The notes under the pieces: generated by a model | What the model was told of the DNA's origin: nothing | The model's input: only the letters and a program-made list of their open reading frames with translations | Database searches by the model: none | Position numbers and translations under genes: made by a program | Source: a virus | Length of the DNA stretch: 64,000 nt | Strand: one strand, 5' to 3' | IMG/VR virus record: IMGVR_UViG_3300045988_060821 | Span: 80,819 to 144,818 of that record | Shown here: positions 1-64,000 of the stretch, one piece after another | Position numbering within the stretch: position 1 is the first letter of the stretch | Layout of the letters: the number at the start of each line of letters is the position of its first letter

Positions 1-2457
1 CAAGCTGAGGCAGCGTTACTGCCAAGCTATCAAGAAGAGTGGAATTCTCTTAAAGAGCTTTATGAAAGCACTACAGATGACGCAGATAGACGAGCTATCA
101 TGGATGAAATCAAGAGCTTGCAAGGTAACATCGTGGATTCCGCGAAAGCTATCGCGGAATGGGCAAATTCTATTGAGGACATTGTCCCAGATGCTGTTGA
201 TGCGGCTTCTGAGAGATTTGCAGCATTTACTGATCAGTTAGAGCATAATACTTCTGTACTAGATACTATTAAAGAGCTTTATACTCTACAGGGTGTAACT
301 TATAAGACTGCGGAAGGATTTAATCGTCTCCAAAAGAATAGCCAAGAAAAACTAAACGCTCAGCTAACATCCGCTAAACTGCAAAGAGGTTGGTACGAAT
401 AGGCTGCTCAGAGATTAGAAGAAGCACAAGCAAAACTCGATTCTCTTGGCGGCGATGAAACTGATTTGCGTTATGATGCTTATAAGAAAGCAAGAGACGC
501 ATATCTAGAGGAGTTTAATGAAGCTCAAGAAGCTTATCTATCTTCTGCTAAAGAAGCAATGGAGACAGCGCAAGATATGTATCTCCAGCAAATTGAGAAA
601 GCGGTTTATGAATTTGGTCAAGCCGTATCCAATGGTGTTGGTCTTGACTTACTACAAGATAAGTACGATCATTATATCGAGCAAAATGAACGCTACTTTG
701 ATAAAGTAAATGAAGCATATCAAGTATCTGCTTGGTATAACAAACTTCAGCAAGACATCGACAATACCACTAACTCCGCGCATAAAGAAAGATTAAAAGC
801 TCTCCAAGAAGAGATTAATCAACGCAGAGAAGGTAATAAGTTATCTCAGTATGACCTTGATATTCTCAATGCTAAATACCAGGTATTACAGGCTTAGATG
901 GCTCTTGAGGATGCTCAAAACGCTAAGAACCAAATTCAGTTAGTAAGAGACAGTCAAGGTAACTGGAACTACCAATATACTGCTAACCAAGATGATATAG
1001 CCAATGCTTAGCAAAATCTTCTTGACGCAGAGAATGATTGGTATAATATCGCTAAACAACAGGTAACTGATGTAACGGGCGAGATTGTTTCCACTTGGCA
1101 AGAGTGTCAGGATAAGATTAAAGACATCTACTCCGATATGACACTTACTGACGAAGAACGCTCCGCGCAGGCGCAAGAAATCTATAAGTATTATAGCGAA
1201 AAGATTAAGTATCTCGAAGAAGAGAAGCAAAACGCGATCGCTGATATGACAGAAGCAGGTAATAAGAACCTGATTGATAACGCGATTATCACAGGTGATA
1301 CTATTACCGACTTAACTGGCATTACCACAGAAGAATTGAAGCAATTAGTAGCCGATTCTGGTGAAAGTATTGCTGATATTTTGATGAAGAATAGCGAACA
1401 GCTAAAAGAGATTGCGGGCAACAATACCGATCTTATCGACAAGTTCAATAATACTTATGCCAAGGATCTTGACGACATGACTCAAAATACAACGAATTTT
1501 GAGGATGAACTCCGCAAGTTATTAGATCAAGCACAGCAAGATTTTGATAACTATAAGGATAAGGTTCAAAATGTTGCTTCTGAAACTGGTACTACTCTTG
1601 ATAATTTGGCACAAGAAACTGATAAGGTTTCCGAAGCTACAGATCAATTAAGAGAACGCGGCGATGAAGCTAAGGATACTCTGTGGGATATGATTGATGC
1701 AGCTCAAAACGCTTCTGACGGTTATTTAGAGTTGGCGCAATCCATCTGGGATACCGTTGAAGCATTGCGTGCTCTTGCTTCTCAACAAGCTCAATTTGCA
1801 GCATCTTCTTCTTCTAAAGGCAATTCTAGTAAGGGTTATGATCCAAATACCGATTATTCTGGTGTTATTATGGATGGTATTGCTAATGGATGGTTAGAAT
1901 ATGGAAGTAAAGAATATAAAGAATTAACAAGCCAACGTGAAAATAAAATTGATGATATGGGATTAACAAAAGAATATTTTGGAACTCGTGGCGATGCGGC
2001 AGATAACCGTTATAAAGATTCTACTTCTGTTGGTCAATATGAAAGTGAAGAAGAATGGAAGAAAAAAATGCAAGCATTGGGCGTTCCTGGGTTTGCTACT
2101 GGTGGATATACTGGTATATTTGATGATGCGAAACTCGCTTTCCTTCACCAAAAGGAATTGGTGTTAAATCAAAGTGATACCGAGAATATTCTCGCGGCAG
2201 TTCAAGCTGTAAGAACTATTGGTACGGATTTGTTTAAGTCTATTGAGAAATCTCTTGATGGTAATGCGATTGCGGCAATGGCTCTTATGGGTCAGAAGCT
2301 CAATCCAGTCGCTACTACACCAATTCAAGATTCTATTGAGCAAACTGTTCATATTGATAAAGTAGAGTTCCCGAATGTGACTAGCCGCACTGAAATTGAG
2401 GAAGCATTTATTAGTCTTACTAATGATGCTGCACAGTGGGCCAGAAGAAAGACTTAA
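1..2457 (+). CDS. Tail tape-measure-like coiled-coil structural protein (5' partial). One continuous frame with recoded TAG at 400-402, 895-897 and 1009-1011.
   Basis: ORF-track pieces 100-402, 466-897 and 1138-2457 are all in the same frame. The only interruptions are TAG. It ends in a TAATAA double stop at 2455-2460, followed by a hairpin. The protein is long, Ala/Gln/Glu-rich and coiled-coil with a Gly-rich C-terminal region, as is typical of tape-measure proteins. Confidence 0.5.
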
Positions 2458-2460
2458 TAA

Positions 2461-2485
2461 GGAGAGCTTTTTAGCTCTCCTTATT
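2461..2485 (+). terminator. Rho-independent terminator (GGAGAGCT-TTTT-AGCTCTCC hairpin plus T-rich tail).
   Basis: Perfect 8-bp inverted repeat immediately after the TAATAA stop. Confidence 0.7.
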
Positions 2486-2507
2486 AAAGGAGTGAAAGGA
2501 GATAAAC

Positions 2508-5500
2508 ATGAATAATATATCTGAACAGCTATTACAGGCTATGGATATTATTACGGAAGAAAAGGTAAGATAGTTAAAATATGATAAAACTATCCAAGCC
2601 ACCGTTTATTCTATTGTAGATGTAGATACTGGAGAATACAAAGTTAGATATAACGGCAACATCTTTTCCGCGTTTAGCGAGGATACTAGTAAAAGCTATT
2701 CTATTAAAGATGTGGTTTATGTCAAAGTGCCAGAAGGTAATTTCTCTAACAAGAAGTTGATTACTTCCTTGGTGACTGCGAAGTCTTTATCCAATGCTTA
2801 GTTATCCGATTTAACTAACTCTGTATTTGAAGTATCTCCTACTTTTGATGCATTGTATGATGGAGCTTATGACGCTTCACAAAGTTACGGAGTAATTGCG
2901 GGAACGCCAGTTGGAGAGATCGGAAGTTCTATTTATATTTTTCAAAATAGTGAGGAATATGAGTAGAATGGATATCACGGTTTATTTCAACAATACTCTA
3001 ACAATTATGAGTATATCCGCCTAAAAGCATCTTTCTTAACTCAGTTCCATAATGTCCATAATCAAGGTAATTATGGCATTGAGGTTGAGTTCTATACCAA
3101 GGATAATAGTAGCGTAAAATATAGATTAGATCTCTAGAACTTTAATGGTAATCCTTATGGATTCTCAGTCTACTCTCCGTAGTAGATTATCCTTAAGGCG
3201 CAGAAGAACTATTTAATGGGACTTAAATCTATTAGACTCTTTGAAGAAGACTTTGTCTATGATAAAATTGTTAAGAATGGCATAGTTACAGATAAAGAGA
3301 ATAGAACTGTTGCTAATATTTTTGTAAAAGATATTTCCCTTTAGTATGTTGATATGCAGGATTTAAGTGATACGACCTATTATCTCATGATTTCTGCCCC
3401 CAAAGGTATTGCCTTTACGGATAAAGTATCTAGCTTGAATTTAGTTGGACGCTTAATTTATAATGGCGAAGACATTATGGATAGTAAGAAATGTGTTTGT
3501 CAATGGTATGAGAGAGACTTAAGCGTGGTTGTTGGTAGCGATGAATATAGCAAGTCCGCAGGTTTCGGATGGAGGAAAATTGACGGGCAAACATCTAGCT
3601 CTCTTACTCTTGATGCAACTGATATTCTATATCAATAGAAGTATAAATTAGTAGTCGTCTATAATGATAGCATTACTCTAACTGCGGAAATCGCTGTATG
3701 GAATCGTAATGCAAGTTATGATTATTCTATTGAGCAAGTTACTGATGGTGCTGATATTAAACTACAGATTAGAAATAATGTTGATAGTGAGTCTTTGGTG
3801 GGAGATTGGTATTTATCTTATCCAGATAATAGTTACAGCTCTGTGCCGGAAGGAGAAAAGAAGTCCGAGATTGTCGTAAGTTCTTATTTGCAATACAGTT
3901 CTGTGACTTTCTATTGCATGGTATATAATTCTGCGGGAGAGTTTATCGGAACTTTAGAACATACTATTGTGAATAGTGAGAGCGAAGATGATGTAACTAT
4001 TAGTTACATCGGTGAAGATTCCTTTAGATACGATGCTAATGGCGATATTTCTATTGAAGACGCAGAGAAAGAAAGAACTCTATAGGTTAATCTAGCATGG
4101 AAGGAAGGATTTGGTACTTCTTATTTCGTGTCTTGGTTAATGAAAGATGCGAATAATAAAGAGTACGAGATCCCTACCTCTAAAGAGCTTGCTTATAGTC
4201 CGGACAACTCTATGCTTGAGAATATTTGGGTTGACAAATATAATATTTTACACTACAATATTAAATAGAAGTATAGAGTTAATTTCAGTAATAATACAGT
4301 TATTATAAAAATAAGAACGATTACAGAATCTATTTATCTATTTAATAAAGAGATTCTTTGTTTGAAAGATGGCGACTAGGGAACTAATGGTACTACCTAT
4401 ATTACCGCGATTCGTCCATGTAATTCAGACGGCGTAAAGTTAAGTGGATTACAGCCTTTAAGATATAATAATGGATGGACTAATGATATTAGGGTTCGTT
4501 GTTATGTTTATAAAGATGGAGAATTGATTAACGGTAATAGTAAGTATTCTATTACATATAAATGGCAAGGAACAAATGTCACAGTAGAGAACAAAGAAAT
4601 GGTTACTGATTCCGTTGATCGAGTTCTAGTGCGCGGTATACCTACGATTTCCGCAGATACCCCTAATGCAGAGTTAGCTTTCTATGTGAGAGTTCAAGTT
4701 ACTATTAAAGATGATAATAGCTCGGTTGATATCTACGCTTCTTATCCTCTTGATGTTATCGTTGGTTCTACCTTGGCGAGTGCTATTGATATTGATACTA
4801 TTCCGTCTTATATCAAATATAATTCTTCTGGTTTAACTCCCTCTTTCTATAGTAACGATATTAACTTCTATTATAATGATGTAGCTTATAATGATAACAT
4901 TACCTCGTTAAACACCAATATCCTTACTATTAAGACAGATAATGGTAAGAAATATTTAGAACCAGCTTCTAGCTTTATCTTTGAGAATATTAAGGATAAT
5001 GATTAGAGCAATATCGGTGTATTAAATCTTGCTATTCCAAATAGTAACGATAGATTAATTCATCCAATTATTATGTATCTTGATACTTATGGTAATGAAG
5101 CTATCAACGGTTGGGATGGAACAGCTCTTGATACTGGCGATGGAGAATATGTATTCGCTCCACAGGTTGGTGCAGGAACAAAAGATAGCCAAAATAGATT
5201 TACAGGCGTAGTCATGGGTAAAGATAGTGGCCAAGATAAAGTGGGTTTATATGGCTATCAGGAGGGCGTTAATACTTTCGGTTTAATGGAAGACGGTACC
5301 GCGTTCTTCGGAGCTTCTAGCGGAGGCGGCCGCATTGAGATTAACGGTAAATCTGGTTCTATTAAAGGCGGCGGTGGAGGAAATAATTCCACTGGTATGA
5401 CTATCAATTTTGCCGATCTTAATCCTGGCAATAATACTACTGCAATCAAGATAGGTGGAGGAGTTTTTGAAGTTACATATAATGGTGCTTTAAAAGCAAC

Positions 5501-6398
5501 CTCTGCGACTATTGAAGGTTAGATTTTTGCTCAGTCTGGTAAGATTGGTTGTACTAGCAGAAATAGTAATGATGGTTGGACTATCGAGAAGAATAAATTA
5601 TATAGCGGAAGTGGAGCAACAAGAGTAGAACTAAATAGTGATAAGGATGAAGAGTTTGCTATTTGGGCTGGTGCTACAAGTTCAACTTCTGCAAAAGATA
5701 GCTATTTTGCAGTTTCTAAAAAAGGTTCTCTCTACGCTAAGCAAGGTAATATTGGCGGATGGATTCTTAAGAGTAAATCTCTTTCTAGCAATAACAATAA
5801 AATTGGTATGGCTAGCTCTGGTTCTTATGTATTTTGGTCTGGTGCAAATACCGGTAATCCAGGTGATACTCCAGATTTTAGCAATAGTGGTACCTACTTC
5901 TATGTTACTAATGGCGGAAAACTCTCTTGTAAGAACGCAGAAGTGCGTGGTAACATTACCGCAGATAGCCTTGAATGTGATAATGGTGAGATCGGTGGAT
6001 GGACTATTAGTAGTAATTCTCTACGAGGCGGAAGCACTTATCTATATTCTAGTGGTCGAATTGTTTGTGATGACCTTAACTGTGATGGTGGCAATATCGG
6101 TGGATGGACAATTGGAGAAGATTCAATTTCTGCTAGTGGCACTATTTTACAAAGTGATGGTAACATTTATACTAGGTTAGGTAGAATTGGTCTGGTCGAA
6201 GGAGAAGATAGCCAAGGTACTACTTATAACTTTGGAATGTAGGCAACTGGCGGTAATGGAAGTGTTATCATTCAAACGACATATGGCAATGGTAACGTAG
6301 CTCTACGTGCCGCGAATTATATTATCTTAAATGGTAATAGACTTACTTGCACAGTGCCAGCAGCTAATCAGTCTGGTATTTATGCAAGATTTGCTTAA
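2508..6398 (+). CDS. Giant virion structural protein (about 1296 aa) with about 13 in-frame TAG codons. The C-terminal half carries repeated GxIGGW(T/I)I motifs (tail fibre or baseplate-spike-like).
   Basis: SD box AAAGGAGTGAAAGGAG then ATG at 2508. ORF-track pieces 3354-3638, 3795-4085, 4524-5006, 5073-5522 and 5808-6242 are all congruent with frame 2508. No TAA or TGA occurs until TAA at 6396-6398. Confidence 0.65.
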
Positions 6399-6411
6399 GG
6401 AGGGATAAATA

Positions 6412-7243
6412 ATGCCGAGTGCTTCTCTTACTTTTGTCAGTGCAAGTCGTTCTAGTGTGCAAATTGAGTATGATGGAAGTGGGTGGAATATCCCTGCCAA
6501 TGGGCCTGAACACAGTTCTGGATGGTCTACTATAACAAGTACTGATACTAGACAAGTTCAGTAGAAAACTGTCACTCAGGTAGTTTATGATGTTGCTGGT
6601 TGTACTACTACTTGGCATTGGAGTTTTAGTGGTGGTAATGGTGGTTCTAGTTCTGTTAAGACTGAAACCATTACCATTGGTGGAATGACAGCAGGATCGA
6701 GAGGTAGTGTCACAGGAAGGCTCTCAGCTACAAGAAGTGCAAAACAAAAAAAAGAAGTTTATACACGCACTCGAACTCGTACTAAAACGACAGTAAAAGA
6801 TGATAAAGGAAATACTACTACTAAGTATGGAGAGTGGAGCGATTGGAGTGAATCGGGTCCAAGAACAACATATAGCTCTGCTAGCAGTAAAAATTTAGGC
6901 TCTGCATCTGATACTTTGGTATTTTATACTAAGCCAGCTGAGTTTTCATGGGGTAGTGGTGTAGACACTGATAAAACTATTTAGGTATCTGGTGGACTTT
7001 CAGCTAGTAAGTGGAATACCTTGGTTGCTAGAGTAGAATAGCGGAAGAACTGGGAAAATTAGTCTGGCAGAGCTAATTATAGTGATGCGGAGGTTAGCTC
7101 TGGTGAATTAGTAACAGCCGCTAAATATAATATTTTAGCTAGAGCACTTGGCGTAAGCCAAGTGACAGCACACACAGATAGAACTACCGGTACACTTATT
7201 ACTGCTAGCGTATTTATTGCATTATAGACTGCGGTTAATGCAT
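6412..7243 (+). CDS. Ser/Thr-rich virion-associated protein (about 277 aa) with recoded TAGs; the stop is TGA.
   Basis: SD box TAAGGAGGG then ATG at 6412. Piece 6685-6984 is in the same frame. TGA at 7241-7243. Confidence 0.5.
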
Positions 7244-7261
7244 GAGCTAAAGGAGATAACC

Positions 7262-7623
7262 ATGTTAAATAAAGATATTGTCACGATGTACCGTGGGTTA
7301 ACAAGCTTGGCTTCCGATCTGGAAACCAAGCTTCCCGCGAAGGTATCATTTGCTATTGTTAGGAATATTAAGCTTTTAACTCCTATTGTTGAAGATATTG
7401 ATTTTGCTCGTCAATCAGTTGCAGCAACTTATGGAGTAGAAGTCGATGGTGGATACAGTATTCCTGAATAGCAAATAGATACAGTTAATTAGGAGTTAAC
7501 TGCGATTGCGGAAACAGAAGTTGATGTTCCTATTGTTAAAGTTAAAATGTCAGATATTGAGAACTTGAATATCTCTGTTGGTATCGCAGAAGCTCTTGAG
7601 TTTATGATAGAGGAAGAGGTTTA
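7262..7623 (+). CDS. Small structural-module protein (about 120 aa, 2 recoded TAG).
   Basis: SD box AAAGGAGATAACC then ATG at 7262. TAA at 7621-7623 sits inside a terminator hairpin. Confidence 0.45.
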
Positions 7624-7647
7624 AGTCTCTTCCTCTTTTCTTTTTGC
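7609..7647 (+). terminator. Rho-independent terminator (GAGGAAGAGG / CTCTTCCTC stem, T-run).
   Basis: 10-bp inverted repeat followed by TTTTCTTTTTGC. Confidence 0.65.
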
Positions 7648-7721
7648 TTGGACGGATTTAATTATCTTAACCAAAGCAATTTTTATAATATATAGAGTTA
7701 GAGAAAAAGGAGGCGCGGAAT

Positions 7722-10463
7722 ATGCCAATTAGTATTTATCCGCCTACTTTATAGAGTACATAGCCTGCATTTTTAGCCACTACGCCGGACTATGAAATCA
7801 AATATACTCTATAGAAGGTGACAAGTGCCGAGACTATTAAACATATTCAAATTCGAGTAGTTGAATAGCGCTCAAATTCTAGCATTGTAAATACTTCGAA
7901 ATACCCAGACAATATTATCTATAAGAATGTGGATTTGACTAAAGAGTCTAGCCCTTATGGAATTAAAATCCTAACTGCGGACTTGCGGAAATCTTGGTCA
8001 CCAGGCGTGTGTTATAAGATTCAGTTACGCTTTGGATCTACTAGCTTTCCTACTGACTTAAGTTCTTTTGCCGCATGGAAGAAAGAATAGATTAACAATC
8101 AGACTTTCTCTGAGTGGTCTACTGTCATGATCATTAAAGCTATCGCGCAACCAGAAATTTATATCGAGAATGCCGGTACTTTAAGAACAGATGTTATTGC
8201 TAGTAAGTAGACAGAGGCTAGCTTAACTCCATTATTTGTAGGAGATTATATTGATAATGCTTCTGAGGAACCGTTGGAGAAATATAAGTTTGATCTATAT
8301 GATGAAACTGGAACGGATTTAATCGAGTCATCAGATTGGATTCAAGCAGTTAGCGGTAAGAATAACTCTTATCGGTTTAAGACTATGTTGACAAATAACG
8401 AGTCTTATAAAGTTTATTTTTCTATTGTAACGCGCAACGGATATGAAGCAAGAGTATTCTATGACTTCCAAGCTGTTAAAGTATATTTAGAAGCATTAGA
8501 AGGCGTAACAATGCGTGTAGATGATACAGATGTCTATTGTCGTGAAAACGGTTGTATGCGAATTTATCTAACCGCAAAGAATCCATTAACTGGATGTTAT
8601 GTACTTACTCGTGCATCTGAGGAGAGTAATTATCAAGTATATGAGGATTTAAAGTATTTTAATTACTTTGAAGAAACTCTTAATGATAACCTAATTTATA
8701 CAGATTTTATTATCGAGAGTGGCGTCAAATACAAGTATGCTTTCTAGTATCAAAACTCTCAAGGATTGCGGAGCGCGCCTTTGCAAGAAAGTGGTTCTCC
8801 TATTCCAGCGAGAAGTGTTGACTTTGAATACTCTTATCTATATAGAGATGGAGTATAGTTGCGTTTGAAGTATAATCAAAAGCTCAGTAGCTTTAAGCAT
8901 ACGGTACTAGCGAGCAAGCAAGATACCCTCGGAGACCAATTCCCGCATTTAGCGAAGAATGGTTATGCTTATTATGCCGAGTTTCCAATTAGCGGTTTAA
9001 TTAGCTTCTAGATGGATGAAGACTAGACCTTTTTTACTTTAGGGACAGATGGTTATTATTATAATAATGAGTTGGTAATCCCTAAAGATAAGTTTAGTAT
9101 GTCTACTGCGGCGAGAGGAGAGATTACAGCTCCTTCTTATCTTGCTATTGATACTAATATTACCGATGATAATATTTTTATAGAGCGTAAGTTTAGAGAG
9201 AAAGCTGAATAGTTCCTTAATGACTTTACTTATAAACTCTATAAATCTCCAACTGAGGGAAACATTATTGTTGGCCTAATGAATGTATCAATGACACCTA
9301 ATGCATCCCTAGGGCGTATGATTTTTGAGTTCTCTGCTACTGCTTATGAAGTTTTAGAGAATACGCTTGAAAATCTTAACGAGATTGGCATTACTGATAT
9401 TGGAGTTTTTAGTAATGAAGTATCTACCGAAGAACAATCTGCATTTGGTCAGATTAGTGGTATCTATTCAGGATGTCCTGAAGGAGATGATATCTATGCT
9501 TTAATTAAGCAATAGGAAGAGATTGCTGTTGGCGATGGTCGATATAAGTTGTCTCTTATTAATGTCGATTCCTTCTGGATTGAGAGATATCCAACTATTG
9601 ACTTTGATGGTAAGATTTATGAGTTAGAGGCAAAGAAGGCTGAACAAGAGCAAGCTGGAGAAGATACTAAAGAGACAGAAGCTGAACTTACTCGTTGGGC
9701 GGCACTAAAAGAAGCCGCAAGTAATGCTCCATCTTCTGCGGTTAAACTTGCTGTTAATGGAACTGATATTATTGTAGCTCCAAATAGGTTATATAGTGTC
9801 AGAGAGGGCGTCAGCTCTTTAACTATGAAATCTGTTAAATATCCCATTATTGTGAATTATGTCTGCTCTTTAACAAGAGAAAGAAATGATGAAGTCGGTG
9901 AAGTAGAATCTATTGATACTTCCCGTATTTGGGGCTAGATTTCTGGTATCTTCAGCGGAACTGATAAAGTCTTAAAGAACTATAAGTATTACTATGGACC
10001 TGGCGAGACTCCGTATCGTATCTATAGTGATTCTACTGTGGAAGAAGATAAGTTGGGTCGTATCTTGGTAGATAATACGAACTATAATGTTTATAAGACT
10101 ATCAATCTATATGATATTATAGAAGAAGAAACTCGTAAGCAAGTAGAGTTTATCTATAATATTCAAGGTGGATTTGAGCAAGATGAAGATGGTAAATGGA
10201 CAGATGGAATTATCTATTATTCCTTCTCTGATATTACCTCCTTCGACATTGAAGCAGACCCGCAAACCATCCTATATATCGGCCAAGAAAAAGATGGTAG
10301 CGATAAGCATCCAGTTATGCTCGGTCCAACTGGTCGATATACCCTTAGCCCGATGGATGGTATGATTAAGTATATTGCTTTATAGAAACCACAATTTGCG
10401 GTTATTAACTATAAATGCCTAACCGCGCAGACAACAATGAAGTATAGCAAAGAAAGGAGTTAA
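7722..10463 (+). CDS. Large virion structural protein (about 913 aa) with many recoded TAG codons.
   Basis: SD box AAAAAGGAGG then ATG at 7722. Pieces 8274-8747, 9279-9515, 9549-9938 and 10038-10385 all share the frame. The first non-TAG stop is TAA at 10461-10463. Confidence 0.6.
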
Positions 10464-10468
10464 TATTC

Positions 10469-12372
10469 ATGTTTGAGTATCTTAATGACATGGATTTTCT
10501 AATCTAGTTAGATAAGTTGCATATGCGAGTACAGTATGCAAAAATTATTCTCCTTTCTTTCAAGGACGAAGAACCTATTAAAGAGATTTAGGGTTCTATC
10601 ACGAGTGGCAACTTGAGTGTTAATGGTTCTTCCGCAATTAGAAGAACCATTAACCTTACTATGCTTGCTTCTATTGATAATAGTAATCTTGAAGATATTG
10701 ATAACGAGATTTCTATTAACAAGAAGATTAAAGTCTTAATTGGTTATGACAATCCATTAAAGTCTTATAAGAACTATGGAGATATTATTTGGTTTCCTTG
10801 CGGCTTGTTTGTTTTATCCTCTGCTAATATTAGCCGCTCTACTAGTGGTTGGAATATTTCTATTACGGGTAAAGATAAGATGTGTTTATTAGACGGAACC
10901 GCAGGCGGCACTTTGCCGGCATCAATAACCTTTCATGAAAGTCTTGTTTAGCTTGATAATGGAGACGTAGAGATTCAATATCCTACTATCTTTCAAATTA
11001 TCTATGAAGCGGTAAATCACTGGGGTGGAGAAGCTATTGAGAATATTATCATTACTGACATTGATGAAGAGATTAAGATGTTAGTAAGATATATGGGAGA
11101 TAAGCCAGTATATTTCTCCAATGACTACTAGAGTTTAAGCTTTGAAGCGCAAGCAGATTATCCGCATATGTTTAGTTATGGACAAGATGTTGGATATAAG
11201 TATACCGACTTTACCTATCCAGGAGAGTTGGTATTAAATGCAGGAGACACGGTAGTAACTCTATTAGACAAGATTGTTAGCACTCTTGGCAATTATGAAT
11301 ATTTCTATAATATAGATGGCAAGTTCGTATTTCAAGAGATTAAGAATTATCTTAATACCGGTAGTCCTCTATTAGAGTTAAGTCCAGAAGACTATGTACG
11401 TTCATATAATAATGCAAAGTTTTTATACTCGCTTACCGATCTTGACACGACAACCGCGATTACCCGCAATCCTAAGTATGATAATGTGAAGAATGACTTT
11501 TATGTTTGGGGCAAGCGTAAGACTTCAACAGGCGTAGAGGTGTCTATCCGTTATCATCTTGCTATTGATGATAAGCCAGATATTGACTTAGCTATGTAGA
11601 ATATGTGGGAAGTCAAAGATAAAGAATCTAACCTTATTGTGCGTTATGATTTCAATACTCTTGATGAATACAGCGTGGATGGTTATGTAGTTACCTTAGT
11701 AGGTACTCCATGCGACGAGTGGAGAGAAGAGCTATACCGTCGTGCTCTTAATGCTTAGGTATCTAATAGTGTCTATGATAACTATTATGATTCAGAGCTA
11801 ATTGCGGAGTGGCGTAATCTATATAATCCAATGAACAAGAATTGGGATGCTACAAATCATTGGAACCCAGATGTATTTAATGACCCAGGTTCTATTAACT
11901 TCTGGCTAGATTTTATAGATACTAGTTCCGCTCTCGGTAAGTATTCTATTAAGAATATTGGCCGTAGGACTAAAGTCGTTAATAATAATGACATAAAAAC
12001 CGTATATAATAGCGAAGTTCCTGATGTTGTATTTATTGAAGGATTAGATTAGGACTTGATTGTTAAATATCAAGGGATTGGTTAGAGATTCTTTATTCTA
12101 ACCAATGAATACTATGATATGTTTTCAATAAGCACTACTGGAACTAGTTGCTTTGACCAAATTCGAGAAATGATGTATTAGAATTTATGTTATAATACTA
12201 CTATTTCTTTAACCTGTTTGCCGAAATATTATATAGAGCCTAATAATATAATTAGGGTTGAAGATAAAGATAGCAATATCTATGGTAATTATCAAATTAC
12301 TCAATATTCTCTACCTCTTACTTATAATGGCGCTATGAGTATTACTGCAACAGAAGTTTTAACACGAGTATA
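10469..12372 (+). CDS. Virion structural protein (about 634 aa, baseplate or tail-associated) with recoded TAGs.
   Basis: SD box AAAGGAG then ATG at 10469. Pieces 10613-10951, 11168-11599 and 11831-12052 are congruent. TAA at 12370-12372. Confidence 0.55.
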
Positions 12373-12386
12373 AGGAGGAGAGGGCG

Positions 12387-12965
12387 ATGTCTGCTATTGG
12401 ACAAATCTACTATCGTGTAGTAGATACAAGTAGCACTGGCGATGGAAAACATTATATTTCCTCTGGAATTGATATTTACAATGATATTGTAAGTGCTTCT
12501 AGTGCCAAATAGTTTACCAAAGTTGGTATTCAGGCTCCACCGGGAGCGCAAGTTGTCATGAATGCTAGCAAGACTATCATGATCGGCCGCACTGGTATTT
12601 ATGAGCTTGATGAAGATATTGTTATTACAAGTATGAAATTCGTTCGTCCTACAGTTTATATTAAAGACGAGGAAGAATCAGAAAGTAAGAAACAAGAAGG
12701 CGAGAAGATTATCAAGGAGGCTAAGGCGGCTCTTGAGGCCGCTATCGCTGCATTGGGAGAAGAGCCTACTGATCCAACTTCTGATGCTTATAAAACCTAT
12801 TGGAATGGATATAATGAAGCCAATGAGACTTACATTGCTGCATTTCAAAAAGGTAGTGCAATTTTAAATCAAGGTCTAAATGGAGTTTACAAGGAAGATA
12901 AAACTGTTGTTGGCGAGTTAGATAACGTGATTGTAGACTTTATTTACGATCCACTCTAGGGATAA
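12387..12965 (+). CDS. Hypothetical virion protein (about 192 aa, 2 TAG).
   Basis: SD box TAAGGAGGAG then ATG at 12387. Piece 12558-12959 is in frame. TAA at 12963-12965. Confidence 0.5.
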
Positions 12966-12977
12966 GGAGGTATAGAC

Positions 12978-14897
12978 ATGCAATCTTTCTACGGAGGTCC
13001 TGCTGGACAGAGCTTCGAGATTAAAAAGATATTTGAGTCTTATTACGGTCCTGATGGAGCGCAAGTTGACTTAGATAAAGGATGGGCATCTCCTATCTCT
13101 GTGGGCGAATTTGTTATGGTGTCTTATGGCTTGCCATCTGACGCTACATACATGACTCGCATGAACTATGACTTAAATGCGGGTGACAAGAAAAACTTAA
13201 ACTCTACTTTATGGTAGAAAGTATATGACGAGTCTGCGGGAGAGGGAAGTGGTCTTAGCTATAAGCTCATTTCTTCTTGCACCGGTAATACTCCAAAGAT
13301 TAGTATTACAAAACCCGCAATCGTGCTTCATGCGAATGAACAGCCAGACATTGAAACTGATTTATCTAACCAAGATATGCCAGTTATTCAATTTAAGTTG
13401 CCAAGAGCATAGGTATTATCAATGCCGCAAGAAGCAACTGTTCTAAATGCGGATGAAAAGCCAAGTATTGTATATAACGATGATGATATTGACCACCCAA
13501 CCGTGCATTTTAATATTCCGCAGTCTCAAGTAATTGATTAGGTTGCAGTTGATGTTATTGGCGTTGGGGAAGAACCAAAGGTCAGACTTGACTTAACTGA
13601 TATTAACCGACCTGTACTTAAATTCCAACTACCTGTAGCTCAGGAATTTTTAGACAGTAACATTCTTCACGAAGTATTAAATGCTAATGCTGAGCCAACT
13701 GTAAGTTTTGGTTATAGCGAAGAAGATACTCTTCACAAGCATCCTATCTTGACATTCTCTCTGCCTCGTAGCCAAGTAATGGCTGCACCAGAGACGATTA
13801 CTAGAGCGCCAGACTTTGAGCCTAAAGTAACTGATGTTGGAACGGTCAATGAACCTAAATTACATTTTGAATTGCCTCGTGCGGTTAAGTTCTATTATGG
13901 TAGCTTGTTAGGGCAAAGAACCAATAAAACATATACTCTTACCGATCCACTTTTCGCCAATTATGGAGTTGGAGATTACTATATCAATGAATCCACTGGT
14001 TTTATTTATAAAGTAACTAGTAAGACAGATGATACTACTTGTGTCTTTGAATATCAAGCAAGCATTCAGCAACCGCTACCAGTAGTCAACGCTAGTGCTA
14101 TCGCTCCTTATATCGAAGGTGACGAAGGATTTAAACCTGCGGTTCCGCAAGTTAAAAGGACACTAACAAACGCGGAAGGTACCGAATGGCAACTTGAATT
14201 TAAGCTCCCATAGGCTCCGAAGCCCGCAGTTTCTTCTACTTTTGTTGGTTCGGCAGAGCAAGGATCTGTCACTTCTGCTATTACTAGCGAAGACACAGTA
14301 ACCTTTACTTTCAAGATTCCAACTGGTAGTAAGCTATTCGCGGGTCTTGAGATTACAGCCGATGGAGCAACTACCACTATTGATGGCGCGAGAATCGGAG
14401 ATATTTATCTCAATAGCGAGACCGGTGTTTTGTATACTTTAACCGCTAATGGATGGAAAGCTAGTGAGAAGAGTATTAAAGGTCCTGTTGGGGATGCTCT
14501 TAATATTGAAGCTGAATATCATTTAACTGAAACTGCGGAGTTCGCTGCTAGTTTAGCAAATGGTGTCACCTATATTCAGGAACACTATTCTGGTACTATT
14601 GATTCTCATAAAATCTTTGCTATTACTTGGGCTTTGCTTGATAATGGCGGAGATGTATCTTACTGGTATTATAAAACTAATGCTGGTGAGTGGGATAGAG
14701 CGCAATTAACTGGTGGCATTTCTAGTTTAATTGAGCAGTCTTACAAGGAAAATGTTGACAATAAGACTTACTCAGTCAATTATATTAACTCGCTAATTGG
14801 CGGCGATGGAGATACATCAAAAACGGCTTATTCTAAAGATTAGGTATAGAGCCTTGTTTCATGGGGATCTTTCCAAGACCTTATAGAAAAGCCTTGA
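12978..14897 (+). CDS. Fibre-like protein (about 640 aa) with tandem ~30-aa repeats ending in (K/H)F.LP..Q motifs. Recoded TAGs; TGA stop.
   Basis: SD box TAAGGAGG then ATG at 12978. Pieces 13749-14213 and 14430-14843 are in frame. The repeats are ...VIQFKLPRA, HFNIPQSQV, LKFQLPVAQ, LTFSLPRSQ, LHFELPRAV and LEFKLP. Confidence 0.55.
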
Positions 14898-14916
14898 TTA
14901 AAGGGAGGATTTAATA

Positions 14917-15699
14917 ATGGCTTTATTTAAGATTTATAAAGGTGAGGAAGAGCTTCTCACTCAAATTCCCATGCATGAGGGATATGCCTATTTCTGCGAA
15001 GATACAGGCAATCTATTTATTGACATTTCTAATAGTACTGGTGGACGCGTTCAAGTTAACGCATATGCAGCTTCTATTTTGAAGAAAGATACCAAAGAAA
15101 TCGACATTGATGATATCTTTCTTACTAATATGACCGCTACTGTTGCGCAAGGTGGTACTGGACAGAAAACCTTGACAGTTAATGCTTTACTACTCGGTAA
15201 TGGTACTGATGCAGTTAAGATGGTATCTATCGAGAAAGGTGCTATTGTAACTGGAGATTCTACTGATGGCGTCTCTGGTTTGTTAGGTACTGGAGCATTA
15301 TTTGCAGATGTTTCTGGCGTTCCAAAGTTCGGTACTCTACCTATTAAAGCTGGTGGTACCGGTGCTACAACTGCGGCGGCCGCAAGAACTAACCTAGATG
15401 TATATAGTAAGAGCGAGACAGATAATAAGATGGATGAAGTAACTACCGTCTCTTATACTGCTACTCTTGCTCAAGCTAACTGGGTACATTCTGGAGATAC
15501 TTATACCTATTCTTATAGCAATACTAATTTGAAGTGTGGCAAGAATGGTAATGTACCTCCAATCATTTCTTGGATTAGTAATCATGATGATTATAATAAG
15601 ATTGATGACGCACAGGCAACTGTTGGCTCTGGCATTACCTTCACTGCTAGTAAGGCTATTGAGGGAGATATTGAAATCGTCATTATCGACGTGAAATAA
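14917..15699 (+). CDS. Tail fibre protein (260 aa) with the LPIKAGGTGATTAAAARTNL motif common in phage tail fibres.
   Basis: SD box AAAGGGAGG, intact ORF with no TAG, and the Gly/Thr/Ala-rich collagen-like fibre motif. Confidence 0.7.
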   Translation: MALFKIYKGEEELLTQIPMHEGYAYFCEDTGNLFIDISNSTGGRVQVNAYAASILKKDTKEIDIDDIFLTNMTATVAQGGTGQKTLTVNALLLGNGTDAVKMVSIEKGAIVTGDSTDGVSGLLGTGALFADVSGVPKFGTLPIKAGGTGATTAAAARTNLDVYSKSETDNKMDEVTTVSYTATLAQANWVHSGDTYTYSYSNTNLKCGKNGNVPPIISWISNHDDYNKIDDAQATVGSGITFTASKAIEGDIEIVIIDVK

Positions 15700-15708
15700 A
15701 CAAAAAAA

Positions 15709-15750
15709 AAATAGGGGAGAACCTTTTAATTAAGGTTCTCCCCTATTTTT
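15709..15750. terminator. Strong bidirectional rho-independent terminator (AGGGGAGAACC-TTTTAATTAA-GGTTCTCCCCT) flanked by an A-run and a T-run.
   Basis: 11-bp perfect inverted repeat sitting between the convergent genes 14917-15699 (+) and 15755-16210 (-). Confidence 0.85.
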
Positions 15751-15754
15751 CGTT

Positions 15755-16210
15755 TTAATGGCAAACTTTGTCTTTAAGATGGTAGTGCGGAATTTCCTCG
15801 CCAAACCATTTCCAACGGAGATAGTCGTCGAGAAAGATAGCTATAAGAGCTAATCCGAACCATGCGAGTGAGAAAGGAAGACAAACCTGCCCCAATATAT
15901 TGAAAGGTAAGTTTGAATAGTCCCAAATTCCTAGCTTTAGGACTAGATTCAAAATTACGCCGAATACAAATTCAAGTGAGGTAACTATTGCGGCTCCAAT
16001 AGCCCCTTGTTTAATGATAGACATTTCCCAAGGTATAACCTCGTTTATCTCTCCAATAAGAACGAAACAAAGTCCGCCTAGGAGAAACATTGACCAATGT
16101 ATCATACCTCCACTAATGAAGGTCTTAAACAAGAACTCTATAATAAAATAGAGAGAACCTCCAACAGTGAATAAGGTAAGAAACTTATTCAGTTTAGTCC
16201 GCATAATCAA
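15755..16210 (-). CDS. Multi-pass integral membrane protein (151 aa).
   Basis: Intact ORF with a TAA stop at 15755-15757 and four or more hydrophobic helices. Confidence 0.5.
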   Translation of the reverse strand: MIMRTKLNKFLTLFTVGGSLYFIIEFLFKTFISGGMIHWSMFLLGGLCFVLIGEINEVIPWEMSIIKQGAIGAAIVTSLEFVFGVILNLVLKLGIWDYSNLPFNILGQVCLPFSLAWFGLALIAIFLDDYLRWKWFGEEIPHYHLKDKVCH

Positions 16211-16850
16211 GCTCTACCTGTTCTAGCTCCTCTAAAGAAGCTGCTCCATAAATAGAGATTTTATACTACTGCATTTGACGATACATTGGATATACAGCCG
16301 CAGAGATGGACATAGACAATGCAACAAGATTTTCTAATGTCCAAGGCTAGCACTCTTCGTGTCGAGCGTGCCATTCCAGAATTGGAGATTCAATACCTGC
16401 CTGAACGGCGATCTGATATTGACTTAAGTTAAGACTAATCTCAGATTGATCCTCCATTGTAACTCCATATTCTTTTCCATCTGTCCATGTTAATGGATGA
16501 GAAGCAAGATACTCTGCGAAAAGTAGCTTGTTCTTCTCTTGCTTAAGCTCTTTAGCTTCATCTAAACTATAACGATAAACAAAACTCTGAGTTTCATTGT
16601 CGAACTTATATAGATTAGGTGTAACATTGGATGGAATTTCTTCAACTTCGATAACGCGAACTGCGTTAGGAGAGTTGATTGTATCAGCTTGAATTAAGAC
16701 ATAATGAGTGTCGCAATCAGAGCCAATAACCCCAGTGCCTTCTTCTTCTGAACAGGCAACGACAATACCATTGGAAGATTGCAGTTTAATGTAACGAAGA
16801 TTGTCGAGAATATCAACTACAATATTCCCACGATTTAATAATACATACAT
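16194..16850 (-). CDS. Hypothetical protein (about 218 aa, 3 recoded TAG). Its ATG overlaps the RT stop (TAATG).
   Basis: ORF 16347-16850 continues through TAG at 16347-16349 to TAA at 16194-16196. It is translationally coupled to the RT. Confidence 0.45.
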
Positions 16851-18115
16851 TACTTTATTTCAACTCCTTTGAATAGTGAACGAAAATAATTATCCATATC
16901 TTGGATAATATAGAAGCTAGATCCTTTAGCGATATGTGCTCTCCAACCTTGATAAGATTTCTGAATTTCTTCAGTAGGAATTTTACCTTGTTGCCATAAA
17001 GCAGCCATTTTACGCAATTTTCTGCGCTAATGAACAATCTTTTTCTTAAAAGGTATCTAGATTACATGATTTGTAGTAGTTAAATAGAAATTCCATTTAA
17101 GATACTTAAATGGAGTGCCATGAACCTTATCTTTAGGTGCGATAGGGGTAATGCGCGAGATAGTGGTTTTCTTCTAGTTAAGAGTAAGACCTATATCTTT
17201 TAATTTCTTCTCTATCTTAGCTTTACATTCTGCTAAGTATTTGCTATCGTTACATAGAAGATAAGAATCATCCATGTAGCGTCCATAATACTTAATATGT
17301 AATTCTTCTTTAATGAAATGGTCAACTTCGTTCAAAGCTAGCAATGCAAATAACTGTGATGTCTAACTGCCTAGTCCAAGACTTTTAGCTTCACACTCAT
17401 AATATTGATGATGCGGCCGGAAAGACTGGATATCCGCAGGTATATATTTTCTACCTTTAGCAATATAATACTATTTGCCCGGAATTGGATGCTTATCTTT
17501 TGTTAGCTTAAAAGAAAATGTATCAATTAGGTATGAGCATAATTCATAGACTTGAGGATCTTTAATAACACGCTTAGCGATTTCTTTAAGAGCCTCATGG
17601 TCGATAGAATCAAAGTATTTACGAATATCAATTCGTAAAGCAAAGAAATCGTTTCCTAATCCGTACTCTCTATGAGCCATCTGTAAATGTTTCTTTGCTC
17701 TTGCTAAAGCAAAATCTATACCTCTATTTTTAAGCGTTGCATAGTTATCATAAATAAACTTAGGAGTTAATTCTGGTAGTAAGCTCTATTCACATAGGGC
17801 ATTTTGTACCAGTCTGTCGTTGATATGACACGCTCTTATATCTCGTGGCTTACCTCGTTCAATGATTGAGAAACAACTAAACACAAGCTGCTTGTATTCA
17901 CAAGCTCGCAAATCGGCTTCTGTTTGTAAGATTGTTTCAATTCTATTCTCTTCAAAATTGATTGTACTATCTTTCCATCGAACATTTCGACAAACTCGAT
18001 AAGAGGAATCATATAATGCGTCAAAACTACAAAAACGCTCGAAAGATGTCTACTACTAACTCAACTTCTTTCTCCTTATCATACAGTAATAGCGGTCACT
18101 TCGCGAGTTCCGCAT
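16850..18115 (-). CDS. Diversity-generating-retroelement reverse transcriptase (about 420 aa), read through about 9 recoded TAG codons.
   Basis: The frame of ORF 17471-17680 carries the RT motif-2 sequence FDSIDH (RIDIRKYFDSIDHEAL). Extending that frame through TAG codons gives YYGRYMDDSYLL (YxDD catalytic motif) and GLTLNQKKTTI downstream. The gene ends at TAA 16850-16852. Confidence 0.85.
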
Positions 18116-18368
18116 CTGTAATCGTATTTATTTATCCGTCGCAAGGACGAAATAGTCAAGTTCTCCTTAGATGAAAAGGCATCTACCTATAATATACTAT
18201 TTAATAATATGTTCTATTCCTTCTCCTTCTTAGTCCACAAAGGTGAACCAATGCATCCAGAATAAACCATAATTAGATGGACAATAATATATTCTGGGGT
18301 ACTATTCTAGGTGTTGCTCGTCTGCGCTGCTTCGCAGCTTGACTTGCAACGTGATAGCTCCATCTAAT

Positions 18369-18468
18369 CCGGCGCGAGGCCATTGCTGTTGTTGTAGTTG
18401 TTGTTGTTCGCGTTCCCGTTGTTGTTGACATTGCACACGTTGTTCGAGTTGTTGTAGTTGCGCGAGCG
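18369..18468 (-). repeat. DGR template repeat (TR). The coding-strand sequence is AAC-rich (translating to RSRNYNNSNNVCNVNNNGNANNNNYNNSNGLAP).
   Basis: 100-bp near-repeat of 19097-19196 at offset +728. There are 22 mismatches; 21 of them fall at TR adenines on the minus (coding) strand. Confidence 0.85.
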
Positions 18469-18500
18469 AAAAATACAGAACTTGACATCTTGTAAAATCA

Positions 18501-18995
18501 TTACCGACCTCTTCTATAACTCTTTGGCTTCTAGTAGGAATGCTCGTAGATTAAATAATCTCGATTAACTCTATCCTATAAAGTTTCCTTCATAGCTTTT
18601 GTTAAACGAGCAAGATGCTCAAAAGAGCGTCGTTTCTTCTGATTGGTCTATGCGTATTCGAAGATACAGAGATCGATTTGACGAAAGATACTATCACAAT
18701 AAGCGATAGCCTAATTCCAATATTTCTTTCGTGCAATTAGAGTTTCCTAACTATTCAAGTAGATTTCACTAGCTTGATAGCAGGCGGCATGTATGCCTTT
18801 TCCGCATTTAATAATATCTAACCCGAAGGCTTGGAAAGGTTGTCCCTCTCCAAGCAATCCGGGCTTTTTAACTTGTTTTCCAGATTCGTCAAACTCTCTA
18901 GGACGAGTTAAGACTAAAATGTAATTTACCAGTTCGCGTGATTTCTGGAGACATTCACGCTTGGATTTATGTCGATCTTTTGTTTTTACAGACAA
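18501..18995 (-). CDS. Candidate Avd (accessory variability determinant)-like small basic protein (about 165 aa, 5 recoded TAG), located between VR and TR.
   Basis: ORF 18747-18995 extends through TAGs to TAA at 18501-18503. It is basic with K/R-rich termini, and its position matches the canonical DGR order. Homology cannot be verified by eye. Confidence 0.4.
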
Positions 18996-19076
18996 AATTA
19001 ACGCCTTCCTTTCTCATTATTTATATGAGAAAACTGGCTAACATTTTAATCTATGCTGCCCCACCTTTGAAAGTTT

Positions 19077-20852
19077 TTAATTACCAATGACGAAAGCCGG
19101 CGCGAGGCCAAAGCTGTCGTTGTAGCGGCCGTAGTACGCGTTCCCGCTGCCGGTGATAAGGCACACGGCGTTCGAGTAGCTGCAGTAGCGCGAGCGCTCC
19201 CATGGATAACCGTAGCTACTTGTGGATGTATCTCCTAAATACATGATGCGTGTAGCATTACTGGTATAATAACTATACGCAAAATTCTTACCCTAAGTAC
19301 ATTCTGCTTTTGATGTAGTAGAATTGGCAATAGAAAGAGGAGAATAAATATCAAGACCAAATTCTCTTTCAGAAAGCAAGAATACTGTTTCGTCATTATA
19401 AGTTACATTTTGATTTCTGTCACCATAATTGGGGCAAGTACCTTTTTTAATTGTCTTAATGGCTGCTTTACCGGGGAAGGCATTATAGTAATTTTGACAC
19501 AGGCTTCTAGCTGTAGAACCAATCCAAGCTGCATTACTACCAAAAGTAGTATATTGACTTAAACAGTTTTTAGTCTGGAATGTAACTGTATTATTAGCAT
19601 CTTGATCTACGCCAATAACTCTAATTAAGTGAGTAGTAGTACCTAAAACTGCGCTTGAAAGCGTTACAGATTTAGTTGTACCAAGAATGGCACCACCGCT
19701 ACTAGTCTTAATAGATGTACCAGTATGAGAAGCAAGATAGTTCTTTAGTCCCGTAAACCATGCTGCATCAACAGTACCACCATCAGCGCCCCAAGACCAA
19801 TATTCTGCGCTAACGGTAATTGTCTTATTGGCAGGAGCAGTATGGTTAGTACCTGCGGCGACACTAATAGTAATAGTTTTTGCGGAAACCGCAGTAGAAC
19901 CATTACCTTTAATGGTAAGAGTATTGCCATTAAGAGATAGTGTTAAACCAGAAATACTAGTAGGACTGTAGCTAATAGCGCCATCACCGGTGCGAGTAAT
20001 AGTAACAGCTACACCGGAACTATAGTTATTACCATTAATAGCTACTGTTGTTGGGTTTACATTCAAACTACCTGTTGCTTTGTTGATTGTCCAGTTGACA
20101 TTAATTGCGGTGGTCGTTCCGTCCGTCCAGCGATAATTGCTTCCTGGTGTAAAGGTAGCAATATAAGTGCCAGCATTAGTTGCAGATGTTGTGCCACCGA
20201 TAGTCATGTAACTAGCATTGTAGTTATTCCAATAACTGGTGCTACTAACAGATTGCGCGCTTCCAGTATATGTAAGATTACTCTTCCACGTAGGTTTAGC
20301 TACAGACTTACGATTGACTGTGACATTAAAAGTCGCAGTTTGAGTAATTCCATTTTCTGTGTAGCTAACTGTAACTACTTGATTTCCAACAGTTGAGAAA
20401 GTTGTTGGAGAACAAGAGTAACCAGTTACAGTTTTAGTTTGAGAATCGGAATAACTAGCTGTTACTACCATTCCCGTGGTAACAAGAGTATCTCCATACT
20501 CATAAGTCAACTTATTGGGTTTAGTAGTTACAGCAATCGTGGAGAGCCTATGCGTGACTGTGACTGCTAGAGTCGTAGTGCAAGTTTCTCCGCCCTCAGA
20601 GTAGGTGATGGTTACGGAAGTAGTACCATCAGTTAAGACGCTAGGGGATACAGAATATCCACTAACTTCTGCGGTTGCTAGAACCGCTTGCCCAGTACCA
20701 TAAGATGCGGTAACGACCATACCGGCGCTATTGAAGCTGTCGCCCGCAAGATAGCTGGTCTTAGTAGGCTTAGTGGTGACTTCGATCTTCATAAGAACGA
20801 TGCCGCTTCCTCCACCTTTTCCGCCTTGCTCAGCTAAAATACACTTAGGCAA
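19077..20852 (-). CDS. DGR target protein (about 591 aa): Ig-like (BIG2-type) repeats followed by a C-terminal C-type-lectin/FGE-like variable domain. One recoded TAG at 19293-19295.
   Basis: Strong SD box GAAGGAGG then TTG at 20852 (alternative ATG at 20792). ORF 19293-20996 reads through the TAG to TAA at 19077-19079. The VR occupies the last ~35 codons. It carries repeated VTASY...TVTV Ig-like modules. Confidence 0.8.
19097..19196 (-). repeat. DGR variable repeat (VR) at the 3' end of the target gene. It includes an invariant GC-rich 14-bp 3' element (TGGCCTCGCGCCGG on the coding strand; IMH-like).
   Basis: See the TR entry. The VR codons encode RSRYCSYSNAVCLITGSGNAYYGRYNDSFGLAP. Confidence 0.85.
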
Positions 20853-21106
20853 GATTATAACCTCCTTCGTATCTAGCTCTTTTAAAAATGCCAAAAGATT
20901 TTCCGAGAAAAAGTACACTTTTTTATGGGAAAAATACTCCCAGAAACTAGATAATAAAAAATTGGGAAAAAGGTATAGAAACCCTTTTCCCTTCAAGTAG
21001 GTATCTTACCTTTTCAGATATACATAAAAAACAAGCTAAGAAAATTATTTATGATTGACCAAAGCCCAGTTAAGTGTACTTTTTAGAAGATGAAAGGAGA
21101 ATTAAA

Positions 21107-22138
21107 GTGAGCTTAAAATGTATTTTGCAAGGTCAAGATTCGAAAAACTTGGCTACTAAAATTGAATTGAATTAGCATATAGAAAATAAAAGCAATCCGC
21201 ATGAAGTAACAGCGTAGCAAGTTGGAGCAATTAAGTTTACAAATAGATATGTAGCAGGTACAGAAGAAGAGATTGATAATGCATTAGAGACTATGATTAG
21301 CGCTGGATTACCTGGCGATACACTCTTTGGAGAAATCGTTATATCTGCTAATAATTTGAGTCTATTAGGTGGCGGATGGTCCATTCGTTTACATCAAGGA
21401 AATGCTGGATATGCTGATGTAATTGCTACTATCATGGCTGATGATGTTATTAGAACTAAAACTCGCGTAAAATATTAGGGAGCGTGGATGCCGTGGCAAA
21501 ACTTATCAGATGATAATTCTATTAGTTAGGCCACAAAAGGATTCGGCTTAGGAAATACCGTAGGATACGTTCTATTAGATGCTAATACAGCTATTTATGG
21601 AGGATTTTATTATTGGGGACCAACAGCTCTTAATGTACCATTTTTATACGGTGCGATGATAGTTATTCCCAGATCAGCAAGTTCTAGTAATAAACCTAGC
21701 TTAACTCAAATTGCTTCGCAAGAGACTAGCGGAATATTAGAAACTCATGCGATATTGGCTGTACGAAAGGCTAGTGATAATGGAGATGGATCTTGGGGAG
21801 AATGGGAATACATCAACCCTCCCATGGAGTCAGGCGTCGAGTACCGCACCACGGAACGGTTCTGGGGAAGACCAGTATATTATAAAATCGTTGATTGTGG
21901 ACAGATTGCGGACAATAAACAAGTGGAACACGGAGTTGCGAATACGCGAGATTGCATATTTTGCCAAGGATTGCGTGGCGCTATGCCAATGCCTAGCATT
22001 TCCAACAATGATTTGTCAGACCAATGGAGCTATTATGTTGCTGACGTTAATCGTACAAAAATCACACTTGCGTGCGGCACAGCCGCGGCAGTAGGTAACT
22101 GCCATGTAATACTCAAATACACCAAAACCACAGATTAA
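21107..22138 (+). CDS. Hypothetical fibre or receptor-binding-like protein (about 343 aa, 4 recoded TAG).
   Basis: SD box GAAAGGAG then GTG at 21107. Pieces 21293-21478 and 21656-22138 are in the same frame. TAA at 22136-22138. Confidence 0.45.
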
Positions 22139-22148
22139 GGAGGGTCCC

Positions 22149-22742
22149 ATGAAACTCATCAAATATCAACTTTGCACGGAGATTAACCACGGCACAGAGG
22201 ATGAGCCGCAGATTGAGCAGGTTTTCTCCGCTGTCACACTTGGCTGGAGCGAAGTCAATGAGGAAATCGCCAAAGTGGAAGCCTACAATGGCAAATATAC
22301 CATTGAAGAAGAACCAGATAATCGTCCATTCGAAGAAATTCAAACAGAAAAGCTATCTAGTCTCTCAGAAATTTGCAATCAAACTATCGTCACTGGTATG
22401 GACGTAGAAACAACAGAAGGTATGGAACATTTTAGCCTTGAAGAAACAGATCAAATTAACTTAACGACAGCTCTATCTGCAATTGAACAAGGAGCCAAGG
22501 GATATCCCTACCATGCAGATAAAAAATTATGTCGTATGTTTACCGCTGTAGAACTTAAGGCTATCGCCGAAAAAGCTACCGCGCATAAATTATATCATAC
22601 GACTCTCTGCAATCACCTCTTAATTCTAGCAAGACGTGCGACCACAACCGCAGAATTGGATAAAATTACTTATTCTGCGGATTGCCTTCCTCCTGATCTC
22701 GCGGAGAATATGAAGAAGGTTCTAGTTGCGGCGGGTTACTGA
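22149..22742 (+). CDS. Hypothetical protein, possibly tail-fibre assembly or chaperone-like (197 aa).
   Basis: SD box TAAGGAGGG then ATG; intact ORF; TGA stop. Its position after a fibre-like gene and weak resemblance to fibre-assembly proteins are the only support. Confidence 0.35.
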   Translation: MKLIKYQLCTEINHGTEDEPQIEQVFSAVTLGWSEVNEEIAKVEAYNGKYTIEEEPDNRPFEEIQTEKLSSLSEICNQTIVTGMDVETTEGMEHFSLEETDQINLTTALSAIEQGAKGYPYHADKKLCRMFTAVELKAIAEKATAHKLYHTTLCNHLLILARRATTTAELDKITYSADCLPPDLAENMKKVLVAAGY

Positions 22743-22765
22743 ATAATTTTACCAAAAAATTTGGC

Positions 22766-22795
22766 AAAGTTGTTAAATCAACTTTGCCAATTTTT
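22766..22795. repeat. Perfect 30-bp palindrome TTGGCAAAGTTG-TTAAAT-CAACTTTGCCAA followed by a T-run. Either a terminator or a recombinase binding site.
   Basis: Seen directly. It lies between the TGA of 22149-22742 and the serine recombinase start. Confidence 0.6.
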
Positions 22796-22817
22796 ATTAT
22801 ATAATGAGGTGATAAAG

Positions 22818-23423
<606 letters not shown>

Positions 23424-23472
23424 TCAATCTTCCTTTTGTTTGATATATTATATACAATAAGGAGGAATTATT

Positions 23473-23856
23473 ATGCCAGAAATTGTGATTCAGATTATCC
23501 AGGTATGTGTTATTCCTTTGCTCGGTATTTTAACTAAATATCTCGTTGACTACTTGACTGCTAAGCGCAATGAGATTAACTCTAAGACCGATAATGAGAC
23601 TGCTCAGAAGTACACTAATATGATTTATCAGACTGTTGTTGATTGCGTTATTGCAACCAATCAAACCTATGTAGATAGCTTGAAGAAATCTGGAAGCTTC
23701 GATGAAGCAGCTCAGAAGGAAGCATTTAACCGCACAATGAACGCTATTATGACTATTCTAAGTGACGATGCTAAGGAATATATTACCGAGGCTACAGGTG
23801 ACTTAAATACTTATCTCACTCAGTTAATTGAGGCTGAAGTCAATAAGCGCAAATAA
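23473..23856 (+). CDS. Small membrane protein with one N-terminal TM helix and an amphipathic tail (possible holin or anti-holin-like).
   Basis: 127 aa. Hydrophobic segment IVIQIIQVCVIPLLGILTKYLV. Followed by a terminator. Confidence 0.35.
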   Translation: MPEIVIQIIQVCVIPLLGILTKYLVDYLTAKRNEINSKTDNETAQKYTNMIYQTVVDCVIATNQTYVDSLKKSGSFDEAAQKEAFNRTMNAIMTILSDDAKEYITEATGDLNTYLTQLIEAEVNKRK

Positions 23857-23865
23857 CAAGAAAAA

Positions 23866-23897
23866 GGGAGCCTATTAGGCTCCCTATATTTTTTTTC
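23866..23897 (+). terminator. Rho-independent terminator (AGGGAGCCTA-TTA-GGCTCCCT plus T8).
   Basis: Perfect stem followed by TTTTTTTT. Confidence 0.8.
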
Positions 23898-23908
23898 AAA
23901 AAAATTGG

Positions 23909-23945
23909 CAAAATTTTTGGCAAAAATGTAAAATCGTCCATAGAC
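23909..23945 (+). promoter_or_regulatory. Candidate sigma-A-type promoter: TTGGCA - 18 nt - TGnTAAAAT (extended -10), containing two direct TTGGCAAAA repeats.
   Basis: Read by eye. It lies upstream of the SD-equipped gene at 24001. Confidence 0.35.
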
Positions 23946-24000
23946 GATTTTCATATACTAATGAAAGGTCAAAGGAAATATTTTTTAGGAGGTAAAAATT

Positions 24001-24399
24001 TTGGCAACTAATTATCCATACTATCCACAGCAACCTATGTATCCAAGACCAGGTATTCAATATGTGGATCAGACCTAGCCGCAAATGGGTATTAAAGGCC
24101 GGCCTGTATCTTCTATTGAAGAGGCCCGTGCCATTAGCATTGATTTCGATGGCTCTGTATTTTATTTTCCTGATTTAGCAAATAGACGTATTTATACTAA
24201 GCAAATAAACATGGATGGTACAGCCAGTCTTAATGTTTATGAGCTAAAGAATGAGCCAGTCGTCAGCTCTCCTCAGTATGTTACTAGAGAAGAGTTTGAG
24301 ACTACATTAGCACAATTAAAACAAGCTATGTTAGGAAAGGAGCCAGAATCTCAGTCCGCACCGGCATAGCCGCAGTAGACTGAGAAATTTAAGTTTTAA
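24001..24399 (+). CDS. Hypothetical protein with a Pro/Tyr/Gln-rich N-terminus (about 132 aa, 3 TAG).
   Basis: SD box AGGAGGTAAAAATT then TTG at 24001. Piece 24085-24369 is in frame. TAA at 24397-24399. Confidence 0.4.
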
Positions 24400-24412
24400 G
24401 GAGACATGAATT

Positions 24413-24648
24413 ATGAACCCAATGCAACTTATCCAAATGCTTAGGAGTGGACAGAATCCTTAGCAACTCGCTATGAATCTGCTAGAAAGCTAGATGGGTG
24501 AGACCCCAATGGGTCAAAACCTTTTAAACCTAGCCAAGAATGGTCGATCCGCAGATATTGAGCAAATTGCTCGTAACTTAGCTAAACAATAGGGAATAGA
24601 TTTCGACAAAGAATTTGCCGCCTTTAAAGAGATGCTTGGCCTTTAATC
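24413..24648 (+). CDS. Small hypothetical protein (about 78 aa, 3 TAG).
   Basis: SD box TAAGGAGAC...ATG at 24413; TAA at 24646-24648. Confidence 0.35.
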
Positions 24649-24673
24649 ATCTTATTAAAGGAGGAACATTTTT

Positions 24674-25534
24674 ATGTTCAATAATTCTAATGGCTATAGT
24701 CTAGCTGATATTGCGGCTGCTACTGGTGGTAACAACCGCAATGATGGTATGTGGGACAACGGTGCGTGGTGGATTATTATCCTCTTCCTCTTCTGTTTCA
24801 ACGGTGGTATGTGGGGTAATGGTTTCGGTCGCGGCATGGGCGGCCAAGGCGCTGGATCTCCTGCGTTCCAGGGAACTGCAACTCGTGAGGAAATCGCTTA
24901 TGGTTTCGATATGAACGGTCTCCAGAGTGGTATTCGTGGTGTACAGCAGGGTCTCTGTGACGGACTCTATGCTATGAATACTGGAATGTTAAATGGCTTT
25001 GCTGGTGTTAATAATGCAGTTTGCTCTCTCGGCTATCAAACCGCTCAGCTTGCTAACGGTTTAACTTCTGACATTGTTGCTAACCGCTTTGCCGCACAAC
25101 AGGGCGTATGCCAGGTTGAAAATGCTATCAATCAGGCTCGTTATGATAATACTATTGGTCAGAATAGTATTGCTCGTGAGATTTCTGATTGCTGCTGCGA
25201 AAATGGTCGCGCTATGGAACGTGGTTTTGCTGATATTAACTATAATATGGCAACCAACACTTGCGCTATCCAGACCTCTATGGCAAATCACACCCGTGAT
25301 ATTATCGACAGTCAGAACGCTGGCACTCGTGCTATCCTTGATTATCTCTGCCAGGAGAAAATCTCTGATCTCCAGAGTGAGAACCAGGCTCTCCGCCTTG
25401 CTGCATCTCAGCAGGCTCAGAACAATTATCTGGTCAGCCAGCTCGGCACTAAGGCACCTGTTCCCGCTTATGTGGTTGCAAACCCATACTGCAACTGCGG
25501 GACCGCAGCTTATGGTTGCGGGTTAACTGCCTAA
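24674..25534 (+). CDS. Gly/Asn/Cys-rich membrane-anchored protein (286 aa, no TAG, higher GC).
   Basis: SD box AAAGGAGGAACA; intact ORF; one TM (WWIIILFLFCF); 13 Cys. Confidence 0.5.
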   Translation: MFNNSNGYSLADIAAATGGNNRNDGMWDNGAWWIIILFLFCFNGGMWGNGFGRGMGGQGAGSPAFQGTATREEIAYGFDMNGLQSGIRGVQQGLCDGLYAMNTGMLNGFAGVNNAVCSLGYQTAQLANGLTSDIVANRFAAQQGVCQVENAINQARYDNTIGQNSIAREISDCCCENGRAMERGFADINYNMATNTCAIQTSMANHTRDIIDSQNAGTRAILDYLCQEKISDLQSENQALRLAASQQAQNNYLVSQLGTKAPVPAYVVANPYCNCGTAAYGCGLTA

Positions 25535-25546
25535 ATTAACCTATAA

Positions 25547-25575
25547 GGGGAGAGTAATCTCCCCTTATATTAAAA
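25547..25575 (+). terminator. Rho-independent terminator (AAGGGGAGA-GTAATC-TCCCCTT).
   Basis: Stem-loop after TAA 25535-25537. Confidence 0.7.
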
Positions 25576-25593
25576 ACAAGGAGGATTTGTATT

Positions 25594-26016
25594 ATGGAAA
25601 TTACCGCTAATGCTGTGCAAACAGTCGCGGCTAATCAAGATGTTTTATTCACAAATATTGCTGTCGCAGGCAACTCTTCTACCGTTCATCGTAGCGGTAG
25701 CGGTCAAGTAACTTTAAGAGGTTTGACTAATTGTCAGTGTCGTGCGCGTTTTCGCGTGACATTTGGAAGTAATATTGCGGTTCCCGCAGATGGTACTGCT
25801 GGACCAATTTCATTAGCTATTGCTATTGATGGTGAACCTATCAATACCACTACCATGATTTATACGCCAACCGCGGTTAGCACTTATGGCAATATTTTTG
25901 GTGCTATTTTTATTGATATCCCACGTGGATGCTGTGGAAAAGTAAGCGTAAGAAATATTTCTACTATTCCAGTAAGCGTTCAAAACGCTAATCTAATTGT
26001 TGAAAGGGTGGCTTAA
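25594..26016 (+). CDS. BclA C-terminal-domain-like (C1q/TNF-fold-like) protein (140 aa, no TAG).
   Basis: SD box ACAAGGAGGA. The C-terminus ...VQNANLIVERVA resembles the ...SASIIIEKVA terminus of the exosporium protein BclA C-terminal domain. An FN(T/V) segment sits near the N-terminus of the domain. Confidence 0.4.
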   Translation: MEITANAVQTVAANQDVLFTNIAVAGNSSTVHRSGSGQVTLRGLTNCQCRARFRVTFGSNIAVPADGTAGPISLAIAIDGEPINTTTMIYTPTAVSTYGNIFGAIFIDIPRGCCGKVSVRNISTIPVSVQNANLIVERVA

Positions 26017-26019
26017 TTT

Positions 26020-26583
26020 ATGGAACGACTAAAGCATATGGAAGAAGTCTTGATGGGCTGTGTTCAGGCACAGTTAAGTCATCTTGATACGGTAGATACT
26101 GAGGAATTAGGTCAGGCTATTGATATGATTAAAGACCTTGAGCAGGCTAAATATTACTGCTCTATTATCAAGGCAATGGAAGAAGCCGAAGAGGACGAAA
26201 CTAAAGAAAAGAGCCATCATCACCATAGAGATATGGATAAAGTATATGGAAGAATGTATTATGAAGGTCCAGATGGCCGTTATCCATGGAAAAAGCGCGA
26301 TCGTGATGAAGATTATCCTTATTATCCTGAACGTGGACGCGAGATTGATATTCGCGATTCTCGCGAAGGCCGCAGTCCAGTAACTCGTCGTATGTATATG
26401 GAGTCTAAACAACTTCATAAAGATAAGACAGAAAAGGTTAAGGAATTAGAGAAGTATATGCAAGAACTCTCTGAGGACATCGTAGAAATGATTGATGGAG
26501 CTTCTCCAGAAGAGCGTCAAGTTCTAGAGAAGAAAATGACTAGCCTGACTAATAAAATTGCGCAGTTAAATCTCAATGCTTAA
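26020..26583 (+). CDS. Highly charged His/Tyr/Arg-rich low-complexity protein (187 aa, no TAG).
   Basis: Intact ORF with HHHH, YPYYPERGREIDIRDSREGR and a coiled-coil C-terminus. Confidence 0.4.
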   Translation: MERLKHMEEVLMGCVQAQLSHLDTVDTEELGQAIDMIKDLEQAKYYCSIIKAMEEAEEDETKEKSHHHHRDMDKVYGRMYYEGPDGRYPWKKRDRDEDYPYYPERGREIDIRDSREGRSPVTRRMYMESKQLHKDKTEKVKELEKYMQELSEDIVEMIDGASPEERQVLEKKMTSLTNKIAQLNLNA

Positions 26584-26839
26584 TATTAACGGAGTAAGTT
26601 GGAGGATATTGCTAGTACCTCCAACTTCTTCTACTCTTGCTAGGAGCGATGGGTCATTAGCTTCTGGTGTTTGTGATAATGATACTAAATGTATCTATAT
26701 CAATGAGAATCTTAATTCTTCTTTAATGAAGAGAGTGTTATGTCACGAAATAACTCATGCTGCTATGTTCAGCTATGAAACTGATTTAACCGTTGAACAA
26801 GAGGAGCTATTAGCGGATCTAATAGCTACTTATGGATAG
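26576..26839 (+). CDS. Small HExxH zinc-metallopeptidase-like protein (87 aa; ImmA/IrrE or DUF955-like).
   Basis: VLCHEITHAAMF motif; overlaps the upstream gene by 8 nt. Confidence 0.4.
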   Translation: MLNINGVSWRILLVPPTSSTLARSDGSLASGVCDNDTKCIYINENLNSSLMKRVLCHEITHAAMFSYETDLTVEQEELLADLIATYG

Positions 26840-26880
26840 GAAATAATTTCTAAAACCAATGATATATTTCAACGATTAAA

Positions 26881-26925
26881 AGCAAATAAAGGGGACTTGT
26901 CAAGTTAAAGACAAGTCCCCTTTAT
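26881..26925. terminator. Bidirectional terminator (AAAGGGGACTTGTC-AAGTTAAA-GACAAGTCCCCTTT) between the convergent gene blocks.
   Basis: 14-bp perfect inverted repeat with T-runs on both strands. Confidence 0.8.
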
Positions 26926-27118
26926 TTTGTTATTCGAGTTTAATTGGTAGTTCCAATGCTAATTCGTAATATTCTTTAGCTTGACCATTTCCGCCTAATC
27001 CAGAGTATATTCGATAAAACTCACTTAATTGATCATATTGCTCTTGTGTCATATAACCCTATTTAATATAAGCTTTACAAAGCTAAACCAAACGGAATTT
27101 ATAAGACGAAATGATTAG

Positions 27119-27361
27119 CTACATATGACTTTTCTCAATATCTTTAGTTTCCATGATATATTTTCGGAGTTCTTCGATTTCTTTCTGAATTGGTTCAATG
27201 CGGGAGTCTATAGTTTTTTCTAGTTCAGTATCTTTGCTTTCTTCAAGTAGCTTTTTATAATTCTTTAACTGGCCATGTAAGTATTTACAAAAAGCTAAGG
27301 CTCCCGCAGATACTAAGCCAAAAAAAATCTCAACTAAATGTTCAGCAATAAAAGTAAACAT
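27119..27361 (-). CDS. Small protein with an N-terminal TM helix and a coiled-coil (80 aa).
   Basis: SD box GGAAGGAGG then ATG (internal Met of ORF 27119-27388). Confidence 0.35.
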   Translation of the reverse strand: MFTFIAEHLVEIFFGLVSAGALAFCKYLHGQLKNYKKLLEESKDTELEKTIDSRIEPIQKEIEELRKYIMETKDIEKSHM

Positions 27362-27437
27362 AAAATCCTCCTTCCTTAAACCTCTCAAAAAATTTTAAGA
27401 GTTAAGAAAGGAGGATTATTTTATTTAGACCGCATCC

Positions 27438-27917
27438 TTACCAAGCGCATTTATTCTTCTTGATATGATGAGTTCCAATGCATACAGCATCCGCAATATC
27501 CTAGATAACATGGATACCATAATTCTATTCTACATAGAGTTGAGCATTCTTTTTCTATTCTGCTCTTGTTCGACCTTTAATACCTAAAGTAGATTTCCAA
27601 GACGAGGCGAGGACTGTTGAATGAGGAATCTGGATTTCTTGCAGTAATTCTGAAACAACTCCATAAACCTCTGCCAAGACCTTAAAGGTCTAAACATTAT
27701 TAGCCACATTGTTCTGTTGCTAAATATCTTCAAAGATTACTTCGTCGATATTATAATCTGTAACTAAAGTCTAAATACCCTATCGTAACTAAACTAGTCT
27801 AATATCGGTATTTGGATCATCTAAAGAAATCTTGCCGTAGGACTTTAACTTTCCATCTTCAAAGATAGCCCATCCCGTAACCTTCGAGGCTTGGTCAAGG
27901 GCTAACAAGCGACTCAT
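27438..27917 (-). CDS. RuvC-like Holliday-junction resolvase (159 aa) with 7 recoded TAG codons.
   Basis: N-terminal MSRLLALDQASKVTGWAIFEDG... and C-terminal ...IADAVCIGTHH (RuvC motifs). It is invisible in the ORF track because of the TAG density. Its ATG overlaps the dUTPase stop (TAATG). Confidence 0.7.
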
Positions 27918-28480
27918 TACTTACTTGTAGAACCGAATCCACCTACGCGCTCGCCTGTCGCGGCATCATCATCGGTTACTCCATACGTATGAATAATTCC
28001 TTGTCCGATCTTATCTCCACGCTTAAGTTGAATAGCAAAAGGAGAAAGGTTGATAATCTGGAAGAAGATTTCGCCCTCATTGTCGGGATTATCGCAATAG
28101 TCGGCGTCGATAATACCAATACTGTTGCCGATAATCAGCCAATGTTTAAGAGGAGTAGAACTGCGGGCGCTCAGTTCGAGATACTGACCAGGCTCAAGAT
28201 GACACTTCATACCAGTAGATACCAGAGGAATCTTGGCTTTAAGTTCCTTAGTAAGAGCTGCCATTTCATCAAGAGAAAGTGGATCAATGAAACCATAGAA
28301 GTCTTCGTGGCGTTCTTTCTCAAATAAGTCATCCTGAATCTTGGTTCTTAGAAAATCATATGGAGGAATCACAATATCCTCTGCGACTACAAAATCATAA
28401 CCCGCGGAATTGGCGGTTGCACGAGTCGGTAGAGGTAGATCAACATCCGCGAAGCGAGAAACTTTCTCAAATTTAACCAT
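27917..28480 (-). CDS. dut: dUTPase / dCTP-deaminase-family protein (about 187 aa).
   Basis: GIIDADYCDNPDNEGEI... and the Gly-rich C-terminal motif GERVGGFGSTSK. SD box GGAGGA then ATG at 28480. Confidence 0.75.
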   Translation of the reverse strand: MVKFEKVSRFADVDLPLPTRATANSAGYDFVVAEDIVIPPYDFLRTKIQDDLFEKERHEDFYGFIDPLSLDEMAALTKELKAKIPLVSTGMKCHLEPGQYLELSARSSTPLKHWLIIGNSIGIIDADYCDNPDNEGEIFFQIINLSPFAIQLKRGDKIGQGIIHTYGVTDDDAATGERVGGFGSTSK

Positions 28481-28724
28481 TATCTGTATCCTCCATATTG
28501 ATAGGCATAACCCCTTCAGGGTCTTTCTCATTGTCGATAGTAATAGTAGCAGTCACAAGCTGATACTCTTCAACAATCTCGCCCTTTGCCTTAATATATT
28601 TAGTAACGTACTTAAAGGAAGTTAGCTCGCCAATACAGTTCTTGTCAAGCCACTTCCGCAGACGAAGAGCATCTTCGACAGTAGGCACGCGATACACATT
28701 CGTTGTTTTCAAAGTATACATCAT
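28473..28724 (-). CDS. Small hypothetical protein (83 aa).
   Basis: Intact ORF; its stop overlaps the dUTPase start. Confidence 0.35.
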   Translation of the reverse strand: MMYTLKTTNVYRVPTVEDALRLRKWLDKNCIGELTSFKYVTKYIKAKGEIVEEYQLVTATITIDNEKDPEGVMPINMEDTDNG

Positions 28725-28727
28725 TAA

Positions 28728-28981
28728 ATACCTTCCACTTCAATTTTTTCCTTTGTATAATTACTTGTAATTAACTGTTGTCTAATTTCTTCCACAATAT
28801 GGGATGGAGCATCAATCTTTACAGAAAAGATATTAGTTGCATCCGCAAGTAGACCAATATTCTTCGCAAACTCAGAGATATTGGAGTCGATTACTGTCTG
28901 CTACTGAGAGTCATCTCGGCAGATATAAACACGGGATTCCGCAGAAAATGGATCGTAATGAACTACTAATACGTTGTTCAT
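28728..28981 (-). CDS. Small hypothetical protein (about 83 aa, 1 TAG).
   Basis: ATG overlaps the upstream TGA (ATGA); TAA at 28728-28730. Confidence 0.3.
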
Positions 28982-29322
28982 ACTTCAATCACCCCTTGTG
29001 TATAGTCAAACATGGCATACATGGAGCAAGTTTTATCTTGCTGAATCCAGAACTCAACCATGTCATCTCGTACTTCGATACCTTTGAGGACGCCCAATGT
29101 TTTAGCGATATCAATCATCTCAAAAGCCATCTTCTTTACATCATGCTCTTGATTATAGGTATATACAGTGTAATATCTACCATCTACATTTAACATCATG
29201 TAGTATTTAGAGTCATGCTTAGTTAGAAACTGTTCAAGCTCTTCAGTTGCCCTACGGATTTCAGCCTTCGGCATCTTAGGGAGCTTGTTATAAGCAATCT
29301 GATTCATTTCATATAATGTCAT
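28978..29322 (-). CDS. Hypothetical protein (114 aa).
   Basis: Intact ORF in an operon context. Confidence 0.35.
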   Translation of the reverse strand: MTLYEMNQIAYNKLPKMPKAEIRRATEELEQFLTKHDSKYYMMLNVDGRYYTVYTYNQEHDVKKMAFEMIDIAKTLGVLKGIEVRDDMVEFWIQQDKTCSMYAMFDYTQGVIEV

Positions 29323-29351
29323 AGCAATTCTCCTTTTCTTTTATTATAATA

Positions 29352-29903
29352 TCACAAAACTTTAGTTCTGTCAATTAAAATGGCTCCTAAAGAGTTGCCA
29401 ATAAGTGCCACTACAAAGAAAGGAAACATTTCATAACAGAAAGAACCAGAAGCTATAAAATAGCATAAGTCTGCGATACAGTGTTCTCCGCCAAAGAGGA
29501 TAAAACCCGCGACACATAATGGAACCATATATGGAGCAGAATTGCGGAAGCAAGAGACAGCAGTATACATAAATATACCACATACTATTGCTTTTATCAT
29601 TACCAATCCAAGCGGAAGAGCTAGTTTAGTAGCGACTAAAGGAATGGCCGCAGAGTGCGGGAAGAACAAGAGTAAGCATACTCCAATTAGGTTACCAACG
29701 AGAATTGTAGTAATATTTTGCATATCTGCGGGATTCAGATGCACAAAACCTATCGCGCCAGTATATAGCTTAAAGTTCATATTAAGAATAGTTAGGAGTC
29801 CTATAGAAAAGAGAAAGGCTCCTACTATTCCACCAACTTGAAGATAAATATAACTAGCTATGGCAATCATCATGCCACCAAAAATAGCGTTAATCAATAT
29901 CAT
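29352..29903 (-). CDS. Polytopic integral membrane protein (about 185 aa; transporter-like).
   Basis: Six hydrophobic helices. The start was trimmed to avoid a 95-nt overlap with nrdG. Confidence 0.4.
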   Translation of the reverse strand: MILINAIFGGMMIAIASYIYLQVGGIVGAFLFSIGLLTILNMNFKLYTGAIGFVHLNPADMQNITTILVGNLIGVCLLLFFPHSAAIPLVATKLALPLGLVMIKAIVCGIFMYTAVSCFRNSAPYMVPLCVAGFILFGGEHCIADLCYFIASGSFCYEMFPFFVVALIGNSLGAILIDRTKVL

Positions 29904-30324
29904 GTAAATCAATAATGCGTTGATTGCGGCTACCGCGCATAGGCAAGGTAATATCTCGTTCAGCTTGAATATAAGGACCATCAATCAAAACATCCGCAGT
30001 CTTAAGGATCTCCCGCATATTTGTATCAGAAGAATGAAGAAGTTCTTCATATTTATTGCCTGTCCAAATATAAATTTTAGTATCTGGCAATTCTTTCTTT
30101 ACTGTTGTTACAACCAATCTGGTAAGAAACGAATTTTCTTGACATAAAGGTTCTCCCCCCATGATACATAGATTTCTATGTATTCCATTGGCTTTCAATC
30201 CATCAACGATTGACTGTAAAGTATCTTGCGTAAACTCTCTTCCGCCATCAAAATCCCAAGTCTCAGGGTTGTGGCACCCCTCACAATGGAAGGGGCACCC
30301 CTGAGTAAAGAATGATAGGCACAC
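29890..30324 (-). CDS. nrdG: Anaerobic ribonucleotide reductase activating protein (radical-SAM, NrdG).
   Basis: Radical-SAM CxxxCxxC cluster GCPFHCEGCHNPETW at the N-terminus; small size; adjacent to nrdD. Confidence 0.85.
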   Translation of the reverse strand: MCLSFFTQGCPFHCEGCHNPETWDFDGGREFTQDTLQSIVDGLKANGIHRNLCIMGGEPLCQENSFLTRLVVTTVKKELPDTKIYIWTGNKYEELLHSSDTNMREILKTADVLIDGPYIQAERDITLPMRGSRNQRIIDLHDID

Positions 30325-30375
30325 ACCTGGTGCTGAAGAAAAATCATTATAAATAATTCCTGCGTAACGAATAGG

Positions 30376-32616
30376 TCATTCCTCCAATCGACCAGCGTGT
30401 TTTACTCTGTCATTTGCTTCTGCAATTTTACCTGCATTAAATGCAGTCGTATAGTTACCAGTTAGATAACCAGTTACTCGTCTAAGCTGCTGGATATGAT
30501 GGCTTCCGCAAACAGGACAGTGATCATTAAACTCGTCCATGAAACCACATTCAAGACAAGTATCATTAGGAACATTGATAGCAAAGTAAGGAATGTCATG
30601 TTCCATAGCATAATGCACTAGAGTTTCCAAAGCATCAATGTTATTTTTGACACCGCTATCAAGTTCAACATAGGTGATGCAACCAGCAGAAGAGTATCCA
30701 GTCAACTGACTTTCAATATCAATCTTATTAAATGGAGACATTTCCTTCCATACGGGGACATGGATAGAGTTAGTGAAATAATCTCTGTCACTCACATTAG
30801 GAATCTCTCCATACTTCTCTTTGAATTTTGTCATAGCGGTATAGCAAAGATTCTCAGCAGGTGTATAGTATACACCAAAGTTTAACTTATATTGTTCTTT
30901 AAACTCTGCGCATCTATCCTTGAAGAGCTGTTCAATTCGTTTCGCTAGCTCCATACCTTCTGGAGTAGTATGGTCTTGACCGATAAGGATTTGCAGAGTC
31001 TCAGCCAGACCGATCTGACCAACAGCAAGAGTACCATGTCTAAGAGCACTACGAGTAGTCTTACCATCATATCCTGCCATTAAGCCATTCTCATACATGA
31101 ATTTGGCAGATGCCGCGGGTTGAGAGCAGATATAATCAAAACGTTCAATCAGCATATCTTTTGCTTCATGGATTTTCTGGTCAAGTTTATAAAGGAATCT
31201 GTCAATTAAAATTTGTCTATCATTAAAAGAATAATGGCCTTTTACATCTGCATCAAAGTTAATCTTACACTCCATAGCAAGAGTAGGCATGATAATAGTT
31301 ACGGGGCAAATATTACCACGGCCATCTTTTGTTTGACCCATACCGTTGATATCCCAGCCATTCGCGGTGCGGCAGCCCATAGTAGAGAAATAGGTCTTGG
31401 GGTCATTGATGTCATATCCCGCATTACCAGACCAATCAACATTAGCATAGTTGGGATAAAGTCTAGTTGCAGTAGATCTTAGAGCCAGTTTAAACAGATC
31501 ATAGTTTGGATCACCGGGCTTTTGATTGACGCCTTTCATGCACTGGAAGATACCACATGGGAAGATAGAAGTCTTATGTAATCTACCAAGTCCCTCAATA
31601 GAAACATCAAGCAATGCTTTTGTAACCATTCTACCTTCTGGGAGAGTGCAAGTACCATAGTTGATAGAAGTGAATGGTAATTGATTACCAGAACGAGACT
31701 GAAGAGTATTAAGATTATGATACATACCTTCTACAGCTTGATGTACTTCTTTAACAGTCATATCAAGAGCATATTGATATGCTTTATTATAAATCATATA
31801 TTCATTATCTTCAATTCCAGCAGTATCTGGGATATGGTCAAAAAGCTCTTTATCGGAGATATTCTCAATATACTTTAAACCTTCAATATAGTGTTTTCTA
31901 AAACTTTTTCTTACATAAGGAACCATAGTCCAGTCAAGATGAGTAGCACTTACTCCACCAAACTGCTGTAAGGATTGAAGCTGGAAAATAACTGCAACCA
32001 GCTGGAATGCAGTATTCACAGAACCTGCAGGTCGCACGTCGGTTTGTCTAGTATTGAAACCTTTTGCTAGTAGATCATCAAAAGGAATGGAGAGACAGTT
32101 ATGCATACCAACCGCATAAGCAGATAGGTCATGGATATAAATTTCATTGTTCTCGTGATTGCGGCGAGCCATATCAGAGACGCAGTAATCTAAAGCGTAT
32201 CTCTTCATTTGCAAGTCAGAACCTGCGCCAACTCGACCACCAAATGACATTTCATCGACATTAGCGTTCTAATTCTCAATGGCTGTACCGTTAATCTTCT
32301 CAGAGAAAGCCCTAATAAAATCGTCTCTACCGGAGCGCGCAACTTCTCGCTTATAGCGATAACGAATGTAGGTTTTAGCCACGTCCTTGCGCTCAGACCG
32401 CATGAGGAAGTCTTCAACCATGTCTTGAATTTCCTCAACAGAGATAATATCTTCTGCGGTCTTTGCACTATACTTAATTTCATCAGCAATATCATTTGCT
32501 GTATCTTCTTCGTATAAAGTGCCATCAACTTCGATAAAAGCCTTATTGATGGCATTAACGATTCTTTGCTTATCAAATGGTACAAGGATACCATTTCTCT
32601 TTTTCACTTGTAGCAT
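30376..32616 (-). CDS. nrdD: Anaerobic (class III) ribonucleotide reductase NrdD with N-terminal ATP-cone. One recoded TAG at 32269-32271.
   Basis: The ATP-cone piece 32269-32616 and the catalytic body 30376-32250 share a frame and are joined only by TAG. C-terminal Zn ribbon CPVCG plus Gly-radical region (RVTGY). Confidence 0.9.
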
Positions 32617-32681
32617 TTAGATCAAACTCCTTAATTAAAAATAATAGTCTATACAAGATATAGTGTTTTTGATAAGCAAAT

Positions 32682-33236
32682 TTAACAAAATTGCCCAGCT
32701 ATAAGATCGACAGCACGAAGTAAATCGCCTGCATCTTGATTTTTAATTACTTGATAATCAATATCCTCTAAATCTTCAAAATCTTGTTCATCTGTCGAGA
32801 ATCGTCTAATAATCTCCTTAATATCAGGATTCTCTTCTCTATTCAACTGCCTGATTAGACGTTCTTTATCACTAGTCTGCACATAATACACAGTTAAATC
32901 TACGAAATTATCTTCCATTAGGCATCTAATACCTTGAGGATTAAAGACGCCTACATTGATTTTATCTTTTGATAAACTAGATAAAGCAGTTCCATAGTGC
33001 CAGTCATTAAATTCAGTTGCTTCTAGCATATCGCCATTAAGGACTTTCTCTGTGAATTGGTCAATTGTTAAGAAGTGATAATTTATTCCCTCTTGTTCTC
33101 CTTCGCGAGGAGGACGAGTAGTACAGCTCACAATCTCATTAAATTTATTAGGATCTACTTTAACGAGAGCGCGAAGGATTGTATCCTTCCCGCTCCCGGC
33201 TTTACCAAACAAAGCGATGACTTTGACTTTATTCAT
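32682..33236 (-). CDS. Guanylate-kinase-like deoxynucleoside monophosphate kinase.
   Basis: P-loop GKAGSGKDT and the guanylate kinase signature CTTRPPREGEQEGINYHF. Confidence 0.75.
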   Translation of the reverse strand: MNKVKVIALFGKAGSGKDTILRALVKVDPNKFNEIVSCTTRPPREGEQEGINYHFLTIDQFTEKVLNGDMLEATEFNDWHYGTALSSLSKDKINVGVFNPQGIRCLMEDNFVDLTVYYVQTSDKERLIRQLNREENPDIKEIIRRFSTDEQDFEDLEDIDYQVIKNQDAGDLLRAVDLIAGQFC

Positions 33237-36200
33237 CTTCTTCTTCCTCTCCTGTTGCTCTCTCACTTCTTAGAACGAGAGAGCCATCAGCGGTTACTTC
33301 GTCGATATGATATAGTTGGTGACCATTGGAACTTGCATACTTCTTAGTTACAAATTCATCGCCTCTGCGGATACCTTGCACCATAATCATGTTTCCACGA
33401 TTGAACCAAGACTTCTCAATGACGGTTTTAGTTCCATCACTATTCTTGCGGAAGGTCTGCTTATCAAACAAGGCGAAATATTCCTGTCTGAATTTAACAG
33501 ATACTACGCCTGTTGTTGTAAGTAGATACACAACACTCTTAGTCTTATTTTTTGCAATGCAAGTTCCGCAGATTCTATTGAGCTTATAAATTGGAATAAT
33601 AGATGCACCTTTTTTGAAAGTTTTTTCAATGATTGAATCTTCAGGCAGAGAGAAGAAATCTACTAAACCATACTTTTGCGTATTCACATTACTTAATTCG
33701 TGGTCATGGTAATAGAAGCACAGAACTTCCATTTCCCAAGAGGAAATATTTCCTTTAGCATACTTTTCCCAATCTTGCATGAAGATTCGAGTATTCAGTT
33801 CATCAAGAATACTATCTTTATTTTCTTTAATCCAATCTCTGAATATATCCATTTCCTTTTGATAGAAGTTATCCCAATCTTTTACATTAAAGAGGAATAT
33901 ATCATTCTCATTCACGATATTCTCCTCAATGCCCCCGACTTGCGTGCTAAGCTCATAAATGAAGTCAACCGCTCGTTCATCCAACTTATAATAAGTCCCA
34001 TCATACTTACATTCTGCTTTTAGATACCGATTGAACTCATAGATTCGGCGCGCAAGAACTTGCCCTTCTGTATTTTCGGGCAAAAGACCATAGCGGATAA
34101 GACCTGGCATATTCTGTAGAGTTAAACGCTTTTTTCTATCACAAGTCATCCACAAATATTGTACCATAGCTTTTTTACGATCACAAAATTGATCAAAAGC
34201 ACCACCCTTAATAAGAGCAATCATAGCTTGCTTATTAGGTGTTACTCTATAATAAAAATCAACCATAGATACATATGGGCGTTTTGCGATAATCTCTTTA
34301 ATCAAATCATTGTTGACGTTAGTTAAACCCTTCAGACCAAACAAGATTTGATTGTTTTCCGCGTCGGGTTTAAAGCCAAGCGCAGAATGGTTAATATCAA
34401 CAAGAGATACTTTAATACCCTTGTTGCGAATTTCACCGATAGCTTTCGCTAACTTTGTATAGTCAGATTGCTCGCCCTCATCTTCATCAATAGCACCGCT
34501 ATTAACGATTAGGTACGCAGTATTCCAATACACAGGATTGAAATGAGTGGCGAGATAAAGAGTTTGCATACCAACAAAGCTATAAGCAAGAGCGTGGATT
34601 GCAGAGAATGAATAACCCATCTGCGGGCCGAGGCCAAACTTCCAGACATATTTACCCAATGTCTCTGACTTTGCCGTATCCAAAACCTTTTGGTGAAGTT
34701 CTGGAATCTTATTCATCTGCTTCTTACCAACAATCTTTCTTGCGGCGTTTGCTTCAGCCAGACTAAAGTTGCAAATATCGGGGTCCCGCAACATCTTCAT
34801 TAACTGTTCCTGAGAAGGAGGTACACCATAAGATGATAAGAAGTAAGGCTCCAAAGTCTTTTGCTCTTGTTTCGTCAGACCATTATTATCCATCTCTTGA
34901 TACCACAAAGAAATATTATTCTTATATCTGACATACTTTTCCATCGGAGTTTCTGCGCCCGGCTCAGAAGCCATAAGACGCATTAGACCATTTGCGTCCG
35001 CCATTTCGAGAGGATTATGCGGACGGATTTTCTTGGCCGCTTGTGCACCAACTGCACTATCGAACTGGAAGCAACCAATTACATCACCATTTGCCAGAGC
35101 AGTCCACATAGCTTCATCATCCTGCGGAAGAACAGATGGATGTAGATATTTATTATAAACCTCTCTAAGAGTTAAGTCTTTCTCAATAACTCCATCAGCT
35201 TGAAGAAGTTCAATAGTCTGAATGATAATATCCTGCACGCTTGTTAACAGGAAGTCATATTTCACAGAACCTGCGGCCTCCTGGTCATGTAGATCCCACT
35301 GGGTAATCAATGCGCCCTTTGGAGTACGCATGACTGCGGCAGAATCATAGATATTTTCATCAAAGAGAATGACACCAGATGCGTGACTACTTCTCTTATT
35401 CACCATGCCTTGAATACGAACAATGATGTCTAAGAGTCCGTCATACTGCGAAACCGCAGTTACAAATGCTTTAACAGGCTTTCTGCCTTTCTCTTGATTA
35501 CCATTGACAACATCTTCAATAGGCCACAAGAAACCACGCTCTTGAGGAATCAAAGAACTCAGATACTGTGCTTCATCAACATCAATACCATCTGGATATT
35601 CCTCAGAACGATAACCTCTACACGCAGTCAAGATTGCAGATTTCGTACCTTCTGTGCCGAAAGTGCAAACCTGAATAAGACCAAGTTCTCCTCTTTCCTT
35701 GCGGATTTCGGCGAAAATCTTCTGAATTTTAGACGGTGCCAAGTCAAGATCAATATCACCTAACTCAACACGTTCATCGTTAATGTAACGCCAGAATGGT
35801 AAATCCCATTCGATAGGATCGAGCTGAGTAATACCAAGGAGATAATGATTCAAAGCGGCGCACGCAGAACCACGACCTGCGCCGACTGTACTGCCGCAAT
35901 TCCAGAACAAATCTACATAGTGTTTCAATGTATTAGGATATGCAAACATACAAGTCTGCAACTTTTCACCGATAACTCTCTTTACTCTTGCTTCTTCTTC
36001 AAGTCTTTCCCAATACTCTTTCTTGTGGATAAGACCTTTCTCTTGCATCGCAATGATACACTCTTGAATCCAATACTTCTCTTGCTCATTATCAGATTCA
36101 ATCAAGGAAGTCAGTACCTTATAATCGTCACGGAAAGTATCCATCATATCTTCTGGAACTCGTGACCAATCATACTTATCATAATGAGTTACTTCTACTT

Positions 36201-37125
36201 CTGGAATAGACTGATGCTTCTCAAGAGAGTAAAACTCAATCTTATCCTTGATTTCATTGGAATTGTCGTAGATCCAATAAATTGTATTTAAGTCGTAGCT
36301 AGACAAAAGTAAATCTGTTGCCTCTTGCTCAGACATAAGATAAGTAAACTCATAAAATGAATCAACTTCTCTTTCTCCACCTTTGGAATTAAGATAGGAT
36401 TTATGCACATATCTATCTTCCTTGGTGAGATAGTGAGCGTCAGTGCCAACGCACATCTTTACGTCAAATGCTTTAGCAATACTAAGCATTCTCTTATTCG
36501 CAATAATCTGGTCTTCGTTATTCGCTGGCGCACACTCTATATAAAAATCATCTTTACCAAAGACATCAATACCGAACTCCATAAAGTCGATAATCTGCTC
36601 ATGGTAACGACGCGCATTATTTTCATCGTTAGCTTTTTCGCAAGCATCAAGGTTTAGAATAGATTGTCCCAATTCTCCACCGATACAAGCGGTTGTACCA
36701 ATAATATCTCCCTTAAATCTCTGCATAACTTCTTTAAGTTCAGATTTGAGGAGCGGTACTCTTTCCATTCGACGGTCATAATAACCGTTTGTCCATGCAA
36801 TAGAGGATAATTCTTTTAGACCTCTATAACCATGCTCATTCTTTGCGAGAAGAATAAAGTGATAATATTTCTGACCCATCTCTCGCGTATCGGTCAGATA
36901 GATCTCGTTGCCCAATGCTACGGTAAACTCAGGATGAGTTTCCTGTAGCTTCTTAGCATACTTATTGACTCTCATATGGGCACTCAACGATTCGTGATCT
37001 GTAATTGCGATTCCTGTCAATCCAAGCTCGATAGCTTTGTCAATCAACTCTTCCGGGTGATTTATACAGTCGAGAAGACGGAGATTGCTATATTCTGTAT
37101 GAGCATGATTGTTGAAATAACTCAT
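33229..37125 (-). CDS. dnaE: DNA polymerase III alpha-type (DnaE/PolC-family) replicative polymerase with N-terminal PHP domain (1298 aa, no TAG).
   Basis: PHP motifs HAHTEYS...AITDH at the N-terminus; length and domain order match a C-family polymerase. Confidence 0.85.
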   Translation of the reverse strand: MSYFNNHAHTEYSNLRLLDCINHPEELIDKAIELGLTGIAITDHESLSAHMRVNKYAKKLQETHPEFTVALGNEIYLTDTREMGQKYYHFILLAKNEHGYRGLKELSSIAWTNGYYDRRMERVPLLKSELKEVMQRFKGDIIGTTACIGGELGQSILNLDACEKANDENNARRYHEQIIDFMEFGIDVFGKDDFYIECAPANNEDQIIANKRMLSIAKAFDVKMCVGTDAHYLTKEDRYVHKSYLNSKGGEREVDSFYEFTYLMSEQEATDLLLSSYDLNTIYWIYDNSNEIKDKIEFYSLEKHQSIPEVEVTHYDKYDWSRVPEDMMDTFRDDYKVLTSLIESDNEQEKYWIQECIIAMQEKGLIHKKEYWERLEEEARVKRVIGEKLQTCMFAYPNTLKHYVDLFWNCGSTVGAGRGSACAALNHYLLGITQLDPIEWDLPFWRYINDERVELGDIDLDLAPSKIQKIFAEIRKERGELGLIQVCTFGTEGTKSAILTACRGYRSEEYPDGIDVDEAQYLSSLIPQERGFLWPIEDVVNGNQEKGRKPVKAFVTAVSQYDGLLDIIVRIQGMVNKRSSHASGVILFDENIYDSAAVMRTPKGALITQWDLHDQEAAGSVKYDFLLTSVQDIIIQTIELLQADGVIEKDLTLREVYNKYLHPSVLPQDDEAMWTALANGDVIGCFQFDSAVGAQAAKKIRPHNPLEMADANGLMRLMASEPGAETPMEKYVRYKNNISLWYQEMDNNGLTKQEQKTLEPYFLSSYGVPPSQEQLMKMLRDPDICNFSLAEANAARKIVGKKQMNKIPELHQKVLDTAKSETLGKYVWKFGLGPQMGYSFSAIHALAYSFVGMQTLYLATHFNPVYWNTAYLIVNSGAIDEDEGEQSDYTKLAKAIGEIRNKGIKVSLVDINHSALGFKPDAENNQILFGLKGLTNVNNDLIKEIIAKRPYVSMVDFYYRVTPNKQAMIALIKGGAFDQFCDRKKAMVQYLWMTCDRKKRLTLQNMPGLIRYGLLPENTEGQVLARRIYEFNRYLKAECKYDGTYYKLDERAVDFIYELSTQVGGIEENIVNENDIFLFNVKDWDNFYQKEMDIFRDWIKENKDSILDELNTRIFMQDWEKYAKGNISSWEMEVLCFYYHDHELSNVNTQKYGLVDFFSLPEDSIIEKTFKKGASIIPIYKLNRICGTCIAKNKTKSVVYLLTTTGVVSVKFRQEYFALFDKQTFRKNSDGTKTVIEKSWFNRGNMIMVQGIRRGDEFVTKKYASSNGHQLYHIDEVTADGSLVLRSERATGEEEEDE

Positions 37126-37187
37126 AAACTATCTCCTTTACCTTTTATATAAATATTATAGCATAATTAAATACAAAAAGCAAGTTA

Positions 37188-38348
37188 TCAATCTTTTAAT
37201 ACCAAGGTTAATTTCTGCGAAGCTCTTGTCACAGCTGTGTATAGCCATCTTGCATGGTCTGCTCTTTTTAGGACTTCTTCAAGCACTAGCACTTTATCAT
37301 ACTCGCTACCTTGACTCTTATGAACTGTAATACAGTAACCATAATCAAACTGCTCTGGTCGCAACTGCTTAGGAAACATTCGGAAGTTTTCTTTATTAAC
37401 AGTCGCTTCTTTTGTAGTAATAAGCTTATAGTCCATCAAGAGTTCATGGAATACTTGATCACGAGGGTCTGTTTCATCAATAGTCTCTGGTGCGAAATCA
37501 ATGATGCACATAGGATTAAGCCACGGATTTGGGTAGGTAGCAATCTCTTCAATTGTGCCAATAGTCCCATTAACAAGAGCATCACCTGTGGCAGTAATCT
37601 TATCCCAGTTATTCTTAAGACAAATAACTTTATCTCCAACAATAGGAGCAGGAATATCTTCGCCATATCGCATATTGCGATAATAATTATTCATAGTGTG
37701 ACGAGTAATATTCTTGCCACAGAGGATTTGATCCGCCCATGTGAACATACCATCACAAAGGTCTCTCTGTCGGACTACGTTGATTTCAGAACCCTTGTAA
37801 GGTTTAATAATCTTACCAGCACGAATATCCGCGGACAGGCGGATAATCTCACTTTCTGCGGCTTGACGCATAATTTCGTCAAGGAAGATATGCGGATGGT
37901 CGAGGATGCCATTCTCCTCGCCAATAGGAGGCAATTGACCTGGGTCGCCGCAAGCAATCACATAAACATTATGCGATAGCAGTAATTCCCACATCTGTTT
38001 TGGCAGCATAGATACCTCATCTACCACGACAATATCGCAATCAGAGTTGAGTGACTCTCTTGGAATATGAATGAAGGTGCCATCAGCTCGCTGTAAGGAT
38101 TTATAGAGTAGTCGGTGCGCAGTCATCGCAGTTGGACAACCTTTATTTCTTAACACTTGAGCTGCTTTGCCCGTATAAGCAATATAGGCCACTCGTTCAG
38201 GATTGATATCTAGAGCAGAAATAATGAACTTAATAAGTGTTGATTTACCAGTACCGGCGTATCCAGCAATCACAGTATAGGGTTCATTTTGGTGATATCG
38301 CTCTACTGCAATTCTCAATCCTTCCTCTTGTTTACGTGTTAGTTCCAT
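37188..38348 (-). CDS. Dda/RecD-like SF1 DNA helicase.
   Basis: Walker A GYAGTGKST, Walker B VVVDEVSML, and GDPGQLPPI motifs. Confidence 0.8.
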   Translation of the reverse strand: MELTRKQEEGLRIAVERYHQNEPYTVIAGYAGTGKSTLIKFIISALDINPERVAYIAYTGKAAQVLRNKGCPTAMTAHRLLYKSLQRADGTFIHIPRESLNSDCDIVVVDEVSMLPKQMWELLLSHNVYVIACGDPGQLPPIGEENGILDHPHIFLDEIMRQAAESEIIRLSADIRAGKIIKPYKGSEINVVRQRDLCDGMFTWADQILCGKNITRHTMNNYYRNMRYGEDIPAPIVGDKVICLKNNWDKITATGDALVNGTIGTIEEIATYPNPWLNPMCIIDFAPETIDETDPRDQVFHELLMDYKLITTKEATVNKENFRMFPKQLRPEQFDYGYCITVHKSQGSEYDKVLVLEEVLKRADHARWLYTAVTRASQKLTLVLKD

Positions 38349-38559
38349 TTTCCTTCTCCTTAATCGCTGCATCTACTTTAGCTTTTAAATCATACAAATC
38401 TTCCAATCTCACGTCATAGAGCAGTCTAGTATTCATCGGTAGTGTAATTAAATCTCCATTTAGCTTATAGGAGAGTTGTTCATGCAGCGAAGCTACTTCT
38501 TCAACATTCATACTAGTCATATCTACATATAAAATATTCATACCACTTTTCCTTTCCAA
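38332..38559 (-). CDS. Small hypothetical protein (75 aa).
   Basis: Intact ORF only. Confidence 0.3.
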   Translation of the reverse strand: MERKSGMNILYVDMTSMNVEEVASLHEQLSYKLNGDLITLPMNTRLLYDVRLEDLYDLKAKVDAAIKEKENGTNT

Positions 38560-38629
38560 AAATAGTAAACCCTATTTTAGTTTCGGCGAACGGCCGTCTA
38601 GGTTCCGGCCAGTTCGTCGATTCTTTATT

Positions 38630-39394
38630 TTAACTTATGAAGTAATTATATGCAGCAATAGCATTTTGCTGTCGCGTATAATAGCTCCCAGAACCGCACC
38701 TCTCATAGCATTTAGCAAATGCTAGAGCAGCGCTCTTAATGTCGGTTAAATCCAAGAAACTATTGTAATCAAAGTTTCTCTTATAAACATAACCGAATGT
38801 ATCGAACTCGTACTCAATAGTATCTCGCAGATAGTCGCATTGCTCTTCTAACGAGGCTCCCCATACATTTGAGTAGGCTTTATTCCATTGACATATACCA
38901 TAATATCCGTTACCAGAAATCGTGGCTTGAATGTCTAATGTGTTACCTCCAGTTTCAGCCATTATATTACCAAGAATGCCAGCGCAAACTTGGTTACTGT
39001 AGCCCAGATCTTTGAAGTAGGTCCATATATAAGTAGCTGTTGGGTACTCTTCTTCTTTTTGATGCCAATGTTCCATGAGTTGGTCATATACACTTTGATA
39101 TTTCAGTCTCAAAGCATTTGCATCAGCGTGTTCTTGTTTTGCTAATACAATGACGTCATGGTCTTCACTATAGCCTAGCTATCTAGCAGCTTCAGCCATT
39201 TGATGTGCGGCGTTCATATTCGAGATTTGTTCCGCAATAAGCTCAATCAATGTATCCATATCATCAAGAGTATAACTAACAGTTTCGTTATACGGCACGG
39301 AATAAGCTTGAGCAGTGACCGCTAGGCCATAGCTACATCCGCATAAAGACAATATAATGATTAAACTTGTGATAACTTTAATAAAACGACTCAT
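38630..39394 (-). CDS. Lipoprotein with a lysozyme-like (phage tail lysozyme family) peptidoglycan hydrolase domain (about 254 aa, 1 TAG at 39179-39181).
   Basis: N-terminal lipobox signal IIILSLCGCS. Pieces 39179-39394 and 38630-39112 share a frame and are joined by TAG. Motifs GILGNIMAETGGN and GICQW. Confidence 0.6.
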
Positions 39395-39470
39395 TTGATT
39401 GTTCCTCCTTTAGTAAGAGGTCGCGCAATCATTAAAAATAATATTCCTGACGATTTATAATCTCATAATT

Positions 39471-41180
39471 CTAGATAATAAGTTGTGGTGTTATACTATT
39501 GAAGTATTTATTTACTTCGGCCTTACCCACAAGATTAATAGTCACGCAACCGTTTTCGCTGAACAAACTATCCAGCTCCTCTTCGCTTGATTTAAACTTG
39601 ATGCAAGTAACTCCGTTGGGTAATTGGATCTTCAACGTGGGGTTCCTATCTCTTGCCATGAGTGTAATCATGTCTTTTGTTACTGCAACATTTTCCACCG
39701 CGATAAGTGGTTCATCAACATTTTGACCCCAAAGATTTTTCATGTTACCTAGTTCAAGAATTTCTTTAGGATTAAAGTTGTTTACAGAATGAATAAAATC
39801 CACTTTATAACTTGGTGAAAATTCTATATCCTTGAGTGCATTATCGGCATATTCGAGAAAGGCATCAAAATTCTCGTCTAAGATACCGAAACCAAATGCA
39901 TTAGGATGGCCTTCAGCAAGATAAACTAAACCGCTATCTCGACAAAAGCCTCTGAAATCATTTAGCTTAGATTTCTCATATCCACGCGCCGAACCGCTCC
40001 AAGCGATTTTCCCATCTTCTTCTACTTCCACTAACAATGCCACAGGCCGCTGATACTCTGCCATAAGTTTATTAGCAATTAAACCAGTGATACCTCTATC
40101 AAAAGAAGGATGTTCTAATTTAATTAACAGAATCTTATGGTCGAGGAGTTTATTATCCTCGATAATCGCTTTAACCTGTTCAACTGCGGCATCCTGATTT
40201 CTAGTCTGCCGATTCTTGACATTAGTGCAAGTCCGCAGACTTTGTTCCAACCTTGTCTCTTGTTGACCAGAGCATCCTCTCTTAGTTGAAGGAACTAAAT
40301 CAAAAGCTTTCCAGTTAAGCATCGACTCAAATAATAGAGTCTTTTCAGCCATTGTTCCAACTCTTGTAATTGAGTTAATAAGCGGCACAATGTAGAAAGC
40401 CACCCCGATAGGAGTAGGGTGATCACCTAACTGATAATGGTTCTTTTCCGCCATACCTTTGATAAATGGATTTTGAATTTGGCTTAATCCAGTTTGAACC
40501 AGATAGTGTGTTTCAAAATCTCTCAAATCCATCATATCTCCAACTAAGCCAATAGCTACTATATCCAAGAATTGATCCGCTTTCTGTTGATCTGCGGGAA
40601 GCAGAGAATCAATAAATTGACATAGCTTATAAACTACACCAACACCGGAAAGCGACTTAGTAGGATAATCACAAAGCTGATTATTTACGACACAGGCGTA
40701 TTCTGAAATTCTCTCAGCCTAATGGTGATCCAATACAAGGACTTCAATACCTTTATCATGAAGAGCCTTGTGAATATCGTAGTCATTAGAACTTGAATCT
40801 GGTGCAATGACCAATGATGTCTCTGATGGAATCAACTCAGGGTTAATGCCATGAATCTTGCCATCGTGGAAACTATATGAAATATGCGATATAGCAGATG
40901 GAAATACGGCATGAATATAATTCAATAATAAAGCTGCTGAAGTATATCCATCGCAGTCGCTATCTACTTGCACATGAATATGAAAACTATCTCTACTAAG
41001 TTGATTAAAAATCATCTTAGCTGCACTCTCAATATTTTTGAGTAAAAGGGGTGATAAATTATCTGATTCTGATACATTAAGATAATGGTCAATATCTTCA
41101 AATTTAATCCCTCTATTTGTCAACACCTGTTCAATAGCGGAGTAACCGTCATGAATAGGCTTAATCAGCTAATAATCCAT
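39471..41180 (-). CDS. DHH-family (RecJ-like) phosphoesterase/exonuclease (about 570 aa, 2 recoded TAG at 41169-41171 and 40719-40721).
   Basis: SD box AAGGAGG then ATG at 41180. The LVLDHH motif is followed directly by TAG, then an open frame into piece 39471-40568. DHHA1 Gly-His motif (AEGHPNAFG). Confidence 0.8.
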
Positions 41181-41191
41181 GATTTACCTCC

Positions 41192-42295
41192 TTAACCTTT
41201 TGGAATAATTCGTTCGGCTAATAACTTCTCAAAAACTTGCGGCCCTTGGTCAATAGGGCTAGCTTTATAAGGTGAAATCATAGCTTTATCGAATATAGCT
41301 GTTACTCTTATAGAGTTATTATATTTATTATAAAAATGAATAAGTTTAGCTTTTAATCGCTTAAATTCATCATCACTAATTTCTTGAAACTGCCTATCAA
41401 GAGCAATCACAATTTCTCTCGCGCCAACGTGCTTCAACAAATCAACCTGATAGCTCGATAAGCTACTTCCGCAAATAGCGACAGAAATATCGTTCTCATG
41501 CCCATAATATGATTGATACATTAAACAAGATTTCTCACTCTCAAAGATAACTGCCGCGTGGATTTTAGCGATATTATCTTTGCTATTATTTAAGTTATAC
41601 AAATTCATACTTAATGGATGATTGTATAACTGCTTACCAATCAATAGAGGTCTATATTTGCCATATCTTTCAGCTTCATCTGCCGCCAAAGAACGACCTC
41701 TAATACCAATCAAACGATTATCAATGTCAAAATGCGGGATTGTGATTTGCTCGCCGCCTGGATAGTAGCCAATGAGATTCTTCTTACTCACTTCATCGCT
41801 AATTCCTTCTTGCTCCCAGCGAGAGATTCGCGGATAAGCAAAGCGAGTAAGAATAACTGGATCATATTCCTTTAGCTGAACCATAGGTTTCTTTTCTGGA
41901 AGCCGCAGATTGTGTTTCTTAAATATGTCCCAGTCTTTTAATTCCGATTGTTCATCTTGTTTTTCGATACCATCAAAACCAAAGTACGATGCTATATAAT
42001 CCATAGCATCGTACATTTCCCATTTCAGTTGCTTTTGATTTTTCATTACCTTGATACATAGGTCAAAGATATCAAAAGTAGGGTCAATACAGCCAGTATA
42101 GCATCTAAACAATCGAGTATTAGTGTAATAATAAAGCTTGCGGGAACCTTCGCCAGGTAGATTGTGACAAATGGTCTGGGAGATAAGCCCTCCATCTGTG
42201 TACTCAGGCTCGCCTCCCCAAGCTTCTACCAAGTCATAAATCTGCTCTAGTTCTAGTTTCTCCTTTAGCTCGTCTTTATCATAATAACGAGACAT
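41192..42295 (-). CDS. DnaG-like DNA primase (CHC2 zinc finger plus TOPRIM).
   Basis: Zn finger CHN...FRCYTGC near the N-terminus; TOPRIM-like acidic motifs downstream; sits beside the DnaB helicase. Confidence 0.7.
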   Translation of the reverse strand: MSRYYDKDELKEKLELEQIYDLVEAWGGEPEYTDGGLISQTICHNLPGEGSRKLYYYTNTRLFRCYTGCIDPTFDIFDLCIKVMKNQKQLKWEMYDAMDYIASYFGFDGIEKQDEQSELKDWDIFKKHNLRLPEKKPMVQLKEYDPVILTRFAYPRISRWEQEGISDEVSKKNLIGYYPGGEQITIPHFDIDNRLIGIRGRSLAADEAERYGKYRPLLIGKQLYNHPLSMNLYNLNNSKDNIAKIHAAVIFESEKSCLMYQSYYGHENDISVAICGSSLSSYQVDLLKHVGAREIVIALDRQFQEISDDEFKRLKAKLIHFYNKYNNSIRVTAIFDKAMISPYKASPIDQGPQVFEKLLAERIIPKG

Positions 42296-42468
42296 TACTC
42301 AATAATAACGAGATGAGTTACCGTACCACGCAGACCATAACTCTCATTGATAATCACCATTACATACTGATAAGGGTTCTTCTTTGCTTCATCATCCTTA
42401 CGAGTAGAAAGAATACTATCAAACTGCTTCTTAGTAATCTGATAATCAATAGCCTTAGAGTTCTTCAT
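42295..42468 (-). CDS. Small hypothetical protein (57 aa); TAATG-coupled to the primase.
   Basis: SD box TTAAGGAGAAG then ATG at 42468. Confidence 0.3.
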   Translation of the reverse strand: MKNSKAIDYQITKKQFDSILSTRKDDEAKKNPYQYVMVIINESYGLRGTVTHLVIIE

Positions 42469-42480
42469 ATTATCTTCTCC

Positions 42481-44021
42481 TTAATTATTATTATCCCATG
42501 CACTGGGTCCATCATCTACAATAACCTTAATATCTTCAATACCAACCATTTCATGATGCCAAGTGGTACAAAACTGAGGATGAATGCGACAAGTACCTAA
42601 ATCCGCGGTACACCACAAGAAAACGCCCTTATAAGAGCCTCGTCTGTTCTTATAGACAGAGAGTTTAATGTTCGGTCTTTGAAGATTGGGGTTTGCTTCA
42701 AGAATTGGTTCTAACTTTGCTAAATCTTCTTCTGAAACACCTAGCAAAATCATACCTACGTCAGCTCGGTCGGCAATACTCTTAGCACCACGTAGTAAGT
42801 TCTGGTCAGGAGTTTCGCTATCTTTATAATCACCATTCAGCTGAGTTGCTGACATGATAAAAATACCATATTTATTTGCCAAATCTTTCAGTCTTGCGGA
42901 AAGCATAAACAAGATATTATCCTCTCTCAAGCGGATACCACCTGTCTTCTTGGTAATTTCCTCCAAGATTTTCAAAGAGGTCTGAATATAGTCGAACAAG
43001 ACATACTTAACATCATGCTCTCGAATATTCTTCTTAATCTTATTCTCAACATCTTGCAAAGAGAAATCTGGTAATTCCTCAATCCAGATAGGGCTATCTT
43101 TAATAATCTTCGCCGCCTCTACGACTCGCTCGCGTTCTCCCTCAAGATACTGACCGTTAAGAATATGCTCCTCATTTACGCAAGAAAGAAAAGCCAACAT
43201 CATTGTTTGAACTTCACCTTTATCTTGCTCTGTGGCAATAAAGAGTGTTGGTTGAGACGCGCCATTTTTAATCCAGCCAAACTGTTCATGGTAGATACGA
43301 TTACACGCAAAATTGCAGGCATCCGCGATCATACTTCTCGTTTTACCGATACCAGTAGCTGCGGACCGCAAGTAATATTTCCGCAATCTTGCTCCTCTTG
43401 TTACCGTATTGATAAGCGGTCCATAGAGAGGAATACCGACCTCTGGATGCTTCTCAAGGTCTTCGATTAACTCCATGATACCATCACCCGCTTGATATCC
43501 AAGACCTAAATCATCTTCAATATACTTACTCTTGATTTCATCAATCTTAGTATCAATCGTATTTGCAATATCAATTAGTGAAGTTGCATCTAACCAATCC
43601 TCTTGTTGCTGACGCTTCTTAGTATCAAGAAGATTATCTGCGTCATACAATCCACTTACATCCACTCCATAGCTATCATAAGCTCTTAACAAAGTGAACT
43701 TTTTCAATCTACCGTAGTAGTAGTTAAAAGTGTCTTGTCGAGCATTTTGAGAAGCTTCTAATAGATACTCAACACCTTTATTCTTCTTAAAGATTGCATC
43801 AAACTTAGGTCTATTGGCTAGATAGTCAATAATAGCGTCGATATTAACCTAACTACCTGTCAGATGAATATTATACATACTACCGAATACAATCTTGTGA
43901 AAATCTTCTACGAAGTCCTCTTCATGGATCATATACTTGTCTGTGTCATCGAGAATCGCGGCATTATTGAAGACACAACCGATAATCTGTGTGATAGCAG
44001 CAGTATCAACATAACTACTAT
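42481..44021 (-). CDS. DnaB-like replicative helicase (about 513 aa; 1 recoded TAG near 43851).
   Basis: The N-terminal DnaB-like domain (43708-44021) is in frame with the ORF-track piece 42481-43707 via a single TAG. RecA-fold Walker A ATGIGKT. SD box GGAGAGGAAG then ATG at 44021. Confidence 0.75.
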
Positions 44022-44558
44022 TCATGTATCTTCCTCTCCTTCGTCTAAGAATGTAAATAATTGCCGCGTATGCTTCATTGGCTCTCTCTTAGGAGGAACA
44101 ATGTGAATCTCCCGCACAGGCAAATTATACTTCTGAATTTCTACTCCCTTATTGCGCTCTTGAGCTTCCCATAAAGCTCTCCAATAGTCAAATGCTTTAT
44201 CATATACCCAAGGAATAATACCGATACCGCCGTTAGCTTTTTCAATCGGATTACCTTTAACTTCAAAGAAAAATTTTAGCGTTTTCCTCATTCCAGAATA
44301 ACTATAATTTTTTTCTTTTCTAAAGGTGTCCATCTGTTTCCTAATTTTGATTGGGATAGTGCTAACTCCAAATAATTCCTTGATATATTCTTCTAATTCA
44401 CGCTTGTCTTTTTCTTCTTGAGTTTGATTTTCTTCTTCTGTCCTCGCACAAGCTACATGAGCATATCGTCTTGCATTTGGTTTTACGAAAGGTTCGGTAT
44501 TAGCATCAAACATCTGGCCGCAGTACAAGCACTTCACCATATGTTTTGCCATAATCAT
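44022..44558 (-). CDS. Zn-ribbon protein (CLYCG...HVAC); possible helicase loader or replication accessory.
   Basis: Intact ORF with a Cys4-like N-terminus, upstream of dnaB. Confidence 0.35.
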   Translation of the reverse strand: MIMAKHMVKCLYCGQMFDANTEPFVKPNARRYAHVACARTEEENQTQEEKDKRELEEYIKELFGVSTIPIKIRKQMDTFRKEKNYSYSGMRKTLKFFFEVKGNPIEKANGGIGIIPWVYDKAFDYWRALWEAQERNKGVEIQKYNLPVREIHIVPPKREPMKHTRQLFTFLDEGEEDT

Positions 44559-44613
44559 TACGCTCCTTTCTTTACATTTTCTATAACTATTATACCATAA
44601 TTATAATAAAAAA

Positions 44614-44650
44614 TCAAAAGGAGAGTATTCATACAAGAATACTCTCCTTT
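44614..44650 (-). terminator. Rho-independent terminator for the minus strand (AAAGGAGAGTATTC-ATACA-AGAATACTCTCCTTT, then a T-run on the minus strand).
   Basis: 14-bp perfect inverted repeat. Confidence 0.7.
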
Positions 44651-44654
44651 AATC

Positions 44655-45629
44655 TTAGCCCTTAATTAGAAGCTCCAAGTCATGAACAATAAGGTCGATT
44701 TGTTCAGCTTGCTCAGGAGTACATTCTCCGACTTTCTTTCCCCTACCAAGATACTTATCAACAATAGCGGTAATCTTACCGGCATTAGACTGATTAGCAG
44801 ACATCAATTCGCCAACCAATTCTTGGAAACGAGCATTTAGTCGGTCAAAATCATAAGTTACATCTTCTGTAACTACCTGAGTAGCTTCATTAGAAATAAA
44901 CTTACCACCAGTCTCTTCTGCCTGCTTGTCGATAGCTTCCGCAATTGCATTTACTAAGTTATCATAGGTAAACTCAATAGAGTTCGGGATATACTTGAAA
45001 CGAGAACCCGCTACATAACGAGGAGTACCTCTCATGAAGAGACGAGTCTGAACACCTTCATCGGTATTCACAGAAGTAGAATAACCAATGATATCGCAAG
45101 TTCTCTCGCAAATCAGACGACCTCTCTTATCAAGAGTAGGAACGATTTGGTTATACTCGTTACCCTCTTCATCCTTAAATACCTTGTCAGTAGAGTGAGA
45201 AATCAAAATCAGACCATAATTCAACTGAAGAATCTTGCGGATTGCCTCGTCAAATTCGGTACCAACCATGGAATAGCCCTTACCATAGGGTAGATCCGCG
45301 ATGGTATCAACACCTTCACGATTGCAGACATACTTCTCGCAATAGCTGTAAGCAATATCTGCGGTGTCAATAACAATGGTCTGGAACTTTTCCTGTACTT
45401 CTGGAGTTTTCAGCTCTGTAAAGAGCTTCTTAAATTCGCCCCAGCTATTGATAGGCTGGGCATATACACCAGGCAACGCGTTATAACCCTTCTCAAAAGC
45501 GAGAAGAAGCGCGCCGGGAAATTTACTGGCAATCGTAGTCTTACCAGACTTAGGAGTGCCATAGAATAAAACGGAATATCCTCTTAAATCTCTTGATACT
45601 TCATGTGGTTTAAGGTCAAGCAAACTCAT
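44655..45629 (-). CDS. AAA_24-type (Sak4/RecA-like) phage ATPase.
   Basis: Walker A FYGTPKSGKTT; size and context next to an SSB-like gene. Confidence 0.55.
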   Translation of the reverse strand: MSLLDLKPHEVSRDLRGYSVLFYGTPKSGKTTIASKFPGALLLAFEKGYNALPGVYAQPINSWGEFKKLFTELKTPEVQEKFQTIVIDTADIAYSYCEKYVCNREGVDTIADLPYGKGYSMVGTEFDEAIRKILQLNYGLILISHSTDKVFKDEEGNEYNQIVPTLDKRGRLICERTCDIIGYSTSVNTDEGVQTRLFMRGTPRYVAGSRFKYIPNSIEFTYDNLVNAIAEAIDKQAEETGGKFISNEATQVVTEDVTYDFDRLNARFQELVGELMSANQSNAGKITAIVDKYLGRGKKVGECTPEQAEQIDLIVHDLELLIKG

Positions 45630-45702
45630 AATTATCTTTCTCCTTTAATTATTTTATTTATAATGAGGAAATGAAAGGGGTAGATAACTACCCCTTATTT
45701 AA

Positions 45703-46659
45703 TTAGAAGTTGTAGTCGCCCTTCGCAGGAGCCGCAGTTGCCTTAGAGGCACCACCCGCGGCCGCGTTACCACGAGAAGCCTGATACTCGTCCTGACGCT
45801 TCTTAATCTCAGCAAGATGAACCTCACGAGCGGTCATCATCTCACCCAGTTCAGAAGCCAACAAAGTATCTTCGCTATCCCACTCATAAGTCTCAGGCTG
45901 CGCCCAGTTAATCACAAAGTCACGCTGAGAAGTACGAGTTTCCTTTACAACAGCTTCACCAAATGCGCTCTCTTCCTCAGTCTTGCGCACAATAGTTTTG
46001 GATACCTGAATACCCTGAACTCTGGTGAAGATGGGAGAACTAGAAGAAGCGCCGAGATTTTCGAAATAATCGAGAGCCTTAGCAGGAGCATATGGCTCAT
46101 AAACGCTAAACTCAACAGGAAGCAGAGCATTGCGGAAGTCAAATACGCAACCCTTAACAATTACCTTTTCGGGAGTTTCCTTCTCTTCATCGGCCTCAAC
46201 ACGACGGACATTAGTAATCACCATATCAGTGTTGAAAGTTGCACGACTCTTAGGCTCGCACAGTTCCTGTACCTGATGTACGAAGCCCCCCTCGTTACGA
46301 CGGACAGACACCAGATTGCCATCCTTATCATACCACTCATTTAGACCAATGGCAGTATCAATACGGACCTTACCTGCGTTCTCTTTGCCGTGTTCCATTA
46401 CAGAACCAATCTTGCCATCAATGATAGATTGTAGAACATTAAAGGTGTTATTAGGCTTGCCCTTAGCGGTCACCGCAGTTACATAAGTGAAATGTACCTG
46501 CACAACATTGAGCATCTCGTCATCAGTTGCCACGCTAAGAGTACCACTAATAAACTCAGTACCGGGATTCTTAGAGTTGGGGCCGCTCTCCTTCATTTCC
46601 AGCTTGTGCTCGTAAACATAACCTTCAACATGGGATTCATTCTTCATTTTCTTACTCAT
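45703..46659 (-). CDS. Putative ssDNA-binding protein (phage SSB-like) with an acidic-aromatic C-terminal tip.
   Basis: The C-terminus ...APAKGDYNF resembles SSB tails; it sits beside a recombinase-type ATPase. Weakly supported. Confidence 0.3.
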   Translation of the reverse strand: MSKKMKNESHVEGYVYEHKLEMKESGPNSKNPGTEFISGTLSVATDDEMLNVVQVHFTYVTAVTAKGKPNNTFNVLQSIIDGKIGSVMEHGKENAGKVRIDTAIGLNEWYDKDGNLVSVRRNEGGFVHQVQELCEPKSRATFNTDMVITNVRRVEADEEKETPEKVIVKGCVFDFRNALLPVEFSVYEPYAPAKALDYFENLGASSSSPIFTRVQGIQVSKTIVRKTEEESAFGEAVVKETRTSQRDFVINWAQPETYEWDSEDTLLASELGEMMTAREVHLAEIKKRQDEYQASRGNAAAGGASKATAAPAKGDYNF

Positions 46660-47032
46660 TGTTCAAATTCTCCTTATAAGCGTTAATATCAAAATTTTTG
46701 CCCTTTTCCGTCAAGCTATAAATGACAGGATTCTGGCCATATTTATCTACAAACCCATCAGATACGAGTTTACGAATAGCTCCAGATACTTTGCGAGATG
46801 AAATAACCATTCCGCCTGCGATATCTTTTGCTTTCAAACTCGTAGCATCACAAGTCTGTAAATATTCAAGGATTGAAAGTCCACTTTCTGTGAACATGGG
46901 TTTCTCCATACCTTGCTGAGCAAGGAGGAGATTATAGACATCTTGTACTTCATCGGGAAGTACAACTGGCTCCTTGCAATTCTGCACTAGCCAGTCGAAG
47001 TAATCAGTAAATGCTTTGTACTTATTATTCAT
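46652..47032 (-). CDS. Winged-helix DNA-binding protein (MarR/PadR-like).
   Basis: ...ISSRKVSGAIRKLVSDGFVDK recognition-helix and wing pattern. Confidence 0.4.
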   Translation of the reverse strand: MNNKYKAFTDYFDWLVQNCKEPVVLPDEVQDVYNLLLAQQGMEKPMFTESGLSILEYLQTCDATSLKAKDIAGGMVISSRKVSGAIRKLVSDGFVDKYGQNPVIYSLTEKGKNFDINAYKENLNNE

Positions 47033-47087
47033 TTAATCCATTTCCTTACCTTTTATACATATATAATAACATAAAATTAAAGAAAAA

Positions 47088-47606
47088 TCAACTGACCCTA
47101 TCATACCGCCAAAATTGATATTTGATGTCGTTATATGAGGCCATTGAGTCTTCCTCAATAGCATTCCATTCTTTTGATTCATCGAGATTAGGGAAAAAGG
47201 TATCAATATTATCATGACTTGCATAGATTTTTGTTACATAAACTCTATCGCAATAGGGGAGAAGAGCATTGTAAATCTGTCCTCCACCAATAACAAAAAT
47301 ATCCATATCACAAGCCTTAATGTAATCAAGAGTTATTTCTAATGGCATTGCAACAGTTAGATTTCCAAGAATAGAAATTACTCCATTTGGAACCATTGAG
47401 TTAGAAACAATAATATTGATACGATCTGGAAGCCTTGGTAAAGAATCCTTTTTAGGGAGACTATCCCAAGTATTACGCCCCATTACTACAACATTATATT
47501 GAGTCAATTCTTTAAAATGTTTTAGGTCAGCGGGAATATGTTCTAACAACTGACCTTGATAACCAATACCCCAATTCTCGTCTACTGCAACAATAGCAGA
47601 AATCAT
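47088..47606 (-). CDS. folA: Dihydrofolate reductase.
   Basis: MISAIVAVDENWGIGYQGQLLEHIPADLKHFKELT...VVMGRNTW motifs. Confidence 0.85.
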   Translation of the reverse strand: MISAIVAVDENWGIGYQGQLLEHIPADLKHFKELTQYNVVVMGRNTWDSLPKKDSLPRLPDRINIIVSNSMVPNGVISILGNLTVAMPLEITLDYIKACDMDIFVIGGGQIYNALLPYCDRVYVTKIYASHDNIDTFFPNLDESKEWNAIEEDSMASYNDIKYQFWRYDRVS

Positions 47607-48451
47607 ATACCCAACTCCAACTTTAACTGCGGTTTCATGGGAGAGTAATTCTCTATCGTAAAATCATCAATGGTCATGTCATAGAAATTAGTTTTCTCAG
47701 GATTTAGACGCAATACAGGATTCTTATAAGTATCGTCAAAAAACATACTATTGAAAAATCTCGAAATCATTTCATGTGCAGCATCCATATGACGGTCATA
47801 AATCTGTTCATTAGCCACTACATGACTAAATACTCCAGGTTTATAACCAGTATGACGAGCAATCATCATCAAGAGCGCTGCATACTGAATTTCATTGATA
47901 CCACCGGGACCAGAAGCGGTAAGCATATCGCCGCTACGTTGAACCAGCATCATATCAAGATATTCTCCACGAACATTCCAGATGGTTAGAAACGCACAAG
48001 GTGCCAATCCCGCAGTTTCACGGAGATCAGCCTCCTGCCATAAAGAAACTACCTTGCGGCGGCCATATGGGTCATTCTTAATATCCTTAATCAAATTATT
48101 GATTAAGTCATATCGACTTACTGTTGCTCCATAACGCTGACCGATCGTACCATCCCCAATATCCCAGTCACCCCACCAATTAACACCCATTTCTTCCATC
48201 TTAGCGATTTCATTCGTAGGCTTTTGATAGATAGTGAAGATTTCCTTGATACCAGTCTTCCAAGCCATCGGCCGTAGGGTACAAATAGGAAATTCTCCTT
48301 TGGACAAATCATAAGTGCGGAAATTATGATTTACAGAGAGAGTATGCGCGGGAGTACCATCGGCGTAATGCGGTCTTGGGTTAATATCCTTATATCCATT
48401 ATCAAGAATAAGATTGATTGTTTCAACCATATAATTATCTGCTTTATTCAT
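47603..48451 (-). CDS. Thymidylate synthase (ThyA-fold) homolog. It is divergent: the catalytic Cys is present but the adjacent His is replaced (LAPCAF).
   Basis: Collinear with ThyA: ...RRKVVSLWQEADLRETAGLAPCAF...QRSGDM...GINEIQYAALL. ATGA overlap with DHFR. Confidence 0.75.
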   Translation of the reverse strand: MNKADNYMVETINLILDNGYKDINPRPHYADGTPAHTLSVNHNFRTYDLSKGEFPICTLRPMAWKTGIKEIFTIYQKPTNEIAKMEEMGVNWWGDWDIGDGTIGQRYGATVSRYDLINNLIKDIKNDPYGRRKVVSLWQEADLRETAGLAPCAFLTIWNVRGEYLDMMLVQRSGDMLTASGPGGINEIQYAALLMMIARHTGYKPGVFSHVVANEQIYDRHMDAAHEMISRFFNSMFFDDTYKNPVLRLNPEKTNFYDMTIDDFTIENYSPMKPQLKLELGI

Positions 48452-48763
48452 TCAGTTATCGTCTCCCACAGTATTTGTGTATCCTACAATGTTGAATTGA
48501 TTGAGCCAGCTATCTAGTTCATCAATAACAGCAATACATTTCATACCTCTAGCTTTTGTTAGAAAATATCCATAGCTAATAAATCCTAAATTTTGCGGTA
48601 GATTACGCTCTTTTGTTAACTCTAAGAACTTTTTAACCATCAGTTGAGGATGTTGAGTAACAAAGAGTACCATCTTATCAGGATACTTATGTGCTAAATC
48701 ATTTGCGTAGTACATTAAGCTAGTTGTCTTACCTGCACCACGACTTGCAATTACCTTAAACAT
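48452..48763 (-). CDS. Small P-loop NTPase/kinase-like protein (103 aa).
   Basis: Walker A SRGAGKTT. SD box GGAGG then ATG. TGA abuts the thyA-like ATG. Confidence 0.4.
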   Translation of the reverse strand: MFKVIASRGAGKTTSLMYYANDLAHKYPDKMVLFVTQHPQLMVKKFLELTKERNLPQNLGFISYGYFLTKARGMKCIAVIDELDSWLNQFNIVGYTNTVGDDN

Positions 48764-49680
48764 TATGAACCTCCACGAGTTCCATTCATACCTAGTTCTT
48801 TAGTCTTATAGAACTCAATCCAATAAGTCTCTCGTTCATTTAACTAATCTCTAGGCACTTCTTCCAAAATCTCAAATATAAAATTATATTGACCAGATTT
48901 TTGCATCGCCTAATATAACTTATTAGTCACAGGTCCGTATGCTAAAGAGGTTTTAATGTGCTGTCTAAAACGCTCTTTAATATCAACAGACTAACCAATA
49001 TAAGCCTAACCAGTTGTTAGATCGGTAATTTTATAGATACCGCATACTTTACCTTTATTAGTGGCAAATAGATGCGTCATAAGAATATCATATGCAGGAC
49101 GATAATAGGTCTCCCATATTACTTTATCAATGATTTCCTTTTTCACAAAGTGAATTTGCAAATCACGCAATAGAGTAATATCGTTCAAACTAAATTCATC
49201 AATAGCAAGACGATAATAGTCCTAATCTGCGGCAATTGCTTCTTGGCGTTGCTAAGCCTAGATATAAGATAACTATTTAGCTTCCAATTCATGGAGTTTA
49301 TCTTGCTAATGTGAGATTTGATTAGTTATCTATTGAAGTTCTGCTAAATGATATTTTTCTTTAGCTTGATATGTTTCATCAAGCTCTTTACTTTTCTTTT
49401 CAAATTGAGCCTTAGCGCTCTCTTCTGCTCGCTATTCAGCGCTTTCCCGCAACTTATTCGCAGTATCAGTCAAAGAATTGACAATTTCATTATGTGATAC
49501 AATATCTTCTTTTACTTTTGCTAATTCTCTCTATTTCAATGCAATATCTTGTTCAATGCGTTTATTCTCTTCTTGTCTTTCTTTATTTATCAATACTACC
49601 TAAAGCCGATTATTGCGAAGATATAAAACATATCCGATCAGCGCAAGAATAACCAAGCCTGATAATATATAATAAATCAT
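48763..49680 (-). CDS. Membrane-anchored coiled-coil protein with a C-terminal GIY-YIG nuclease domain (about 305 aa, 15 or more recoded TAG).
   Basis: The frame of ORF 49006-49188 extends both ways through TAGs. The N-terminus is a TM helix MIYYILSGLVILALIGYVLYL, then about 180 aa of Q/E/K/A-rich coiled-coil. The C-terminus reads KVCGIYKITDLTTG-Q-AYIG-Q-SVDIKERFRQHIK...YNFIFEILEEV...ERETYWIEFYKT...GMN (I-TevI-like catalytic core). TAA at 48763-48765. Confidence 0.6.
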
Positions 49681-49729
49681 AAGTAAAAGAAATCGGTAAG
49701 AGGCATAATCCTCTTACCGATCTAATTTA

Positions 49730-49993
49730 TTACTCCTGGGCGTCAGGATCGAAAGCCAAGCCCTTATCAGTCAAGCGAAGATACTTAACTTTCTGATGGG
49801 AGCCATCGGCAAGCTCAACCTCAGCGGGCTCACGCACACCATAGTCCTTGCGCTGTAGAGCAGAGGTAAAAATACCATCAACCTGGCGCTTCTCAAGACC
49901 AAGAGCTTCAGCCACATCAGCGGCAGTTAGATCCTTGTCAGTATTGTCCTTTAGATAATCAAAAACCTTACGAGTATTTTCCTTCATAGCCAT
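49730..49993 (-). CDS. Small hypothetical protein (87 aa).
   Basis: Intact ORF; TAA stop. Confidence 0.3.
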   Translation of the reverse strand: MAMKENTRKVFDYLKDNTDKDLTAADVAEALGLEKRQVDGIFTSALQRKDYGVREPAEVELADGSHQKVKYLRLTDKGLAFDPDAQE

Positions 49994-50022
49994 TGTAATA
50001 ATCTCCTCTAAAATGTATTATT

Positions 50023-50218
50023 TAATTCTCGATGCAATTAAAGCATCAATTTCCAGTAAAGCATTTATCCCATCGGGAAGAGCCATAATCTAGTTAGTTA
50101 ACTGCATAATTCGGTCTTCTGCGTGGGCTTTTTCCTCTTTTGAGGAATTTTCATCTTGGTGAATAAGTTCGCATTTATAGATTTCATCTGCGAACCGCTT
50201 CATCTGTTTACGGGTCAT
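50023..50218 (-). CDS. Small hypothetical protein (about 64 aa, 1 TAG).
   Basis: ATG at 50218; TAA near 50023. Confidence 0.25.
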
Positions 50219-50286
50219 ACAATCTGTCCTTTTTACTATTGCTTTTCTGAATTACATATATATTATATCAGAAAATATTTTTTAAG

Positions 50287-51435
50287 TCAACAAAAAATTT
50301 CTGATATTACGCAATCTTTTGCATCCTTGTCGTCTCTTTTACACTTGAATACTGGATGTCGCAAAGTATGCTCTTTCTTATCAATTTGCATACAATCAAG
50401 AGCAACAACATGGCCAAGCCACAAATCTGGATTCTCAGTCATCTCTCTTTTGTTATCGTCAGTTAATCCAGAGCTAACTGTACCTAAATCAACAAGTTCA
50501 CCGTTATCATTGTAGGCGCCAATTCTAATTGCGGTTTTCCAGCCAAGAAAATAAGGTTTAGTTACTGGTCTATAAATATGAGGATTATGCAAATAATCTT
50601 CATAATATCGGCCTTCGCTTAACAGCCAAGTATATTCACCATCTTGGCTTCGCTCGCCACGCTCTTCCCAGTATTCCCAAGTAGCTAACTCTTTACCGGT
50701 ATACTCTTTTGTAGCATCGCAAAAGCCAGTGCAGATTAAATCAATAGAATCCATCTGCTTAACTTTGATTGTAGACCATGCAGGTCTTTTACCGGGAGTA
50801 TATGGATAATCTTTCTTCTTTAAGACCGCGCCTTCACCACCAGATTTCAAGATACGAGAGATTTCAGCTTCCATATCTTCATCAACACGGGTGGCAAGTC
50901 TTAAAAAACTATACTGCTCAAGATTATGTTTCTTCCAGATAGCGGAAAGAATCTTATAGCGCAAATCCGCAGGCGAGTCAATAAGATTGACTGTATCATA
51001 TGCAATAATATCATGCACATAATAATGGATCGGTTCTTTCTCTTGTCTCTTGATAGCAAGAGCAGGTAAACACCCCATAATACTTACAGTATCTTTCGAT
51101 GTACCACCGGGAACATAGATTTCTCCAATAAGGATAGTTCCTGCGGGAAGGCAGCTCAATGCTTCCTTCAAGTGAGGTACATTGTCACTTTTTTCTGTAA
51201 GAATGCCAGATAGTTTACTTACTGTGCGACCAAAAAGATAAGAATGATTTTCAGTTTTTACAAACTGATAAAATGCTCCATCAATCTTCTCTTCAAGGAA
51301 ATATTCCCCATTAGAGCATACTTCAGAGAGCATGGATTCCTTTCCCGCAGGTAACTTCCAAATGAGCATTGGCTCAATCATTAAGTTTTCCGCTTCAGGA
51401 TACAACTCATGTATCTTACTTTTATCAAAACTCAT
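50287..51435 (-). CDS. ATP-dependent DNA ligase.
   Basis: Adenylation motif I EEKIDGAF (KxDG), motif-like regions downstream; length 382 aa. Confidence 0.8.
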   Translation of the reverse strand: MSFDKSKIHELYPEAENLMIEPMLIWKLPAGKESMLSEVCSNGEYFLEEKIDGAFYQFVKTENHSYLFGRTVSKLSGILTEKSDNVPHLKEALSCLPAGTILIGEIYVPGGTSKDTVSIMGCLPALAIKRQEKEPIHYYVHDIIAYDTVNLIDSPADLRYKILSAIWKKHNLEQYSFLRLATRVDEDMEAEISRILKSGGEGAVLKKKDYPYTPGKRPAWSTIKVKQMDSIDLICTGFCDATKEYTGKELATWEYWEERGERSQDGEYTWLLSEGRYYEDYLHNPHIYRPVTKPYFLGWKTAIRIGAYNDNGELVDLGTVSSGLTDDNKREMTENPDLWLGHVVALDCMQIDKKEHTLRHPVFKCKRDDKDAKDCVISEIFC

Positions 51436-51449
51436 TTATTGTAAACTCC

Positions 51450-51683
51450 TTATCCCGCGAGCAGTGACATTAAACCGGCACAAGCAAAAATGCCAAGAGT
51501 ACAAATAGAACTTATGGTAAATTCTATCCAAAATATCCTAGACCATTGGGCGGATTTTTCCTCGTCGGGAAGGTTTATAAGTTGCATAACAATACTTATA
51601 CTTAAAGCTATGCACCCAATTCTTACTATCTCACGCAATACAAATGCTACTACAGTAATTAGTCCAACTAAAAATGCACTCAT
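51450..51683 (-). CDS. Small two-TM membrane protein (77 aa).
   Basis: Intact hydrophobic ORF. Confidence 0.35.
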   Translation of the reverse strand: MSAFLVGLITVVAFVLREIVRIGCIALSISIVMQLINLPDEEKSAQWSRIFWIEFTISSICTLGIFACAGLMSLLAG

Positions 51684-51746
51684 ATAATAATTAAATCCTT
51701 TCTTCTTATATAAATATATTATAATAATTAAAAAGAAAAGTCAACT

Positions 51747-51780
51747 AAGAGAAAGAATGGGTATACCCATTCTTTCTCTT
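51747..51780 (-). terminator. Stem-loop (AGAGAAAGAATGGGTA-TACCCATTCTTTCTCT) downstream of the topo II A-subunit gene.
   Basis: 16-bp inverted repeat. Confidence 0.55.
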
Positions 51781-54142
51781 ATACTTGCGTGATAGAAATC
51801 ACTTGTTCGTTGTTCTTCAGCATGATATTGCCCATGGAAACTCGACCAAGAGTAGGAATGTCTTTACCACTAATAACAATAGAAGACTTGTCACCATTGA
51901 TAAGGAGATTATCACTTTCTTTGATAATCTCCGCTCCGGCGATTTCTCCCTTATAGCAGAGTAATCCCTTGCCTCCACGATTCTGTAAAGTAAGTTCATC
52001 AATCTGCATTTTCTTACCCAAGCCATTCTTGGAAACAATAGCGAGATAATCTGCGGGATCCACGATCGGCAATGCTGCGATTACACTGTCGCCATCATTT
52101 AGTTTCATGCCCTTAACCCCTTGTGCTGTGCGCGAAGAGATAGGCATTTCCGTGGTTCCAAATCGAATAGCCATGCCATTCTTTGTTACCAATAACATCT
52201 GCTCTTGATTGATAAATGTAACATCTGCAAGTTCATCGCCGTCTTTAAAGCTGATGGCGATAATGCCAGTACGCTTCATCTTATCATATTCATCAAGAGG
52301 AACCTTCTTGATAGTACCATTCTTTGTGGCAAAGAAGATAAACTTCTTGTCAGTATCTCTGGTCATTGTTGTAAATGCCATAGGTTTCTCGCCATTCTCA
52401 AACTCAATTAGAGTGGAGATAGGCGTTCCGTTAGACGCATTTGTACCTTCTGGAATATTATCCACTAATACACGATACATCTTGCCCTTAGAGGAGAATA
52501 CCATCAAGGTATCTTGTGTATTAGTTTTTTGCGAGAAGAGAACAATATCACCGGTTTTAACACCAGTAGTATTACGCTTTTGAGCTTTGAAATTTTTAGC
52601 ATCAATACGCTTAATAGTGTTCTTCTTTGTCACTACAACTACGCAATCCTTCGGCTCGACGATAACTACTTCTTTCTCTTGCTTTGGAATGTCGGTGTTA
52701 AGCAGTTTAGTTCTACGAGCATCGCCATAAGTGTCTCTTAACTGAGTAATCTTAGAGATTAAGACTTTATTTCTTACTTCTTTATCAGTTAGGATTTCAA
52801 TACACTTAGCAATAAACTCTTTCTTTTCTTTTAACTCATTGACTAATTCTTCTTTATCAATACGAGTTAATTTGCCGAGCTTCATATCGAGGATTGCGTT
52901 TGCTTGCACTTCATCAACAGAGAGGAAATCCATTAACTTGGCTCTCGCATCAGCGCGTCCCGCAGATTGTTTAATCAATGCAATTACTTCATCAATTTTA
53001 TCAACTGCGGCGATCAGACCTTCAAGGATATGTGCTCTTGCTTCGGCTTTCTCTTTATCAAAAGTTGTGGCATTGACAAGAACATCTTCTTGATGGTCAA
53101 CATACGCATGGAGTAAGTCAACCATAGAACAGAGCTTAGGTGTGCCATTGACAATATAGTTCATGTTATAGGATAAAGTGGACTGTAAATCTGTCAGCAA
53201 GAATAATTTATTCAATGCTTTAGACACAGATACTCCATCCTTCACATGGAATACCAGCTTGTTCTGGCCGATATTAGACTCATCGTCGAAGTCATCAATC
53301 AACTCACTCAAAACATCAATATTCTTCTCAATCTGTTCTTTAATCTTATTGCGGTAGGTACGATAAGGAATACTGGTGAAGACGATATCTTGTCCATCAA
53401 TCTCATAATCACCCTGGATTTTCAGAGAGATGTTAGATTTACCTGACGCAAAAGCCGCCCGCACATCCTTAATGTTAAGAACTGTACCACCGAGAGGGAA
53501 ATCTGGACCGGGGATATAGGACAATACTTCATCAATAGTCAGTTCGCCCTTCTCAATTAGAGCAATAGCAGCATTACATACCTCTGTCAGATTGTGCGGG
53601 GCAGAGTTATGCGCCATAGAAATGCCGATTGCCTGACGACCGTTACAGATTGCATTAGGGAATAGTGAGGGAAGAACGATAGGCTCTTGAAACTCGCCAT
53701 TATAAGTCTCTTTAGTAGGAACAACATTCTTACTAAAGTCATTCATCATCAGGTCGGTAAACTTAGAAGGCTTAGCCTCAGTATAACGAGAAGATGAGAA
53801 CATATCGTTATTTTCCTGCGTGCCCAACTGTCCTTGTCCAGTTACAAGAGGATAGCGCATGAGGAATTCCTGCGCCATCTTCCGCAGAACACCATAGCAG
53901 GCAATATCACCATGGAAGTAGGAGGTTGCCAAAGTAGAACCAATGATAGCATTACACTTCTTAGTCTTACTCTTGTTATCCATCTTGAGATAATCTTCCA
54001 TTGTCCAAAGAATCTTTCGCTGAGCACTAAGGAGACCATCTTCCGCGGCAGGAATCGCACGATCGGTTAGAACTTCTTCTGCATAAGTTAGAAAGTTATC
54101 TTTAGCTTCATCAAGAATATCAACTTCTGTAATCAAACTCAT
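51779..54142 (-). CDS. Type IIA topoisomerase A-subunit (GyrA/ParC-like; T4 gp52-like) (787 aa, no TAG).
   Basis: N-terminal breakage-reunion domain motifs (AIPAAEDGL...RKILW) and a C-terminal repeat region. Confidence 0.85.
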   Translation of the reverse strand: MSLITEVDILDEAKDNFLTYAEEVLTDRAIPAAEDGLLSAQRKILWTMEDYLKMDNKSKTKKCNAIIGSTLATSYFHGDIACYGVLRKMAQEFLMRYPLVTGQGQLGTQENNDMFSSSRYTEAKPSKFTDLMMNDFSKNVVPTKETYNGEFQEPIVLPSLFPNAICNGRQAIGISMAHNSAPHNLTEVCNAAIALIEKGELTIDEVLSYIPGPDFPLGGTVLNIKDVRAAFASGKSNISLKIQGDYEIDGQDIVFTSIPYRTYRNKIKEQIEKNIDVLSELIDDFDDESNIGQNKLVFHVKDGVSVSKALNKLFLLTDLQSTLSYNMNYIVNGTPKLCSMVDLLHAYVDHQEDVLVNATTFDKEKAEARAHILEGLIAAVDKIDEVIALIKQSAGRADARAKLMDFLSVDEVQANAILDMKLGKLTRIDKEELVNELKEKKEFIAKCIEILTDKEVRNKVLISKITQLRDTYGDARRTKLLNTDIPKQEKEVVIVEPKDCVVVVTKKNTIKRIDAKNFKAQKRNTTGVKTGDIVLFSQKTNTQDTLMVFSSKGKMYRVLVDNIPEGTNASNGTPISTLIEFENGEKPMAFTTMTRDTDKKFIFFATKNGTIKKVPLDEYDKMKRTGIIAISFKDGDELADVTFINQEQMLLVTKNGMAIRFGTTEMPISSRTAQGVKGMKLNDGDSVIAALPIVDPADYLAIVSKNGLGKKMQIDELTLQNRGGKGLLCYKGEIAGAEIIKESDNLLINGDKSSIVISGKDIPTLGRVSMGNIMLKNNEQVISITQV

Positions 54143-54156
54143 AAAATCACTCCTTA

Positions 54157-56055
54157 TTACTCAAAATTGAAACCGAGTTCGTTAGCATTATCGTAGATAT
54201 ACTGCTTGCGCGGTTCAACTGCGCTGCCCATCAGAATATTGAGTAATTCTGTGGTTTTCTCTGCGTCAGAGATAGAAATACACTTATATCTCTCATTCAT
54301 AAAGCAGACCTTCTGCAAATCTTCAGGATTCAACTCGCCAAGGCCCTTAGCACGCAGTAAATCATACGAGCCGTTATGACTATTCTTCCACTCTGTTAAT
54401 TCATCTTCGGAGTAACAGTAATACTCTTTTCCTTTTTGACGAATAATATACAATGGAGTTACAGCCCTGTATAGCTTACCAGCTTCCACGAGAGGCCGCA
54501 TATAGGTATAGAAGAAAGTGATAAGCAGAAGTTCAATGTCTGCGCCATCACTATCTGCATCAGAAGTAATGACAATCTTGTCAAAATTCATCTTGTTGAC
54601 ATCAAAAGAAGAATCAAATCCAGCGCCAATTACACGCACAATATCTGACATCTCTTGATTCGCAAGAATCTTGTCTACCGCAGTTTTCAGCGGAGAGACA
54701 ATCTTTCCGCGCAACATATAGATGCAGTCAGTCTTGGGGTTGCGGGCCTCCACCGCAGATGCGCCTGCGGACAAGCCCTCTACGAGAAGCAGGTTACGAT
54801 TTTTAGGATTTTTATTTGTGCAATCAATAAATTTGTTACTGATTTGCATTTTTGCCTTAAGACCAGTTTCCTTTTTCGCTTTTACACCACGGGCTGCATC
54901 TCTTGCCTTACGAGCAGCTTCTCTAGCCTTACGAGCATTAAGTGCCTTATCCGCGATTCCCTTAATATCTTTCTCATTAGCGGCAAACCAATATTGAAGC
55001 TCCTCTGCGATCGTCGCAGTAAAAGGCTTCATATCGAGTTTAACAACTCTACTCTTGGTCTGAGCGTCATATGCAACGCCGGGAGCGGTTACATTAAAGG
55101 CAATATACATACCTTCTTGACAATCTTCACCAGTAAGATTTTCGTCCTTATCTTTTAGCCACCCTTTTTCACGAAAGAATTTATTCATCTCTCTCGTGAG
55201 GATGGTTTTAATCTGCGTAATATGCGGACCTGAATCTGTAAGACCAGTATTTACATAAGGAACAATGGTCGCAGAATAAGCATTTGTATAGGTCAGAACT
55301 AAATCCAGCTTGTTCTTGCCATCAGAAAAATTGAAGTTTAAGCGATTCTTCAAGATTTCCTTACCCTTAACTGCTTCATCTACTAAGTCCATAAGACCAT
55401 TCTTCGAAGCGAAGATAATCTGCGGCTGGCCCTCTCTATTCAACTCGATAGTCAGACCGGGGCACAGGCACGCAATTACCTTAAAAAGATTGGTAATGAC
55501 AGGTATATCTACCTCTGGATGCGTGAAGAACTCTTCATTAGGTTGCCACTGAACCAGAGTACCAGAGGGACTATTCTTGTTATCCCATGCGCCAGTATCT
55601 CGTTTATCAAAGACACCTTCCTTAAACCAGATATGCTCATACTTACCATCTCGATGAGTAATTACCTCAAGCCAATGAGACAGATAAGTGGTCAGCTTAC
55701 TACCAATACCATTCAAACCAAGAGCAGTACCTTCATAAACGCCATCGTCAGAATACTTACCAGAAGTGTTTAGCACGCTAAAAGACGCTTCAAGTACAGT
55801 CTTACCATCATCACGCATGGCATTAGGAATAAATCCCTGACCGTTATCTTCTACGATAATAGTATTATCCTTTTTAATAGTAACAATAATCTTATTACCG
55901 TGACCCGCCTTAAATTCATCGACTGCGTTAGAGACAATCTCAATCAATAGCTGAGTAGAATACTCAGTGCTGCCGACGTAAACGCCCGGCCGCAGTCTTG
56001 TAAACTCTAATGGAGAAAGTGACTCGATTGATTTCTCGTCATATAGTTTTCCCAT
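54157..56055 (-). CDS. Type IIA topoisomerase B-subunit (GyrB-like; T4 gp39-like ATPase plus TOPRIM) (632 aa).
   Basis: GHKL ATPase motifs (EIVSNAVDE, DNGQGF, GLNGIGSK) and TOPRIM (LLVEGLSAG...DADSDG). Confidence 0.9.
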   Translation of the reverse strand: MGKLYDEKSIESLSPLEFTRLRPGVYVGSTEYSTQLLIEIVSNAVDEFKAGHGNKIIVTIKKDNTIIVEDNGQGFIPNAMRDDGKTVLEASFSVLNTSGKYSDDGVYEGTALGLNGIGSKLTTYLSHWLEVITHRDGKYEHIWFKEGVFDKRDTGAWDNKNSPSGTLVQWQPNEEFFTHPEVDIPVITNLFKVIACLCPGLTIELNREGQPQIIFASKNGLMDLVDEAVKGKEILKNRLNFNFSDGKNKLDLVLTYTNAYSATIVPYVNTGLTDSGPHITQIKTILTREMNKFFREKGWLKDKDENLTGEDCQEGMYIAFNVTAPGVAYDAQTKSRVVKLDMKPFTATIAEELQYWFAANEKDIKGIADKALNARKAREAARKARDAARGVKAKKETGLKAKMQISNKFIDCTNKNPKNRNLLLVEGLSAGASAVEARNPKTDCIYMLRGKIVSPLKTAVDKILANQEMSDIVRVIGAGFDSSFDVNKMNFDKIVITSDADSDGADIELLLITFFYTYMRPLVEAGKLYRAVTPLYIIRQKGKEYYCYSEDELTEWKNSHNGSYDLLRAKGLGELNPEDLQKVCFMNERYKCISISDAEKTTELLNILMGSAVEPRKQYIYDNANELGFNFE

Positions 56056-56057
56056 AT

Positions 56058-56561
56058 TTAACCTCCATACATATCTAATACTTGCTGTTCTGTAATCTTG
56101 CCTGTTGCTAACTGATCAGCAAGCTCATTAAACAGCGTTCCATTATGCCCTTTTACATATCTTAAATCAACCTGTAATCCTTCTTTAGTGGTTAATCTAT
56201 CATATTCGAGAATTAAGTCCTTATTCTCTAAGGGTTTATTACCGGCACGAACCCAGCCATTTGCCTTCCAATTCTTAATCCAATTAGTGAAGCTATTTAC
56301 GCAATACATAGAATCACTATAAACAATAGGAATGAAGAAGTCACCGTCTTTCGCGCCATAATGGGTTAATGCCCACAAGATTGCGGACATTTCCATTCTA
56401 TTGTTTGTGGTGCCATCTGCGCGTTCAGAATACGCCGCGACAACTTTATAGGTTGACGGGTCTTGGTGTGGTTCAGCTTCACAAACTACAACTCCAAAAC
56501 CACCTTTTGCGTCTTTCGCGCCATTTTTTAAGGTTGAGCCGTCTGTATATATCACTATCAT
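56058..56561 (-). CDS. rnhA: RNase H (type 1).
   Basis: IVIYTDGS...NNRMEM...SDSMYC...KGH motifs. Confidence 0.85.
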   Translation of the reverse strand: MIVIYTDGSTLKNGAKDAKGGFGVVVCEAEPHQDPSTYKVVAAYSERADGTTNNRMEMSAILWALTHYGAKDGDFFIPIVYSDSMYCVNSFTNWIKNWKANGWVRAGNKPLENKDLILEYDRLTTKEGLQVDLRYVKGHNGTLFNELADQLATGKITEQQVLDMYGG

Positions 56562-56663
56562 TCGCTATACCTCAAATACTTCATTTATTTTTAAGTTCTC
56601 CTTTTTTATTTCTGAATATATAATACCATATATTTTATGAAAAATCAAGCTTAAAATAAGAAA

Positions 56664-56700
56664 AAGGCTTAGTAGACTATTAAGTCTACTAAGCCTTTAA
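56664..56700 (-). terminator. Rho-independent terminator for the minus-strand lysis transcript (AAGGCTTAGTAGACT-ATTAA-GTCTACTAAGCCTT, T-run on the minus strand).
   Basis: 14-bp inverted repeat just downstream of the holin-like gene. Confidence 0.75.
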
Positions 56701-56702
56701 TA

Positions 56703-57026
56703 TTAAATGGTTGCTTCATCCTCGACTACTTGCTGCTATTGTTTCTCACACATAGCTAAATCATAAGTAATCCCACCCTTGCGGTGATCGGATTTACTCA
56801 TGTTTAAGTAAAAAGAGCAAACAATACCATGCGCAGACCATGGCAATCCTACTAATGCACTAATCCATGGGAGAGTACCCAGATAACCAAGATGTACGCA
56901 ATAGAAAGCAAGAGCAATACCGGAGATAGTTACAATCCACAAGAGAGAGCGAATGTCGCAAATAAGCTATTTAGAAAATTCTTTTTTCTAGCTATGTTTT
57001 CCTTTTCCTCTTGTTTGACGACCCAT
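56703..57026 (-). CDS. Holin-like small membrane protein (about 107 aa, 2 TM, charged termini). Its ATG overlaps the endolysin TAA (TAATG); 3 recoded TAG.
   Basis: ORF 56736-56942 extends upstream through TAGs to an ATG at 57026 and downstream through TAG 56736 to TAA 56703. Two hydrophobic helices, located immediately after the endolysin. Confidence 0.45.
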
Positions 57027-58432
57027 TATTGACCACTCTTTTCAGCATAACGCTTTAGAACAGCCGCAAATTCGCCACGAGTCATAAAGCGTTTTGGCAT
57101 CAACTGACCTTTTTCATTGCCATTGATTAAGCCATTAGCCTGTGCCCAAGTCATTGCGTCTTGCTCCCAGGTGACTGGTTGCGCAGCGAGCTGACTAAGA
57201 TATACATTCATCATTTCATTGAATTTTTCTTGAGTCATGTCTTCATCATCCTCCTCGATAACTTTAGACTGCATTAAAGCAGCAACATCTTTGCGAACGG
57301 TTGTCATATCTTTGCCATATTTCTTGAACCAATGGTATACATCAGCATGGTTACTACCGAGGCCCAACTGATAGCTATCTTGATGGCAGAGAATGGTTGG
57401 AACTGTTACGCCATTTACATTTACAGAACCATTTGGATTGATATTATATGTCTTACATAAGTAGGCTGTCAATTCGCAAGCCTCTTTGTAGACTTTAGCG
57501 AAGTAATCGGGGTCACTTAGATTGTCTTCGCAGATTTCAAACTGAATCCATCCAGTATTACAGCTACCTTTAGAGCCTGAGCCGCAACCCCAAGGTCTAT
57601 AATTCCAAGGTAGTGTTTGTACTGCGGCTACGCTTCCGTCAGCAAGAGCACCAATCCAAGCGTTTACACCAGCCTGCTATGAGCTATGATTCCAATCGGT
57701 TCTACTGGTATTTTTACCAATTTTAGTAATCAGAGATTGATAGTTCTTGTCGTTCTCAGACGGTTGAACATAACGCTTAATAGTTTTATTATTGGCGCCT
57801 GTACTGTGCCAGAGGACGCCTTTAATATCCATCTTGCGGGTTTGCTTATAACAAGTGCTATTAGTCATCATGCAAACCAATGGGTGATTAGCGTTTGAAT
57901 ATTTCATCTTAGCTATTTCCTCCTTTTGCGTTGAATAAATATTGAAGTAACGTTGGCTATATAACGCACGCTATTTTAGTGTGCTAGAGCTCTGATCTGC
58001 CGGTCTTTCAAACTGAGTGACCACCAAATTAGATGCTTCTTCAACAGATGAGGTAGTCTTCAAGATTTTTAATAGCTAGGAGTAACTTGTAGTTAGTTCC
58101 TGATATAAAAAATCTAGTTGGGTGTTTAAGTCACCAATAGACTTTCCTCGACTTTTACACAGCTAAAACAGACCTTGCTTGCGGCTCCAATATGTCCATT
58201 GAGCTAAACCATATCCCGCAGAATCATGCGTGAAATTGGTATAGGAGCCGTTATCAACAGCCGCAGTATACGAGGCATCGTTCATTCCTAACTTACTCTC
58301 ATATGAGTTCTATAAGTTAGTTGGAATAAGTCCGCTTTCCGCGAATAGATTCCCCATTAGACCTGCGGCACCGCAGTTACTTAATCCTTTTGATTTGAGA
58401 TAATCCCAAATAACTTGAGCATTATCCGCCAA
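57026..58432 (-). CDS. Three-domain endolysin: N-terminal lysozyme-like (phage tail lysozyme family) domain, central Amidase_2 (N-acetylmuramoyl-L-alanine amidase) and C-terminal SLH cell-wall-binding domain. About 468 aa with about 6 recoded TAG.
   Basis: One frame runs from TTG 58432 (SD box GGAGGTGAGG) through pieces 57677-57907 and 57026-57472. N-terminal domain motifs AGLMGNLFAESG...GYGLAQWT...FERP. Amidase_2 motifs LWHSTGANN...NAWIGALADGSV...GWIQFEICE...ILCHQD. SLH domain W..DAMTWAQANGLINGNEKGQLMPKRFMTRGEFAAVLKRY. Confidence 0.8.
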
Positions 58433-58454
58433 TGACCTCACCTCCAATTAGGAT

Positions 58455-58490
58455 ATAAAAATAGGTCGAGGGATTTCTCCCTCGACCTCA
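58455..58490 (-). terminator. Stem-loop terminator (GGTCGAGGGA-TTTC-TCCCTCGACC) between the phoH-like and endolysin genes.
   Basis: 10-bp perfect inverted repeat. Confidence 0.65.
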
Positions 58491-58493
58491 TTA

Positions 58494-59867
58494 TTAAATT
58501 TTATCAGCGATAGAAGCAATCTTACTACGATAGATATTCTTAAGAGTTACCTCTCCATAAATATCCTTACCTCTGAATACTTTTGATACTCTCCGCATAC
58601 CATTGTTTGCACCAGAGAAGTGAATATCATCAACCTGAGTTTTTTCATCACCATCAATAATGCAAATACAATCTTCGCCAACACGCTGTAGAGCGAGTTT
58701 CATTAGTGTGCGGTCAAGGTTCTAAGCTTCAGAAATATAGATACCTGCGTTCATACCAGAAGTATCATAACCACGAATATCAGAGAATGGTAGTAAAACT
58801 AATTTACCTTCTGCGATCAGTCTCTCAACTTCCTCTCGACCACCAAACTTACTACTTAGCAAGTTACCAATCTGAGAGTCAAGTAGCTTTTCATCTTTTG
58901 TCCCAGGATAGTATCCGAGACGAGCAGAGTTAGCAGTAGCAACAGTATTGCAGAAGATAATAATTTTATCTAGTTCATGGGCTTCCATTTTTGCCATTAA
59001 ATAAGCCAAAGAAACGAAAGTCTTTCCGCTACCAGCTGGACCTTTAACAAGAGTTAGTTTGTTATTACGCAAACTATCAAATAGCATCTTCTGATAAATA
59101 TCTCCAGAATATGGAGAAATCTTACCAAACCACTTAGAGTTAATAGTCTTAGAAGAAAGGTATCTGAACTCTTCGCCTGTCCAAACCCGCAAATCGACAA
59201 TCTCTCCATTGCTATTTTTCAGGATAAGATACTGTCCTGGTAATAGGTTAAAGGAATTATCGTTCGGGTTCTGATAAAACTCTGCTAGAGCTTCGTCGCT
59301 ATAAGTAACTTCAATATAACCAGTATAATCGTCTACTTCTTCTGGAACGCTCTCAATCATTCCATTACCAAAGAAGCAGTTAGCGATATGCTTTAGACTT
59401 AAATCGTTAGTTACAAAGACAATATCTTTTTCTTTGTCGCACGCAATGGCATCAGACAAGATGCGAGTATCATCAGTAACATCGAAACCAGCTTCTTTAA
59501 TTACGAACTCATTGTCTACTTTGTGCGGGATTACTTCATACTTATCTGGATATTCTTCAAATAAATGAAGCAATAGACGAGCCGAATACTTGATGTCAGC
59601 ATCCTTGTTTGAAGCTGTCTTAATTCTCTCTAATTCTTTTAATGTAATTGAGGAAACTAAGAAGGGCTTCTTGTCCTGCTCAAATAGACTTTCTCCGGCT
59701 AACAAAAGGGAGCAAGTATCGTAGAAGTATCTATCTGTTGGAAACCGTACATCATAGTTCATGTTCATCTTCCTCTTCGTATGTAGTGGCAAATCCGATT
59801 GCCCTAGATTGAGTTTCTCCTTCACTAAGTTTATTAATCGCAACATTGTGACGAACAATCCTTTCAT
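58494..59867 (-). CDS. phoH: PIN-domain plus PhoH-like P-loop ATPase (about 457 aa; recoded TAG at 58722-58724).
   Basis: GPAGSGKTF Walker A and LGYYPG PhoH motif. The C-terminal piece 58494-58703 (..IIDGDEKTQVDD..) is in frame via TAG. N-terminal PIN-like region. Confidence 0.8.
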
Positions 59868-60021
59868 TTATATTAGCTTTAATAAGTTCTGTAATAGCAC
59901 TTATAATTTCACTAATACTATTGAGTGTAAGGTGGCACCTACTGTGATAAGGAGAACTCCAATTAAAATATTTACCAATAAAACCACCTCTTATGTTATT
60001 ATAATAAATAAGAGAAGTTCG

Positions 60022-60486
60022 TTAATTATTATCGGCCTTCTGTCTAAAGCGTTTGACAGATTCAATAGCTTTATCTTGACCAAGAATATATTTATGTAAC
60101 ATATTTTTCTCTTTATCAAGAGCCTCTTTAAGTGCGTCGGCTCTATATTTGCAGCGCATCATATTTCGATTAAAAGCGCCTAATGGGTCCACTTCCGCAG
60201 GAGTTTTAACGCCAAGACCTAATACCTCTTGATAAAACTGATTGCGGACATTAAACTTATCTCTCTCTTGCTTATAAAAATATTCAAGGGCTTCAATTCT
60301 TGCTTTTGATAGAGCAATATTATATCCAACTTTTTTAGAGTAGAAACCTTCATCACCCTTACTTAGTACAGCAGCGCCATGAAAAGTATGCCCTTGATAG
60401 CAAATCTTTACATTGGTGATACCTTCTTCTTCCCAATAATCTTTCATAATCACAGGAGCTTTATATATAGCTTTAACCAAATTCAT
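60022..60486 (-). CDS. Hypothetical protein (154 aa).
   Basis: Intact ORF only. Confidence 0.3.
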   Translation of the reverse strand: MNLVKAIYKAPVIMKDYWEEEGITNVKICYQGHTFHGAAVLSKGDEGFYSKKVGYNIALSKARIEALEYFYKQERDKFNVRNQFYQEVLGLGVKTPAEVDPLGAFNRNMMRCKYRADALKEALDKEKNMLHKYILGQDKAIESVKRFRQKADNN

Positions 60487-60666
60487 ATAGTTTTGTTCTC
60501 CTTATTTAATTCTTTATCTATATGATAGCAAAATTTTATAGATAAATCAAATTTGCCCTATTTCTCCGAAAAATTTGCTGGGCCTATGTGCGCGGAAACT
60601 CGGAGATCGACGATGCTAGCGACAAAAAAAAAAGAACCGCGCTCTTACGAACGCGGTTCTTCAAAA

Positions 60667-62163
60667 TTACTCCTTATTGGAGGAGTCTGCCAACTTGCCA
60701 CCGAGGAAACCGGTGAGCAAGGTTTTCACATCAATACCGAGGGATTCGCTCAGTCCCTCAGAAACCTGAGCGACATTCTTGATAATGTTGCCAGACAGCT
60801 TGCTGGTGTCATCACCGAACATCACAATCTTGTCAACATTGGTGTACGCCTGACCGGTAGCCTGAGCAATAGCAGGCAACTGCTGGAAGTACAGCTTGAG
60901 GGCTTCCATCTGCATATCCATCTTGGCGGCTTCGCCGTACTGCTTCATAGCTTCTGCTTTCTTCATAAGACCTTCGGCTTCTGCCTCAGCCTTAGCCTGA
61001 ATCGCGGCAGCCTCAGCTTCACCACGAGCCTTAGTAGCCGCAGCTTCTGCCTCACCCTGAACACGAACAGCTTCAGCCGTAGCACGCTGGGCTTCAGCTC
61101 TTTGCTCTGCCTCAAAGCGCTCGGCTTCCGCAGTCTTCTGACGCTCATACAGGTCTGCCTCAGACTGCTTCTGAGTAGCGTACAGCTTAGCATCAGCTTC
61201 CTGCTGAGCAGCATACTTCTTAGCTTCCGCGGTCTTCTTGACCTCAGCCTCCAGAGCACGCTCCTTAATGGCAACTTCGCGCTCCTTCAAGTCGATTTCC
61301 TTTTCCTGACGAGCAATGTCAGCATCTGCCGCAGCCACATCACGCAGTTTACGCTGGTTCTCAGACTCAATCTCCATAGCAGCATTAGCCTGAGCCTGCT
61401 TGGTATCAGCTTCCTGCTTCAACTGAGCCTTCTGAATAGCCAGACTATTGTTGCGCTTGGCAATCTCTTCCTCAGCCTTTACGCGGGCATCATTAGAAGC
61501 CTTAGCGTTCTCAGCCTCGGCAACCGCAATCTCACGCTGGGCATTAGACTTAGCGATTGCGGCGTCCTTACGGATCTGCTCGACGTTATCAATACCAAGG
61601 TTGGTGATAACATCATTGTCGTCAGAGAAGTTCTGGACATTGAAGGAAACCAGTTCCAGACCGAAACGAGCCAGATCAGGCACAGCATTTTCCTGCACCT
61701 TTTCGGAGAATGCCTTGCGATCACCGACCATCTCGGTCAGCTTCATCTGACCCACAATCTCACGAATATTACCTTCCAGAAGGTCGTTAATCTTCTGTGC
61801 GATCTGATCGCGAGAGACATTTAGGAAGTTCTGAGCAGCAAGAGCAATCATCTCTTCGCTCTGACCCACGCGTACAGAAACGGTAGAATCGACTCGTACA
61901 TTGATGTATTCAGCAGTCGGCACGGCAGAGCCAGTCTTAACATCAATCTGAATGGCTCCTAGTGCCAGCTTATCCAGTCGCTCCAAGAAGGGAATCTTGA
62001 TGCCAGCCTTACCGACCAAAATACGAGGTTTCTTGTGCAGACCAGAAATGATATAGGCAACATCAGGTGGAGCCTTTACATAACCAGAAGCCAAGAGGGC
62101 GATAAGAGCAATAGCAATAATCACCGCAGGAACAAAAGGAAGAATAGTCATCAAAATTTCCAT
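60667..62163 (-). CDS. Flotillin-like SPFH/band-7 protein (498 aa; FloT/YuaG-like). No TAG, with a GC-rich coiled-coil.
   Basis: N-terminal TM anchor, SPFH domain, then a long Ala/Glu-rich (EA-repeat) coiled-coil typical of bacterial flotillins. SD box TTAAGGAG then ATG. Confidence 0.75.
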   Translation of the reverse strand: MEILMTILPFVPAVIIAIALIALLASGYVKAPPDVAYIISGLHKKPRILVGKAGIKIPFLERLDKLALGAIQIDVKTGSAVPTAEYINVRVDSTVSVRVGQSEEMIALAAQNFLNVSRDQIAQKINDLLEGNIREIVGQMKLTEMVGDRKAFSEKVQENAVPDLARFGLELVSFNVQNFSDDNDVITNLGIDNVEQIRKDAAIAKSNAQREIAVAEAENAKASNDARVKAEEEIAKRNNSLAIQKAQLKQEADTKQAQANAAMEIESENQRKLRDVAAADADIARQEKEIDLKEREVAIKERALEAEVKKTAEAKKYAAQQEADAKLYATQKQSEADLYERQKTAEAERFEAEQRAEAQRATAEAVRVQGEAEAAATKARGEAEAAAIQAKAEAEAEGLMKKAEAMKQYGEAAKMDMQMEALKLYFQQLPAIAQATGQAYTNVDKIVMFGDDTSKLSGNIIKNVAQVSEGLSESLGIDVKTLLTGFLGGKLADSSNKE

Positions 62164-62346
62164 GTGTTACTCCTTAATATATTAAATTGTTTTATTTATA
62201 AATCAATGCGTTAGCATTGTTTATCCGTAGTAGCCTCCATCGGGAGGATCTCGCTTATAAGATTTACAAAACCCAGGGATACAGCCACAATTAGGATAGG
62301 TATATATACATTTATTACATCTTATGATAGGGCTTGACTCTTCAAT

Positions 62347-62907
62347 CTACAGCTGCGCCTTACACTCCTCAACCTTCTCATTCATTTCCTTGATAACATC
62401 ATCAAGGAGAACAGGATAACACTCATGAGAGTCAACTCCTACATGGTACATAAATGGAATTTCATTGTAGAAGTTGGAGGTCTGATGGGTATGACCGAAA
62501 AGATTGCAAGTTACTTGCTTGAGGGACTCTTTCTCAAGGTTGCCGGTCAAAGTAGGATAATGAGAAGCATAGAAATGATACTTGCGGTAAGTGAAAGCAT
62601 AAGCGTCAAACACAGGAATACCAGTTCTAAGATAGGCTTCTCTACGATTAGGGGTATCATGGTTACCACCAACCACGAGTTTAAGACCATTCATGCGATT
62701 GAGTAAGGCAAGCCCCTCCTCAAGCTTATCAGCTCCGCCAAGCATGAGATCGCCGCAGATAATAAGTGTATCTTCAGGGGCCACACACTCATTATTCTTC
62801 TTTACGATAGTTTCATTCATCTCTTCAACGCTTTCAAAACCACGGGCTTTCCAGATGAACTCCTTATCGTGATTATAATGGTAATCTGATGATAGCCAAA
62901 TTTTCAA
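62347..62907 (-). CDS. Calcineurin-like metallophosphoesterase.
   Basis: Motifs D.H...GDL.D...GNHD. Confidence 0.7.
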   Translation of the reverse strand: MKIWLSSDYHYNHDKEFIWKARGFESVEEMNETIVKKNNECVAPEDTLIICGDLMLGGADKLEEGLALLNRMNGLKLVVGGNHDTPNRREAYLRTGIPVFDAYAFTYRKYHFYASHYPTLTGNLEKESLKQVTCNLFGHTHQTSNFYNEIPFMYHVGVDSHECYPVLLDDVIKEMNEKVEECKAQL

Positions 62908-62913
62908 TATAAG

Positions 62914-63618
62914 TCACTTCCTTTTAGGTGTTGTAATGGCTTCAATTCTCGACATTCCATTTTTCATACGCTTGTATACTGAATTTTTTGAAATATTATA
63001 AATGGAACACCAATCTTTGAAATTGTGAAATTCTCCATTGATTTCAATTAACTTGCTGGCTTCTTCTATGGGGATGTTATTTGGAATGATTTCCAGTGTT
63101 TCTGGATTATATTCCCTAAATATAAATCCCTTTACTGTTTTATATCTGTTACTACCGGATGCGCATTTTCTAATACTAGCTCTATCAGTTCCTAACTCAT
63201 GAGCTGCGGCAGTTATTGTAGGAAAAAATTTCTTTTCTCCACTTGTTTCTGAAATGGCACAAATGGGTGTTGCCAATTTAGCTCGTACTTCTGGATCATC
63301 AAACGGATATTCTGTGTTTAGAGTTTGATTATATCCATGCTAAGAGGTTAAGCTATTATATTCAATAATTGCATCATGCTCTAATTTATATCTTTCTTCT
63401 GGAGTTTGAATATCTTTTATTAAGATTTGAAAATCAAAATTCTCTATACCATATTTTCTTATGGCTCGATATAATGGATATTCATATCCTGCGCGAGATT
63501 CGAGACGAGCATTTTGCTAATGTTCATACCACCTTGTTGTAAATCCTCGTGACTAGTCACTGGAACCAATATAGGTTTTATGGTTAATCAGATTTTCGAT
63601 TTTATAAATGAAATACAT
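62914..63618 (-). CDS. Free-standing GIY-YIG homing endonuclease with C-terminal NUMOD/IENR-type HTH DNA-binding domains (about 234 aa, 3 recoded TAG).
   Basis: SD box GGAAGGTGATAAA then ATG at 63618. N-terminus MYFIYKIENLINHKTYIGSSD-Q-SRGFTTRWYEH...E..YN..L..GYN. C-terminal piece 62914-63276 carries KKFFPTITAAAHELG...VKGFIFREY HTH modules. TGA stop. Confidence 0.75.
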
Positions 63619-63707
63619 TTTATCACCTTCCATTTATAAATGGAAATTCTTACAGACTCTTTTATTACTTCTGACCTCATCTTTGATAGTCATTGAAAAA
63701 CTTATTC

Positions 63708-64000
63708 TTAATGATGCACACGCACCTCGATATTAGAAAAACCCCAATTAGTCTTAGGGAACTCTTTTTCAGTAGGAATAGAAAATCCCTTCTTCATCTT
63801 CTTAATTGCGGAATCGGGGATTCTGGCAACGCCAGTCCGCTGAGCATTACGCTCAAGAGCGGTTTCGACAGGGACATCAATGACTTCAAAGGTCAGTTTG
63901 GTATGCGGATCTGCGATCAACCGACCAAGGAGCTTTGCGCGAGAAGCGGGGCTAATATGAGTCGCATCCGCAAACACAACATCAATACCAAGTTCCATAG
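63708..64000 (-). CDS. C-terminal part of a P-loop kinase-like (polynucleotide-kinase or AAA_33-like) protein. The N-terminus lies outside the window.
   Basis: ...VVFADATHISPASRAKLL...TFEVIDVPVETALERNAQR pattern. The ORF runs off the window edge. Confidence 0.35.
   Translation of the reverse strand, partial: MELGIDVVFADATHISPASRAKLLGRLIADPHTKLTFEVIDVPVETALERNAQRTGVARIPDSAIKKMKKGFSIPTEKEFPKTNWGFSNIEVRVHH

What the first reader, a model, noticed from the sequence alone, without database searches (positions are those of the whole stretch)
24674..26840. TAG-free moron island encoding spore-surface-like proteins
Between two terminators lie four SD-equipped genes with no TAG at all. They are a Gly/Asn/Cys-rich membrane-anchored protein (13 Cys), a protein whose C-terminus (...VQNANLIVERVA) resembles the BclA exosporium C-terminal C1q/TNF-like domain, a His/Tyr/Arg-rich low-complexity protein reminiscent of spore-coat proteins (HHHH, YPYYPER), and a small HExxH peptidase-like protein. 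This is an apparently host-derived cluster of spore or exosporium-flavoured proteins. It may indicate interaction with sporulating hosts, for example phage carriage on or in spores or decoration of the virion.
Basis: inference. Interest (0 to 1): 0.6.

Follow-up and report, generated by a model that had tools for sequence, protein, structure and literature searches.

The report
Conserved gut-phage operon with BclA-like protein
The four genes are part of a six-gene operon of unknown function that is shared by thousands of gut phages, including phages of hosts that never make spores; one protein really does have the BclA/C1q/TNF fold, but nothing links the cluster to spores, and its lack of TAG codons is mostly codon bias and small numbers.

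Summary
The window is a phage that reads TAG as glutamine. Late genes carry many in-frame TAGs, early genes almost none, and no gene needs TAG as a stop.

The four ORFs exist, but the "island" is mis-bounded:
- Gene D reads through its apparent TAG stop and ends at 26908.
- No terminator precedes A.
- The conserved unit is U1-U2-A-B-C-D (24037-26908). U1 and U2 each hold three in-frame TAGs.

In recoded relatives the A, B and C orthologues do carry in-frame TAGs. Only A is consistently TAG-poor, through a family-wide codon bias.

What holds up:
- D is a minimal HExxH peptidase (M78/DUF6782).

What fails:
- B has no collagen stalk or targeting motif and is always free-standing.
- C matches no spore-coat family.
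- The module is collinear across its roughly 150-kb phage clade. Its core (U1-A-B) recurs in small phages, including a Butyrivibrio phage.
- A-like genes occur in crAss-like, Bacteroides, C. perfringens and archaeal-associated viruses.

Best reading: a mobile phage accessory operon encoding a hydrophobically anchored coiled-coil stalk (A) plus a TNF-like head (B), acting at the cell envelope. This mechanism is inferred, not shown.

The parts
23473..23856 (+). U3, a holin. It lies immediately upstream of the operon and is included as context.
   Evidence: phrog_13712 holin, E 4.5e-34. Weak Pfam Phage_holin_6_1 hit. Collinear with the module in clade relatives.
23865..23885 (.). Intrinsic-terminator-like hairpin after the holin. 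This is the real upstream boundary of the transcription unit.
   Evidence: 9-bp stem with 6 GC pairs, followed by a T-run on both strands.
23905..23934 (+). Sigma-70-like promoter candidate upstream of U1.
   Evidence: TTGGCA-18-TAAAAT, 10 of 12 matches. This is a consensus match only. The number of such sites in the region is not above shuffled expectation.
24037..24399 (+). U1: a 120-aa protein with a Gln/Pro/Tyr-rich N-terminus, a small beta-rich domain and a C-terminal helix. It has 3 in-frame TAGs and is a core member of the module.
   Evidence: Reading frame with TAG as sense. phrog_21718, unknown function. Found by iterated HMM in 51 of 58 loci, always upstream of A.
24413..24646 (+). 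U2: a 77-aa protein rich in Gln, Met and Asn, probably helical (composition only, not modelled), with 3 in-frame TAGs.
   Evidence: Homologues in 35 loci, including the C. perfringens phage XP41-N3. A U2-like motif appears at the N-terminus of the Bacteroides and crAss A-like proteins (by eye; weak support).
24674..25534 (+). A: a 286-aa protein. It has a conserved N-terminal motif, a short aromatic hydrophobic helix flanked by Gly-rich linkers, two very long helices, a DCCCE motif and a Pro/Cys-rich tail. It has no TAG and a strong codon bias.
   Evidence: phrog_16490 E 3.4e-41. At least 7473 homologues, none named. Conserved columns. Model pLDDT 56, with helices at 32-42, 71-136 and 141-258. 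12 Cys. GC 48% and CAG 18: CAA 3. The bias is conserved in relatives.
25542..25569 (+). GC-rich hairpin between A and B, a candidate attenuator or mRNA 3' stabiliser.
   Evidence: 12-bp stem, delta-G -20.8 kcal/mol. A comparable hairpin or terminator lies between A and B in 18 of 45 distinct loci. This copy has no T-run on the + strand.
25594..26016 (+). B: a free-standing 140-aa TNF/C1q/BclA-C-type jelly-roll protein with invariant Cys113-Cys114.
26020..26583 (+). C: a 187-aa protein whose termini are conserved across relatives and whose centre is a variable His/Tyr/Arg/Asp-rich low-complexity stretch.
   Evidence: 4218 homologues, none named and none with a Pfam domain. Only weak coiled-coil-type hits in Pfam and NCBIfam. 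The Dulem 33 counterpart matches with hhalign probability 71%.
26576..26908 (+). D: a 110-aa minimal HExxH metallopeptidase. Its start overlaps C's stop. The in-frame TAG at 26837-26839 is read as sense.
   Evidence: Peptidase_M78 and DUF6782 above their Pfam cut-offs. phrog_1233. Homologues align through the TAG, with invariant E89 and I90.
26884..26927 (.). Strong bidirectional intrinsic terminator that closes the late + strand unit and the convergent - strand unit. D's TAA stop lies in its loop.
   Evidence: 18-bp stem with 7 GC pairs and T-runs on both strands. Sequence.

Best explanation
The four ORFs are the distal two-thirds of a six-gene phage operon, U1-U2-A-B-C-D (24037-26908). It lies at the end of the late + strand block of a phage that reads TAG as Gln. 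The operon is ancestral to its roughly 150-kb phage clade. Its core, U1-(U2)-A-B, moves horizontally among many gut phages. It is not host-derived and not spore-related.

Shown:
- A is a protein with a short N-terminal hydrophobic helix and about 190 residues of long alpha-helix carrying conserved Cys motifs. Its codon usage is biased throughout the family towards CAG and away from TAG.
- B is a free-standing TNF/C1q/BclA-C-type jelly-roll protein.
- D is a minimal M78-type zinc peptidase.
- A hairpin or terminator after A recurs across loci.

Inferred:
- A is made in excess and forms an oligomeric coiled-coil stalk anchored by its hydrophobic segment in the cytoplasmic membrane of the infected cell.
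- B, probably a trimer, docks on A's Pro/Cys-rich C-terminal tail. This would give a two-polypeptide version of the stalk-plus-TNF-head design seen in BclA, C1q and many phage fibres.
- The assembly acts at the cell envelope during phage development. The most plausible roles are exclusion or receptor masking, or an accessory step at lysis.
- U1, U2, C and D are assembly or processing partners.

The absence of TAG in A-C is explained by A's codon bias plus the small number of Gln codons in B and C (13).
For: Recoding and gene D:
- Late genes carry 2-14 in-frame TAGs and early genes almost none. No gene in the window needs a TAG stop.
- In relatives 140 of 142 in-alignment stops are TAG, mostly opposite Gln.
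- D reads through its TAG.

Unit boundaries:
- Terminators lie at 23865-85 and 26884-927, and none lies before A.

Conservation:
- The order holin-U1-U2-A-B-C-D, followed by convergent RuvC, dUTPase, NrdDG and PolIII-alpha genes, recurs in about 25 loci, many on 148-176-kb contigs.
- U1, A and B co-occur in essentially all 58 loci.
- Orthologues of A, B and C in recoded relatives carry in-frame TAGs: 4.3%, 17% and 16% of Gln positions. They are therefore translated under suppression.

A's codon bias:
- GC3 of A exceeds that of the other module genes in 48 of 53 loci.
- Gln codons in A are CAG 601: CAA 343: TAG 19, against 516: 881: 211 in the other module genes.
- An A-B hairpin or terminator occurs in 18 of 45 loci.

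Folds and families:
- B's fold.
- A's architecture and conserved Cys.
- D's family.

Host range:
- Butyrivibrio phage Ceridwen has U1, A and B.
- C. perfringens phage XP41-N3 has U1, U2 and A.
- A-like genes occur in a Bacteroides uniformis phage, in crAss-like phages and in Methanomassiliicoccales-assigned viruses.

Genome position:
- In small phages the module lies outside the structural block, after the lysis genes or next to lysogeny or recombination genes.
Against: - No experiment or multimer model shows that A and B interact or that B is a trimer.
- A's model has low confidence (pLDDT 56).
- A's apolar run is short (median 14 residues) and lacks flanking positive charges, so membrane insertion and topology are uncertain.
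- B has no signal peptide. If A's stalk is extracytoplasmic, the two would not meet before lysis.
- The envelope function is inferred from architecture and gene position only. PADLOC, NCBIfam and Pfam give no functional hit for U1, U2, A, B or C.
- In this clade the operon directly follows the tail-fibre genes, and in crAss-like phages it lies near the capsid genes. Both positions would also fit a virion role.
- "High expression" of A is inferred from codon bias alone.
Confidence: 0.45

Rival explanations
1. Virion fibre or decoration. A is a trimeric coiled-coil shaft and B its TNF-like tip. Both are incorporated into the particle as a head fibre, whisker or side fibre, and U1, U2, C and D are assembly chaperones or a maturation protease.
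For: - In this clade the operon follows the tail-fibre genes in the late block.
- In cr116_1 it lies near the capsid genes.
- Depositors annotated A-like genes as "viral fiber" or "spike".
- The genes are late-type and use TAG in relatives.
- The patchy distribution is typical of accessory decoration proteins.
Against: - A has a conserved hydrophobic, aromatic-rich segment flanked by Gly-rich linkers, which is unusual for a soluble fibre.
- In small phages the module lies beyond the lysis cassette or among lysogeny and recombination genes, outside the ordered structural block.
- The "spike" label rests on a non-significant match to the coronavirus HR1 helix (E 0.014).
- No PHROG structural annotation exists for A, B or U1.
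Confidence: 0.2
2. Lysis accessory. A is a membrane-active protein resembling a fusion protein or a spanin. It has a hydrophobic peptide, HR1-like long helices and intermolecular Cys. It acts after the holin to finish envelope disruption, and B modulates or targets it.
For: - The operon starts directly after a holin in this clade.
- It lies 1-4 kb downstream of the lysis genes in Ceridwen, Dulem 33, XP41-N3 and cr116_1.
- A has an Rz-like layout: an N-terminal hydrophobic helix, two long helices and conserved Cys.
- Its helices weakly resemble a class I fusion heptad repeat.
Against: - Monoderm hosts need no spanin.
- None of the translated neighbouring proteins begins with a lipoprotein signal, so there is no o-spanin partner (read by eye).
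- The endolysin of this phage lies 30 kb away on the other strand.
- In the Bacteroides phage, Dulem 39 and vir215 the module is not next to lysis genes.
- The region downstream of the lysis cassette is also the usual insertion point for accessory cargo, so the position does not discriminate.
Confidence: 0.15
3. Standard-code expression. A-C lack TAG because they must be translated before, or without, the phage's suppressor. Examples would be expression from a prophage or early in infection, as a true moron-type unit.
For: - 0 of 34 Gln-type codons are TAG, against 24% in the neighbouring late genes.
- TAG-free genes in this window are otherwise mostly early genes.
- Borges et al. (10.1101/2021.08.26.457843) showed that genes needed under the standard code, such as integrases, avoid recoded stops.
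- Terminator-flanked, highly expressed genes next to integrases, as in the small phages, are classic morons.
Against: - A-C sit in one unit with U1 and U2 upstream (3 TAGs each) and D downstream (1 TAG). There is no terminator or clear promoter between U2 and A.
- Orthologues of A, B and C in 16 recoded relatives carry 10, 16 and 23 in-frame TAGs.
- B plus C alone have only 13 Gln codons, so P is about 0.03-0.09.
- A's TAG avoidance accompanies a general shift to preferred codons that is also seen in standard-code relatives.
Confidence: 0.12
4. This is a host-derived cluster of spore-surface or exosporium-type proteins that links the phage to sporulating hosts, through carriage on spores or spore-like decoration.
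For: - One B-family member gives a marginal Pfam BclA_C hit (E 0.0096).
- A is Cys-rich and C is Tyr/Arg/His-rich, compositions also seen in coat proteins.
- Many carrier contigs were binned with Clostridia.
Against: - B has no collagen-like stalk and no N-terminal targeting motif. The window protein has no BclA_C sequence signature.
- EDA, C1q and TNF score as well as BclA.
- No spore-coat family hit exists for A or C.
- The module or its A component occurs in phages of Butyrivibrio, Bacteroides, crAss-like phage hosts and archaea.
- All genomic occurrences are in phage context, and none was found in an isolate chromosome.
Confidence: 0.03

Closest known systems
BclA C-terminal domain, F-BclA tip fibrillum domain and ExsFA (Bacillus exosporium and endospore-appendage proteins; C1q/TNF superfold)
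   Same: - The same ten-strand jelly-roll of about 135-140 residues.
- Like ExsFA, B is a free-standing domain.
   Different: - No collagen-like GXX stalk and no N-terminal exosporium-targeting region.
- No significant sequence match to Pfam BclA_C or to PDB sequences.
- Encoded in phages, many of them infecting non-sporulating hosts.
- Always paired with the unrelated protein A.
TNF-like or C1q-like receptor-binding tips of phage and virus fibres (cyanophage A-1(L) and A4 tail fibres, TM4 gp23 receptor-binding domain, PRD1 P5, Sf6 needle knob)
   Same: - Many BFVD phage proteins carry the fold at fibre C-termini.
   Different: - In those proteins the TNF-like domain is the covalent C-terminus of a long fibre.
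- B is a separate 140-aa polypeptide in all 150 best representatives.
- Its gene partner A has a hydrophobic anchor-like segment.
Free-standing "BclA protein" or uncharacterised 130-145-aa proteins of uncultured gut Caudoviricetes (BFVD A0A8S5U2A1, A0A8S5S925, A0A8S5SGY1); PHROG 20016 and PHROG 16490
   Same: - Same size, same fold and same habitat.
- Foldseek E 7e-11 to 2e-5, TM 0.75-0.83.
- A and B fall in PHROGs 16490 and 20016.
   Different: These are database entries with no described function, so the family is catalogued but uncharacterised.
ImmA/IrrE (Peptidase_M78) and related minimal HExxH peptidases (DUF6782, SprT-like, PolyVal-type)
   Same: D has the HExxH motif and scores above the Pfam cut-offs for Peptidase_M78 and DUF6782.
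   Different: - D is only 110 aa.
- It has no adjacent XRE/HTH repressor partner.
- It is translationally coupled to C, the low-complexity protein.
Rz-type i-spanins and class I viral fusion heptad repeats
   Same: - A has an N-terminal hydrophobic helix, two long helices, conserved Cys and frequent proximity to lysis genes.
- Its helices weakly resemble coronavirus HR1.
   Different: - No o-spanin lipoprotein partner.
- Most carriers appear to infect monoderm Clostridia.
- The HR1 match is not significant (E 0.014).
- A is twice the length of Rz.
TAG-to-Gln (code 15) recoded gut phages (Borges et al., 10.1101/2021.08.26.457843; Peters et al., PMC9523058)
   Same: - In-frame TAGs are concentrated in structural and lysis genes and avoided in replication genes.
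- Standard-code and recoded genomes coexist within one clade.
   Different: No suppressor tRNA lies within this 64-kb window. It may be encoded elsewhere in the roughly 145-kb genome.

Membership tests
BclA / BclA_C (exosporium collagen-like glycoprotein) | C-terminal TNF/C1q-like jelly-roll fold | tested here: met
   [not shown]
BclA / BclA_C (exosporium collagen-like glycoprotein) | Sequence signature of Pfam PF18573 (BclA_C) at or above its threshold | tested here: not met
   B has no Pfam hit at E <= 1. The profile of 33 homologues finds no BclA chain in PDB sequences. Only one of about 7 divergent B-family members reaches E 0.0096.
BclA / BclA_C (exosporium collagen-like glycoprotein) | Collagen-like GXX repeat stalk N-terminal to the globular domain | tested here: not met
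   B is 140 aa and starts directly with strand 1. The 150 best of 854 family representatives are 77-196 aa and none has a stalk.
BclA / BclA_C (exosporium collagen-like glycoprotein) | N-terminal exosporium-targeting motif, and occurrence in spore-forming hosts under sporulation control | tested here: not met
   B has no N-terminal extension. Carriers include phages of Butyrivibrio fibrisolvens. A-like genes occur in phages of Bacteroides uniformis and in crAss-like phages. Sporulation-specific regulation cannot be tested here.
C1q/TNF structural superfamily | Ten-strand jelly-roll topology shared with C1q, TNF and EDA | tested here: met
   [not shown]
C1q/TNF structural superfamily | Homotrimeric assembly about the long axis of the jelly-roll | not testable with these tools
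   No multimer prediction is available. The invariant C-terminal strand NANLI.ERVA fits an interface but does not prove one.
Moron (autonomous accessory transcription unit in a phage genome, Hendrix-type definition) | Own promoter and terminator flanking the unit | tested here: inconclusive
Terminators lie at 23865-85 and 26884-927, and a promoter-like site lies at 23905-34. That site is a consensus match no more frequent than in shuffles.
Moron (autonomous accessory transcription unit in a phage genome, Hendrix-type definition) | Present in some but absent from otherwise closely related genomes, and of atypical composition indicating recent acquisition | tested here: not met
   The module is collinear in about 25 clade relatives. 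Only A is compositionally atypical, and that bias is conserved in 48 of 53 loci whose GC ranges from 24 to 58%. Across phage taxa, however, the core module is patchy.
Peptidase_M78 / ImmA-IrrE-like metallopeptidase (gene D) | HExxH zinc-binding motif and a Pfam score above the gathering cut-off | tested here: met
   HEITH at residues 57-61. PF06114 scores 29.2 bits (cut-off 22) and PF20573 scores 30.3 bits (cut-off 27). H57, E58 and H61 are invariant in homologues.
Peptidase_M78 / ImmA-IrrE-like metallopeptidase (gene D) | Adjacent XRE/HTH repressor substrate (ImmR-type pairing) | tested here: not met
   No HTH family was found in U1, U2, A, B, C or the downstream gene Dn1 (26930-27361, - strand).
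Two-component spanin (Rz/Rz1), considered for A | N-terminally anchored coiled-coil protein plus an outer-membrane lipoprotein partner, in a phage of a diderm host | tested here: not met
   A's layout is Rz-like. No neighbouring ORF has a lipoprotein signal (by eye), and most carriers are binned with monoderm Clostridia.
Spore-coat proteins, considered for C | Match to any curated spore-coat or exosporium family | tested here: not met
   Pfam and NCBIfam give only weak coiled-coil-type hits below their cut-offs. None of the 120 listed best of 4218 homologues is named or has a Pfam domain.
Genetic code 15 (TAG to Gln) phage | In-frame TAGs in conserved genes, aligned with Gln in homologues, and no gene requiring TAG as a stop | tested here: met
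   (TAG lies opposite Gln in most cases).
Genetic code 15 (TAG to Gln) phage | Phage-encoded suppressor tRNA(CUA) | tested here: not met
   ARAGORN finds no tRNA in the 64-kb window. The rest of the roughly 145-kb genome is not available here.

The most novel reading that the evidence does not exclude
A and B could form a previously unrecognised two-polypeptide "membrane spike" of tailed phages. It would combine a hydrophobic peptide, an HR1-like coiled-coil stalk and a TNF/C1q-like head, working like a class I fusion or spanin-type machine, or like a receptor-masking fibre, on the cytoplasmic membrane. That membrane is the one envelope layer shared by the monoderm, diderm and archaeal hosts among whose viruses the A family has spread.
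Probability: 0.1. Interest if true: 0.8.

Novelty: new variant of a known kind. Interest (0 to 1): 0.4.

Why it matters
- The spore story does not hold, so the finding as written should not be followed up as a link between phages and spores.
- What remains is a very abundant gene module with no function assigned in any library or paper searched here. There are at least 7473 A-family, 6241 B-family and 4218 C-family protein clusters. It crosses phage families and host phyla in the gut.
- It pairs a BclA/C1q/TNF-fold protein with a Cys-bearing coiled-coil protein that carries a hydrophobic segment. Three cultured phage-host pairs carry it or its A component, so its role can be tested directly.
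- The case is also a practical warning. In TAG-recoded phages, standard-code ORF calls mis-place gene ends, as with D, and hide upstream operon members, as with U1 and U2. "Stop-codon-free islands" must be judged against orthologues.

Tried and rejected
- Pfam, NCBIfam and PADLOC scans of A, B, C, U1 and U2 gave no meaningful family. A Pfam scan of 50 divergent module members gave only the D peptidase families, one marginal BclA_C hit and one DUF7841 hit.
- Profile searches of the A and B families against PDB sequences gave nothing for B. For A they gave only a non-significant coronavirus HR1 match, which explains the deposited "spike glycoprotein" labels.
- Foldseek of the low-confidence A model against the PDB gave no match.
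- The afdb50 fold library was unavailable.
- I tried to show that the genes downstream of A-like genes in the Bacteroides, crAss-like and C. perfringens phages are B, C and D homologues. hhalign and hmmsearch scores were insignificant, except for the C-like protein of Dulem 33 (probability 71%). That wider equivalence rests on gene order, size, Cys motifs and HExxH only.
- The phrog_473 "virion structural protein" hit turned out to be a short coiled-coil match in a Bacteroides-phage neighbour, not in A or B.
- I searched for a protein fusing a B-like head to a stalk. None appeared among the 150 best representatives.
- Literature searches for this module, for Ceridwen proteomics and for phage BclA/C1q proteins found nothing relevant.
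- The phAss-1 paper on recoded gut phages was not pursued. The module region has no close DNA match among deposited phage genomes.
- The genome-contig scan returned only MAG contigs, so host assignment from binning is unreliable.

Full report
**1. What the window is**

With TAG treated as a sense codon, the fragmented + strand ORFs at 100-15000 fuse into long tail and tail-fibre genes carrying 2-14 in-frame TAGs each. The - strand replication genes at 28000-56000 (PolIII-alpha, NrdD, topoisomerase subunits and others) are almost TAG-free. Every gene then ends in TAA or TGA. In 16 recoded relatives, 140 of 142 stop codons inside protein alignments are TAG, mostly opposite Gln. This is the code-15 pattern described for gut phages, in which recoded stops concentrate in late and lysis genes (10.1101/2021.08.26.457843; PMC9523058). 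No tRNA lies in the window.

**2. Checking the observation**

The four ORFs are real. A, B and C have 21, 5 and 8 Gln-type codons and no TAG. Several details are wrong.

- D's "stop" at 26837-26839 is a sense TAG. Homologues from standard-code relatives and from Dulem virus 39 align through it, and the next residues (E89, I90 and the EII..TN..F motif) are conserved. D is therefore 110 aa and ends at TAA 26908, inside the loop of the terminator.
- No terminator lies upstream of A. The nearest is at 23865-23885, after the holin, and a promoter-like site follows at 23905-23934. Two further genes lie between that site and A: U1 (24037-24399) and U2 (24413-24646). Each has three in-frame TAGs.
- A 12-bp GC-rich hairpin without a T-run lies between A and B (25542-25569). 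The strong bidirectional terminator lies at 26884-26927.
- A has 12 Cys, not 13, and there are 20 off-frame TAG trinucleotides in the interval.

**3. Is the absence of TAG meaningful?**

At the rate of this window's + strand late genes (69 TAG of 282 Gln-type codons), 0 of 34 is unlikely (P about 7e-5, my arithmetic). The property is not conserved, however.

- In recoded relatives the orthologues carry in-frame TAGs at 4.3% (A), 17% (B) and 16% (C) of Gln positions. The figures are 26% for U1, 26% for U2 and 28% for D.
- With those rates the joint probability of the observed zeros is about 0.04.
- Standard-code members of the same clade have no TAG in any module gene.
- Only A is systematically TAG-poor, and this accompanies a general codon shift. 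A's GC3 exceeds that of the other module genes in 48 of 53 loci, whose GC ranges from 24 to 58%. Its Gln codons are CAG 601: CAA 343: TAG 19, against 516: 881: 211 for the other module genes.
- A bias kept across such different genomes points to selection, most simply for efficient translation of an abundant product, and not to recent transfer from a host.
- A strong hairpin or intrinsic terminator recurs between A and B in 18 of 45 distinct loci, including essentially all the small phages. This fits A being made in excess over B.

**4. Extent and distribution of the module**

tblastn and iterated HMM searches over 58 fetched loci give the following picture.

- The order holin-U1-U2-A-B-C-D, followed by convergent genes for a small membrane protein, RuvC, dUTPase, NrdDG, guanylate kinase and PolIII-alpha, recurs in about 25 loci. 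Many come from 148-176-kb contigs. The cluster is thus an ancestral, syntenic part of this phage clade.
- U1, A and B co-occur in nearly all loci, including 35-45-kb phages.
- In the cultured Butyrivibrio fibrisolvens phage Ceridwen, the module follows the endolysin region and precedes the XRE/antirepressor genes.
- In Dulem virus 33 it lies between the PGRP-type lysin and the integrase.
- In Dulem virus 39 it lies between replication genes and Cro/CI.
- C. perfringens phage XP41-N3 has U1, U2 and A between an antirepressor and the Gam/Erf genes.
- A-like genes alone are detectable in the cultured Bacteroides uniformis phage C3_41T2LP, in at least 14 crAss-like genomes (annotated "spike protein/glycoprotein" or "outer capsid protein/viral fiber") and in viruses assigned to Methanomassiliicoccales.
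- In those distant phages the downstream genes resemble B, C and D in size, Cys motifs, charged low-complexity sequence and HExxH. Profile comparisons are not significant, so I treat that as suggestive only.
- All 41 hits in species-representative genomes are MAG contigs with phage synteny. None was found in an isolate chromosome.

**5. The proteins**

- *A (phrog_16490).* A has an invariant N-terminal motif (MFN..YSLADIAA), an aromatic hydrophobic stretch (WWIIILFLF) between Gly-rich linkers, conserved Cys including DCCCE, a Gln/Ala/Asn-rich helical region and a Pro/Cys-rich tail. Its model has low confidence (pLDDT 56) but shows one short helix and two very long ones. The apolar run is short and lacks flanking positive charges, so membrane anchoring is plausible but unproven. 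The deposited "spike" label traces to a non-significant match to coronavirus HR1. Foldseek finds nothing.
- *C.* C has conserved termini around a variable His/Tyr/Arg/Asp-rich centre and matches no curated family.
- *D.* D passes the Pfam cut-offs for Peptidase_M78 and DUF6782 and has invariant H-E-x-x-H.
- *Context genes.* U3 is a holin. The endolysin lies at 57026-58357 on the other strand.

**6. Interpretation**

The data exclude a host-derived, spore-specific island. They support a mobile phage accessory operon whose constant core is U1-A-B.

The architecture suggests a two-polypeptide version of the stalk-plus-TNF-head design of BclA, C1q and phage fibres. A would be an abundant protein with a hydrophobic segment and a long coiled-coil-like stalk. 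B would be a separately encoded TNF-like head made in lower amounts, with co-conserved Cys motifs in A's tail and in B.

In small phages the operon lies outside the ordered structural block, next to lysis, lysogeny or recombination genes. Given that position and A's anchor-like segment, I favour an assembly on the infected cell's membrane acting at the envelope. Its role could be exclusion or receptor masking, or a lysis accessory step. A virion fibre is the main rival. All of this mechanism is inference. No tool here could test A-B binding, trimerisation, topology or timing.

**7. Verdict**

The fold and the peptidase hold, while the moron, host-origin, spore and TAG-free readings do not.
- The underlying module is catalogued but uncharacterised. 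It is a new variant of the known TNF-like fibre-head theme.
- Interest is moderate, because the module is very widespread and can be tested in three cultured phage-host systems.

Noticed in passing
window 16850-20792 (- strand): RT 16850-18115, TR 18366-18468, VR 19094-19196: A complete diversity-generating retroelement. It comprises a reverse-transcriptase gene, a 103-nt template repeat and a variable repeat at the 3' end of a 571-aa target gene (19077-20792). The two repeats differ only at template adenines.
   Followed up: partly
window about 22817-23423 (+): A small serine recombinase of the resolvase/invertase type, with a GTG start and at least 5 in-frame TAGs. It lies between the tail-fibre-like genes and the holin and is conserved in some relatives (U4 in L017, L019 and L020). 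It might invert or resolve a nearby segment.
   Followed up: no
window 23473-23856 (+) and 56703-58357 (-): The holin (phrog_13712) and the endolysin (443 aa, 5 in-frame TAGs) are about 30 kb apart on opposite strands. A small membrane protein with 3 TAGs lies next to the endolysin. The holin itself has no TAG.
   Followed up: partly
window 48763-49680 (-): A 305-aa gene has 13 in-frame TAGs while sitting among TAG-free early replication genes. Its C-terminus looks like a GIY-YIG nuclease domain and its N-terminus like a membrane or coiled-coil segment. This is an exception to the split between TAG-free early genes and TAG-rich late genes.
   Followed up: no
window 60667-62163 (-), 45703-46659 (-), 49730-49993 (-): Three genes share A's unusual composition: GC 0.47-0.51 and strong CAG preference (for example CAG 32 : CAA 1). 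The first is a flotillin/Band_7-type protein, which also occurs in the related loci L045 and L046. They may be the phage's most highly expressed genes.
   Followed up: partly
window 26930-27917 (-): The first two genes of the convergent - strand block carry many in-frame TAGs: Dn1 has 3 and a RuvC-like resolvase has 8. The next gene, a dUTPase-like gene at 27917-28531, has none. Dn1 (phrog_4105/4257, function unknown) is syntenic with the module in many relatives.
   Followed up: partly
loci L012, L013, L018, L020, L024, L043, L045-L047 versus L006-L011, L014-L017, L019, L021, L026, L029: Within this one syntenic phage clade some genomes have no in-frame TAG in any module gene and so use the standard code. 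Others have many. The code change is therefore recent and patchy, as Borges et al. reported for other clades.
   Followed up: partly
L056:4626-5543 and L057:4656-5552: In the Bacteroides phage and the crAss-like phage, the A-like protein has an extra N-terminal segment (...QNKG[VI]DPNL...) that resembles the C-terminal part of U2. This may be a domain fusion linking U2 to A. Statistical support is weak.
   Followed up: partly
L001:6512-7306 (Butyrivibrio phage Ceridwen): A gene that looks like an HNH-type homing endonuclease (my reading of the translated sequence, not scanned) is inserted between the B homologue and a C-like Tyr/Arg/Ser-rich protein (L001:7322-7708). The C-like protein was not recognised by the first tblastn.
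   Followed up: no
L058:5472-5849 (C. perfringens phage XP41-N3): The gene after the A-like gene encodes a 125-aa beta-rich protein with a Cys-rich N-terminus (MTCNRRCNCCNRR...). It takes B's position but has no detectable similarity to B. It may be a non-homologous replacement of the head protein.
   Followed up: partly

What the first reader, a model, noticed from the sequence alone, without database searches (positions are those of the whole stretch)
38630..39394. Secreted lipoprotein carrying a lysozyme-like domain in the middle of the replication block
A lipobox signal peptide (IIILSLCGCS) is fused through one TAG at 39179 to a phage-tail-lysozyme-family domain (GILGNIMAETGGN, GICQW). This is distinct from the endolysin and is not in the virion module. 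A lipid-anchored muramidase expressed with early or middle genes could act in superinfection exclusion, cortex or cell-wall remodelling, or as a spanin-like lysis accessory. The same catalytic family recurs as the N-terminal domain of the endolysin.
Basis: seen in the sequence. Interest (0 to 1): 0.55.

Follow-up and report, generated by a model that had tools for sequence, protein, structure and literature searches.

The report
Exported lipoprotein lysozyme in phage replication genes
A gut phage that reads the TAG stop codon as glutamine carries, among its DNA-replication genes, one intact gene for a membrane-anchored, exported cell-wall-cutting enzyme that is separate from its normal lysis enzyme and conserved across a large uncultured phage family, but whose role is untested.

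Summary
Window 38630-39394 (minus strand) is one 254-codon gene with a single in-frame TAG (codon 72, 39179-39181). The whole window is TAG-recoded. Near-identical relatives carry CAG at codon 72 and more distant ones CAA or CAG, so TAG most likely encodes Gln. Both halves are under purifying selection (dN/dS about 0.13-0.15).

The protein has four parts:
- a strong Shine-Dalgarno site and a signal peptide with a lipobox (L-C-G-C20);
- a long alpha-helical hairpin;
- an invariant Glu147 aligned to the proposed catalytic Glu45 of gp13.

The gene sits between RecJ and a Pif1/Dda helicase in all 83 syntenic phage loci compared, down to 39% identity. A canonical endolysin (PF18013 + amidase + SLH) with an adjoining holin-like gene lies 18 kb away. 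Bacillus phage SPbeta carries a non-homologous membrane-anchored wall enzyme (YorM, 3D domain) in the homologous module.

The TAG is polymorphic and not conserved outside this clade, so it is probably not a dedicated timing gate. The molecular identity is solid. The biological role is inferred only: an auxiliary, pre-exported wall-loosening enzyme is most likely. This is a new variant of a known kind, of moderate interest.

The parts
38630..39394 (-). Single gene for a 254-aa exported lipoprotein muramidase ('LysLipo'); ATG at 39394-39392, TAA at 38632-38630
   Evidence: Full-length homologues. dN/dS is 0.15 for codons 1-71 and 0.13 for codons 73-254.
39404..39410 (-). Shine-Dalgarno AAGGAGG, 9 nt before the ATG. 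Only 37 nt separate the RecJ TAA (39432) from this ATG.
   Evidence: Read directly from the sequence. No comparable site precedes the internal TTG at 39112.
39335..39394 (-). Signal peptide (residues 1-20) ending in the lipobox L17-C18-G19-C20 (lipobox codons 39335-39346)
   Evidence: Pattern test. The AF2 model has helix 2-16 followed by a disordered linker at 17-30. Of 103 full-length homologues, 101 have a hydrophobic N-terminal segment and 62 have a lipobox.
39179..39181 (-). In-frame TAG, codon 72, read as a sense codon (most likely Gln), at the end of helix 1 of the hairpin
   Evidence: Among the IMG/VR relatives, those >=97% identical carry TAG in 14 loci and CAG in 2 (L004, L015). Relatives at 63-75% identity carry CAA or CAG. 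L001-L003 also carry TAG.
39047..39268 (-). Antiparallel alpha-helical hairpin (helices 43-72 and 80-116) with a conserved tip (AAR-x-LGY-x-E-x-H, residues 69-79)
   Evidence: AF2 model with pLDDT 95-99 in this region. Conservation. Fold hits are only generic coiled-coil hairpins such as MexA, AcrA and GreA.
38636..39043 (-). phi29 gp13-type muramidase domain (PF18013), residues 118-253
38954..38956 (-). Codon GAA for Glu147, the predicted catalytic glutamate
   Evidence: Aligns with gp13 Glu45, which the literature names as the suggested catalytic residue (PMC10394673). Invariant in 88 homologues.
38583..38620 (-). G+C-rich RNA stem-loop just after the stop codon, with no U tract. Possibly a transcript-stabilising or weak terminator element.
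   Evidence: strand folding gave -24.3 kcal/mol, z=-3.1. The terminator scan did not call it.
39432..41180 (-). Upstream neighbour: RecJ-like DHH exonuclease (YorK-like), itself carrying in-frame TAGs (for example 40719-40721, right after the DHH motif)
37188..38372 (-). Downstream neighbour: Pif1/Dda-type helicase (no TAG), followed by DnaE at 33229-37125
57026..58447 (-). Canonical endolysin with PF18013 + Amidase_2 + SLH domains, no signal peptide and 5 in-frame TAGs. It is the second copy of the catalytic family.
56703..57026 (-). 107-aa membrane protein abutting the endolysin: a holin candidate
   Evidence: Hydrophobic segments. No family hit. The assignment rests on position and topology only.

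Best explanation
Window 38630-39394(-) is one functional gene of a TAG-to-Gln recoded, SPbeta-like phage of about 150 kb. The host is probably a gut Clostridia species.

Shown:
- The gene is continuous.
- It has a strong ribosome-binding site, a signal peptide with a lipobox, a helical hairpin and a gp13-type muramidase domain with the catalytic glutamate conserved.
- It holds a fixed position between RecJ and a helicase across the phage family.
- A separate holin-endolysin pair lies elsewhere in the window.

Inferred mechanism:
- The gene is co-transcribed with the replication genes and is therefore made early or in mid-infection.
- The protein is exported by Sec.
- It is lipidated at Cys20 by the host Lgt/Lsp pathway and held on the outer face of the cytoplasmic membrane.
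- The hairpin acts as a stalk or docking element.
- The muramidase cuts glycan strands of the innermost, newly made peptidoglycan.

Most likely role (about 0.35): a pre-positioned, holin-independent auxiliary wall-loosening enzyme. Its local, tethered activity prepares a thick wall for the cytoplasmic endolysin, or is unleashed when the holin collapses the membrane potential. This would make it the functional counterpart of the membrane-anchored wall enzyme YorM of SPbeta.

The TAG is an ordinary Gln codon of this genome rather than a dedicated switch.
For: One gene, TAG read as sense:
- The two pieces are in frame.
- The window is recoded throughout. TAG makes up 21-57% of Gln codons in most large virion-module genes (3-14 in-frame TAGs each). 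No TAG occurs in DnaE or the helicase.
- The RecJ DHH motif is followed by a TAG.
- Codon 72 is CAG in L004 (100% aa identity) and L015, and CAA or CAG in relatives at 63-75% identity.
- The segment around it is conserved, with L73 invariant.
- dN/dS is 0.13-0.15 on both sides of the TAG.
- AAGGAGG precedes the ATG, and no such site precedes the internal TTG.

Export and lipidation:
- The lipobox rule is met.
- 101 of 103 homologues keep a hydrophobic N-terminal segment, and 62 of 103 keep a lipobox.

Enzyme:
- PF18013, E=4.6e-18.
- Glu147 aligns with gp13 Glu45 and is invariant.
- The AF2 model has mean pLDDT 92.5.

Context:
- The order DnaB, YorJ-like, RecJ, LysLipo, helicase, DnaE, Gmk holds in all 83 syntenic phage loci compared, down to 39% LysLipo identity.
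- G+C (38.7%) and TAG use (1 of 14 Gln codons) match the replication block.
- The endolysin with a holin-like gene lies at 56703-58447.
- SPbeta yorM (TM anchor + 3D domain) follows yorL/DnaE in the homologous module. Its promoter region is bound by the master repressor MrpR (PMC10516654).
Against: - There are no expression data. Co-transcription with RecJ is inferred from a 37-nt gap, and the promoter scan was uninformative.
- SignalP and LipoP were not available. Position -2 of the lipobox is Cys, which is unusual, and 40% of homologues lack a lipobox, so lipidation is not essential to the family.
- No suppressor tRNA is present in this 64-kb window.
- At other TAG sites, relatives often carry Glu or Lys rather than Gln, so the Gln assignment rests mainly on codon 72 and on published code-15 precedent.
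- The phage already has a complete endolysin with the same catalytic family, so the need for an auxiliary lysin is not obvious.
- The related Enterococcus phages have no such gene at this position.
- The function of YorM is itself unknown.
Confidence: 0.6

Rival explanations
1. Rpf/Sps-like wake-up or wall-growth factor. The tethered muramidase is made with the replication genes to stimulate peptidoglycan turnover, or to release muropeptide signals, in slow-growing or dormant host cells. That would let the host support replication of a large phage genome. Lysis is not its purpose.
For: - SPbeta carries YorM, a member of the Sps family (3D domain, related to Rpf by domain displacement; PMC1084345), in the homologous replication module.
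- In about 38 Patescibacteria loci, PF18013 replaces the Rpf or 3D domain in a DUF348-G5 protein next to ksgA. This is the RpfB/YabE architecture and context. The three catalytic domains therefore appear interchangeable in that role.
- The gene's position and its TAG and codon profile are those of the replication block.
Against: - The argument is purely by analogy.
- LysLipo lacks DUF348, G5 and LysM modules.
- YorM has no demonstrated function.
- A lipid-tethered enzyme releases few diffusible products.
- No host is known, so host dormancy is unknown.
Confidence: 0.2
2. The TAG is a programmed timing gate. Before the phage switches the code, ribosomes stop at codon 72 and make only a 71-residue lipopeptide. 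The catalytic domain is made only once TAG suppression is active. This would protect the cell from premature wall damage.
For: - The TAG lies upstream of the whole catalytic domain.
- It is the majority allele among sequences >=97% identical: 14 of 16 IMG/VR loci, plus L001-L003 and the window itself.
- Published work proposes that recoded stops delay lysis genes (bioRxiv 10.1101/2021.08.26.457843).
- The endolysin has 5 TAGs.
Against: - Near-identical genomes carry CAG instead (L004, L015).
- Most other clades have no TAG in the gene, or have one at a different position.
- RecJ and DnaB in the same block also carry TAGs, so TAG must be readable when this block is translated.
- One TAG among 14 Gln codons is about the background rate of the replication block.
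Confidence: 0.2
3. Superinfection-exclusion lipoprotein. The surface-anchored protein blocks DNA injection or adsorption by competing phages, as known Gram-positive phage lipoproteins do.
For: It is a phage-encoded lipoprotein outside the lysis and virion modules, probably expressed early. By general knowledge, lipoprotein Sie factors such as Ltp of phage TP-J34 exist.
Against: - The catalytic Glu and the full lysozyme fold are invariant across the family, which points to enzymatic activity rather than binding.
- There is no similarity to known Sie proteins.
- The lipobox is lost in 40% of homologues.
- No lysogeny genes were looked for.
Confidence: 0.08
4. Two separate genes, or a pseudogene. 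The TAG is a true stop, giving a 71-aa lipopeptide plus a cytoplasmic 160-aa lysozyme started at TTG 39112, or a decaying gene.
For: Under the standard code the ORF list shows two ORFs. No suppressor tRNA was found in the window.
Against: - In-frame TAGs occur genome-wide in conserved genes.
- CAG or CAA occupies this codon in relatives.
- The 22 codons between the TAG and the TTG are conserved, including invariant L73 and near-invariant H79.
- No ribosome-binding site precedes the TTG.
- dN/dS is about 0.15 on both sides.
- The AF2 model folds across the junction at pLDDT 98.
Confidence: 0.03
5. A misplaced virion-associated tail lysin, as most PF18013 proteins are.
For: All sequence and fold neighbours outside the family are tail or virion proteins: Bacillus phage tail lysins, gp13 and BFVD hits of 600-1200 aa. 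A GenBank TPA record labels a relative 'Morphogenesis protein 1'.
Against: - A cleavable signal peptide with a lipobox is incompatible with cytoplasmic virion assembly.
- The protein is small and has no tail-attachment domain.
- The gene sits in the replication block on the opposite strand from the virion module.
- BFVD matches cover only the catalytic domain (TM-score about 0.4).
Confidence: 0.03

Closest known systems
phi29 gp13 N-terminal lysozyme domain (PDB 3CSQ/3CSR; Pfam PF18013 Phage_lysozyme2)
   Different: gp13 is a cytoplasmically assembled tail-tip protein fused to an M23 peptidase. This protein is a small exported lipoprotein with an N-terminal helical hairpin, and it is encoded among replication genes.
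SPbeta YorM (Sps family, 3D domain)
   Same: A small wall-cleaving enzyme with an N-terminal membrane anchor, encoded in the homologous YorG-to-YorL replication module of the nearest cultured phage group. Its function in the phage cycle is also unknown.
   Different: There is no sequence or fold homology (3D/MltA-like against gp13-type). YorM lies after DnaE rather than between RecJ and the helicase. It has a TM anchor rather than a lipobox.
Sec-exported and SAR endolysins (for example Lys44 of Oenococcus phage fOg44, P1 Lyz; from general knowledge)
   Same: Holin-independent export of a phage muralytic enzyme that waits outside the membrane. SAR endolysins show membrane tethering before activation.
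   Different: Those enzymes are the phage's main endolysin and sit in the lysis cassette. Here a separate cytoplasmic endolysin with a holin-like gene exists 18 kb away, and the tether is a lipid that is not expected to be released.
Coiled-coil peptidoglycan hydrolases controlled by FtsEX (PcsB, CwlO, RipC, EnvC; from general knowledge)
   Same: An N-terminal antiparallel helical hairpin followed by a wall hydrolase domain, acting at the outer face of the membrane.
   Different: Different catalytic domains. No evidence of FtsX binding. The hairpin here matches only generic coiled coils.
Code-15 (TAG to Gln) recoded gut phages (crAss-like, Lak, phAss-1 group)
   Same: In-frame TAGs are concentrated in virion and lysis genes and are rare in replication genes. 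TAG aligns with Gln codons of relatives.
   Different: No suppressor tRNA lies within this window. The phage belongs to an SPbeta-like DnaE lineage, not to Crassvirales.

Membership tests
PF18013 Phage_lysozyme2 (gp13-type muramidase) | Profile match above the Pfam gathering score over the whole domain | tested here: met
   E=4.6e-18, 66.2 bits against a cut-off of 28.2, profile positions 2-140 of 140
PF18013 Phage_lysozyme2 (gp13-type muramidase) | Fold of the gp13 N-terminal domain | tested here: met
PF18013 Phage_lysozyme2 (gp13-type muramidase) | Catalytic glutamate equivalent to gp13 Glu45 | tested here: met
   Glu147 aligns with Glu45 and is invariant in 88 homologues. The role of Glu45 is taken from PMC10394673.
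PF18013 Phage_lysozyme2 (gp13-type muramidase) | Muramidase activity on peptidoglycan | not testable with these tools
   Needs a purified protein and a zymogram or reducing-sugar assay
Bacterial lipoprotein (PROSITE PS51257-type signal) | Basic n-region, hydrophobic h-region and a lipobox ending in Cys within residues 15-35 | tested here: met
   R3 and K6; hydrophobic core SLIIILSL; S-L-C-G-C20 fits my own coding of the PROSITE pattern. Position -2 is Cys, which the pattern allows but which is unusual.
Bacterial lipoprotein (PROSITE PS51257-type signal) | Prediction by a trained tool (SignalP 6, LipoP) and actual Lgt/Lsp processing | not testable with these tools
   No such tool is available here. 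Needs lipid labelling, globomycin treatment or a C20A mutant.
Genetic code 15 phage (TAG = Gln) | In-frame TAGs inside conserved genes, with coding density restored when TAG is read as sense | tested here: met
   Public gene calls for relatives also read through the TAG.
Genetic code 15 phage (TAG = Gln) | TAG positions align with Gln codons of relatives | tested here: inconclusive
   Codon 72 aligns with CAG or CAA in the nearest non-TAG relatives. RecJ codon 4 is mostly CAA. RecJ codons 154 and 570 are mostly GAA, and DnaB codon 59 is Lys or Gln.
Genetic code 15 phage (TAG = Gln) | Phage-encoded suppressor tRNA with a CUA anticodon | tested here: not met
   ARAGORN found no tRNA in the 64-kb window. 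The genome is about 148 kb, so the tRNA may lie outside the window. Some recoded phages lack one (PMC10607447).
Canonical endolysin of a holin-endolysin cassette | Adjacent to a holin gene, in the late or lysis region | tested here: not met
   The neighbours are RecJ, a 75-aa soluble ORF and a helicase. The holin-like ORF lies beside the other lysin, at 56703-57026.
Spanin (outer-membrane lipoprotein subunit) | A small non-enzymatic lipoprotein paired with an inner-membrane partner, in phages of diderm hosts | tested here: not met
   The protein is 254 aa and carries an enzyme domain. No embedded or adjacent partner gene is present. The host hints point to Clostridia.
Sps/Rpf muralytic factors (YorM, YabE, RpfB) | A 3D or Rpf catalytic domain | tested here: not met
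   Only PF18013 was found, whereas YorM has PF06725 3D. The resemblance is positional and functional, not homologous.
FtsEX-type coiled-coil hydrolases | Interaction of the hairpin with the extracellular domain of FtsX | not tested
   Only the hairpin-plus-hydrolase layout is seen. No complex modelling was possible.

The most novel reading that the evidence does not exclude
The protein could be a phage-encoded counterpart of the Rpf/Sps/YabE class of wall-growth or resuscitation factors. In this reading it is a membrane-tethered muramidase, made together with the replication machinery, that reactivates peptidoglycan turnover or muropeptide signalling in quiescent gut Clostridia so that a 150-kb phage genome can be replicated. 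The supporting pattern is that three unrelated catalytic domains (Rpf, 3D and PF18013) substitute for one another in two places: the chromosomal RpfB/YabE scaffold next to ksgA, and the SPbeta-type phage replication module. A related variant is that the conserved hairpin tip docks on a host membrane partner such as FtsX to switch the enzyme on.
Probability: 0.15. Interest if true: 0.75.

Novelty: new variant of a known kind. Interest (0 to 1): 0.42.

Why it matters
Phage wall hydrolases are normally sorted into two classes: virion-borne lysins for entry and endolysins for exit. This looks like a third, conserved class in an abundant family of uncultured gut phages. One related protein was seen on 870 contigs. 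The enzyme is exported, usually lipid-anchored, and encoded and probably expressed with the replication genes. An unrelated but analogous enzyme occupies the same module in the model phage SPbeta. If the role can be established, it would show what these large Gram-positive phages do to the wall before lysis. SPbeta delta-yorM is an available genetic system for testing this. The case is also a clean worked example showing that apparently split genes in such contigs are artefacts of reading a code-15 genome with the standard code.

Tried and rejected
- Megablast of 33000-42500 against cultured phages gave no match. tblastn of the protein found only distant tail lysins at about 30% identity.
- ARAGORN found no tRNA in the window.
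- NCBIfam gave nothing meaningful for LysLipo or for the holin candidate. PHROGs gave only an unknown-function family and a weak tape-measure hit.
- The promoter and terminator scan was at background level and is not informative.
The 98%-identical P0001 was used instead.
- The afdb50 fold library was unavailable.
- A literature search for lipoprotein endolysins returned spanin and SAR papers only, with nothing matching this architecture. The CwlT lead, recalled from memory as a lipoprotein-like conjugation muramidase, was not confirmed by sequence or fold hits and was dropped.
- The hypotheses of a pseudogene, two separate genes or a virion lysin were considered and rejected, as set out under the rival explanations.

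Full report
**1. Observation**

The feature lies on the minus strand. Under the standard code the ORF list shows two ORFs: a 71-aa ORF (39179-39394) and a 160-aa ORF (38630-39112). Translating 38630-39394 in one frame gives 254 residues with a single internal stop. That stop is TAG at 39179-39181, codon 72. An AAGGAGG Shine-Dalgarno site lies 9 nt before the ATG at 39394. Nothing comparable precedes the internal TTG at 39112.

**2. The TAG is a sense codon**

The same phenomenon occurs throughout the window.
- RecJ is interrupted by a TAG directly after its DHH motif.
- When TAG is read as sense, most large genes of the virion module (about 100-21000) become continuous, with 3-14 in-frame TAGs each. 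In these genes TAG makes up 21-57% of all Gln codons.
- DnaE (1298 codons) and the helicase contain none.

Public gene calls for relatives already read through the TAG. P0001 is 98% identical, and its loci L001-L003 carry TAG at codon 72.

Eighty IMG/VR relatives were compared.
- Among the 16 that are at least 97% identical, codon 72 is TAG in 14 and CAG in 2 (L004, which is 100% identical in protein, and L015).
- It is CAA or CAG in relatives at 63-75% identity.
- It encodes other residues further out.

A single C/T difference between otherwise identical genes is the expected signature of TAG = Gln. At other TAG sites in RecJ and DnaB, relatives carry Gln, Glu or Lys. The Gln assignment is therefore likely but not proven. 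No suppressor tRNA lies in this window, and published recoded phages sometimes lack one (PMC10607447).

The segment around codon 72 is among the most conserved of the N-terminal half (AAHQMAEAAR-x-LGYSEDH, with L73 invariant). dN/dS against an 87% relative is 0.15 for codons 1-71 and 0.13 for codons 73-254. The two-gene and pseudogene readings are therefore rejected.

**3. The protein**

Pfam PF18013 (Phage_lysozyme2) covers residues 119-252 with E=4.6e-18. An AlphaFold2 model of the 98%-identical P0001, built with 88 homologues, has mean pLDDT 92.5. The model shows, in order:
- a signal-peptide helix at residues 2-16;
- a disordered linker around the lipobox;
- a small beta element;
- a long antiparallel helical hairpin (43-72 and 80-116);
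- the catalytic domain.

Glu147 aligns with gp13 Glu45 and Gln156 with Gln54. The literature names these as the suggested catalytic and substrate-stabilising residues (PMC10394673). Glu147 is invariant in 88 homologues.

The hairpin matches only generic coiled-coil hairpins. Its tip (residues 69-79) is the most conserved part of the N-terminal half.

The N-terminus satisfies a PROSITE-style lipoprotein rule with Cys20. Among 103 full-length homologues, 101 keep a hydrophobic N-terminal segment and 62 keep a lipobox. The rest look like ordinary signal peptides or anchors. Export is thus the conserved property and lipidation a frequent variant. In BFVD only the catalytic domain finds partners, nearly all in 600-1200-aa virion proteins. 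The small exported architecture is not represented there.

**4. Context**

The gene order is DnaB, YorJ-like protein, RecJ, LysLipo, (75-aa ORF), Pif1/Dda helicase, DnaE, guanylate kinase. It holds in all 83 syntenic phage loci compared, down to 39% LysLipo identity (Pfam labels). The gap between RecJ and LysLipo is 37 nt. A G+C-rich stem-loop without a U tract follows the stop codon.

The gene's G+C (38.7%) equals the window average. Its TAG use (1 of 14 Gln codons) resembles the replication block, not the late genes.

The endolysin is a different gene, at 57026-58447(-). It has PF18013 + Amidase_2 + SLH domains, no signal peptide and 5 TAGs. It abuts a 107-aa membrane protein that is a plausible holin.

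The closest cultured phages by DnaE are Enterococcus phages and Bacillus SPbeta, at about 39-40% identity. The Enterococcus phage has no wall enzyme between RecJ and the helicase. SPbeta encodes YorM directly after DnaE/yorL. YorM has an N-terminal membrane anchor and a 3D (MltA-like) domain. Its promoter region is one of those bound by the master repressor MrpR (PMC10516654). It belongs to the Sps family of muralytic proteins (PMC1084345).

Whole-phage contigs of this family are binned with Oscillospiraceae, Eubacterium, Clostridium and Lachnospiraceae MAGs. The endolysin carries an SLH wall-binding domain. The host is therefore probably a monoderm Clostridia species. The family is abundant: one related protein occurs on 870 contigs and is labelled 'Morphogenesis protein 1' in a GenBank TPA record.

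**5. Mechanism**

Shown:
- one intact gene;
- an export signal with a lipobox;
- an intact gp13-type active site;
- fixed placement in the replication block;
- a separate lysis cassette.

Inferred:
- co-transcription with the replication genes;
- Sec export and lipidation at Cys20;
- tethering at the outer face of the membrane, with the hairpin as a stalk or docking element;
- cleavage of nascent glycan strands.

The role I consider most likely (about 0.35) is an auxiliary wall-loosening enzyme that is exported without a holin. It would then be restrained by its tether and by the energised membrane until the end of infection.

The main rival (about 0.2) is an Rpf/Sps-like role in stimulating wall turnover. 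It is suggested by the YorM parallel and by a side observation. In about 38 Patescibacteria loci, PF18013 is the catalytic domain of a DUF348-G5 protein next to ksgA. That is the RpfB/YabE architecture and context.

The idea that the TAG is a dedicated timing gate (about 0.2) is weakened in three ways:
- CAG alleles occur in near-identical genomes.
- TAG is absent from most other clades.
- TAGs also occur in RecJ and DnaB.

Superinfection exclusion, a spanin-like role and a virion lysin are unlikely, for the reasons given in the rival and membership sections.

**6. Novelty and verdict**

Neither stop-codon recoding nor the catalytic family is new, and the recoding explains the apparent split. 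What is new is the combination of:
- an exported, usually lipidated architecture;
- a helical hairpin of unknown function;
- a strictly conserved position among replication genes in a large uncultured phage family;
- a non-homologous analogue in SPbeta.

I rate it a new variant of a known kind, with moderate interest (0.42). The molecular description is secure. The biological role is open and directly testable.

Noticed in passing
window 1-64000; for example 2508-6398(+), 7722-10463(+), 40719-40721: The whole window uses TAG as a sense codon. Several virion genes have 10-14 in-frame TAGs, and across the virion module TAG makes up as much as 57% of a gene's Gln codons. DnaE, the helicase and many early-looking genes have none. 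RecJ has a TAG directly after its DHH motif. Standard-code gene calls fragment many of the genes.
   Followed up: yes
L095-L142 (Patescibacteria/Saccharibacteria genome contigs), for example L133:7500-8636 and 8639-9415: In about 38 of 49 loci, the PF18013 lysozyme domain is the C-terminal domain of a DUF348-G5 protein immediately upstream of ksgA/rsmA. This is the architecture and context of actinobacterial RpfB and firmicute YabE, with a third, unrelated catalytic domain. It looks like a further case of non-orthologous domain displacement.
   Followed up: partly
L143 (Bacillus phage SPbeta NC_001884) 12934-13650: yorM encodes a membrane-anchored 3D-domain (MltA-like) wall enzyme of unknown function. 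It lies right after the DnaE gene yorL, in the replication module homologous to the window's. It is an analogue of the finding, not a homologue.
   Followed up: partly
window 56703-58447 (-): Lysis cassette: an endolysin with PF18013 + Amidase_2 + SLH domains (5 TAGs), abutted by a 107-aa membrane protein that looks like a holin. The SLH domain suggests a host whose wall polymer binds SLH domains.
   Followed up: partly
window 60667-62163 (-): An SPFH/flotillin-like membrane protein gene has G+C of 50.5% against 38.7% for the window. It uses 32 CAG to 1 CAA for Gln, whereas CAA predominates in most other genes. This compositional outlier is probably a recent acquisition.
   Followed up: partly
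window 24674-25534 (+): A 286-aa Gly/Asn/Cys-rich ORF with a hydrophobic segment has G+C of 48%, uses 18 CAG to 3 CAA and has no TAG. It is another compositional outlier of unknown function.
   Followed up: no
window 48763-49680 (-): A GIY-YIG nuclease-domain ORF with an N-terminal hydrophobic segment and a coiled-coil region carries 13 in-frame TAGs (50% of its Gln codons). It is one of the two most TAG-dense ORFs in the window (42.6 per 1000 codons, against 50.3 for the ORF at 27438-27917), although it lies among TAG-free genes.
   Followed up: no
window 38583-38620 (-): A G+C-rich RNA stem-loop (-24 kcal/mol, z=-3.1) lies directly after the LysLipo stop codon, without a U tract. Its conservation in relatives was not checked.
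   Followed up: partly
L007, L008, L022, L026, L035 and others, between LysLipo and the helicase: The spacing between LysLipo and the helicase or DnaE varies by 0.5-3 kb among relatives. This suggests inserted small genes, possibly homing endonucleases, in this part of the module.
   Followed up: no
window 39432-39473: Under the standard code RecJ would end at a TAG (39471-39473). Read as code 15 it continues 13 codons to a TAA at 39432, which leaves only 37 nt before the LysLipo start.
   Followed up: partly

What the first reader, a model, noticed from the sequence alone, without database searches (positions are those of the whole stretch)
48763..49680. Unusual architecture: TM anchor, 180-aa coiled-coil and a C-terminal I-TevI-like GIY-YIG nuclease domain
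Reading through 15 or more TAGs gives a protein whose N-terminus is a single TM helix, followed by a long Q/E/K/A-rich coiled-coil, with the GIY-YIG catalytic core (GIYKITDLTTGQAYIGQSVDIKERFRQH...YNFIFEILEEV...ERETYWIEFYKT...GMN) at the very C-terminus. There is no DNA-binding domain after it. Classical GIY-YIG homing endonucleases are the reverse (N-terminal nuclease, C-terminal DNA-binding). A membrane-tethered, coiled-coil-spaced nuclease in a phage replication block is not a standard homing endonuclease. It could act in host-DNA degradation, superinfection exclusion or counter-defence, or be a domesticated nuclease.
Basis: seen in the sequence. Interest (0 to 1): 0.7.

Follow-up and report, generated by a model that had tools for sequence, protein, structure and literature searches.

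The report
Membrane-tethered, TAG-locked phage GIY-YIG nuclease
A gut-phage gene that is readable only if the stop codon TAG means glutamine encodes a DNA-cutting enzyme held on a long stalk at the inner face of the cell membrane. It is a conserved core gene of a large group of uncultured phages, is laid out like the bacterial defence nuclease SNIPE without being related to it, and its role is still untested.

Summary
On the minus strand, 49680..48763 is a 305-codon frame with no TAA or TGA and 13 in-frame TAGs (not 15 or more). TAG alternates with CAA/CAG at invariant Gln positions in relatives. The protein has an N-terminal TM helix (1-21, N-out/C-in), a helical stalk of about 130 aa with heptad signal, a conserved 60-aa helical domain with no family match, and a catalytically intact I-TevI-type GIY-YIG domain at the extreme C-terminus. 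It is not a mobile homing endonuclease. 59 of 60 related phage loci found through a neighbouring gene carry it at the same place in the replication module, and standard-code relatives encode the same architecture without TAGs. In recoded lineages it is the TAG outlier of an almost TAG-free block (13/26 Gln codons against 7/303, p=9e-12). It follows a conserved terminator-like hairpin and lacks a Shine-Dalgarno site. The layout matches SNIPE (TM, stalk, middle domain, C-terminal GIY-YIG), but DUF4041 membership was tested and failed, so the resemblance is analogy. Best reading: a nuclease gated in space by the membrane tether and in time by the code switch, most likely cutting membrane-proximal DNA, probably incoming DNA. 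Function is inferred, not shown.

The parts
48763..49680 (-). Complete gene: 305 codons plus TAA stop. 13 in-frame TAGs are read as Gln.
   Evidence: frame and TAG positions. (full-length homologues). (public gene calls give the same 305-aa product with Q at the TAG positions; P0125 differs at 3 residues).
49618..49680 (-). N-terminal transmembrane anchor (aa 1-21). [quoted passage not shown]
   Evidence: it is the only hydrophobic segment. In 36 of 36 family members there is no K/R before the TM and 1-5 K/R in the 15 residues after it (positive-inside rule). Topology is inferred, not measured.
49228..49617 (-). Helical stalk or coiled coil (aa 22-151). Variable in sequence and length across the family (121-237 aa).
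   Evidence: a single helix 2-151; local heptad a/d contrast z=3.7 (0 of 1000 shuffles), family median z=4.3; no G or P, 48% E/K/R/D/Q; dN/dS 0.04-0.34.
49045..49227 (-). Conserved small helical middle domain (aa 152-212; conservation starts at about aa 128). Motif DFYRL..(D/E)I..LR......K.IWE.YY. No match to any known family.
   Evidence: conservation. (no Pfam hit). (no match to DUF4041). (found only in fragments of this same family). (allelic divergence island).
48766..49044 (-). C-terminal I-TevI-type GIY-YIG nuclease domain (aa 213-305) with an intact catalytic set.
49600..49602 (-). First in-frame TAG (codon 27), just after the TM helix. Under the standard code the product would be a 26-aa membrane peptide. 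The other TAGs start at 49533, 49434, 49332, 49308, 49275, 49260, 49254, 49224, 49008, 48993, 48912 and 48846 (high coordinate of each codon).
   Evidence: coordinates. (TAG/CAA/CAG interchange, for example at invariant Q230 of YIGQS). (median first TAG codon 31 in 26 recoded lineages; TAG enriched towards the 5' end).
49690..49723 (-). Intrinsic-terminator-like hairpin (14-bp stem followed by a T-tract). It ends 10 nt before the ATG. There is no Shine-Dalgarno site.
   Evidence: scan. (same structure with different sequence in L005 and L008, i.e. compensatory changes). (best SD match 2/6, against 5/6 or better for most neighbours). (family-wide: upstream 70 nt median -18 against -8.6 kcal/mol, p=9e-23).
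49730..49993 (-). Conserved upstream neighbour: an 87-aa predicted winged-helix protein with no TAG. It is the last gene before the hairpin.
   Evidence: a homologue lies immediately upstream of the nuclease gene in most divergent loci; in phage phAss-1 it is immediately downstream; only a weak Pfam hit. The winged-helix assignment is my reading of the sequence.
48452..48763 (-). Downstream 103-aa mini P-loop protein. Its ATG overlaps the nuclease stop (TAATG) and it has its own GGAGG.
   Evidence: overlap and SD. (the same 1-nt overlap in relatives). (weak nSTAND_NTPase5 match over the Walker A region). Not universal in distant lineages.

Best explanation
Shown or strongly supported: this is a real, vertically inherited core gene of a clade of large (about 100-200 kb) uncultured phages of gut Firmicutes. 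It encodes a single-pass membrane protein. A very short N-terminus lies outside. A 20-35 nm helical stalk, a small conserved helical domain and a catalytically intact but DNA-binding-domain-less I-TevI-type GIY-YIG nuclease lie in the cytoplasm.

Inferred mechanism: the nuclease has no sequence-reading domain, so its specificity comes from gating.
(1) Spatial gate. The tether confines the active site to a shell a few tens of nm under the membrane, away from the bulk of replicating phage DNA.
(2) Temporal gate. In TAG-recoding lineages the gene carries 8-24 in-frame TAGs, the first just after the TM helix. It also sits behind a terminator-like hairpin without a Shine-Dalgarno site. Full-length protein can therefore be made only after the phage has switched the cell to reading TAG as Gln, together with virion genes, lysis genes and the RuvC-like resolvase.

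Favoured target (speculative): DNA crossing the membrane, that is, genomes of superinfecting phages. This would be a phage-borne functional analogue of the bacterial SNIPE nuclease, switched on only once the phage's own genome is safely inside.
For: Reality and coding:
- 305-codon frame with 13 TAGs and no TAA/TGA.
- TAG interchanges with CAA/CAG at invariant Gln positions.
- dN/dS 0.04-0.34 in the stalk and 0.06-0.08 in the nuclease.
- Standard-code relatives have 0 TAG and the same architecture.

Core gene: 59 of 60 loci retrieved through the neighbouring YorF-like gene carry it 1.3-3 kb upstream. The order gyrB-gyrA-ligase-wHTH-nuclease-...-YorF-AAA_24-YorH-DnaB holds down to 27% identity.

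Membrane and stalk.

Temporal gate:
- 13 of 26 Gln codons are TAG, against 7 of 303 in the other 26 genes of the block (p=9e-12).
- The same contrast appears in every recoded lineage, up to 24 of 36.
- TAG positions turn over, yet TAG is enriched at the 5' end (0.50 to 0.26 by fifths; first Gln codon is TAG in 15 of 26 lineages against 9.3 expected).
- Hairpin and missing SD.
- The other densest TAG gene in the window is also a nuclease, the RuvC-like resolvase.
- Literature precedent: in Agate phages a GIY-YIG intron endonuclease inside an early gene is preferentially recoded, read as delaying nuclease production (10.1101/2021.08.26.457843).

SNIPE analogy:
- SNIPE has the same order of parts and the same topology. 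Its tether prevents self-cleavage and it cuts DNA during injection (PMC13190303).
- Among phages 94-100% identical across the surrounding 9 kb, the segment coding the middle domain and most of the nuclease domain is the most divergent spot (79-85%). This fits a specificity-bearing surface.
Against: - Nothing is experimentally shown: nuclease activity, membrane insertion, oligomeric state and timing are all inferred.
- The 'TAG means late' rule comes from other phage clades in the literature. The window holds no suppressor tRNA.
- High TAG content could reflect mere absence of selection against TAG in a late gene rather than a selected lock. The 5' bias is modest (15 against 9.3 of 26).
- The middle domain is not DUF4041, and the nuclease belongs to a different GIY-YIG branch from SNIPE's. 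The SNIPE mechanism therefore cannot be transferred by homology.
- Exclusion and defence genes are usually accessory and variable. This one is near-universal and fixed inside the replication and nucleotide-metabolism block, which fits a role in the phage's own DNA metabolism at least as well.
- Superinfection exclusion is classically an early function.
- The middle domain has net charge -2, so DNA binding by it is unsupported.
Confidence: 0.4

Rival explanations
1. Host-DNA degradation or nucleotide salvage, like T4 endonuclease II (DenA). The nuclease nicks or cuts the host chromosome to feed the adjacent thymidylate synthase, DHFR, dUTPase and RNR pathway. The tether limits damage to phage DNA.
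Against: A salvage nuclease is needed early or in the middle of infection, whereas this gene is encoded like late genes. No DNA-modification genes that would protect phage DNA were seen in the 64-kb window, though only part of the genome is available. A membrane tether is not needed for, and would hinder, digestion of a whole nucleoid. T4 EndoII is soluble.
Confidence: 0.2
2. Membrane-associated processing of the phage's own DNA late in infection. Examples are cutting or nicking replication or recombination intermediates or concatemers at a membrane-bound replication or packaging site. The protein would work with the RuvC-like resolvase class of late nucleases and perhaps with the neighbouring winged-helix and P-loop proteins.
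For: It is a core gene of the replication module. Its TAG profile equals that of the RuvC-like resolvase. The winged-helix protein is a conserved neighbour and the mini P-loop protein is translationally overlapped. From my own knowledge, phi29 p16.7 is a precedent for a TM-plus-coiled-coil protein that organises phage DNA replication at the membrane.
Against: No DNA-binding or structure-recognition domain is detectable. Allelic replacement of the middle domain and nuclease among near-identical phages is unusual for a housekeeping enzyme. The P-loop neighbour is not conserved in distant lineages.
Confidence: 0.12
3. Lysis-associated membrane protein: a spanin-, holin- or antiholin-like TM plus coiled-coil protein that carries a nuclease to clear DNA at lysis.
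For: Weak PHROG matches of the N-terminal 90 aa to Rz-like spanins (E=0.009-0.02). The codon profile is late-type, like the endolysin and the 107-aa TM protein at 56703-58357. Borges et al. found a strongly recoded TM protein of the 'ATP synthase b / spanin / holin' type in lysis cassettes.
Against: The gene is not in either lysis-gene neighbourhood of the window (23473-23856 holin; 56703-58357). The spanin matches are compositional and below significance. The predicted topology puts the stalk in the cytoplasm, not outside the cytoplasmic membrane where a spanin acts.
Confidence: 0.05
4. An ordinary free-standing GIY-YIG homing endonuclease (selfish mobile gene) with an unusual N-terminal extension.
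For: The nuclease domain is closest to the I-TevI / group I intron endonuclease families. True GIY-YIG homing endonuclease genes do occur in these phages and are also TAG-rich. Examples are window 62914-63633 and genes inserted within gyrB or next to a truncated dnaB in L020 and L008.
Against: It is present at the same site in 59 of 60 related loci. Divergence tracks that of the neighbours down to 27% identity. It has no C-terminal DNA-binding domain, it has a TM anchor, and it is under purifying selection along its whole length.
Confidence: 0.03
5. Artefact: the region upstream of the nuclease domain is non-coding read-through, or the gene is a decaying pseudogene.
For: Under table 11 the region is broken into pieces of at most 60 aa. 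The GenBank record of phage phAss-1 annotates its homologue as two fragments.
Against: The rest of the window is clearly TAG-recoded: 14 TAGs in a 1296-aa gene, 14 in a 913-aa gene. TAG equals Gln at invariant positions. dN/dS is well below 1. Standard-code orthologues are intact. The nuclease domain itself needs four TAGs read through.
Confidence: 0.01

Closest known systems
SNIPE (PD-lambda-1), the E. coli membrane-bound anti-phage nuclease (Vassallo 2022, PMC9519451; Saxton 2026, PMC13190303)
   Same: Same order of parts and same topology: an N-terminal single TM (N-out), an elongated helical region, a middle domain, and a C-terminal GIY-YIG-superfamily nuclease with nothing after it. The conservation gradient is also shared: nuclease most conserved, then middle domain, then a variable-length N-terminal region that resembles ATP synthase subunit b. 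SNIPE-family genes also occur in phage-like plasmid contexts, for example next to lambda ren/P genes in L012.
   Different: There is no detectable homology outside the nuclease core. Pfam DUF4041/T5orf172 and PADLOC PD-Lambda-1 did not hit any of 67 members. Profile-profile comparison with five genuine DUF4041 proteins gave only a 48%-probability match over the first half of the GIY-YIG fold. The nuclease here is I-TevI-type. SNIPE is about 500 aa and a sporadic bacterial or prophage defence gene. This protein is about 305 aa, a core gene of a lytic-type replication module, and TAG-recoded.
I-TevI and group I intron / free-standing GIY-YIG homing endonucleases (TIGR01453, PF01541; PDB 1LN0)
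   Different: The domain order is reversed and the linker, zinc finger and HTH DNA-binding module are absent. This protein has a TM anchor and stalk instead. It is not mobile (59 of 60 syntenic).
T4 endonuclease II (DenA; PDB 2WSH)
   Different: EndoII is a soluble 136-aa tetramer and an early gene that acts on unmodified host DNA (from my own knowledge). Sequence identity is only 15%.
Recoded intron endonuclease of Agate phages and the 'recoding times late and lytic genes' model (Borges et al., 10.1101/2021.08.26.457843)
   Same: A GIY-YIG-type nuclease gene embedded among standard-code early genes is preferentially loaded with recoded stop codons, interpreted as delaying nuclease production.
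   Different: That case is a mobile intron endonuclease using TGA for Trp. Here the gene is a conserved membrane-tethered nuclease using TAG for Gln, with an additional upstream hairpin and no SD.
Uzume defence protein UzuA (PADLOC PDLC03973) and phrog_26160
   Same: Both profiles are about 278 positions long with the GIY-YIG part at their C-terminal end. They match aa 211-299 here (E=4e-8 and 1e-6), so the nuclease is also C-terminal in those families.
   Different: Only the nuclease part aligns, and it scores lower than generic homing-endonuclease models (31 against 44 bits). I could not obtain a UzuA sequence, so the nature of its N-terminal 180 residues was not compared.

Membership tests
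GIY-YIG nuclease superfamily (PF01541) | GIY and YIG motifs plus the catalytic Arg, His/Tyr, Glu and Asn in a beta-beta-alpha-alpha-beta-alpha fold | tested here: met
I-TevI-type homing endonuclease | N-terminal catalytic domain joined by a linker to a C-terminal sequence-specific DNA-binding domain | tested here: not met
   The nuclease is at the extreme C-terminus (aa 213-305 of 305) and nothing follows it. By contrast, the true homing endonuclease gene at window 62914-63633 has the N-terminal GIY-YIG plus C-terminal HTH layout.
I-TevI-type homing endonuclease | Sporadic, mobile distribution: present or absent among close relatives, or inside introns or inteins | tested here: not met
   59 of 60 loci found through the YorF-like neighbour carry it at the same position. 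Synteny holds down to 27% identity.
SNIPE / PD-lambda-1 (DUF4041 family) | N-terminal membrane anchor with the bulk of the protein cytoplasmic | tested here: met
   By prediction only: a single TM at aa 1-21, and the positive-inside rule is satisfied in 36 of 36 members.
SNIPE / PD-lambda-1 (DUF4041 family) | Central DUF4041 (PF13250) domain | tested here: not met
   No DUF4041 hit at E<=1 in 31 members or at E<=0.1 in 36 members. No PADLOC PD-Lambda-1 hit. hhalign of the family against five PGAP-annotated DUF4041 proteins gives no alignment of the middle domain.
SNIPE / PD-lambda-1 (DUF4041 family) | SNIPE-type C-terminal nuclease (GYVYIISN...KIGMTRR motif; E414 catalytic residue) | tested here: not met
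   Only a 48%-probability, 16%-identity profile match over the first half of the fold. Same superfamily, different branch.
SNIPE / PD-lambda-1 (DUF4041 family) | Cleaves phage DNA during injection; a TM-less form is toxic | not testable with these tools
   Requires experiments of the kind reported in PMC13190303.
Uzume (UzuA) | Full-length match to the UzuA profile | tested here: not met
   Only profile positions 182-276 of 278 (the nuclease part) match aa 211-299, at 31 bits. 27 of 36 members match in the same partial way.
TAG-to-Gln recoded phage gene (genetic code 15) | In-frame TAGs at positions occupied by Gln codons in homologues | tested here: met
   At invariant Q230, Q240 and Q136 the codons are TAG, CAA or CAG depending on lineage. 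Public gene calls give Q at these positions.
TAG-to-Gln recoded phage gene (genetic code 15) | Suppressor tRNA(CTA) encoded by the phage | tested here: inconclusive
   There is no tRNA in the 64-kb window, which is less than half of the roughly 148-kb genome. The relative phAss-1 has two tRNA-Sup-CTA genes about 400 nt downstream of its homologue.
Rz-like spanin | Significant profile match and extracytoplasmic coiled coil | tested here: not met
   PHROG spanin families match only at E=0.009-0.02 over the TM and the start of the stalk. The predicted topology is cytoplasmic.

The most novel reading that the evidence does not exclude
An independently evolved, phage-encoded counterpart of SNIPE. 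It would be a core 'gate-keeper' nuclease that sits under the membrane and destroys DNA of later-arriving phages. Its production would be coupled to the phage's own genetic-code switch, by TAG codons starting right after the TM helix plus a terminator-like hairpin and no SD. The weapon would then appear only after the phage's own genome has fully entered and the suppressor tRNA is expressed. This would be the first case of code switching used to time a self-endangering nuclease that is not a selfish element. It would also be the first 'injection-site nuclease' that is a conserved phage gene rather than a host defence gene.
Probability: 0.25. Interest if true: 0.85.

Novelty: new variant of a known kind. 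Interest (0 to 1): 0.62.

Why it matters
If the reading is right, three things follow.

1. Spatial self/non-self discrimination by tethering a non-specific GIY-YIG nuclease to the membrane, just established for bacterial SNIPE, would have arisen at least twice from different GIY-YIG branches. It would also be used by phages themselves.

2. [quoted passage not shown] A single dangerous gene inside a standard-code early block is the recoding outlier in every recoded lineage, while its orthologues in standard-code relatives have no TAG.

3. The family is large (736 clusters at 50% identity with E<=1e-30), abundant in human and animal gut metagenomes, unannotated, and split into fragments in at least one GenBank record because of the code. 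Recognising it improves annotation of a whole clade of gut Firmicutes phages.

Even if the target turns out to be host DNA or phage replication intermediates, a membrane-tethered core nuclease in a replication module is not described for any model phage that I know of.

Tried and rejected
I used P0001, which has 6 differences, as proxy.
- **Near-identical DNA in the phage collection:** none found. Protein searches with three family members found only phAss-1 beyond the nuclease domain, so no cultured phage with timing data is available.
- **DUF4041/SNIPE membership.** I retrieved genuine DUF4041 proteins using a consensus recalled from memory as bait. The hits are validated by their PGAP annotation and by the invariant E414. 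Profile-profile comparison was negative for the middle domain, so membership is rejected.
- **A global 3.5-residue Fourier test on the stalk** was not significant (620 of 2000 shuffles). A local-register heptad test was significant. I therefore call it a helical stalk with coiled-coil propensity. The oligomeric state is unknown.
- **Foldseek against afdb50** was unavailable.
- **A profile search with the middle domain alone** returned only short fragments of the same family and no other effector fusions.
- **L067** (a Bacillus chromosome hit), suspected to be Uzume-like, is an ordinary homing endonuclease gene next to a DnaB-like gene.
- **A first strict terminator criterion across the family** counted only 10 of 60, because MFE folds extended into the T-tract. 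It was replaced by a comparison of upstream folding energy against all other genes.
- **Suppressor tRNA next to the gene** was found only in phAss-1.
- **One script timed out** and was rewritten.
Full report
**1. What is in the sequence**

The feature lies on the minus strand. From the ATG at 49680 to the TAA at 48765-48763 there are 305 sense codons with no TAA or TGA and 13 in-frame TAGs, at residues 27, 50, 83, 117, 125, 136, 141, 143, 153, 225, 230, 257 and 279. No alternative start exists upstream in frame. Under the standard code the region breaks into pieces of at most 60 aa, and four of the TAGs lie inside the nuclease domain. A conventional short GIY-YIG gene therefore cannot account for the domain.

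The window as a whole is a TAG-recoded phage. The large plus-strand genes at 1-15 kb carry 3-14 in-frame TAGs each, for example 14 in a 1296-aa gene and 14 in a 913-aa gene. No tRNA gene is present in the window.

**2. TAG is translated as Gln and the whole frame is coding**

A search of 5.8 billion proteins found 421 relatives. More than 100 are full-length (about 303-305 aa) at 53-98% identity. The closest cluster has 376 member sequences, and one of them, three residues different from the window protein, was seen on 351 contigs of up to 286 kb. Public gene calls on those contigs give the same 305-aa product with Q at the TAG positions.

In a codon alignment of 16 lineages, invariant Gln positions are TAG in some lineages and CAA or CAG in others. 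Examples are Q230 of the YIGQS motif, Q240 and Q136.

dN/dS against relatives is:
- 0.04-0.34 for the stalk;
- 0.10-0.16 for the middle domain;
- 0.06-0.08 for the nuclease.

Seventeen of 46 representatives (dereplicated at 90% identity) have no TAG at all and encode the same architecture in the standard code. Read-through of non-coding DNA and pseudogene decay are therefore excluded.

**3. Anatomy**

- Residues 1-21 are the only hydrophobic segment. In all 36 diverse members tested there is no Lys or Arg before it and 1-5 in the 15 residues after it. The positive-inside rule therefore puts the short N-terminus outside and the rest in the cytoplasm.
- AlphaFold2 with a 31-sequence alignment (mean pLDDT 83) gives one continuous helix 2-151, a small helical domain 153-204, and a beta-beta-alpha-alpha-beta-alpha domain at 214-291.
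- The stalk has no Gly or Pro and is 48% E/K/R/D/Q. A global 3.5-residue periodicity test was not significant. A local best-register heptad test was: z=3.7 with 0 of 1000 shuffles, and a family median z of 4.3.
- Stalk length varies from 121 to 237 aa across the family.
- Conservation is low in the stalk and very high from about residue 128 to the end.
- The nuclease matches Pfam GIY-YIG (E=5e-8), TIGR01453 'group I intron endonuclease' (E=5e-19) and PHROG homing-endonuclease families.
- Y216, Y227, R237, H241, E284 and N299 align with I-TevI Y6, Y17, R27, H31, E75 and N90 and are invariant.
- The protein ends six residues after N299.
- The middle domain (motif DFYRL..D/E-I..LR....K.IWE.YY) matches nothing in Pfam, NCBIfam, PADLOC or the PDB. 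A profile of it retrieves only short fragments of this same family.

**4. It is a core gene, not a mobile one**

In close and distant relatives the order is gyrB, gyrA, (small gene), ligase, (small gene), 87-aa winged-helix protein, this gene, a 91-103-aa P-loop protein overlapping by one base, ThyA+DHFR or ThyX, then YorF-like, AAA_24, YorH-like and DnaB. The same order holds in most of 37 loci from metagenome-assembled genomes, down to 27% identity.

To avoid ascertainment bias I searched IMG/VR with the neighbouring YorF-like protein. Of the 60 loci with enough upstream sequence, 59 carry a full-length member 1.3-3 kb upstream.

Full-length members were found only on contigs of 2.8-172 kb (the larger ones phage-sized) binned with gut Firmicutes such as Eubacterium, Oscillospiraceae, Lachnospiraceae, Bacilli and Erysipelotrichaceae. 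None was found in Mb-sized chromosomal contigs. AGGAGG-type ribosome-binding sites in the window agree with a Firmicutes host.

An HMM search of 1.84 billion cluster representatives gave 736 clusters at E<=1e-30, mostly full-length at 290-380 aa.

The only relative in the annotated phage collection is the metagenomic phage phAss-1 ('Caudoviricetes code 15 clade'; PMC10607447). Its 326-aa homologue is annotated as two fragments. It lies after gyrB/gyrA and just before the winged-helix gene and two tRNA-Sup-CTA genes.

**5. The most informative feature: it is the TAG outlier of a TAG-free block**

In the minus-strand replication and nucleotide-metabolism block 29352-56561, the other 26 genes together have 7 TAGs against 296 CAA/CAG. 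This gene alone has 13 against 13 (odds ratio 42, p=9e-12). At 4.3% of codons it is the second most TAG-dense credible gene of the window. The first is the RuvC-like Holliday-junction resolvase at 27438-27917 (8 TAGs in 159 codons), which sits next to a TAG-free dUTPase.

The contrast recurs in every recoded lineage examined: 8, 8, 15, 16, 12, 10, 11, 16 and up to 24 of 36 Gln codons, with mostly 0-2 per gene in the flanks. TAG positions are mostly not shared between lineages, so the state is maintained by turnover.

TAG is enriched towards the 5' end:
- 0.50 of Gln codons in the first fifth of the gene against 0.26 in the last fifth;
- the first Gln codon is TAG in 15 of 26 lineages against 9.3 expected;
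- the median first TAG is at codon 31, just after the TM helix.

Conventional GIY-YIG homing endonuclease genes in these phages are also TAG-rich.

Borges et al. proposed that recoded stops keep late and lytic genes silent until the code switch. They noted exactly such a case for a group I intron endonuclease inside an early gene of Agate phages. That recoded codons mean 'late' is taken from that literature and is not shown for this clade.

**6. Further signs of restrained expression**

A 14-bp-stem hairpin followed by a T-tract lies at 49723-49690 on the coding strand and ends 10 nt before the ATG. The same structure with a different sequence is found in two other lineages. The gene has no Shine-Dalgarno match (2/6), whereas most neighbours have 5/6 or better.

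Family-wide, the 70 nt upstream fold with a median of -18 kcal/mol against -8.6 for 932 other genes in the same loci (p=9e-23). An SD of 5/6 or better is present in 23% against 48%. This holds in standard-code lineages too. phAss-1 is an exception, with a promoter-like TGGTATAAT and AAAGGAGG. Whether the hairpin terminates or attenuates transcription is inferred from its form only.

**7. Comparison with SNIPE**

Membership was tested and failed:
- No DUF4041, T5orf172 or PD-Lambda-1 profile hit in 67 members.
- I fetched five genuine DUF4041 proteins. One is an E. coli protein of 500 aa with the invariant E414 that SNIPE's E414A mutation targets.
- Profile-profile comparison gave only a 48%-probability match over the first half of the GIY-YIG fold and nothing for the middle domain.

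The resemblance is therefore analogy (it works like SNIPE), not family membership. The PADLOC UzuA (Uzume) profile and phrog_26160 match only over the nuclease.

**8. A local divergence island**

Among IMG/VR phages that are 94-100% identical to the window over most of the surrounding 9 kb, the segment 49400-48800 drops to 79-85% in a subset (L083, L087, L095, L106). This segment covers the end of the stalk, the middle domain and most of the nuclease domain, and it is the lowest value in the region. Against L083 the stalk has dN=0.006 but the middle domain has dN=0.26. The protein alignment shows stalk types and middle-domain types recombined in different combinations. Allele swapping of this module inside one phage species fits a surface that meets a variable partner. 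It is not proof.

**9. Interpretation**

Shown or strongly supported: a real, recoded, vertically inherited gene for a membrane-anchored, stalked, catalytically intact GIY-YIG nuclease that lacks any recognisable DNA-recognition module.

Inferred:
- The enzyme's specificity comes from where and when it exists.
- The tether restricts it to a thin sub-membrane shell.
- The TAG codons, hairpin and missing SD restrict it to the recoded (late) phase.

The target is not known. I favour DNA entering through the membrane, that is, superinfection exclusion as a SNIPE-like mechanism reached independently. The architecture has now been shown to work that way in bacteria, and the variable stalk and swapped middle-domain alleles suggest partner-specific interactions. 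I assign this whole statement 0.4.

The main counter-argument is that the gene is near-universal and fixed in the replication and nucleotide-metabolism module. That fits host-DNA breakdown for nucleotide salvage, like T4 EndoII (0.2), or late processing of the phage's own DNA at the membrane (0.12). A lysis-linked role (0.05), a mobile homing endonuclease (0.03) and an artefact (0.01) are unlikely for the reasons given above.

**10. Novelty and score**

Each ingredient is known: GIY-YIG nucleases, a membrane-tethered GIY-YIG nuclease (SNIPE), and recoding as a timer including for a nuclease. What I did not find described in the literature searched is the following combination. It is a large, unannotated, phage-core family that re-creates the SNIPE layout from an I-TevI-type domain and a new middle domain. 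It is also the recoding outlier of its genomic block in every recoded lineage.

I rate it a new variant of a known kind, with interest 0.62. It would surprise specialists moderately. It also offers a clean experimental handle on two current questions: spatial self/non-self discrimination by nucleases, and the function of phage code switching.

Noticed in passing
window 27438-27917 (-), next to 27917-28531 (-): A RuvC-like Holliday-junction resolvase (PHROG E=1e-16) has 8 in-frame TAGs in 159 codons, the highest density of any credible gene in the window. The adjoining dUTPase has none. Together with the target and the homing endonuclease genes, this suggests nucleases as a class are preferentially TAG-loaded in this phage.
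   Followed up: partly
window 62914-63633 (-): A conventional GIY-YIG homing endonuclease (239 aa, N-terminal nuclease plus C-terminal HTH/NUMOD-like region, 3 TAGs). It is a useful internal contrast to the reversed architecture of the target.
   Followed up: partly
window 16850-18115 (-) and 19077-20792 (-): A reverse transcriptase gene (PHROG E=2e-84, 9 TAGs) lies near a 571-aa Ig-like/repeat-rich protein. This may be a diversity-generating retroelement. Template and variable repeats were not searched for.
   Followed up: no
window 56703-57026 and 57026-58357 (-); also 23473-23856 (+): An endolysin (5 TAGs) preceded by a 107-aa TM protein (3 TAGs) sits at the end of the replication block. 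A separate holin-family gene at 23473-23856 has no TAG. This is unexpected if recoding mainly times lysis.
   Followed up: no
window 38630-39394 (-): A 254-aa protein with a lipoprotein signal (lipobox LCGC) lies in the middle of the replication genes, between the Dda-like helicase and the RecJ-like exonuclease. It could be another envelope-acting or exclusion factor.
   Followed up: no
window 60000-62400: This is the most GC-rich stretch of the window (46%). It holds a 499-aa TAG-free ORF on the minus strand (60667-62166) with no PHROG match. The longer plus-strand ORF overlapping it translates to low-complexity sequence and is probably spurious.
   Followed up: partly
L011 (phage phAss-1, OQ749652.1) 6434-7414 and 7809-7977: The GenBank record annotates the homologue as two separate hypothetical proteins because of TAG codons. 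Two tRNA-Sup-CTA genes lie about 400 nt downstream on the same strand, so there the nuclease gene and the code-switch tRNAs may be co-transcribed.
   Followed up: partly
L020, L008, L038: In relatives, GIY-YIG homing endonuclease genes lie within or next to gyrB or dnaB: between two gyrB fragments in L020, beside gyrA in L038, and after a truncated dnaB in L008. They are themselves TAG-rich (2-7 TAGs in 227-229 codons), echoing the Agate-phage case in the literature.
   Followed up: no
L041 about 5480-8700 (contig binned as Melainabacteria): Three tandem paralogues of the family (352, 304 and 348 aa; 3-6 TAGs each) lie in a different gene context. This looks like a local expansion, as seen for arms-race genes.
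   Followed up: no
window 48800-49400 compared with L083, L087, L095, L106: Two alleles of the middle domain and nuclease coexist in otherwise 94-100% identical phages (79-85% identity locally). Stalk and middle-domain types occur in recombined combinations.
   Followed up: partly
L012 (E. coli plasmid CP061260.1) 1102-2604: A DUF4041 protein with the invariant E414 (a likely SNIPE or close homologue) lies next to lambda-type ren and replication protein P genes on a 280-kb plasmid. SNIPE-family genes thus sit in phage-derived replication regions too.
   Followed up: no

What the first reader, a model, noticed from the sequence alone, without database searches (positions are those of the whole stretch)
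57026..58432. Three-domain endolysin (lysozyme-like + Amidase_2 + SLH) points to an S-layer-bearing Gram-positive host
The endolysin frame joins three ORF-track fragments through TAGs. Its C-terminus is a clear SLH domain (W..DAMTWAQANGLINGNEKGQLMPKRFMTRGEFAAVLKRY). SLH domains bind pyruvylated secondary cell-wall polymers of Bacillus, Paenibacillus, Clostridium or Thermoanaerobacter-type Firmicutes. Combined with the ubiquitous AGGAGG SD boxes and the low GC, this argues against a Bacteroidota host, despite the crAss/Lak-like recoding. A TAATG-coupled 2-TM holin-like gene and a strong terminator complete a lysis cassette that sits inside the replication block on the minus strand.
Basis: partly seen in the sequence, partly recalled or inferred. 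Interest (0 to 1): 0.55.

Follow-up and report, generated by a model that had tools for sequence, protein, structure and literature searches.

The report
Amber-gated three-domain endolysin, Oscillospiraceae phage
This is the cell-bursting gene pair of a common, uncultured gut phage that reads the TAG stop codon as glutamine. Its wall-binding tail and its membrane partner both point to Clostridia of the Oscillospiraceae group as host, which makes it a sound but largely expected finding.

Summary
Window 57026-58432 (-) is one 468-codon frame with five in-frame TAGs. It scores above Pfam thresholds for Phage_lysozyme2, Amidase_2 and a single C-terminal SLH repeat. A TAATG-coupled 107-aa membrane protein and a strong terminator follow it, all inside a TAG-free replication block.

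TAG means Gln. It swaps with CAA/CAG among relatives, and one TAG sits on an invariant Gln. A 96.5%-identical contig carries a tRNA(CUA) about 33 kb upstream.

The host call is right at phylum level (Bacillota, not Bacteroidota) but can be sharpened. Homologues of the wall-binding tail and of the holin-like protein occur together in standard-code prophages of Oscillospiraceae-type and Acutalibacter isolates. An S-layer is not shown.

- A conserved internal SD+ATG lies between the two catalytic domains. This suggests a second, shorter isoform.
- Conserved terminators flank the cassette on both sides.
- Only one SLH repeat is present. The one characterised SLH endolysin, LysBT1, can form trimers, and its single SLH is predicted to mediate this.

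TAG-recoded phages of Firmicutes and preferentially recoded lysis genes are already published. I rate this a new member of a known kind, of moderate interest.

The parts
58463..58488 (-). Intrinsic terminator directly after the PhoH stop codon and about 20 nt before the endolysin SD
   Evidence: The scan finds an 11-bp stem with 7 GC pairs and a T-run. The fold is -27.2 kcal/mol, z=-5.0. A hairpin plus T-run sits at the same place in three divergent relatives, each with a different stem sequence.
58441..58445 (-). Shine-Dalgarno GGAGG, 8 nt upstream of the TTG start
   Evidence: Seen directly in the sequence. Relatives L007 and L009 have ATG at the equivalent codon behind the same GGAGGT motif.
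57026..58432 (-). Endolysin CDS of 468 aa with a TTG start, five in-frame TAG (Gln) codons and a TAA stop
   Evidence: TAG codons are at 58310-58312, 58163-58165, 58076-58078, 57971-57973 and 57677-57679.
57935..58426 (-). Phage_lysozyme2 domain (residues 3-166); catalytic Glu32 in the motif FAES
   Evidence: Pfam E=1.2e-31. A profile of the clade hits the phi29 gp13 lysozyme domain 3csr, and Glu32 aligns with gp13 Glu45, which I recall as the catalytic residue.
57919..57925 (-). Internal Shine-Dalgarno AAGGAGG, 11 nt before the in-frame ATG of Met176
   Evidence: An SD-like core is kept upstream of this ATG in all four phage lineages, although the linker residues differ (KEEIAK, GGISG, EGGNR). 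It is also kept in the fused prophage genes.
57905..57907 (-). In-frame ATG (Met176, 'MKYS...'), the putative internal start for a 293-aa Amidase_2-SLH isoform
   Evidence: The same Met is the real start of the stand-alone amidase-CBD genes in Colidextribacter loci L045, L046 and L052 and in MAG L053; in Acutalibacter L031 the equivalent start codon is GTG. Translation from it is inferred, not shown.
57380..57835 (-). Amidase_2 domain (residues 200-351)
   Evidence: Pfam E=2.4e-12. The clade profile hits PlyL 1yb0 and PlyG 2l47, and the FEICE Glu aligns with their vEIC Glu.
57065..57178 (-). Single SLH repeat (residues 419-456) with W422, G434LING438 and T451RGE454. It is preceded by an acidic linker and a helix (about residues 386-418).
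   Evidence: Pfam 29.9 bits against a gathering score of 20.8. The clade profile's best PDB hit is B. anthracis Sap SLH1, 3pyw, E=0.0019. T, R and E of the TRxE motif are invariant in 16 relatives.
56703..57026 (-). Holin-like membrane protein of 107 aa with three TAG codons (residues 13, 20, 97). Its ATG overlaps the endolysin TAA (TAATG).
   Evidence: Hydropathy shows one strong hydrophobic helix (about residues 25-47) and a weaker second one (about 50-74), with a basic N-terminus. It has no Pfam, PHROG or NCBIfam hit. Homologues of 41-77% identity lie right after the endolysin in the divergent phage relatives and in at least 11 Clostridia loci.
56663..56698 (-). Intrinsic terminator closing the cassette
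   Evidence: 16-bp stem, -24.6 kcal/mol, z=-7.2. It is conserved in position in three relatives.
56620..56648 (-). Sigma-70-like promoter (TTGATT-17-TATTAT with an extended TG) for the next unit (RNase H, gyrase)
   Evidence: Found by the scan. The CTTGAT...TATTATATA string is also present downstream of the terminator in relatives L007 and L009; the extracts for L001 and L010 end before the second hexamer.

Best explanation
This is the lysis cassette of a roughly 140-150 kb virulent-type phage. The phage decodes TAG as glutamine, and its host is most likely a Clostridium of the Oscillospiraceae/Acutalibacteraceae group (Oscillospirales in GTDB terms, from memory).

The first gene is one polypeptide with three parts:
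- a phi29-gp13-type lysozyme domain, which cuts the glycan;
- an Amidase_2 domain, which cuts the MurNAc-L-Ala bond;
- a single SLH-type repeat, which acts as the wall-binding module.

The second gene is translationally coupled to the first. It encodes a small membrane protein that most likely acts as the holin, because the endolysin has no signal or SAR sequence.

The cassette sits among TAG-free early replication genes. However, it carries 8 TAG codons, and an intrinsic terminator immediately precedes it. No complete product can therefore be made until the phage tRNA(CUA) is active, and probably not until transcription reads through that terminator.

Shown here: the domain content, the reading of TAG as Gln, the suppressor tRNA in the same phage species, the conserved layout, and the distribution of homologues.

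Inferred: the holin function, the timing role of the TAGs and terminator, a second 293-aa amidase-SLH isoform made from the conserved internal SD+ATG, and oligomerisation through the single SLH repeat.
For: Domains.

Single functional ORF:
- Standard-code prophage homologues are uninterrupted across all the TAG positions.
- dN/dS is 0.03.

TAG = Gln:
- TAG41 lies on the invariant Q of the NLQN motif.
- 12 of 19 TAG columns show CAA/CAG in other lineages.
- 15 of 19 TAG-to-sense swaps among relatives of at least 80% nucleotide identity are CAA/CAG. None are Ser or Leu codons.

Suppressor tRNA:
- A tRNA(CUA) is found in L174, L176, L177, L172 and L179, and Rfam confirms it as a tRNA in L174.
- One of those contigs also holds L095, which is 96.5% identical to window 56026-64000.

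TAG enrichment: the cassette has 8 TAG against 29 CAA/CAG. The rest of the minus-strand block has 7 against 298 (Fisher p=3e-5).

Layout: synteny and both terminators are conserved in four lineages.

Host:
- The genome scan found full-length or amidase+CBD homologues in Oscillospiraceae isolates (L013, L014), Flintibacter muris, Colidextribacter and Acutalibacter. Lachnospiraceae hits stop before the CBD.
- The CBD profile matches the prophage CBD profile with hhalign probability 98.8%.
- Holin-like homologues of 58-66% identity follow those prophage endolysins.
- L014 is an integrated prophage next to a split comM gene.
- SD usage and polymerase affinity also fit a Firmicute.

Precedents:
- Recoded lysis genes, and a TAG-recoded Oscillospiraceae prophage: bioRxiv 10.1101/2021.08.26.457843.
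- LysBT1, an endolysin with a single SLH, which can form trimers: PMC12285257.
- Type I internal start sites in endolysins: PMC12203907.
Against: - There is no direct host link. No CRISPR spacer match was sought, and the phage was not found integrated in a bacterial genome.
- The best full-length genome hit (L012) is probably a phage contig binned into a MAG.
- Several of the named isolate homologues come from mouse collections, so the actual host species is open.
- The prophage CBDs themselves do not score as SLH. Relatives of the window clade are at or below the Pfam threshold (20.5 and 16.4 bits).
- The fold search of the modelled C-terminus gave nothing significant.
- The second hydrophobic helix of the holin-like protein is weak, and no holin family model matches it.
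- The suppressor tRNA has a long variable arm, which is unusual for tRNA-Gln. The amino acid assignment therefore rests on substitution patterns, not on tRNA identity.
- The internal SD could be a leftover from a gene fusion.
Confidence: 0.78

Rival explanations
1. The host is one of the classical SLH/S-layer Firmicutes the first reader named (Bacillus, Paenibacillus, Clostridium sensu stricto, Thermoanaerobacter).
For: SLH domains and pyruvylated wall polymers are best studied in those genera. The clade profile's best solved-structure hit is B. anthracis Sap. The polymerase is about 39% identical to those of SPbeta phages.
Against: None of the 80 best genomic loci belongs to those genera. The CBD and holin-like homologues are in Oscillospiraceae-type and Acutalibacter genomes. 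The phage-database hits of the endolysin that have named hosts are mostly Evtepia, Faecalibacterium, Acutalibacter, Blautia and Oscillospiraceae phages. The phage encodes an anaerobic ribonucleotide reductase.
Confidence: 0.04
2. The host is a diderm Firmicute (Negativicutes), where single SLH domains tether the outer membrane to peptidoglycan. The SLH tail would target that periplasmic ligand.
For: Single-copy SLH domains that trimerise are typical of OmpM/SlpA-type outer-membrane tethers (background cited in PMC12285257). A weak PDB hit to a 96-aa SLH protein, 8bz2, was seen.
Against: No Negativicutes genome is among the 80 loci. No spanin-like gene is in the cassette. The holin-like and CBD homologues are in genomes named Oscillospiraceae, Acutalibacter and related Clostridia, which I take to be monoderm from general knowledge.
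Confidence: 0.04
3. The C-terminal repeat is not a wall-polymer anchor. It serves mainly as an oligomerisation or stability module, or binds a ligand other than pyruvylated SCWP.
For: Only one repeat is present. The homologous prophage modules have drifted below SLH detection and carry TREQ instead of TRAE. For LysBT1 the authors themselves doubted that SCWP is the ligand and reported effects on stability and oligomerisation.
Against: W, GxxxG and the T, R and E of TRxE are invariant across 16 relatives. In LysBT1 the SLH domain mediates cell-surface binding. The module sits where endolysin CBDs sit, and it is swapped between different catalytic domains (Amidase_2 or CHAP in L067).
Confidence: 0.12
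4. The internal SD+ATG is only a relic of a fusion between a lysozyme gene and a stand-alone amidase-CBD gene. A single full-length protein is made.
For: Stand-alone amidase-CBD genes start at exactly this Met (GTG in L031). The two modules occur separately in other phages. The spacer is 11 nt in the window, which is long for an SD.
Against: The SD-like core persists in every fused gene examined, across lineages whose synonymous sites are saturated (dS>2) and whose linker amino acids differ. This indicates selection at the nucleotide level. Type I internal starts are documented in two-domain endolysins.
Confidence: 0.35
5. The region is a decayed pseudogene, or several short genes, in a standard-code genome.
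For: In table 11 the frame is cut into six pieces.
Against: All interruptions are TAG. The Pfam domains span them. dN/dS is 0.03. TAG positions move between lineages while the frame is kept. A TAG-sense ORF map covers 94% of the window. A tRNA(CUA) exists in the genome.
Confidence: 0.01

Closest known systems
LysBT1, prophage endolysin of Brevibacillus thermoruber (PMC12285257)
   Same: Both have an N-acetylmuramoyl-L-alanine amidase followed by one C-terminal SLH repeat carrying the Trp, GIIxG and TRAE-type motifs. In LysBT1 the SLH domain mediates cell-surface binding, the enzyme can form trimers, and the SLH is predicted to mediate that trimerisation.
   Different: The window protein has an extra N-terminal lysozyme domain and an internal SD+ATG. 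Its motif reads TRGE. It comes from an uncultured TAG-recoded phage. No biochemistry exists for it.
Ply2638A and other Type I internal-start endolysins (PMC12203907; survey PMC9430671)
   Same: Two catalytic domains plus a CBD, with an in-frame start preceded by an SD between the two catalytic domains. This predicts a full-length form plus an amidase-CBD isoform.
   Different: Different domains (M23 + Amidase_2 + SH3b against lysozyme2 + Amidase_2 + SLH). The isoform is shown experimentally there and only inferred here.
Recoded lysis cassettes of alternatively coded gut phages (Borges et al., bioRxiv 10.1101/2021.08.26.457843)
   Same: Early replication genes are in standard code. Structural, lysis and homing-endonuclease genes carry in-frame recoded stops, and the phage has its own suppressor tRNA. 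Firmicutes hosts are included.
   Different: The size and lineage differ from the small TAG clades (Garnet, Amethyst, Topaz). Here the cassette is a two-gene island bracketed by terminators inside the early block.
phAss-1 / 'Caudoviricetes code 15 clade' (OQ749652, PMC10607447)
   Same: A ~136 kb human-gut phage with TAG recoding and a large tRNA set. Its 88-nt tRNA-Sup-CTA matches the window phage's suppressor at 73 of 91 positions. Many core proteins are 23-42% identical. A lysozyme-like gene lies next to PhoH.
   Different: It is a different genus or family level lineage, with no nucleotide similarity. Its amidase is a separate 254-aa gene elsewhere, and no SLH tail was detected.
Endolysin/holin-like pairs of Oscillospiraceae and Acutalibacter prophages (L013, L014, L031, L052, L067)
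   Same: The same lysozyme2 and/or Amidase_2 domains, a homologous C-terminal module, and the same holin-like protein downstream.
   Different: They use the standard code (0 TAG). Their C-terminal modules no longer score as SLH. Some carry an extra inserted segment or a CHAP domain instead of the amidase.

Membership tests
SLH domain (Pfam PF00395) | Profile score at or above the curated gathering threshold | tested here: met
   29.9 bits against 20.8, residues 419-456. Relatives score 20.5 and 16.4 bits.
SLH domain (Pfam PF00395) | Conserved Trp, GIIxG-type turn and TRAE motif | tested here: met
   W422, G434LING438 and T451RGE454 are present. T, R and E are invariant in 16 relatives. The region aligns to Sap SLH1 in 3pyw.
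SLH domain (Pfam PF00395) | Three tandem repeats forming the three-prong spindle (S-layer protein type) | tested here: not met
   Only one repeat is found. A homotrimer, as predicted for LysBT1, would be needed, and this could not be tested.
SLH domain (Pfam PF00395) | SLH fold of the modelled domain | tested here: inconclusive
   The C-terminal model has pLDDT 73 with a helix, hairpin, helix layout. Foldseek against the PDB gave no significant match.
SLH domain (Pfam PF00395) | Binding to pyruvylated secondary cell-wall polymer; host encodes CsaB and SLH proteins | not testable with these tools
   No whole host genomes or binding assays were available.
Amidase_2 (PF01510, PlyL/T7 lysozyme type) | Profile score above threshold and conserved catalytic core | tested here: met
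   47.7 bits against 26. The FEICE Glu aligns with the vEIC Glu of PlyL 1yb0. WHSTG His and CH(Q/A)D His are invariant. The third Zn ligand was not assigned.
Phage_lysozyme2 (PF18013, phi29 gp13 N-domain type) | Profile score above threshold and catalytic Glu | tested here: met
   110 bits against 28.2. Glu32 aligns with gp13 Glu45 in 3csr.
Holin | Small protein with transmembrane helices and a charged C-terminus, encoded next to the endolysin | tested here: met
   107 aa with a strong hydrophobic helix at about 25-47 and a weaker one at about 50-74. Adjacency is conserved in the phage relatives and in at least 11 Clostridia loci.
Holin | Match to a described holin family | tested here: not met
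   No hit in Pfam, PHROGs or NCBIfam. All 188 database relatives are unnamed or 'hypothetical'.
Holin | Membrane hole formation that releases the endolysin | not testable with these tools
   Needs expression or complementation experiments.
Type I internal-start endolysin | In-frame start codon with SD between two catalytic domains, conserved among relatives | tested here: met
Type I internal-start endolysin | Short isoform actually produced | not testable with these tools
   Needs protein analysis.
Genetic code 15 phage (TAG = Gln) | In-frame TAG in conserved genes, interchanging with Gln codons | tested here: met
Genetic code 15 phage (TAG = Gln) | Phage-encoded tRNA with anticodon CUA | tested here: met
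   Not in the window. It is present in contigs of the same species, for example L177 on the contig that also gives L095.
Genetic code 15 phage (TAG = Gln) | Gln shown at TAG by proteomics | not testable with these tools
   The long variable arm of the suppressor leaves its charging identity formally open.

The most novel reading that the evidence does not exclude
The endolysin may work as a mixed oligomer. Full-length chains and shorter amidase-SLH chains from the internal start would assemble through their single SLH repeats into the three-prong unit that binds the wall polymer.

The cassette may also be held by a double lock inside the early gene block: read-through of an upstream terminator plus amber suppression. 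The accumulation of tRNA(CUA) would then act as the lysis clock.
Probability: 0.2. Interest if true: 0.55.

Novelty: new member of a known kind. Interest (0 to 1): 0.38.

Why it matters
This phage is frequent in public metagenomes. The endolysin alone has more than 100 near-identical protein clusters, some seen on up to 100 contigs. It has no cultured relative and no assigned host.

The wall-binding tail and the holin-like partner give a concrete and testable host hypothesis: Oscillospiraceae-type Clostridia. This group is important in the gut but has few known phages.

The wall-binding module could be used as a fluorescent probe for these hard-to-grow bacteria.

The locus is also a compact example of a lysis cassette with recoded stops placed among early genes. 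It could be used to test the published idea that stop-codon recoding times lysis.

Tried and rejected
- DNA search of the phage collection with 4 kb around the cassette found only two short weak hits, so no close GenBank phage exists there.
- ARAGORN on the window and on the first 14 neighbouring loci found no tRNA. The suppressor appeared only after three walking steps.
- The cluster look-up gave no names or accessions.
- The homology search with the 82-aa C-terminus returned only five fragments.
- The full-length AlphaFold model was poor (pLDDT 58.6) and was not used.
- The C-terminal model (pLDDT 73) gave no significant Foldseek match in the PDB. I treat this as uninformative for a lone SLH repeat.
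- NCBIfam gave nothing for either protein.
- The prophage CBD profile did not hit SLH structures. Its link to SLH rests only on homology to the window clade.
- I considered that the 91-nt class-II-like tRNA(CUA) might insert Ser, Leu or Tyr. I rejected this because TAG swaps almost only with CAA/CAG and never with Ser or Leu codons.
- A perfect sigma-70 consensus inside the amidase domain (57443-57472) was judged probably coincidental. It lies in coding sequence, and some relatives have EIT or QIT where the window has ELT.
Full report
**What is there.** On the minus strand, the frame from 58432 down to 57026 is open except for five TAG codons, and it ends in TAA. The TAGs are at residues 41, 90, 119, 154 and 252. 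The standard code therefore cuts the frame into six pieces of 40, 48, 28, 34, 97 and 216 residues, not three.

With TAG read as Gln the product is 468 aa. Pfam places three domains above their gathering scores:
- Phage_lysozyme2 at residues 3-166 (110 bits).
- Amidase_2 at residues 200-351 (47.7 bits).
- One SLH repeat at residues 419-456 (29.9 bits against 20.8).

PHROGs labels both halves as endolysin. A profile of the clade finds the phi29 gp13 lysozyme domain, with Glu32 aligned to gp13 Glu45 (the catalytic residue, as I recall). It also finds the PlyL/PlyG amidases, with the FEICE glutamate aligned.

The start is the TTG at 58432, 8 nt behind GGAGG. Two relatives have ATG at the equivalent codon. 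Database gene calls of 443 aa start at Met26 and would truncate the lysozyme domain.

**The C-terminal repeat.** The sequence TWEQDAMTWAQANGLINGNEKGQLMPKRFMTRGEFAAVLKRY carries the SLH Trp, a GIIxG-type turn and a TRAE-type motif (TRGE). A profile built from nine members of the clade has B. anthracis Sap SLH1 (3pyw) as its best solved-structure match, E=0.0019. T, R and E of the motif are invariant in 16 relatives of 64-97% identity.

First, there is only one repeat. Second, relatives of the same phage clade score at or under the Pfam threshold (20.5 and 16.4 bits). An AlphaFold model of the last 88 residues is of moderate confidence and shows helix, hairpin, helix. It found no significant PDB neighbour, which I regard as uninformative.

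**TAG is a sense codon, and it means Gln.**
- A TAG-sense ORF map covers 94% of the window.
- The plus-strand genes at 2.5-15 kb, which resemble phAss-1 proteins only weakly and which I take to be tail genes, use TAG for 21-50% of their Gln-equivalent codons. The minus-strand replication block uses almost none.
- In the endolysin, TAG41 falls on the invariant Q of NLQN in standard-code homologues.
- 12 of 19 TAG columns hold CAA/CAG in other lineages.
- Among relatives of at least 80% nucleotide identity, 15 of 19 TAG-to-sense swaps are CAA/CAG and none are Ser or Leu codons.
- dN/dS against a relative whose endolysin is 97-98% identical in protein is 0.03 for the endolysin and 0.10 for the downstream gene.

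The window has no tRNA. Walking upstream through contigs of the same phage revealed an array of 26-36 tRNAs, plus a tmRNA in three of the five loci. The array includes a 91-nt tRNA with anticodon CUA. It lies about 33 kb upstream of the endolysin on the same strand. The contig IMGVR_UViG_3300045591_000029 carries it (L177). The same contig is 96.5% identical to window 56026-64000 (L095).

This tRNA has a long variable arm, which is unusual for tRNA-Gln. It also has U1 and G73, and it matches the 88-nt tRNA-Sup-CTA of phage phAss-1 at 73 of 91 positions. Its charging identity is therefore inferred from the substitution pattern.

**The cassette.** The endolysin TAA overlaps the ATG of a 107-aa ORF (TAATG, 57024-57028). 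That ORF has three TAGs, a basic N-terminus, one strong hydrophobic helix and a second weaker one. It matches no Pfam, PHROG or NCBIfam family. Its 188 database relatives are all unnamed or 'hypothetical'. However, it lies directly after the endolysin in the phage relatives and in at least 11 further Clostridia loci. This is the basis for calling it holin-like.

A 16-bp-stem terminator closes the unit at 56663-56698. A sigma-70-type promoter follows for RNase H and gyrase.

It lies between the PhoH stop and the endolysin SD, and no consensus promoter was found between it and the start. Both terminators are conserved in position in four lineages. The upstream one has a different stem sequence in each lineage.

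The cassette carries 8 TAG against 29 CAA/CAG, whereas the rest of the block carries 7 against 298 (p=3e-5). The order PhoH, endolysin, small membrane protein, RNase H, GyrB, GyrA, ligase is kept in relatives whose endolysins are down to 64% identical. Distant phAss-1 also has a lysozyme-like gene beside PhoH.

**An internal start.** An in-frame ATG (Met176, 57905-57907) lies between the two catalytic domains, preceded by AAGGAGG. An SD-like core is retained 7-12 nt upstream of this Met in all phage lineages, although the linker residues differ (KEEIAK, GGISG, EGGNR). It is also retained in the fused prophage genes. The same Met (GTG in L031) is the true start of stand-alone amidase-CBD genes in Colidextribacter and Acutalibacter.

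This matches the published 'Type I internal translational start site' class, of which Ply2638A is the model (PMC12203907). A 293-aa amidase-SLH isoform is thus plausible but unproven. A fusion relic is the alternative.

**Host.**
- SD cores precede 32 of 62 genes against a 3.8% background.
- The polymerase is closest to those of Enterococcus EF1-type and Bacillus SPbeta phages.
- The endolysin halves resemble those of Faecalibacterium, Acutalibacter, Evtepia and Oscillospiraceae phages.
- The genome scan is the most informative. Homologues that extend through the C-terminal module are in Oscillospiraceae isolates (L013 65%, L014 57%), a strain labelled Clostridiaceae bacterium (L015, 64%), Flintibacter muris, Colidextribacter, Pseudoflavonifractor and Acutalibacter. 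Nearly all Lachnospiraceae and Butyrivibrio hits end before the C-terminal module; the only Lachnospiraceae-type exception is a 34%-identity match in a Dorea MAG (L057).
- These genes have no TAG.
- L014 is an integrated prophage next to a split comM.
- The C-terminal modules are homologous to the window's (hhalign 98.8%), although they no longer score as SLH.
- The holin-like protein is 58-66% identical to the ORFs that follow those endolysins.

No Bacillus, Paenibacillus, Thermoanaerobacter or Negativicutes genome appears. I conclude that a Firmicute host is well supported and that an Oscillospiraceae-type host is the best current inference. An S-layer is neither shown nor required.

**Comparison with what is known.**
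- TAG-recoded phages of Firmicutes, preferential recoding of lysis genes and of homing endonucleases, and a TAG-recoded Oscillospiraceae prophage are published.
- phAss-1 and its relatives are a described code-15 group with a predicted Clostridia host. The window phage is a distant relative, with core proteins 23-42% identical.
- An endolysin with a single SLH repeat was first characterised in 2025. LysBT1 can form trimers, its SLH is predicted to mediate this, and the SLH mediates cell-surface binding.

The present protein adds a new domain combination and a new host group, but not a new principle.

**Verdict.** It is a new member of a known kind, of moderate interest.

Noticed in passing
window 48763-49680 (-): A 305-aa GIY-YIG homing-endonuclease gene carries 13 TAG codons in the middle of otherwise TAG-free replication genes. 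This echoes the recoded intron endonuclease reported by Borges et al. A second GIY-YIG/NUMOD gene at 62914-63633 has 3 TAGs.
   Followed up: partly
window 58494-59867 (-): The PIN/PhoH gene upstream of the cassette has one TAG at codon 382. The standard code would cut off its last 75 residues, and database gene calls give only 422 aa.
   Followed up: no
L174 3170-19440 (same phage species, about 20-35 kb upstream of the endolysin): An array of about 33 tRNAs on one strand. It includes a 345-nt tmRNA with tag peptide DNNYFDSHMAA (Rfam 100.5 bits). It also includes tRNAs that ARAGORN reads with four-base anticodons (taaa in L176 and other loci, tgtt in L174), and an 87-nt class-II-like tRNA with anticodon GCA.
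   Followed up: partly
L174 5805-5895; L177 5709-5799: The amber suppressor tRNA(CUA) has a long variable arm, a U1-U72 mismatch and G73. [quoted passage not shown] Why a class-II-shaped tRNA should be charged with Gln is unexplained.
   Followed up: partly
L146 409-1161 (+): Inside the tRNA region is a 250-aa gene with one TAG. It encodes a NAGPA phosphodiester glycosidase domain fused to a SPOR domain (Pfam 7e-18 and 4e-16). This may be a second wall-directed enzyme that acts on phosphodiester-linked wall polymers.
   Followed up: partly
L001-L003, 1-8000 (upstream of PhoH): A cluster of tRNA/RNA-repair-type genes: a Thg1-like gene, an RNA ligase, an AAA_33/KTI12 kinase-like gene and metallophosphatases, plus a Band_7 protein. 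It lies between the tRNA array and the lysis cassette.
   Followed up: no
window 57443-57472 (-): A perfect TTGACA-18-TATAAT match lies inside the amidase coding region. Some relatives have EIT or QIT where the window has ELT, so it is probably not conserved, although the DNA of the relatives was not checked.
   Followed up: no
window 27438-27917 (-): A 159-aa ORF has 8 TAG codons, the highest TAG density in the window. It is 33% identical to a phAss-1 region. Its function was not checked.
   Followed up: no
L006 12634-13353; L010 10087-10806: Some strains carry an extra 239-aa GIY-YIG gene inserted between gyrB and gyrA, which the window lacks. This looks like a mobile endonuclease polymorphism.
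   Followed up: no
L014 738-4990: The Oscillospiraceae prophage with the homologous endolysin also encodes a reverse transcriptase, a DUF4376 protein and an integrase-family protein just upstream. It abuts a truncated comM (Mg-chelatase-like) gene.
   Followed up: partly
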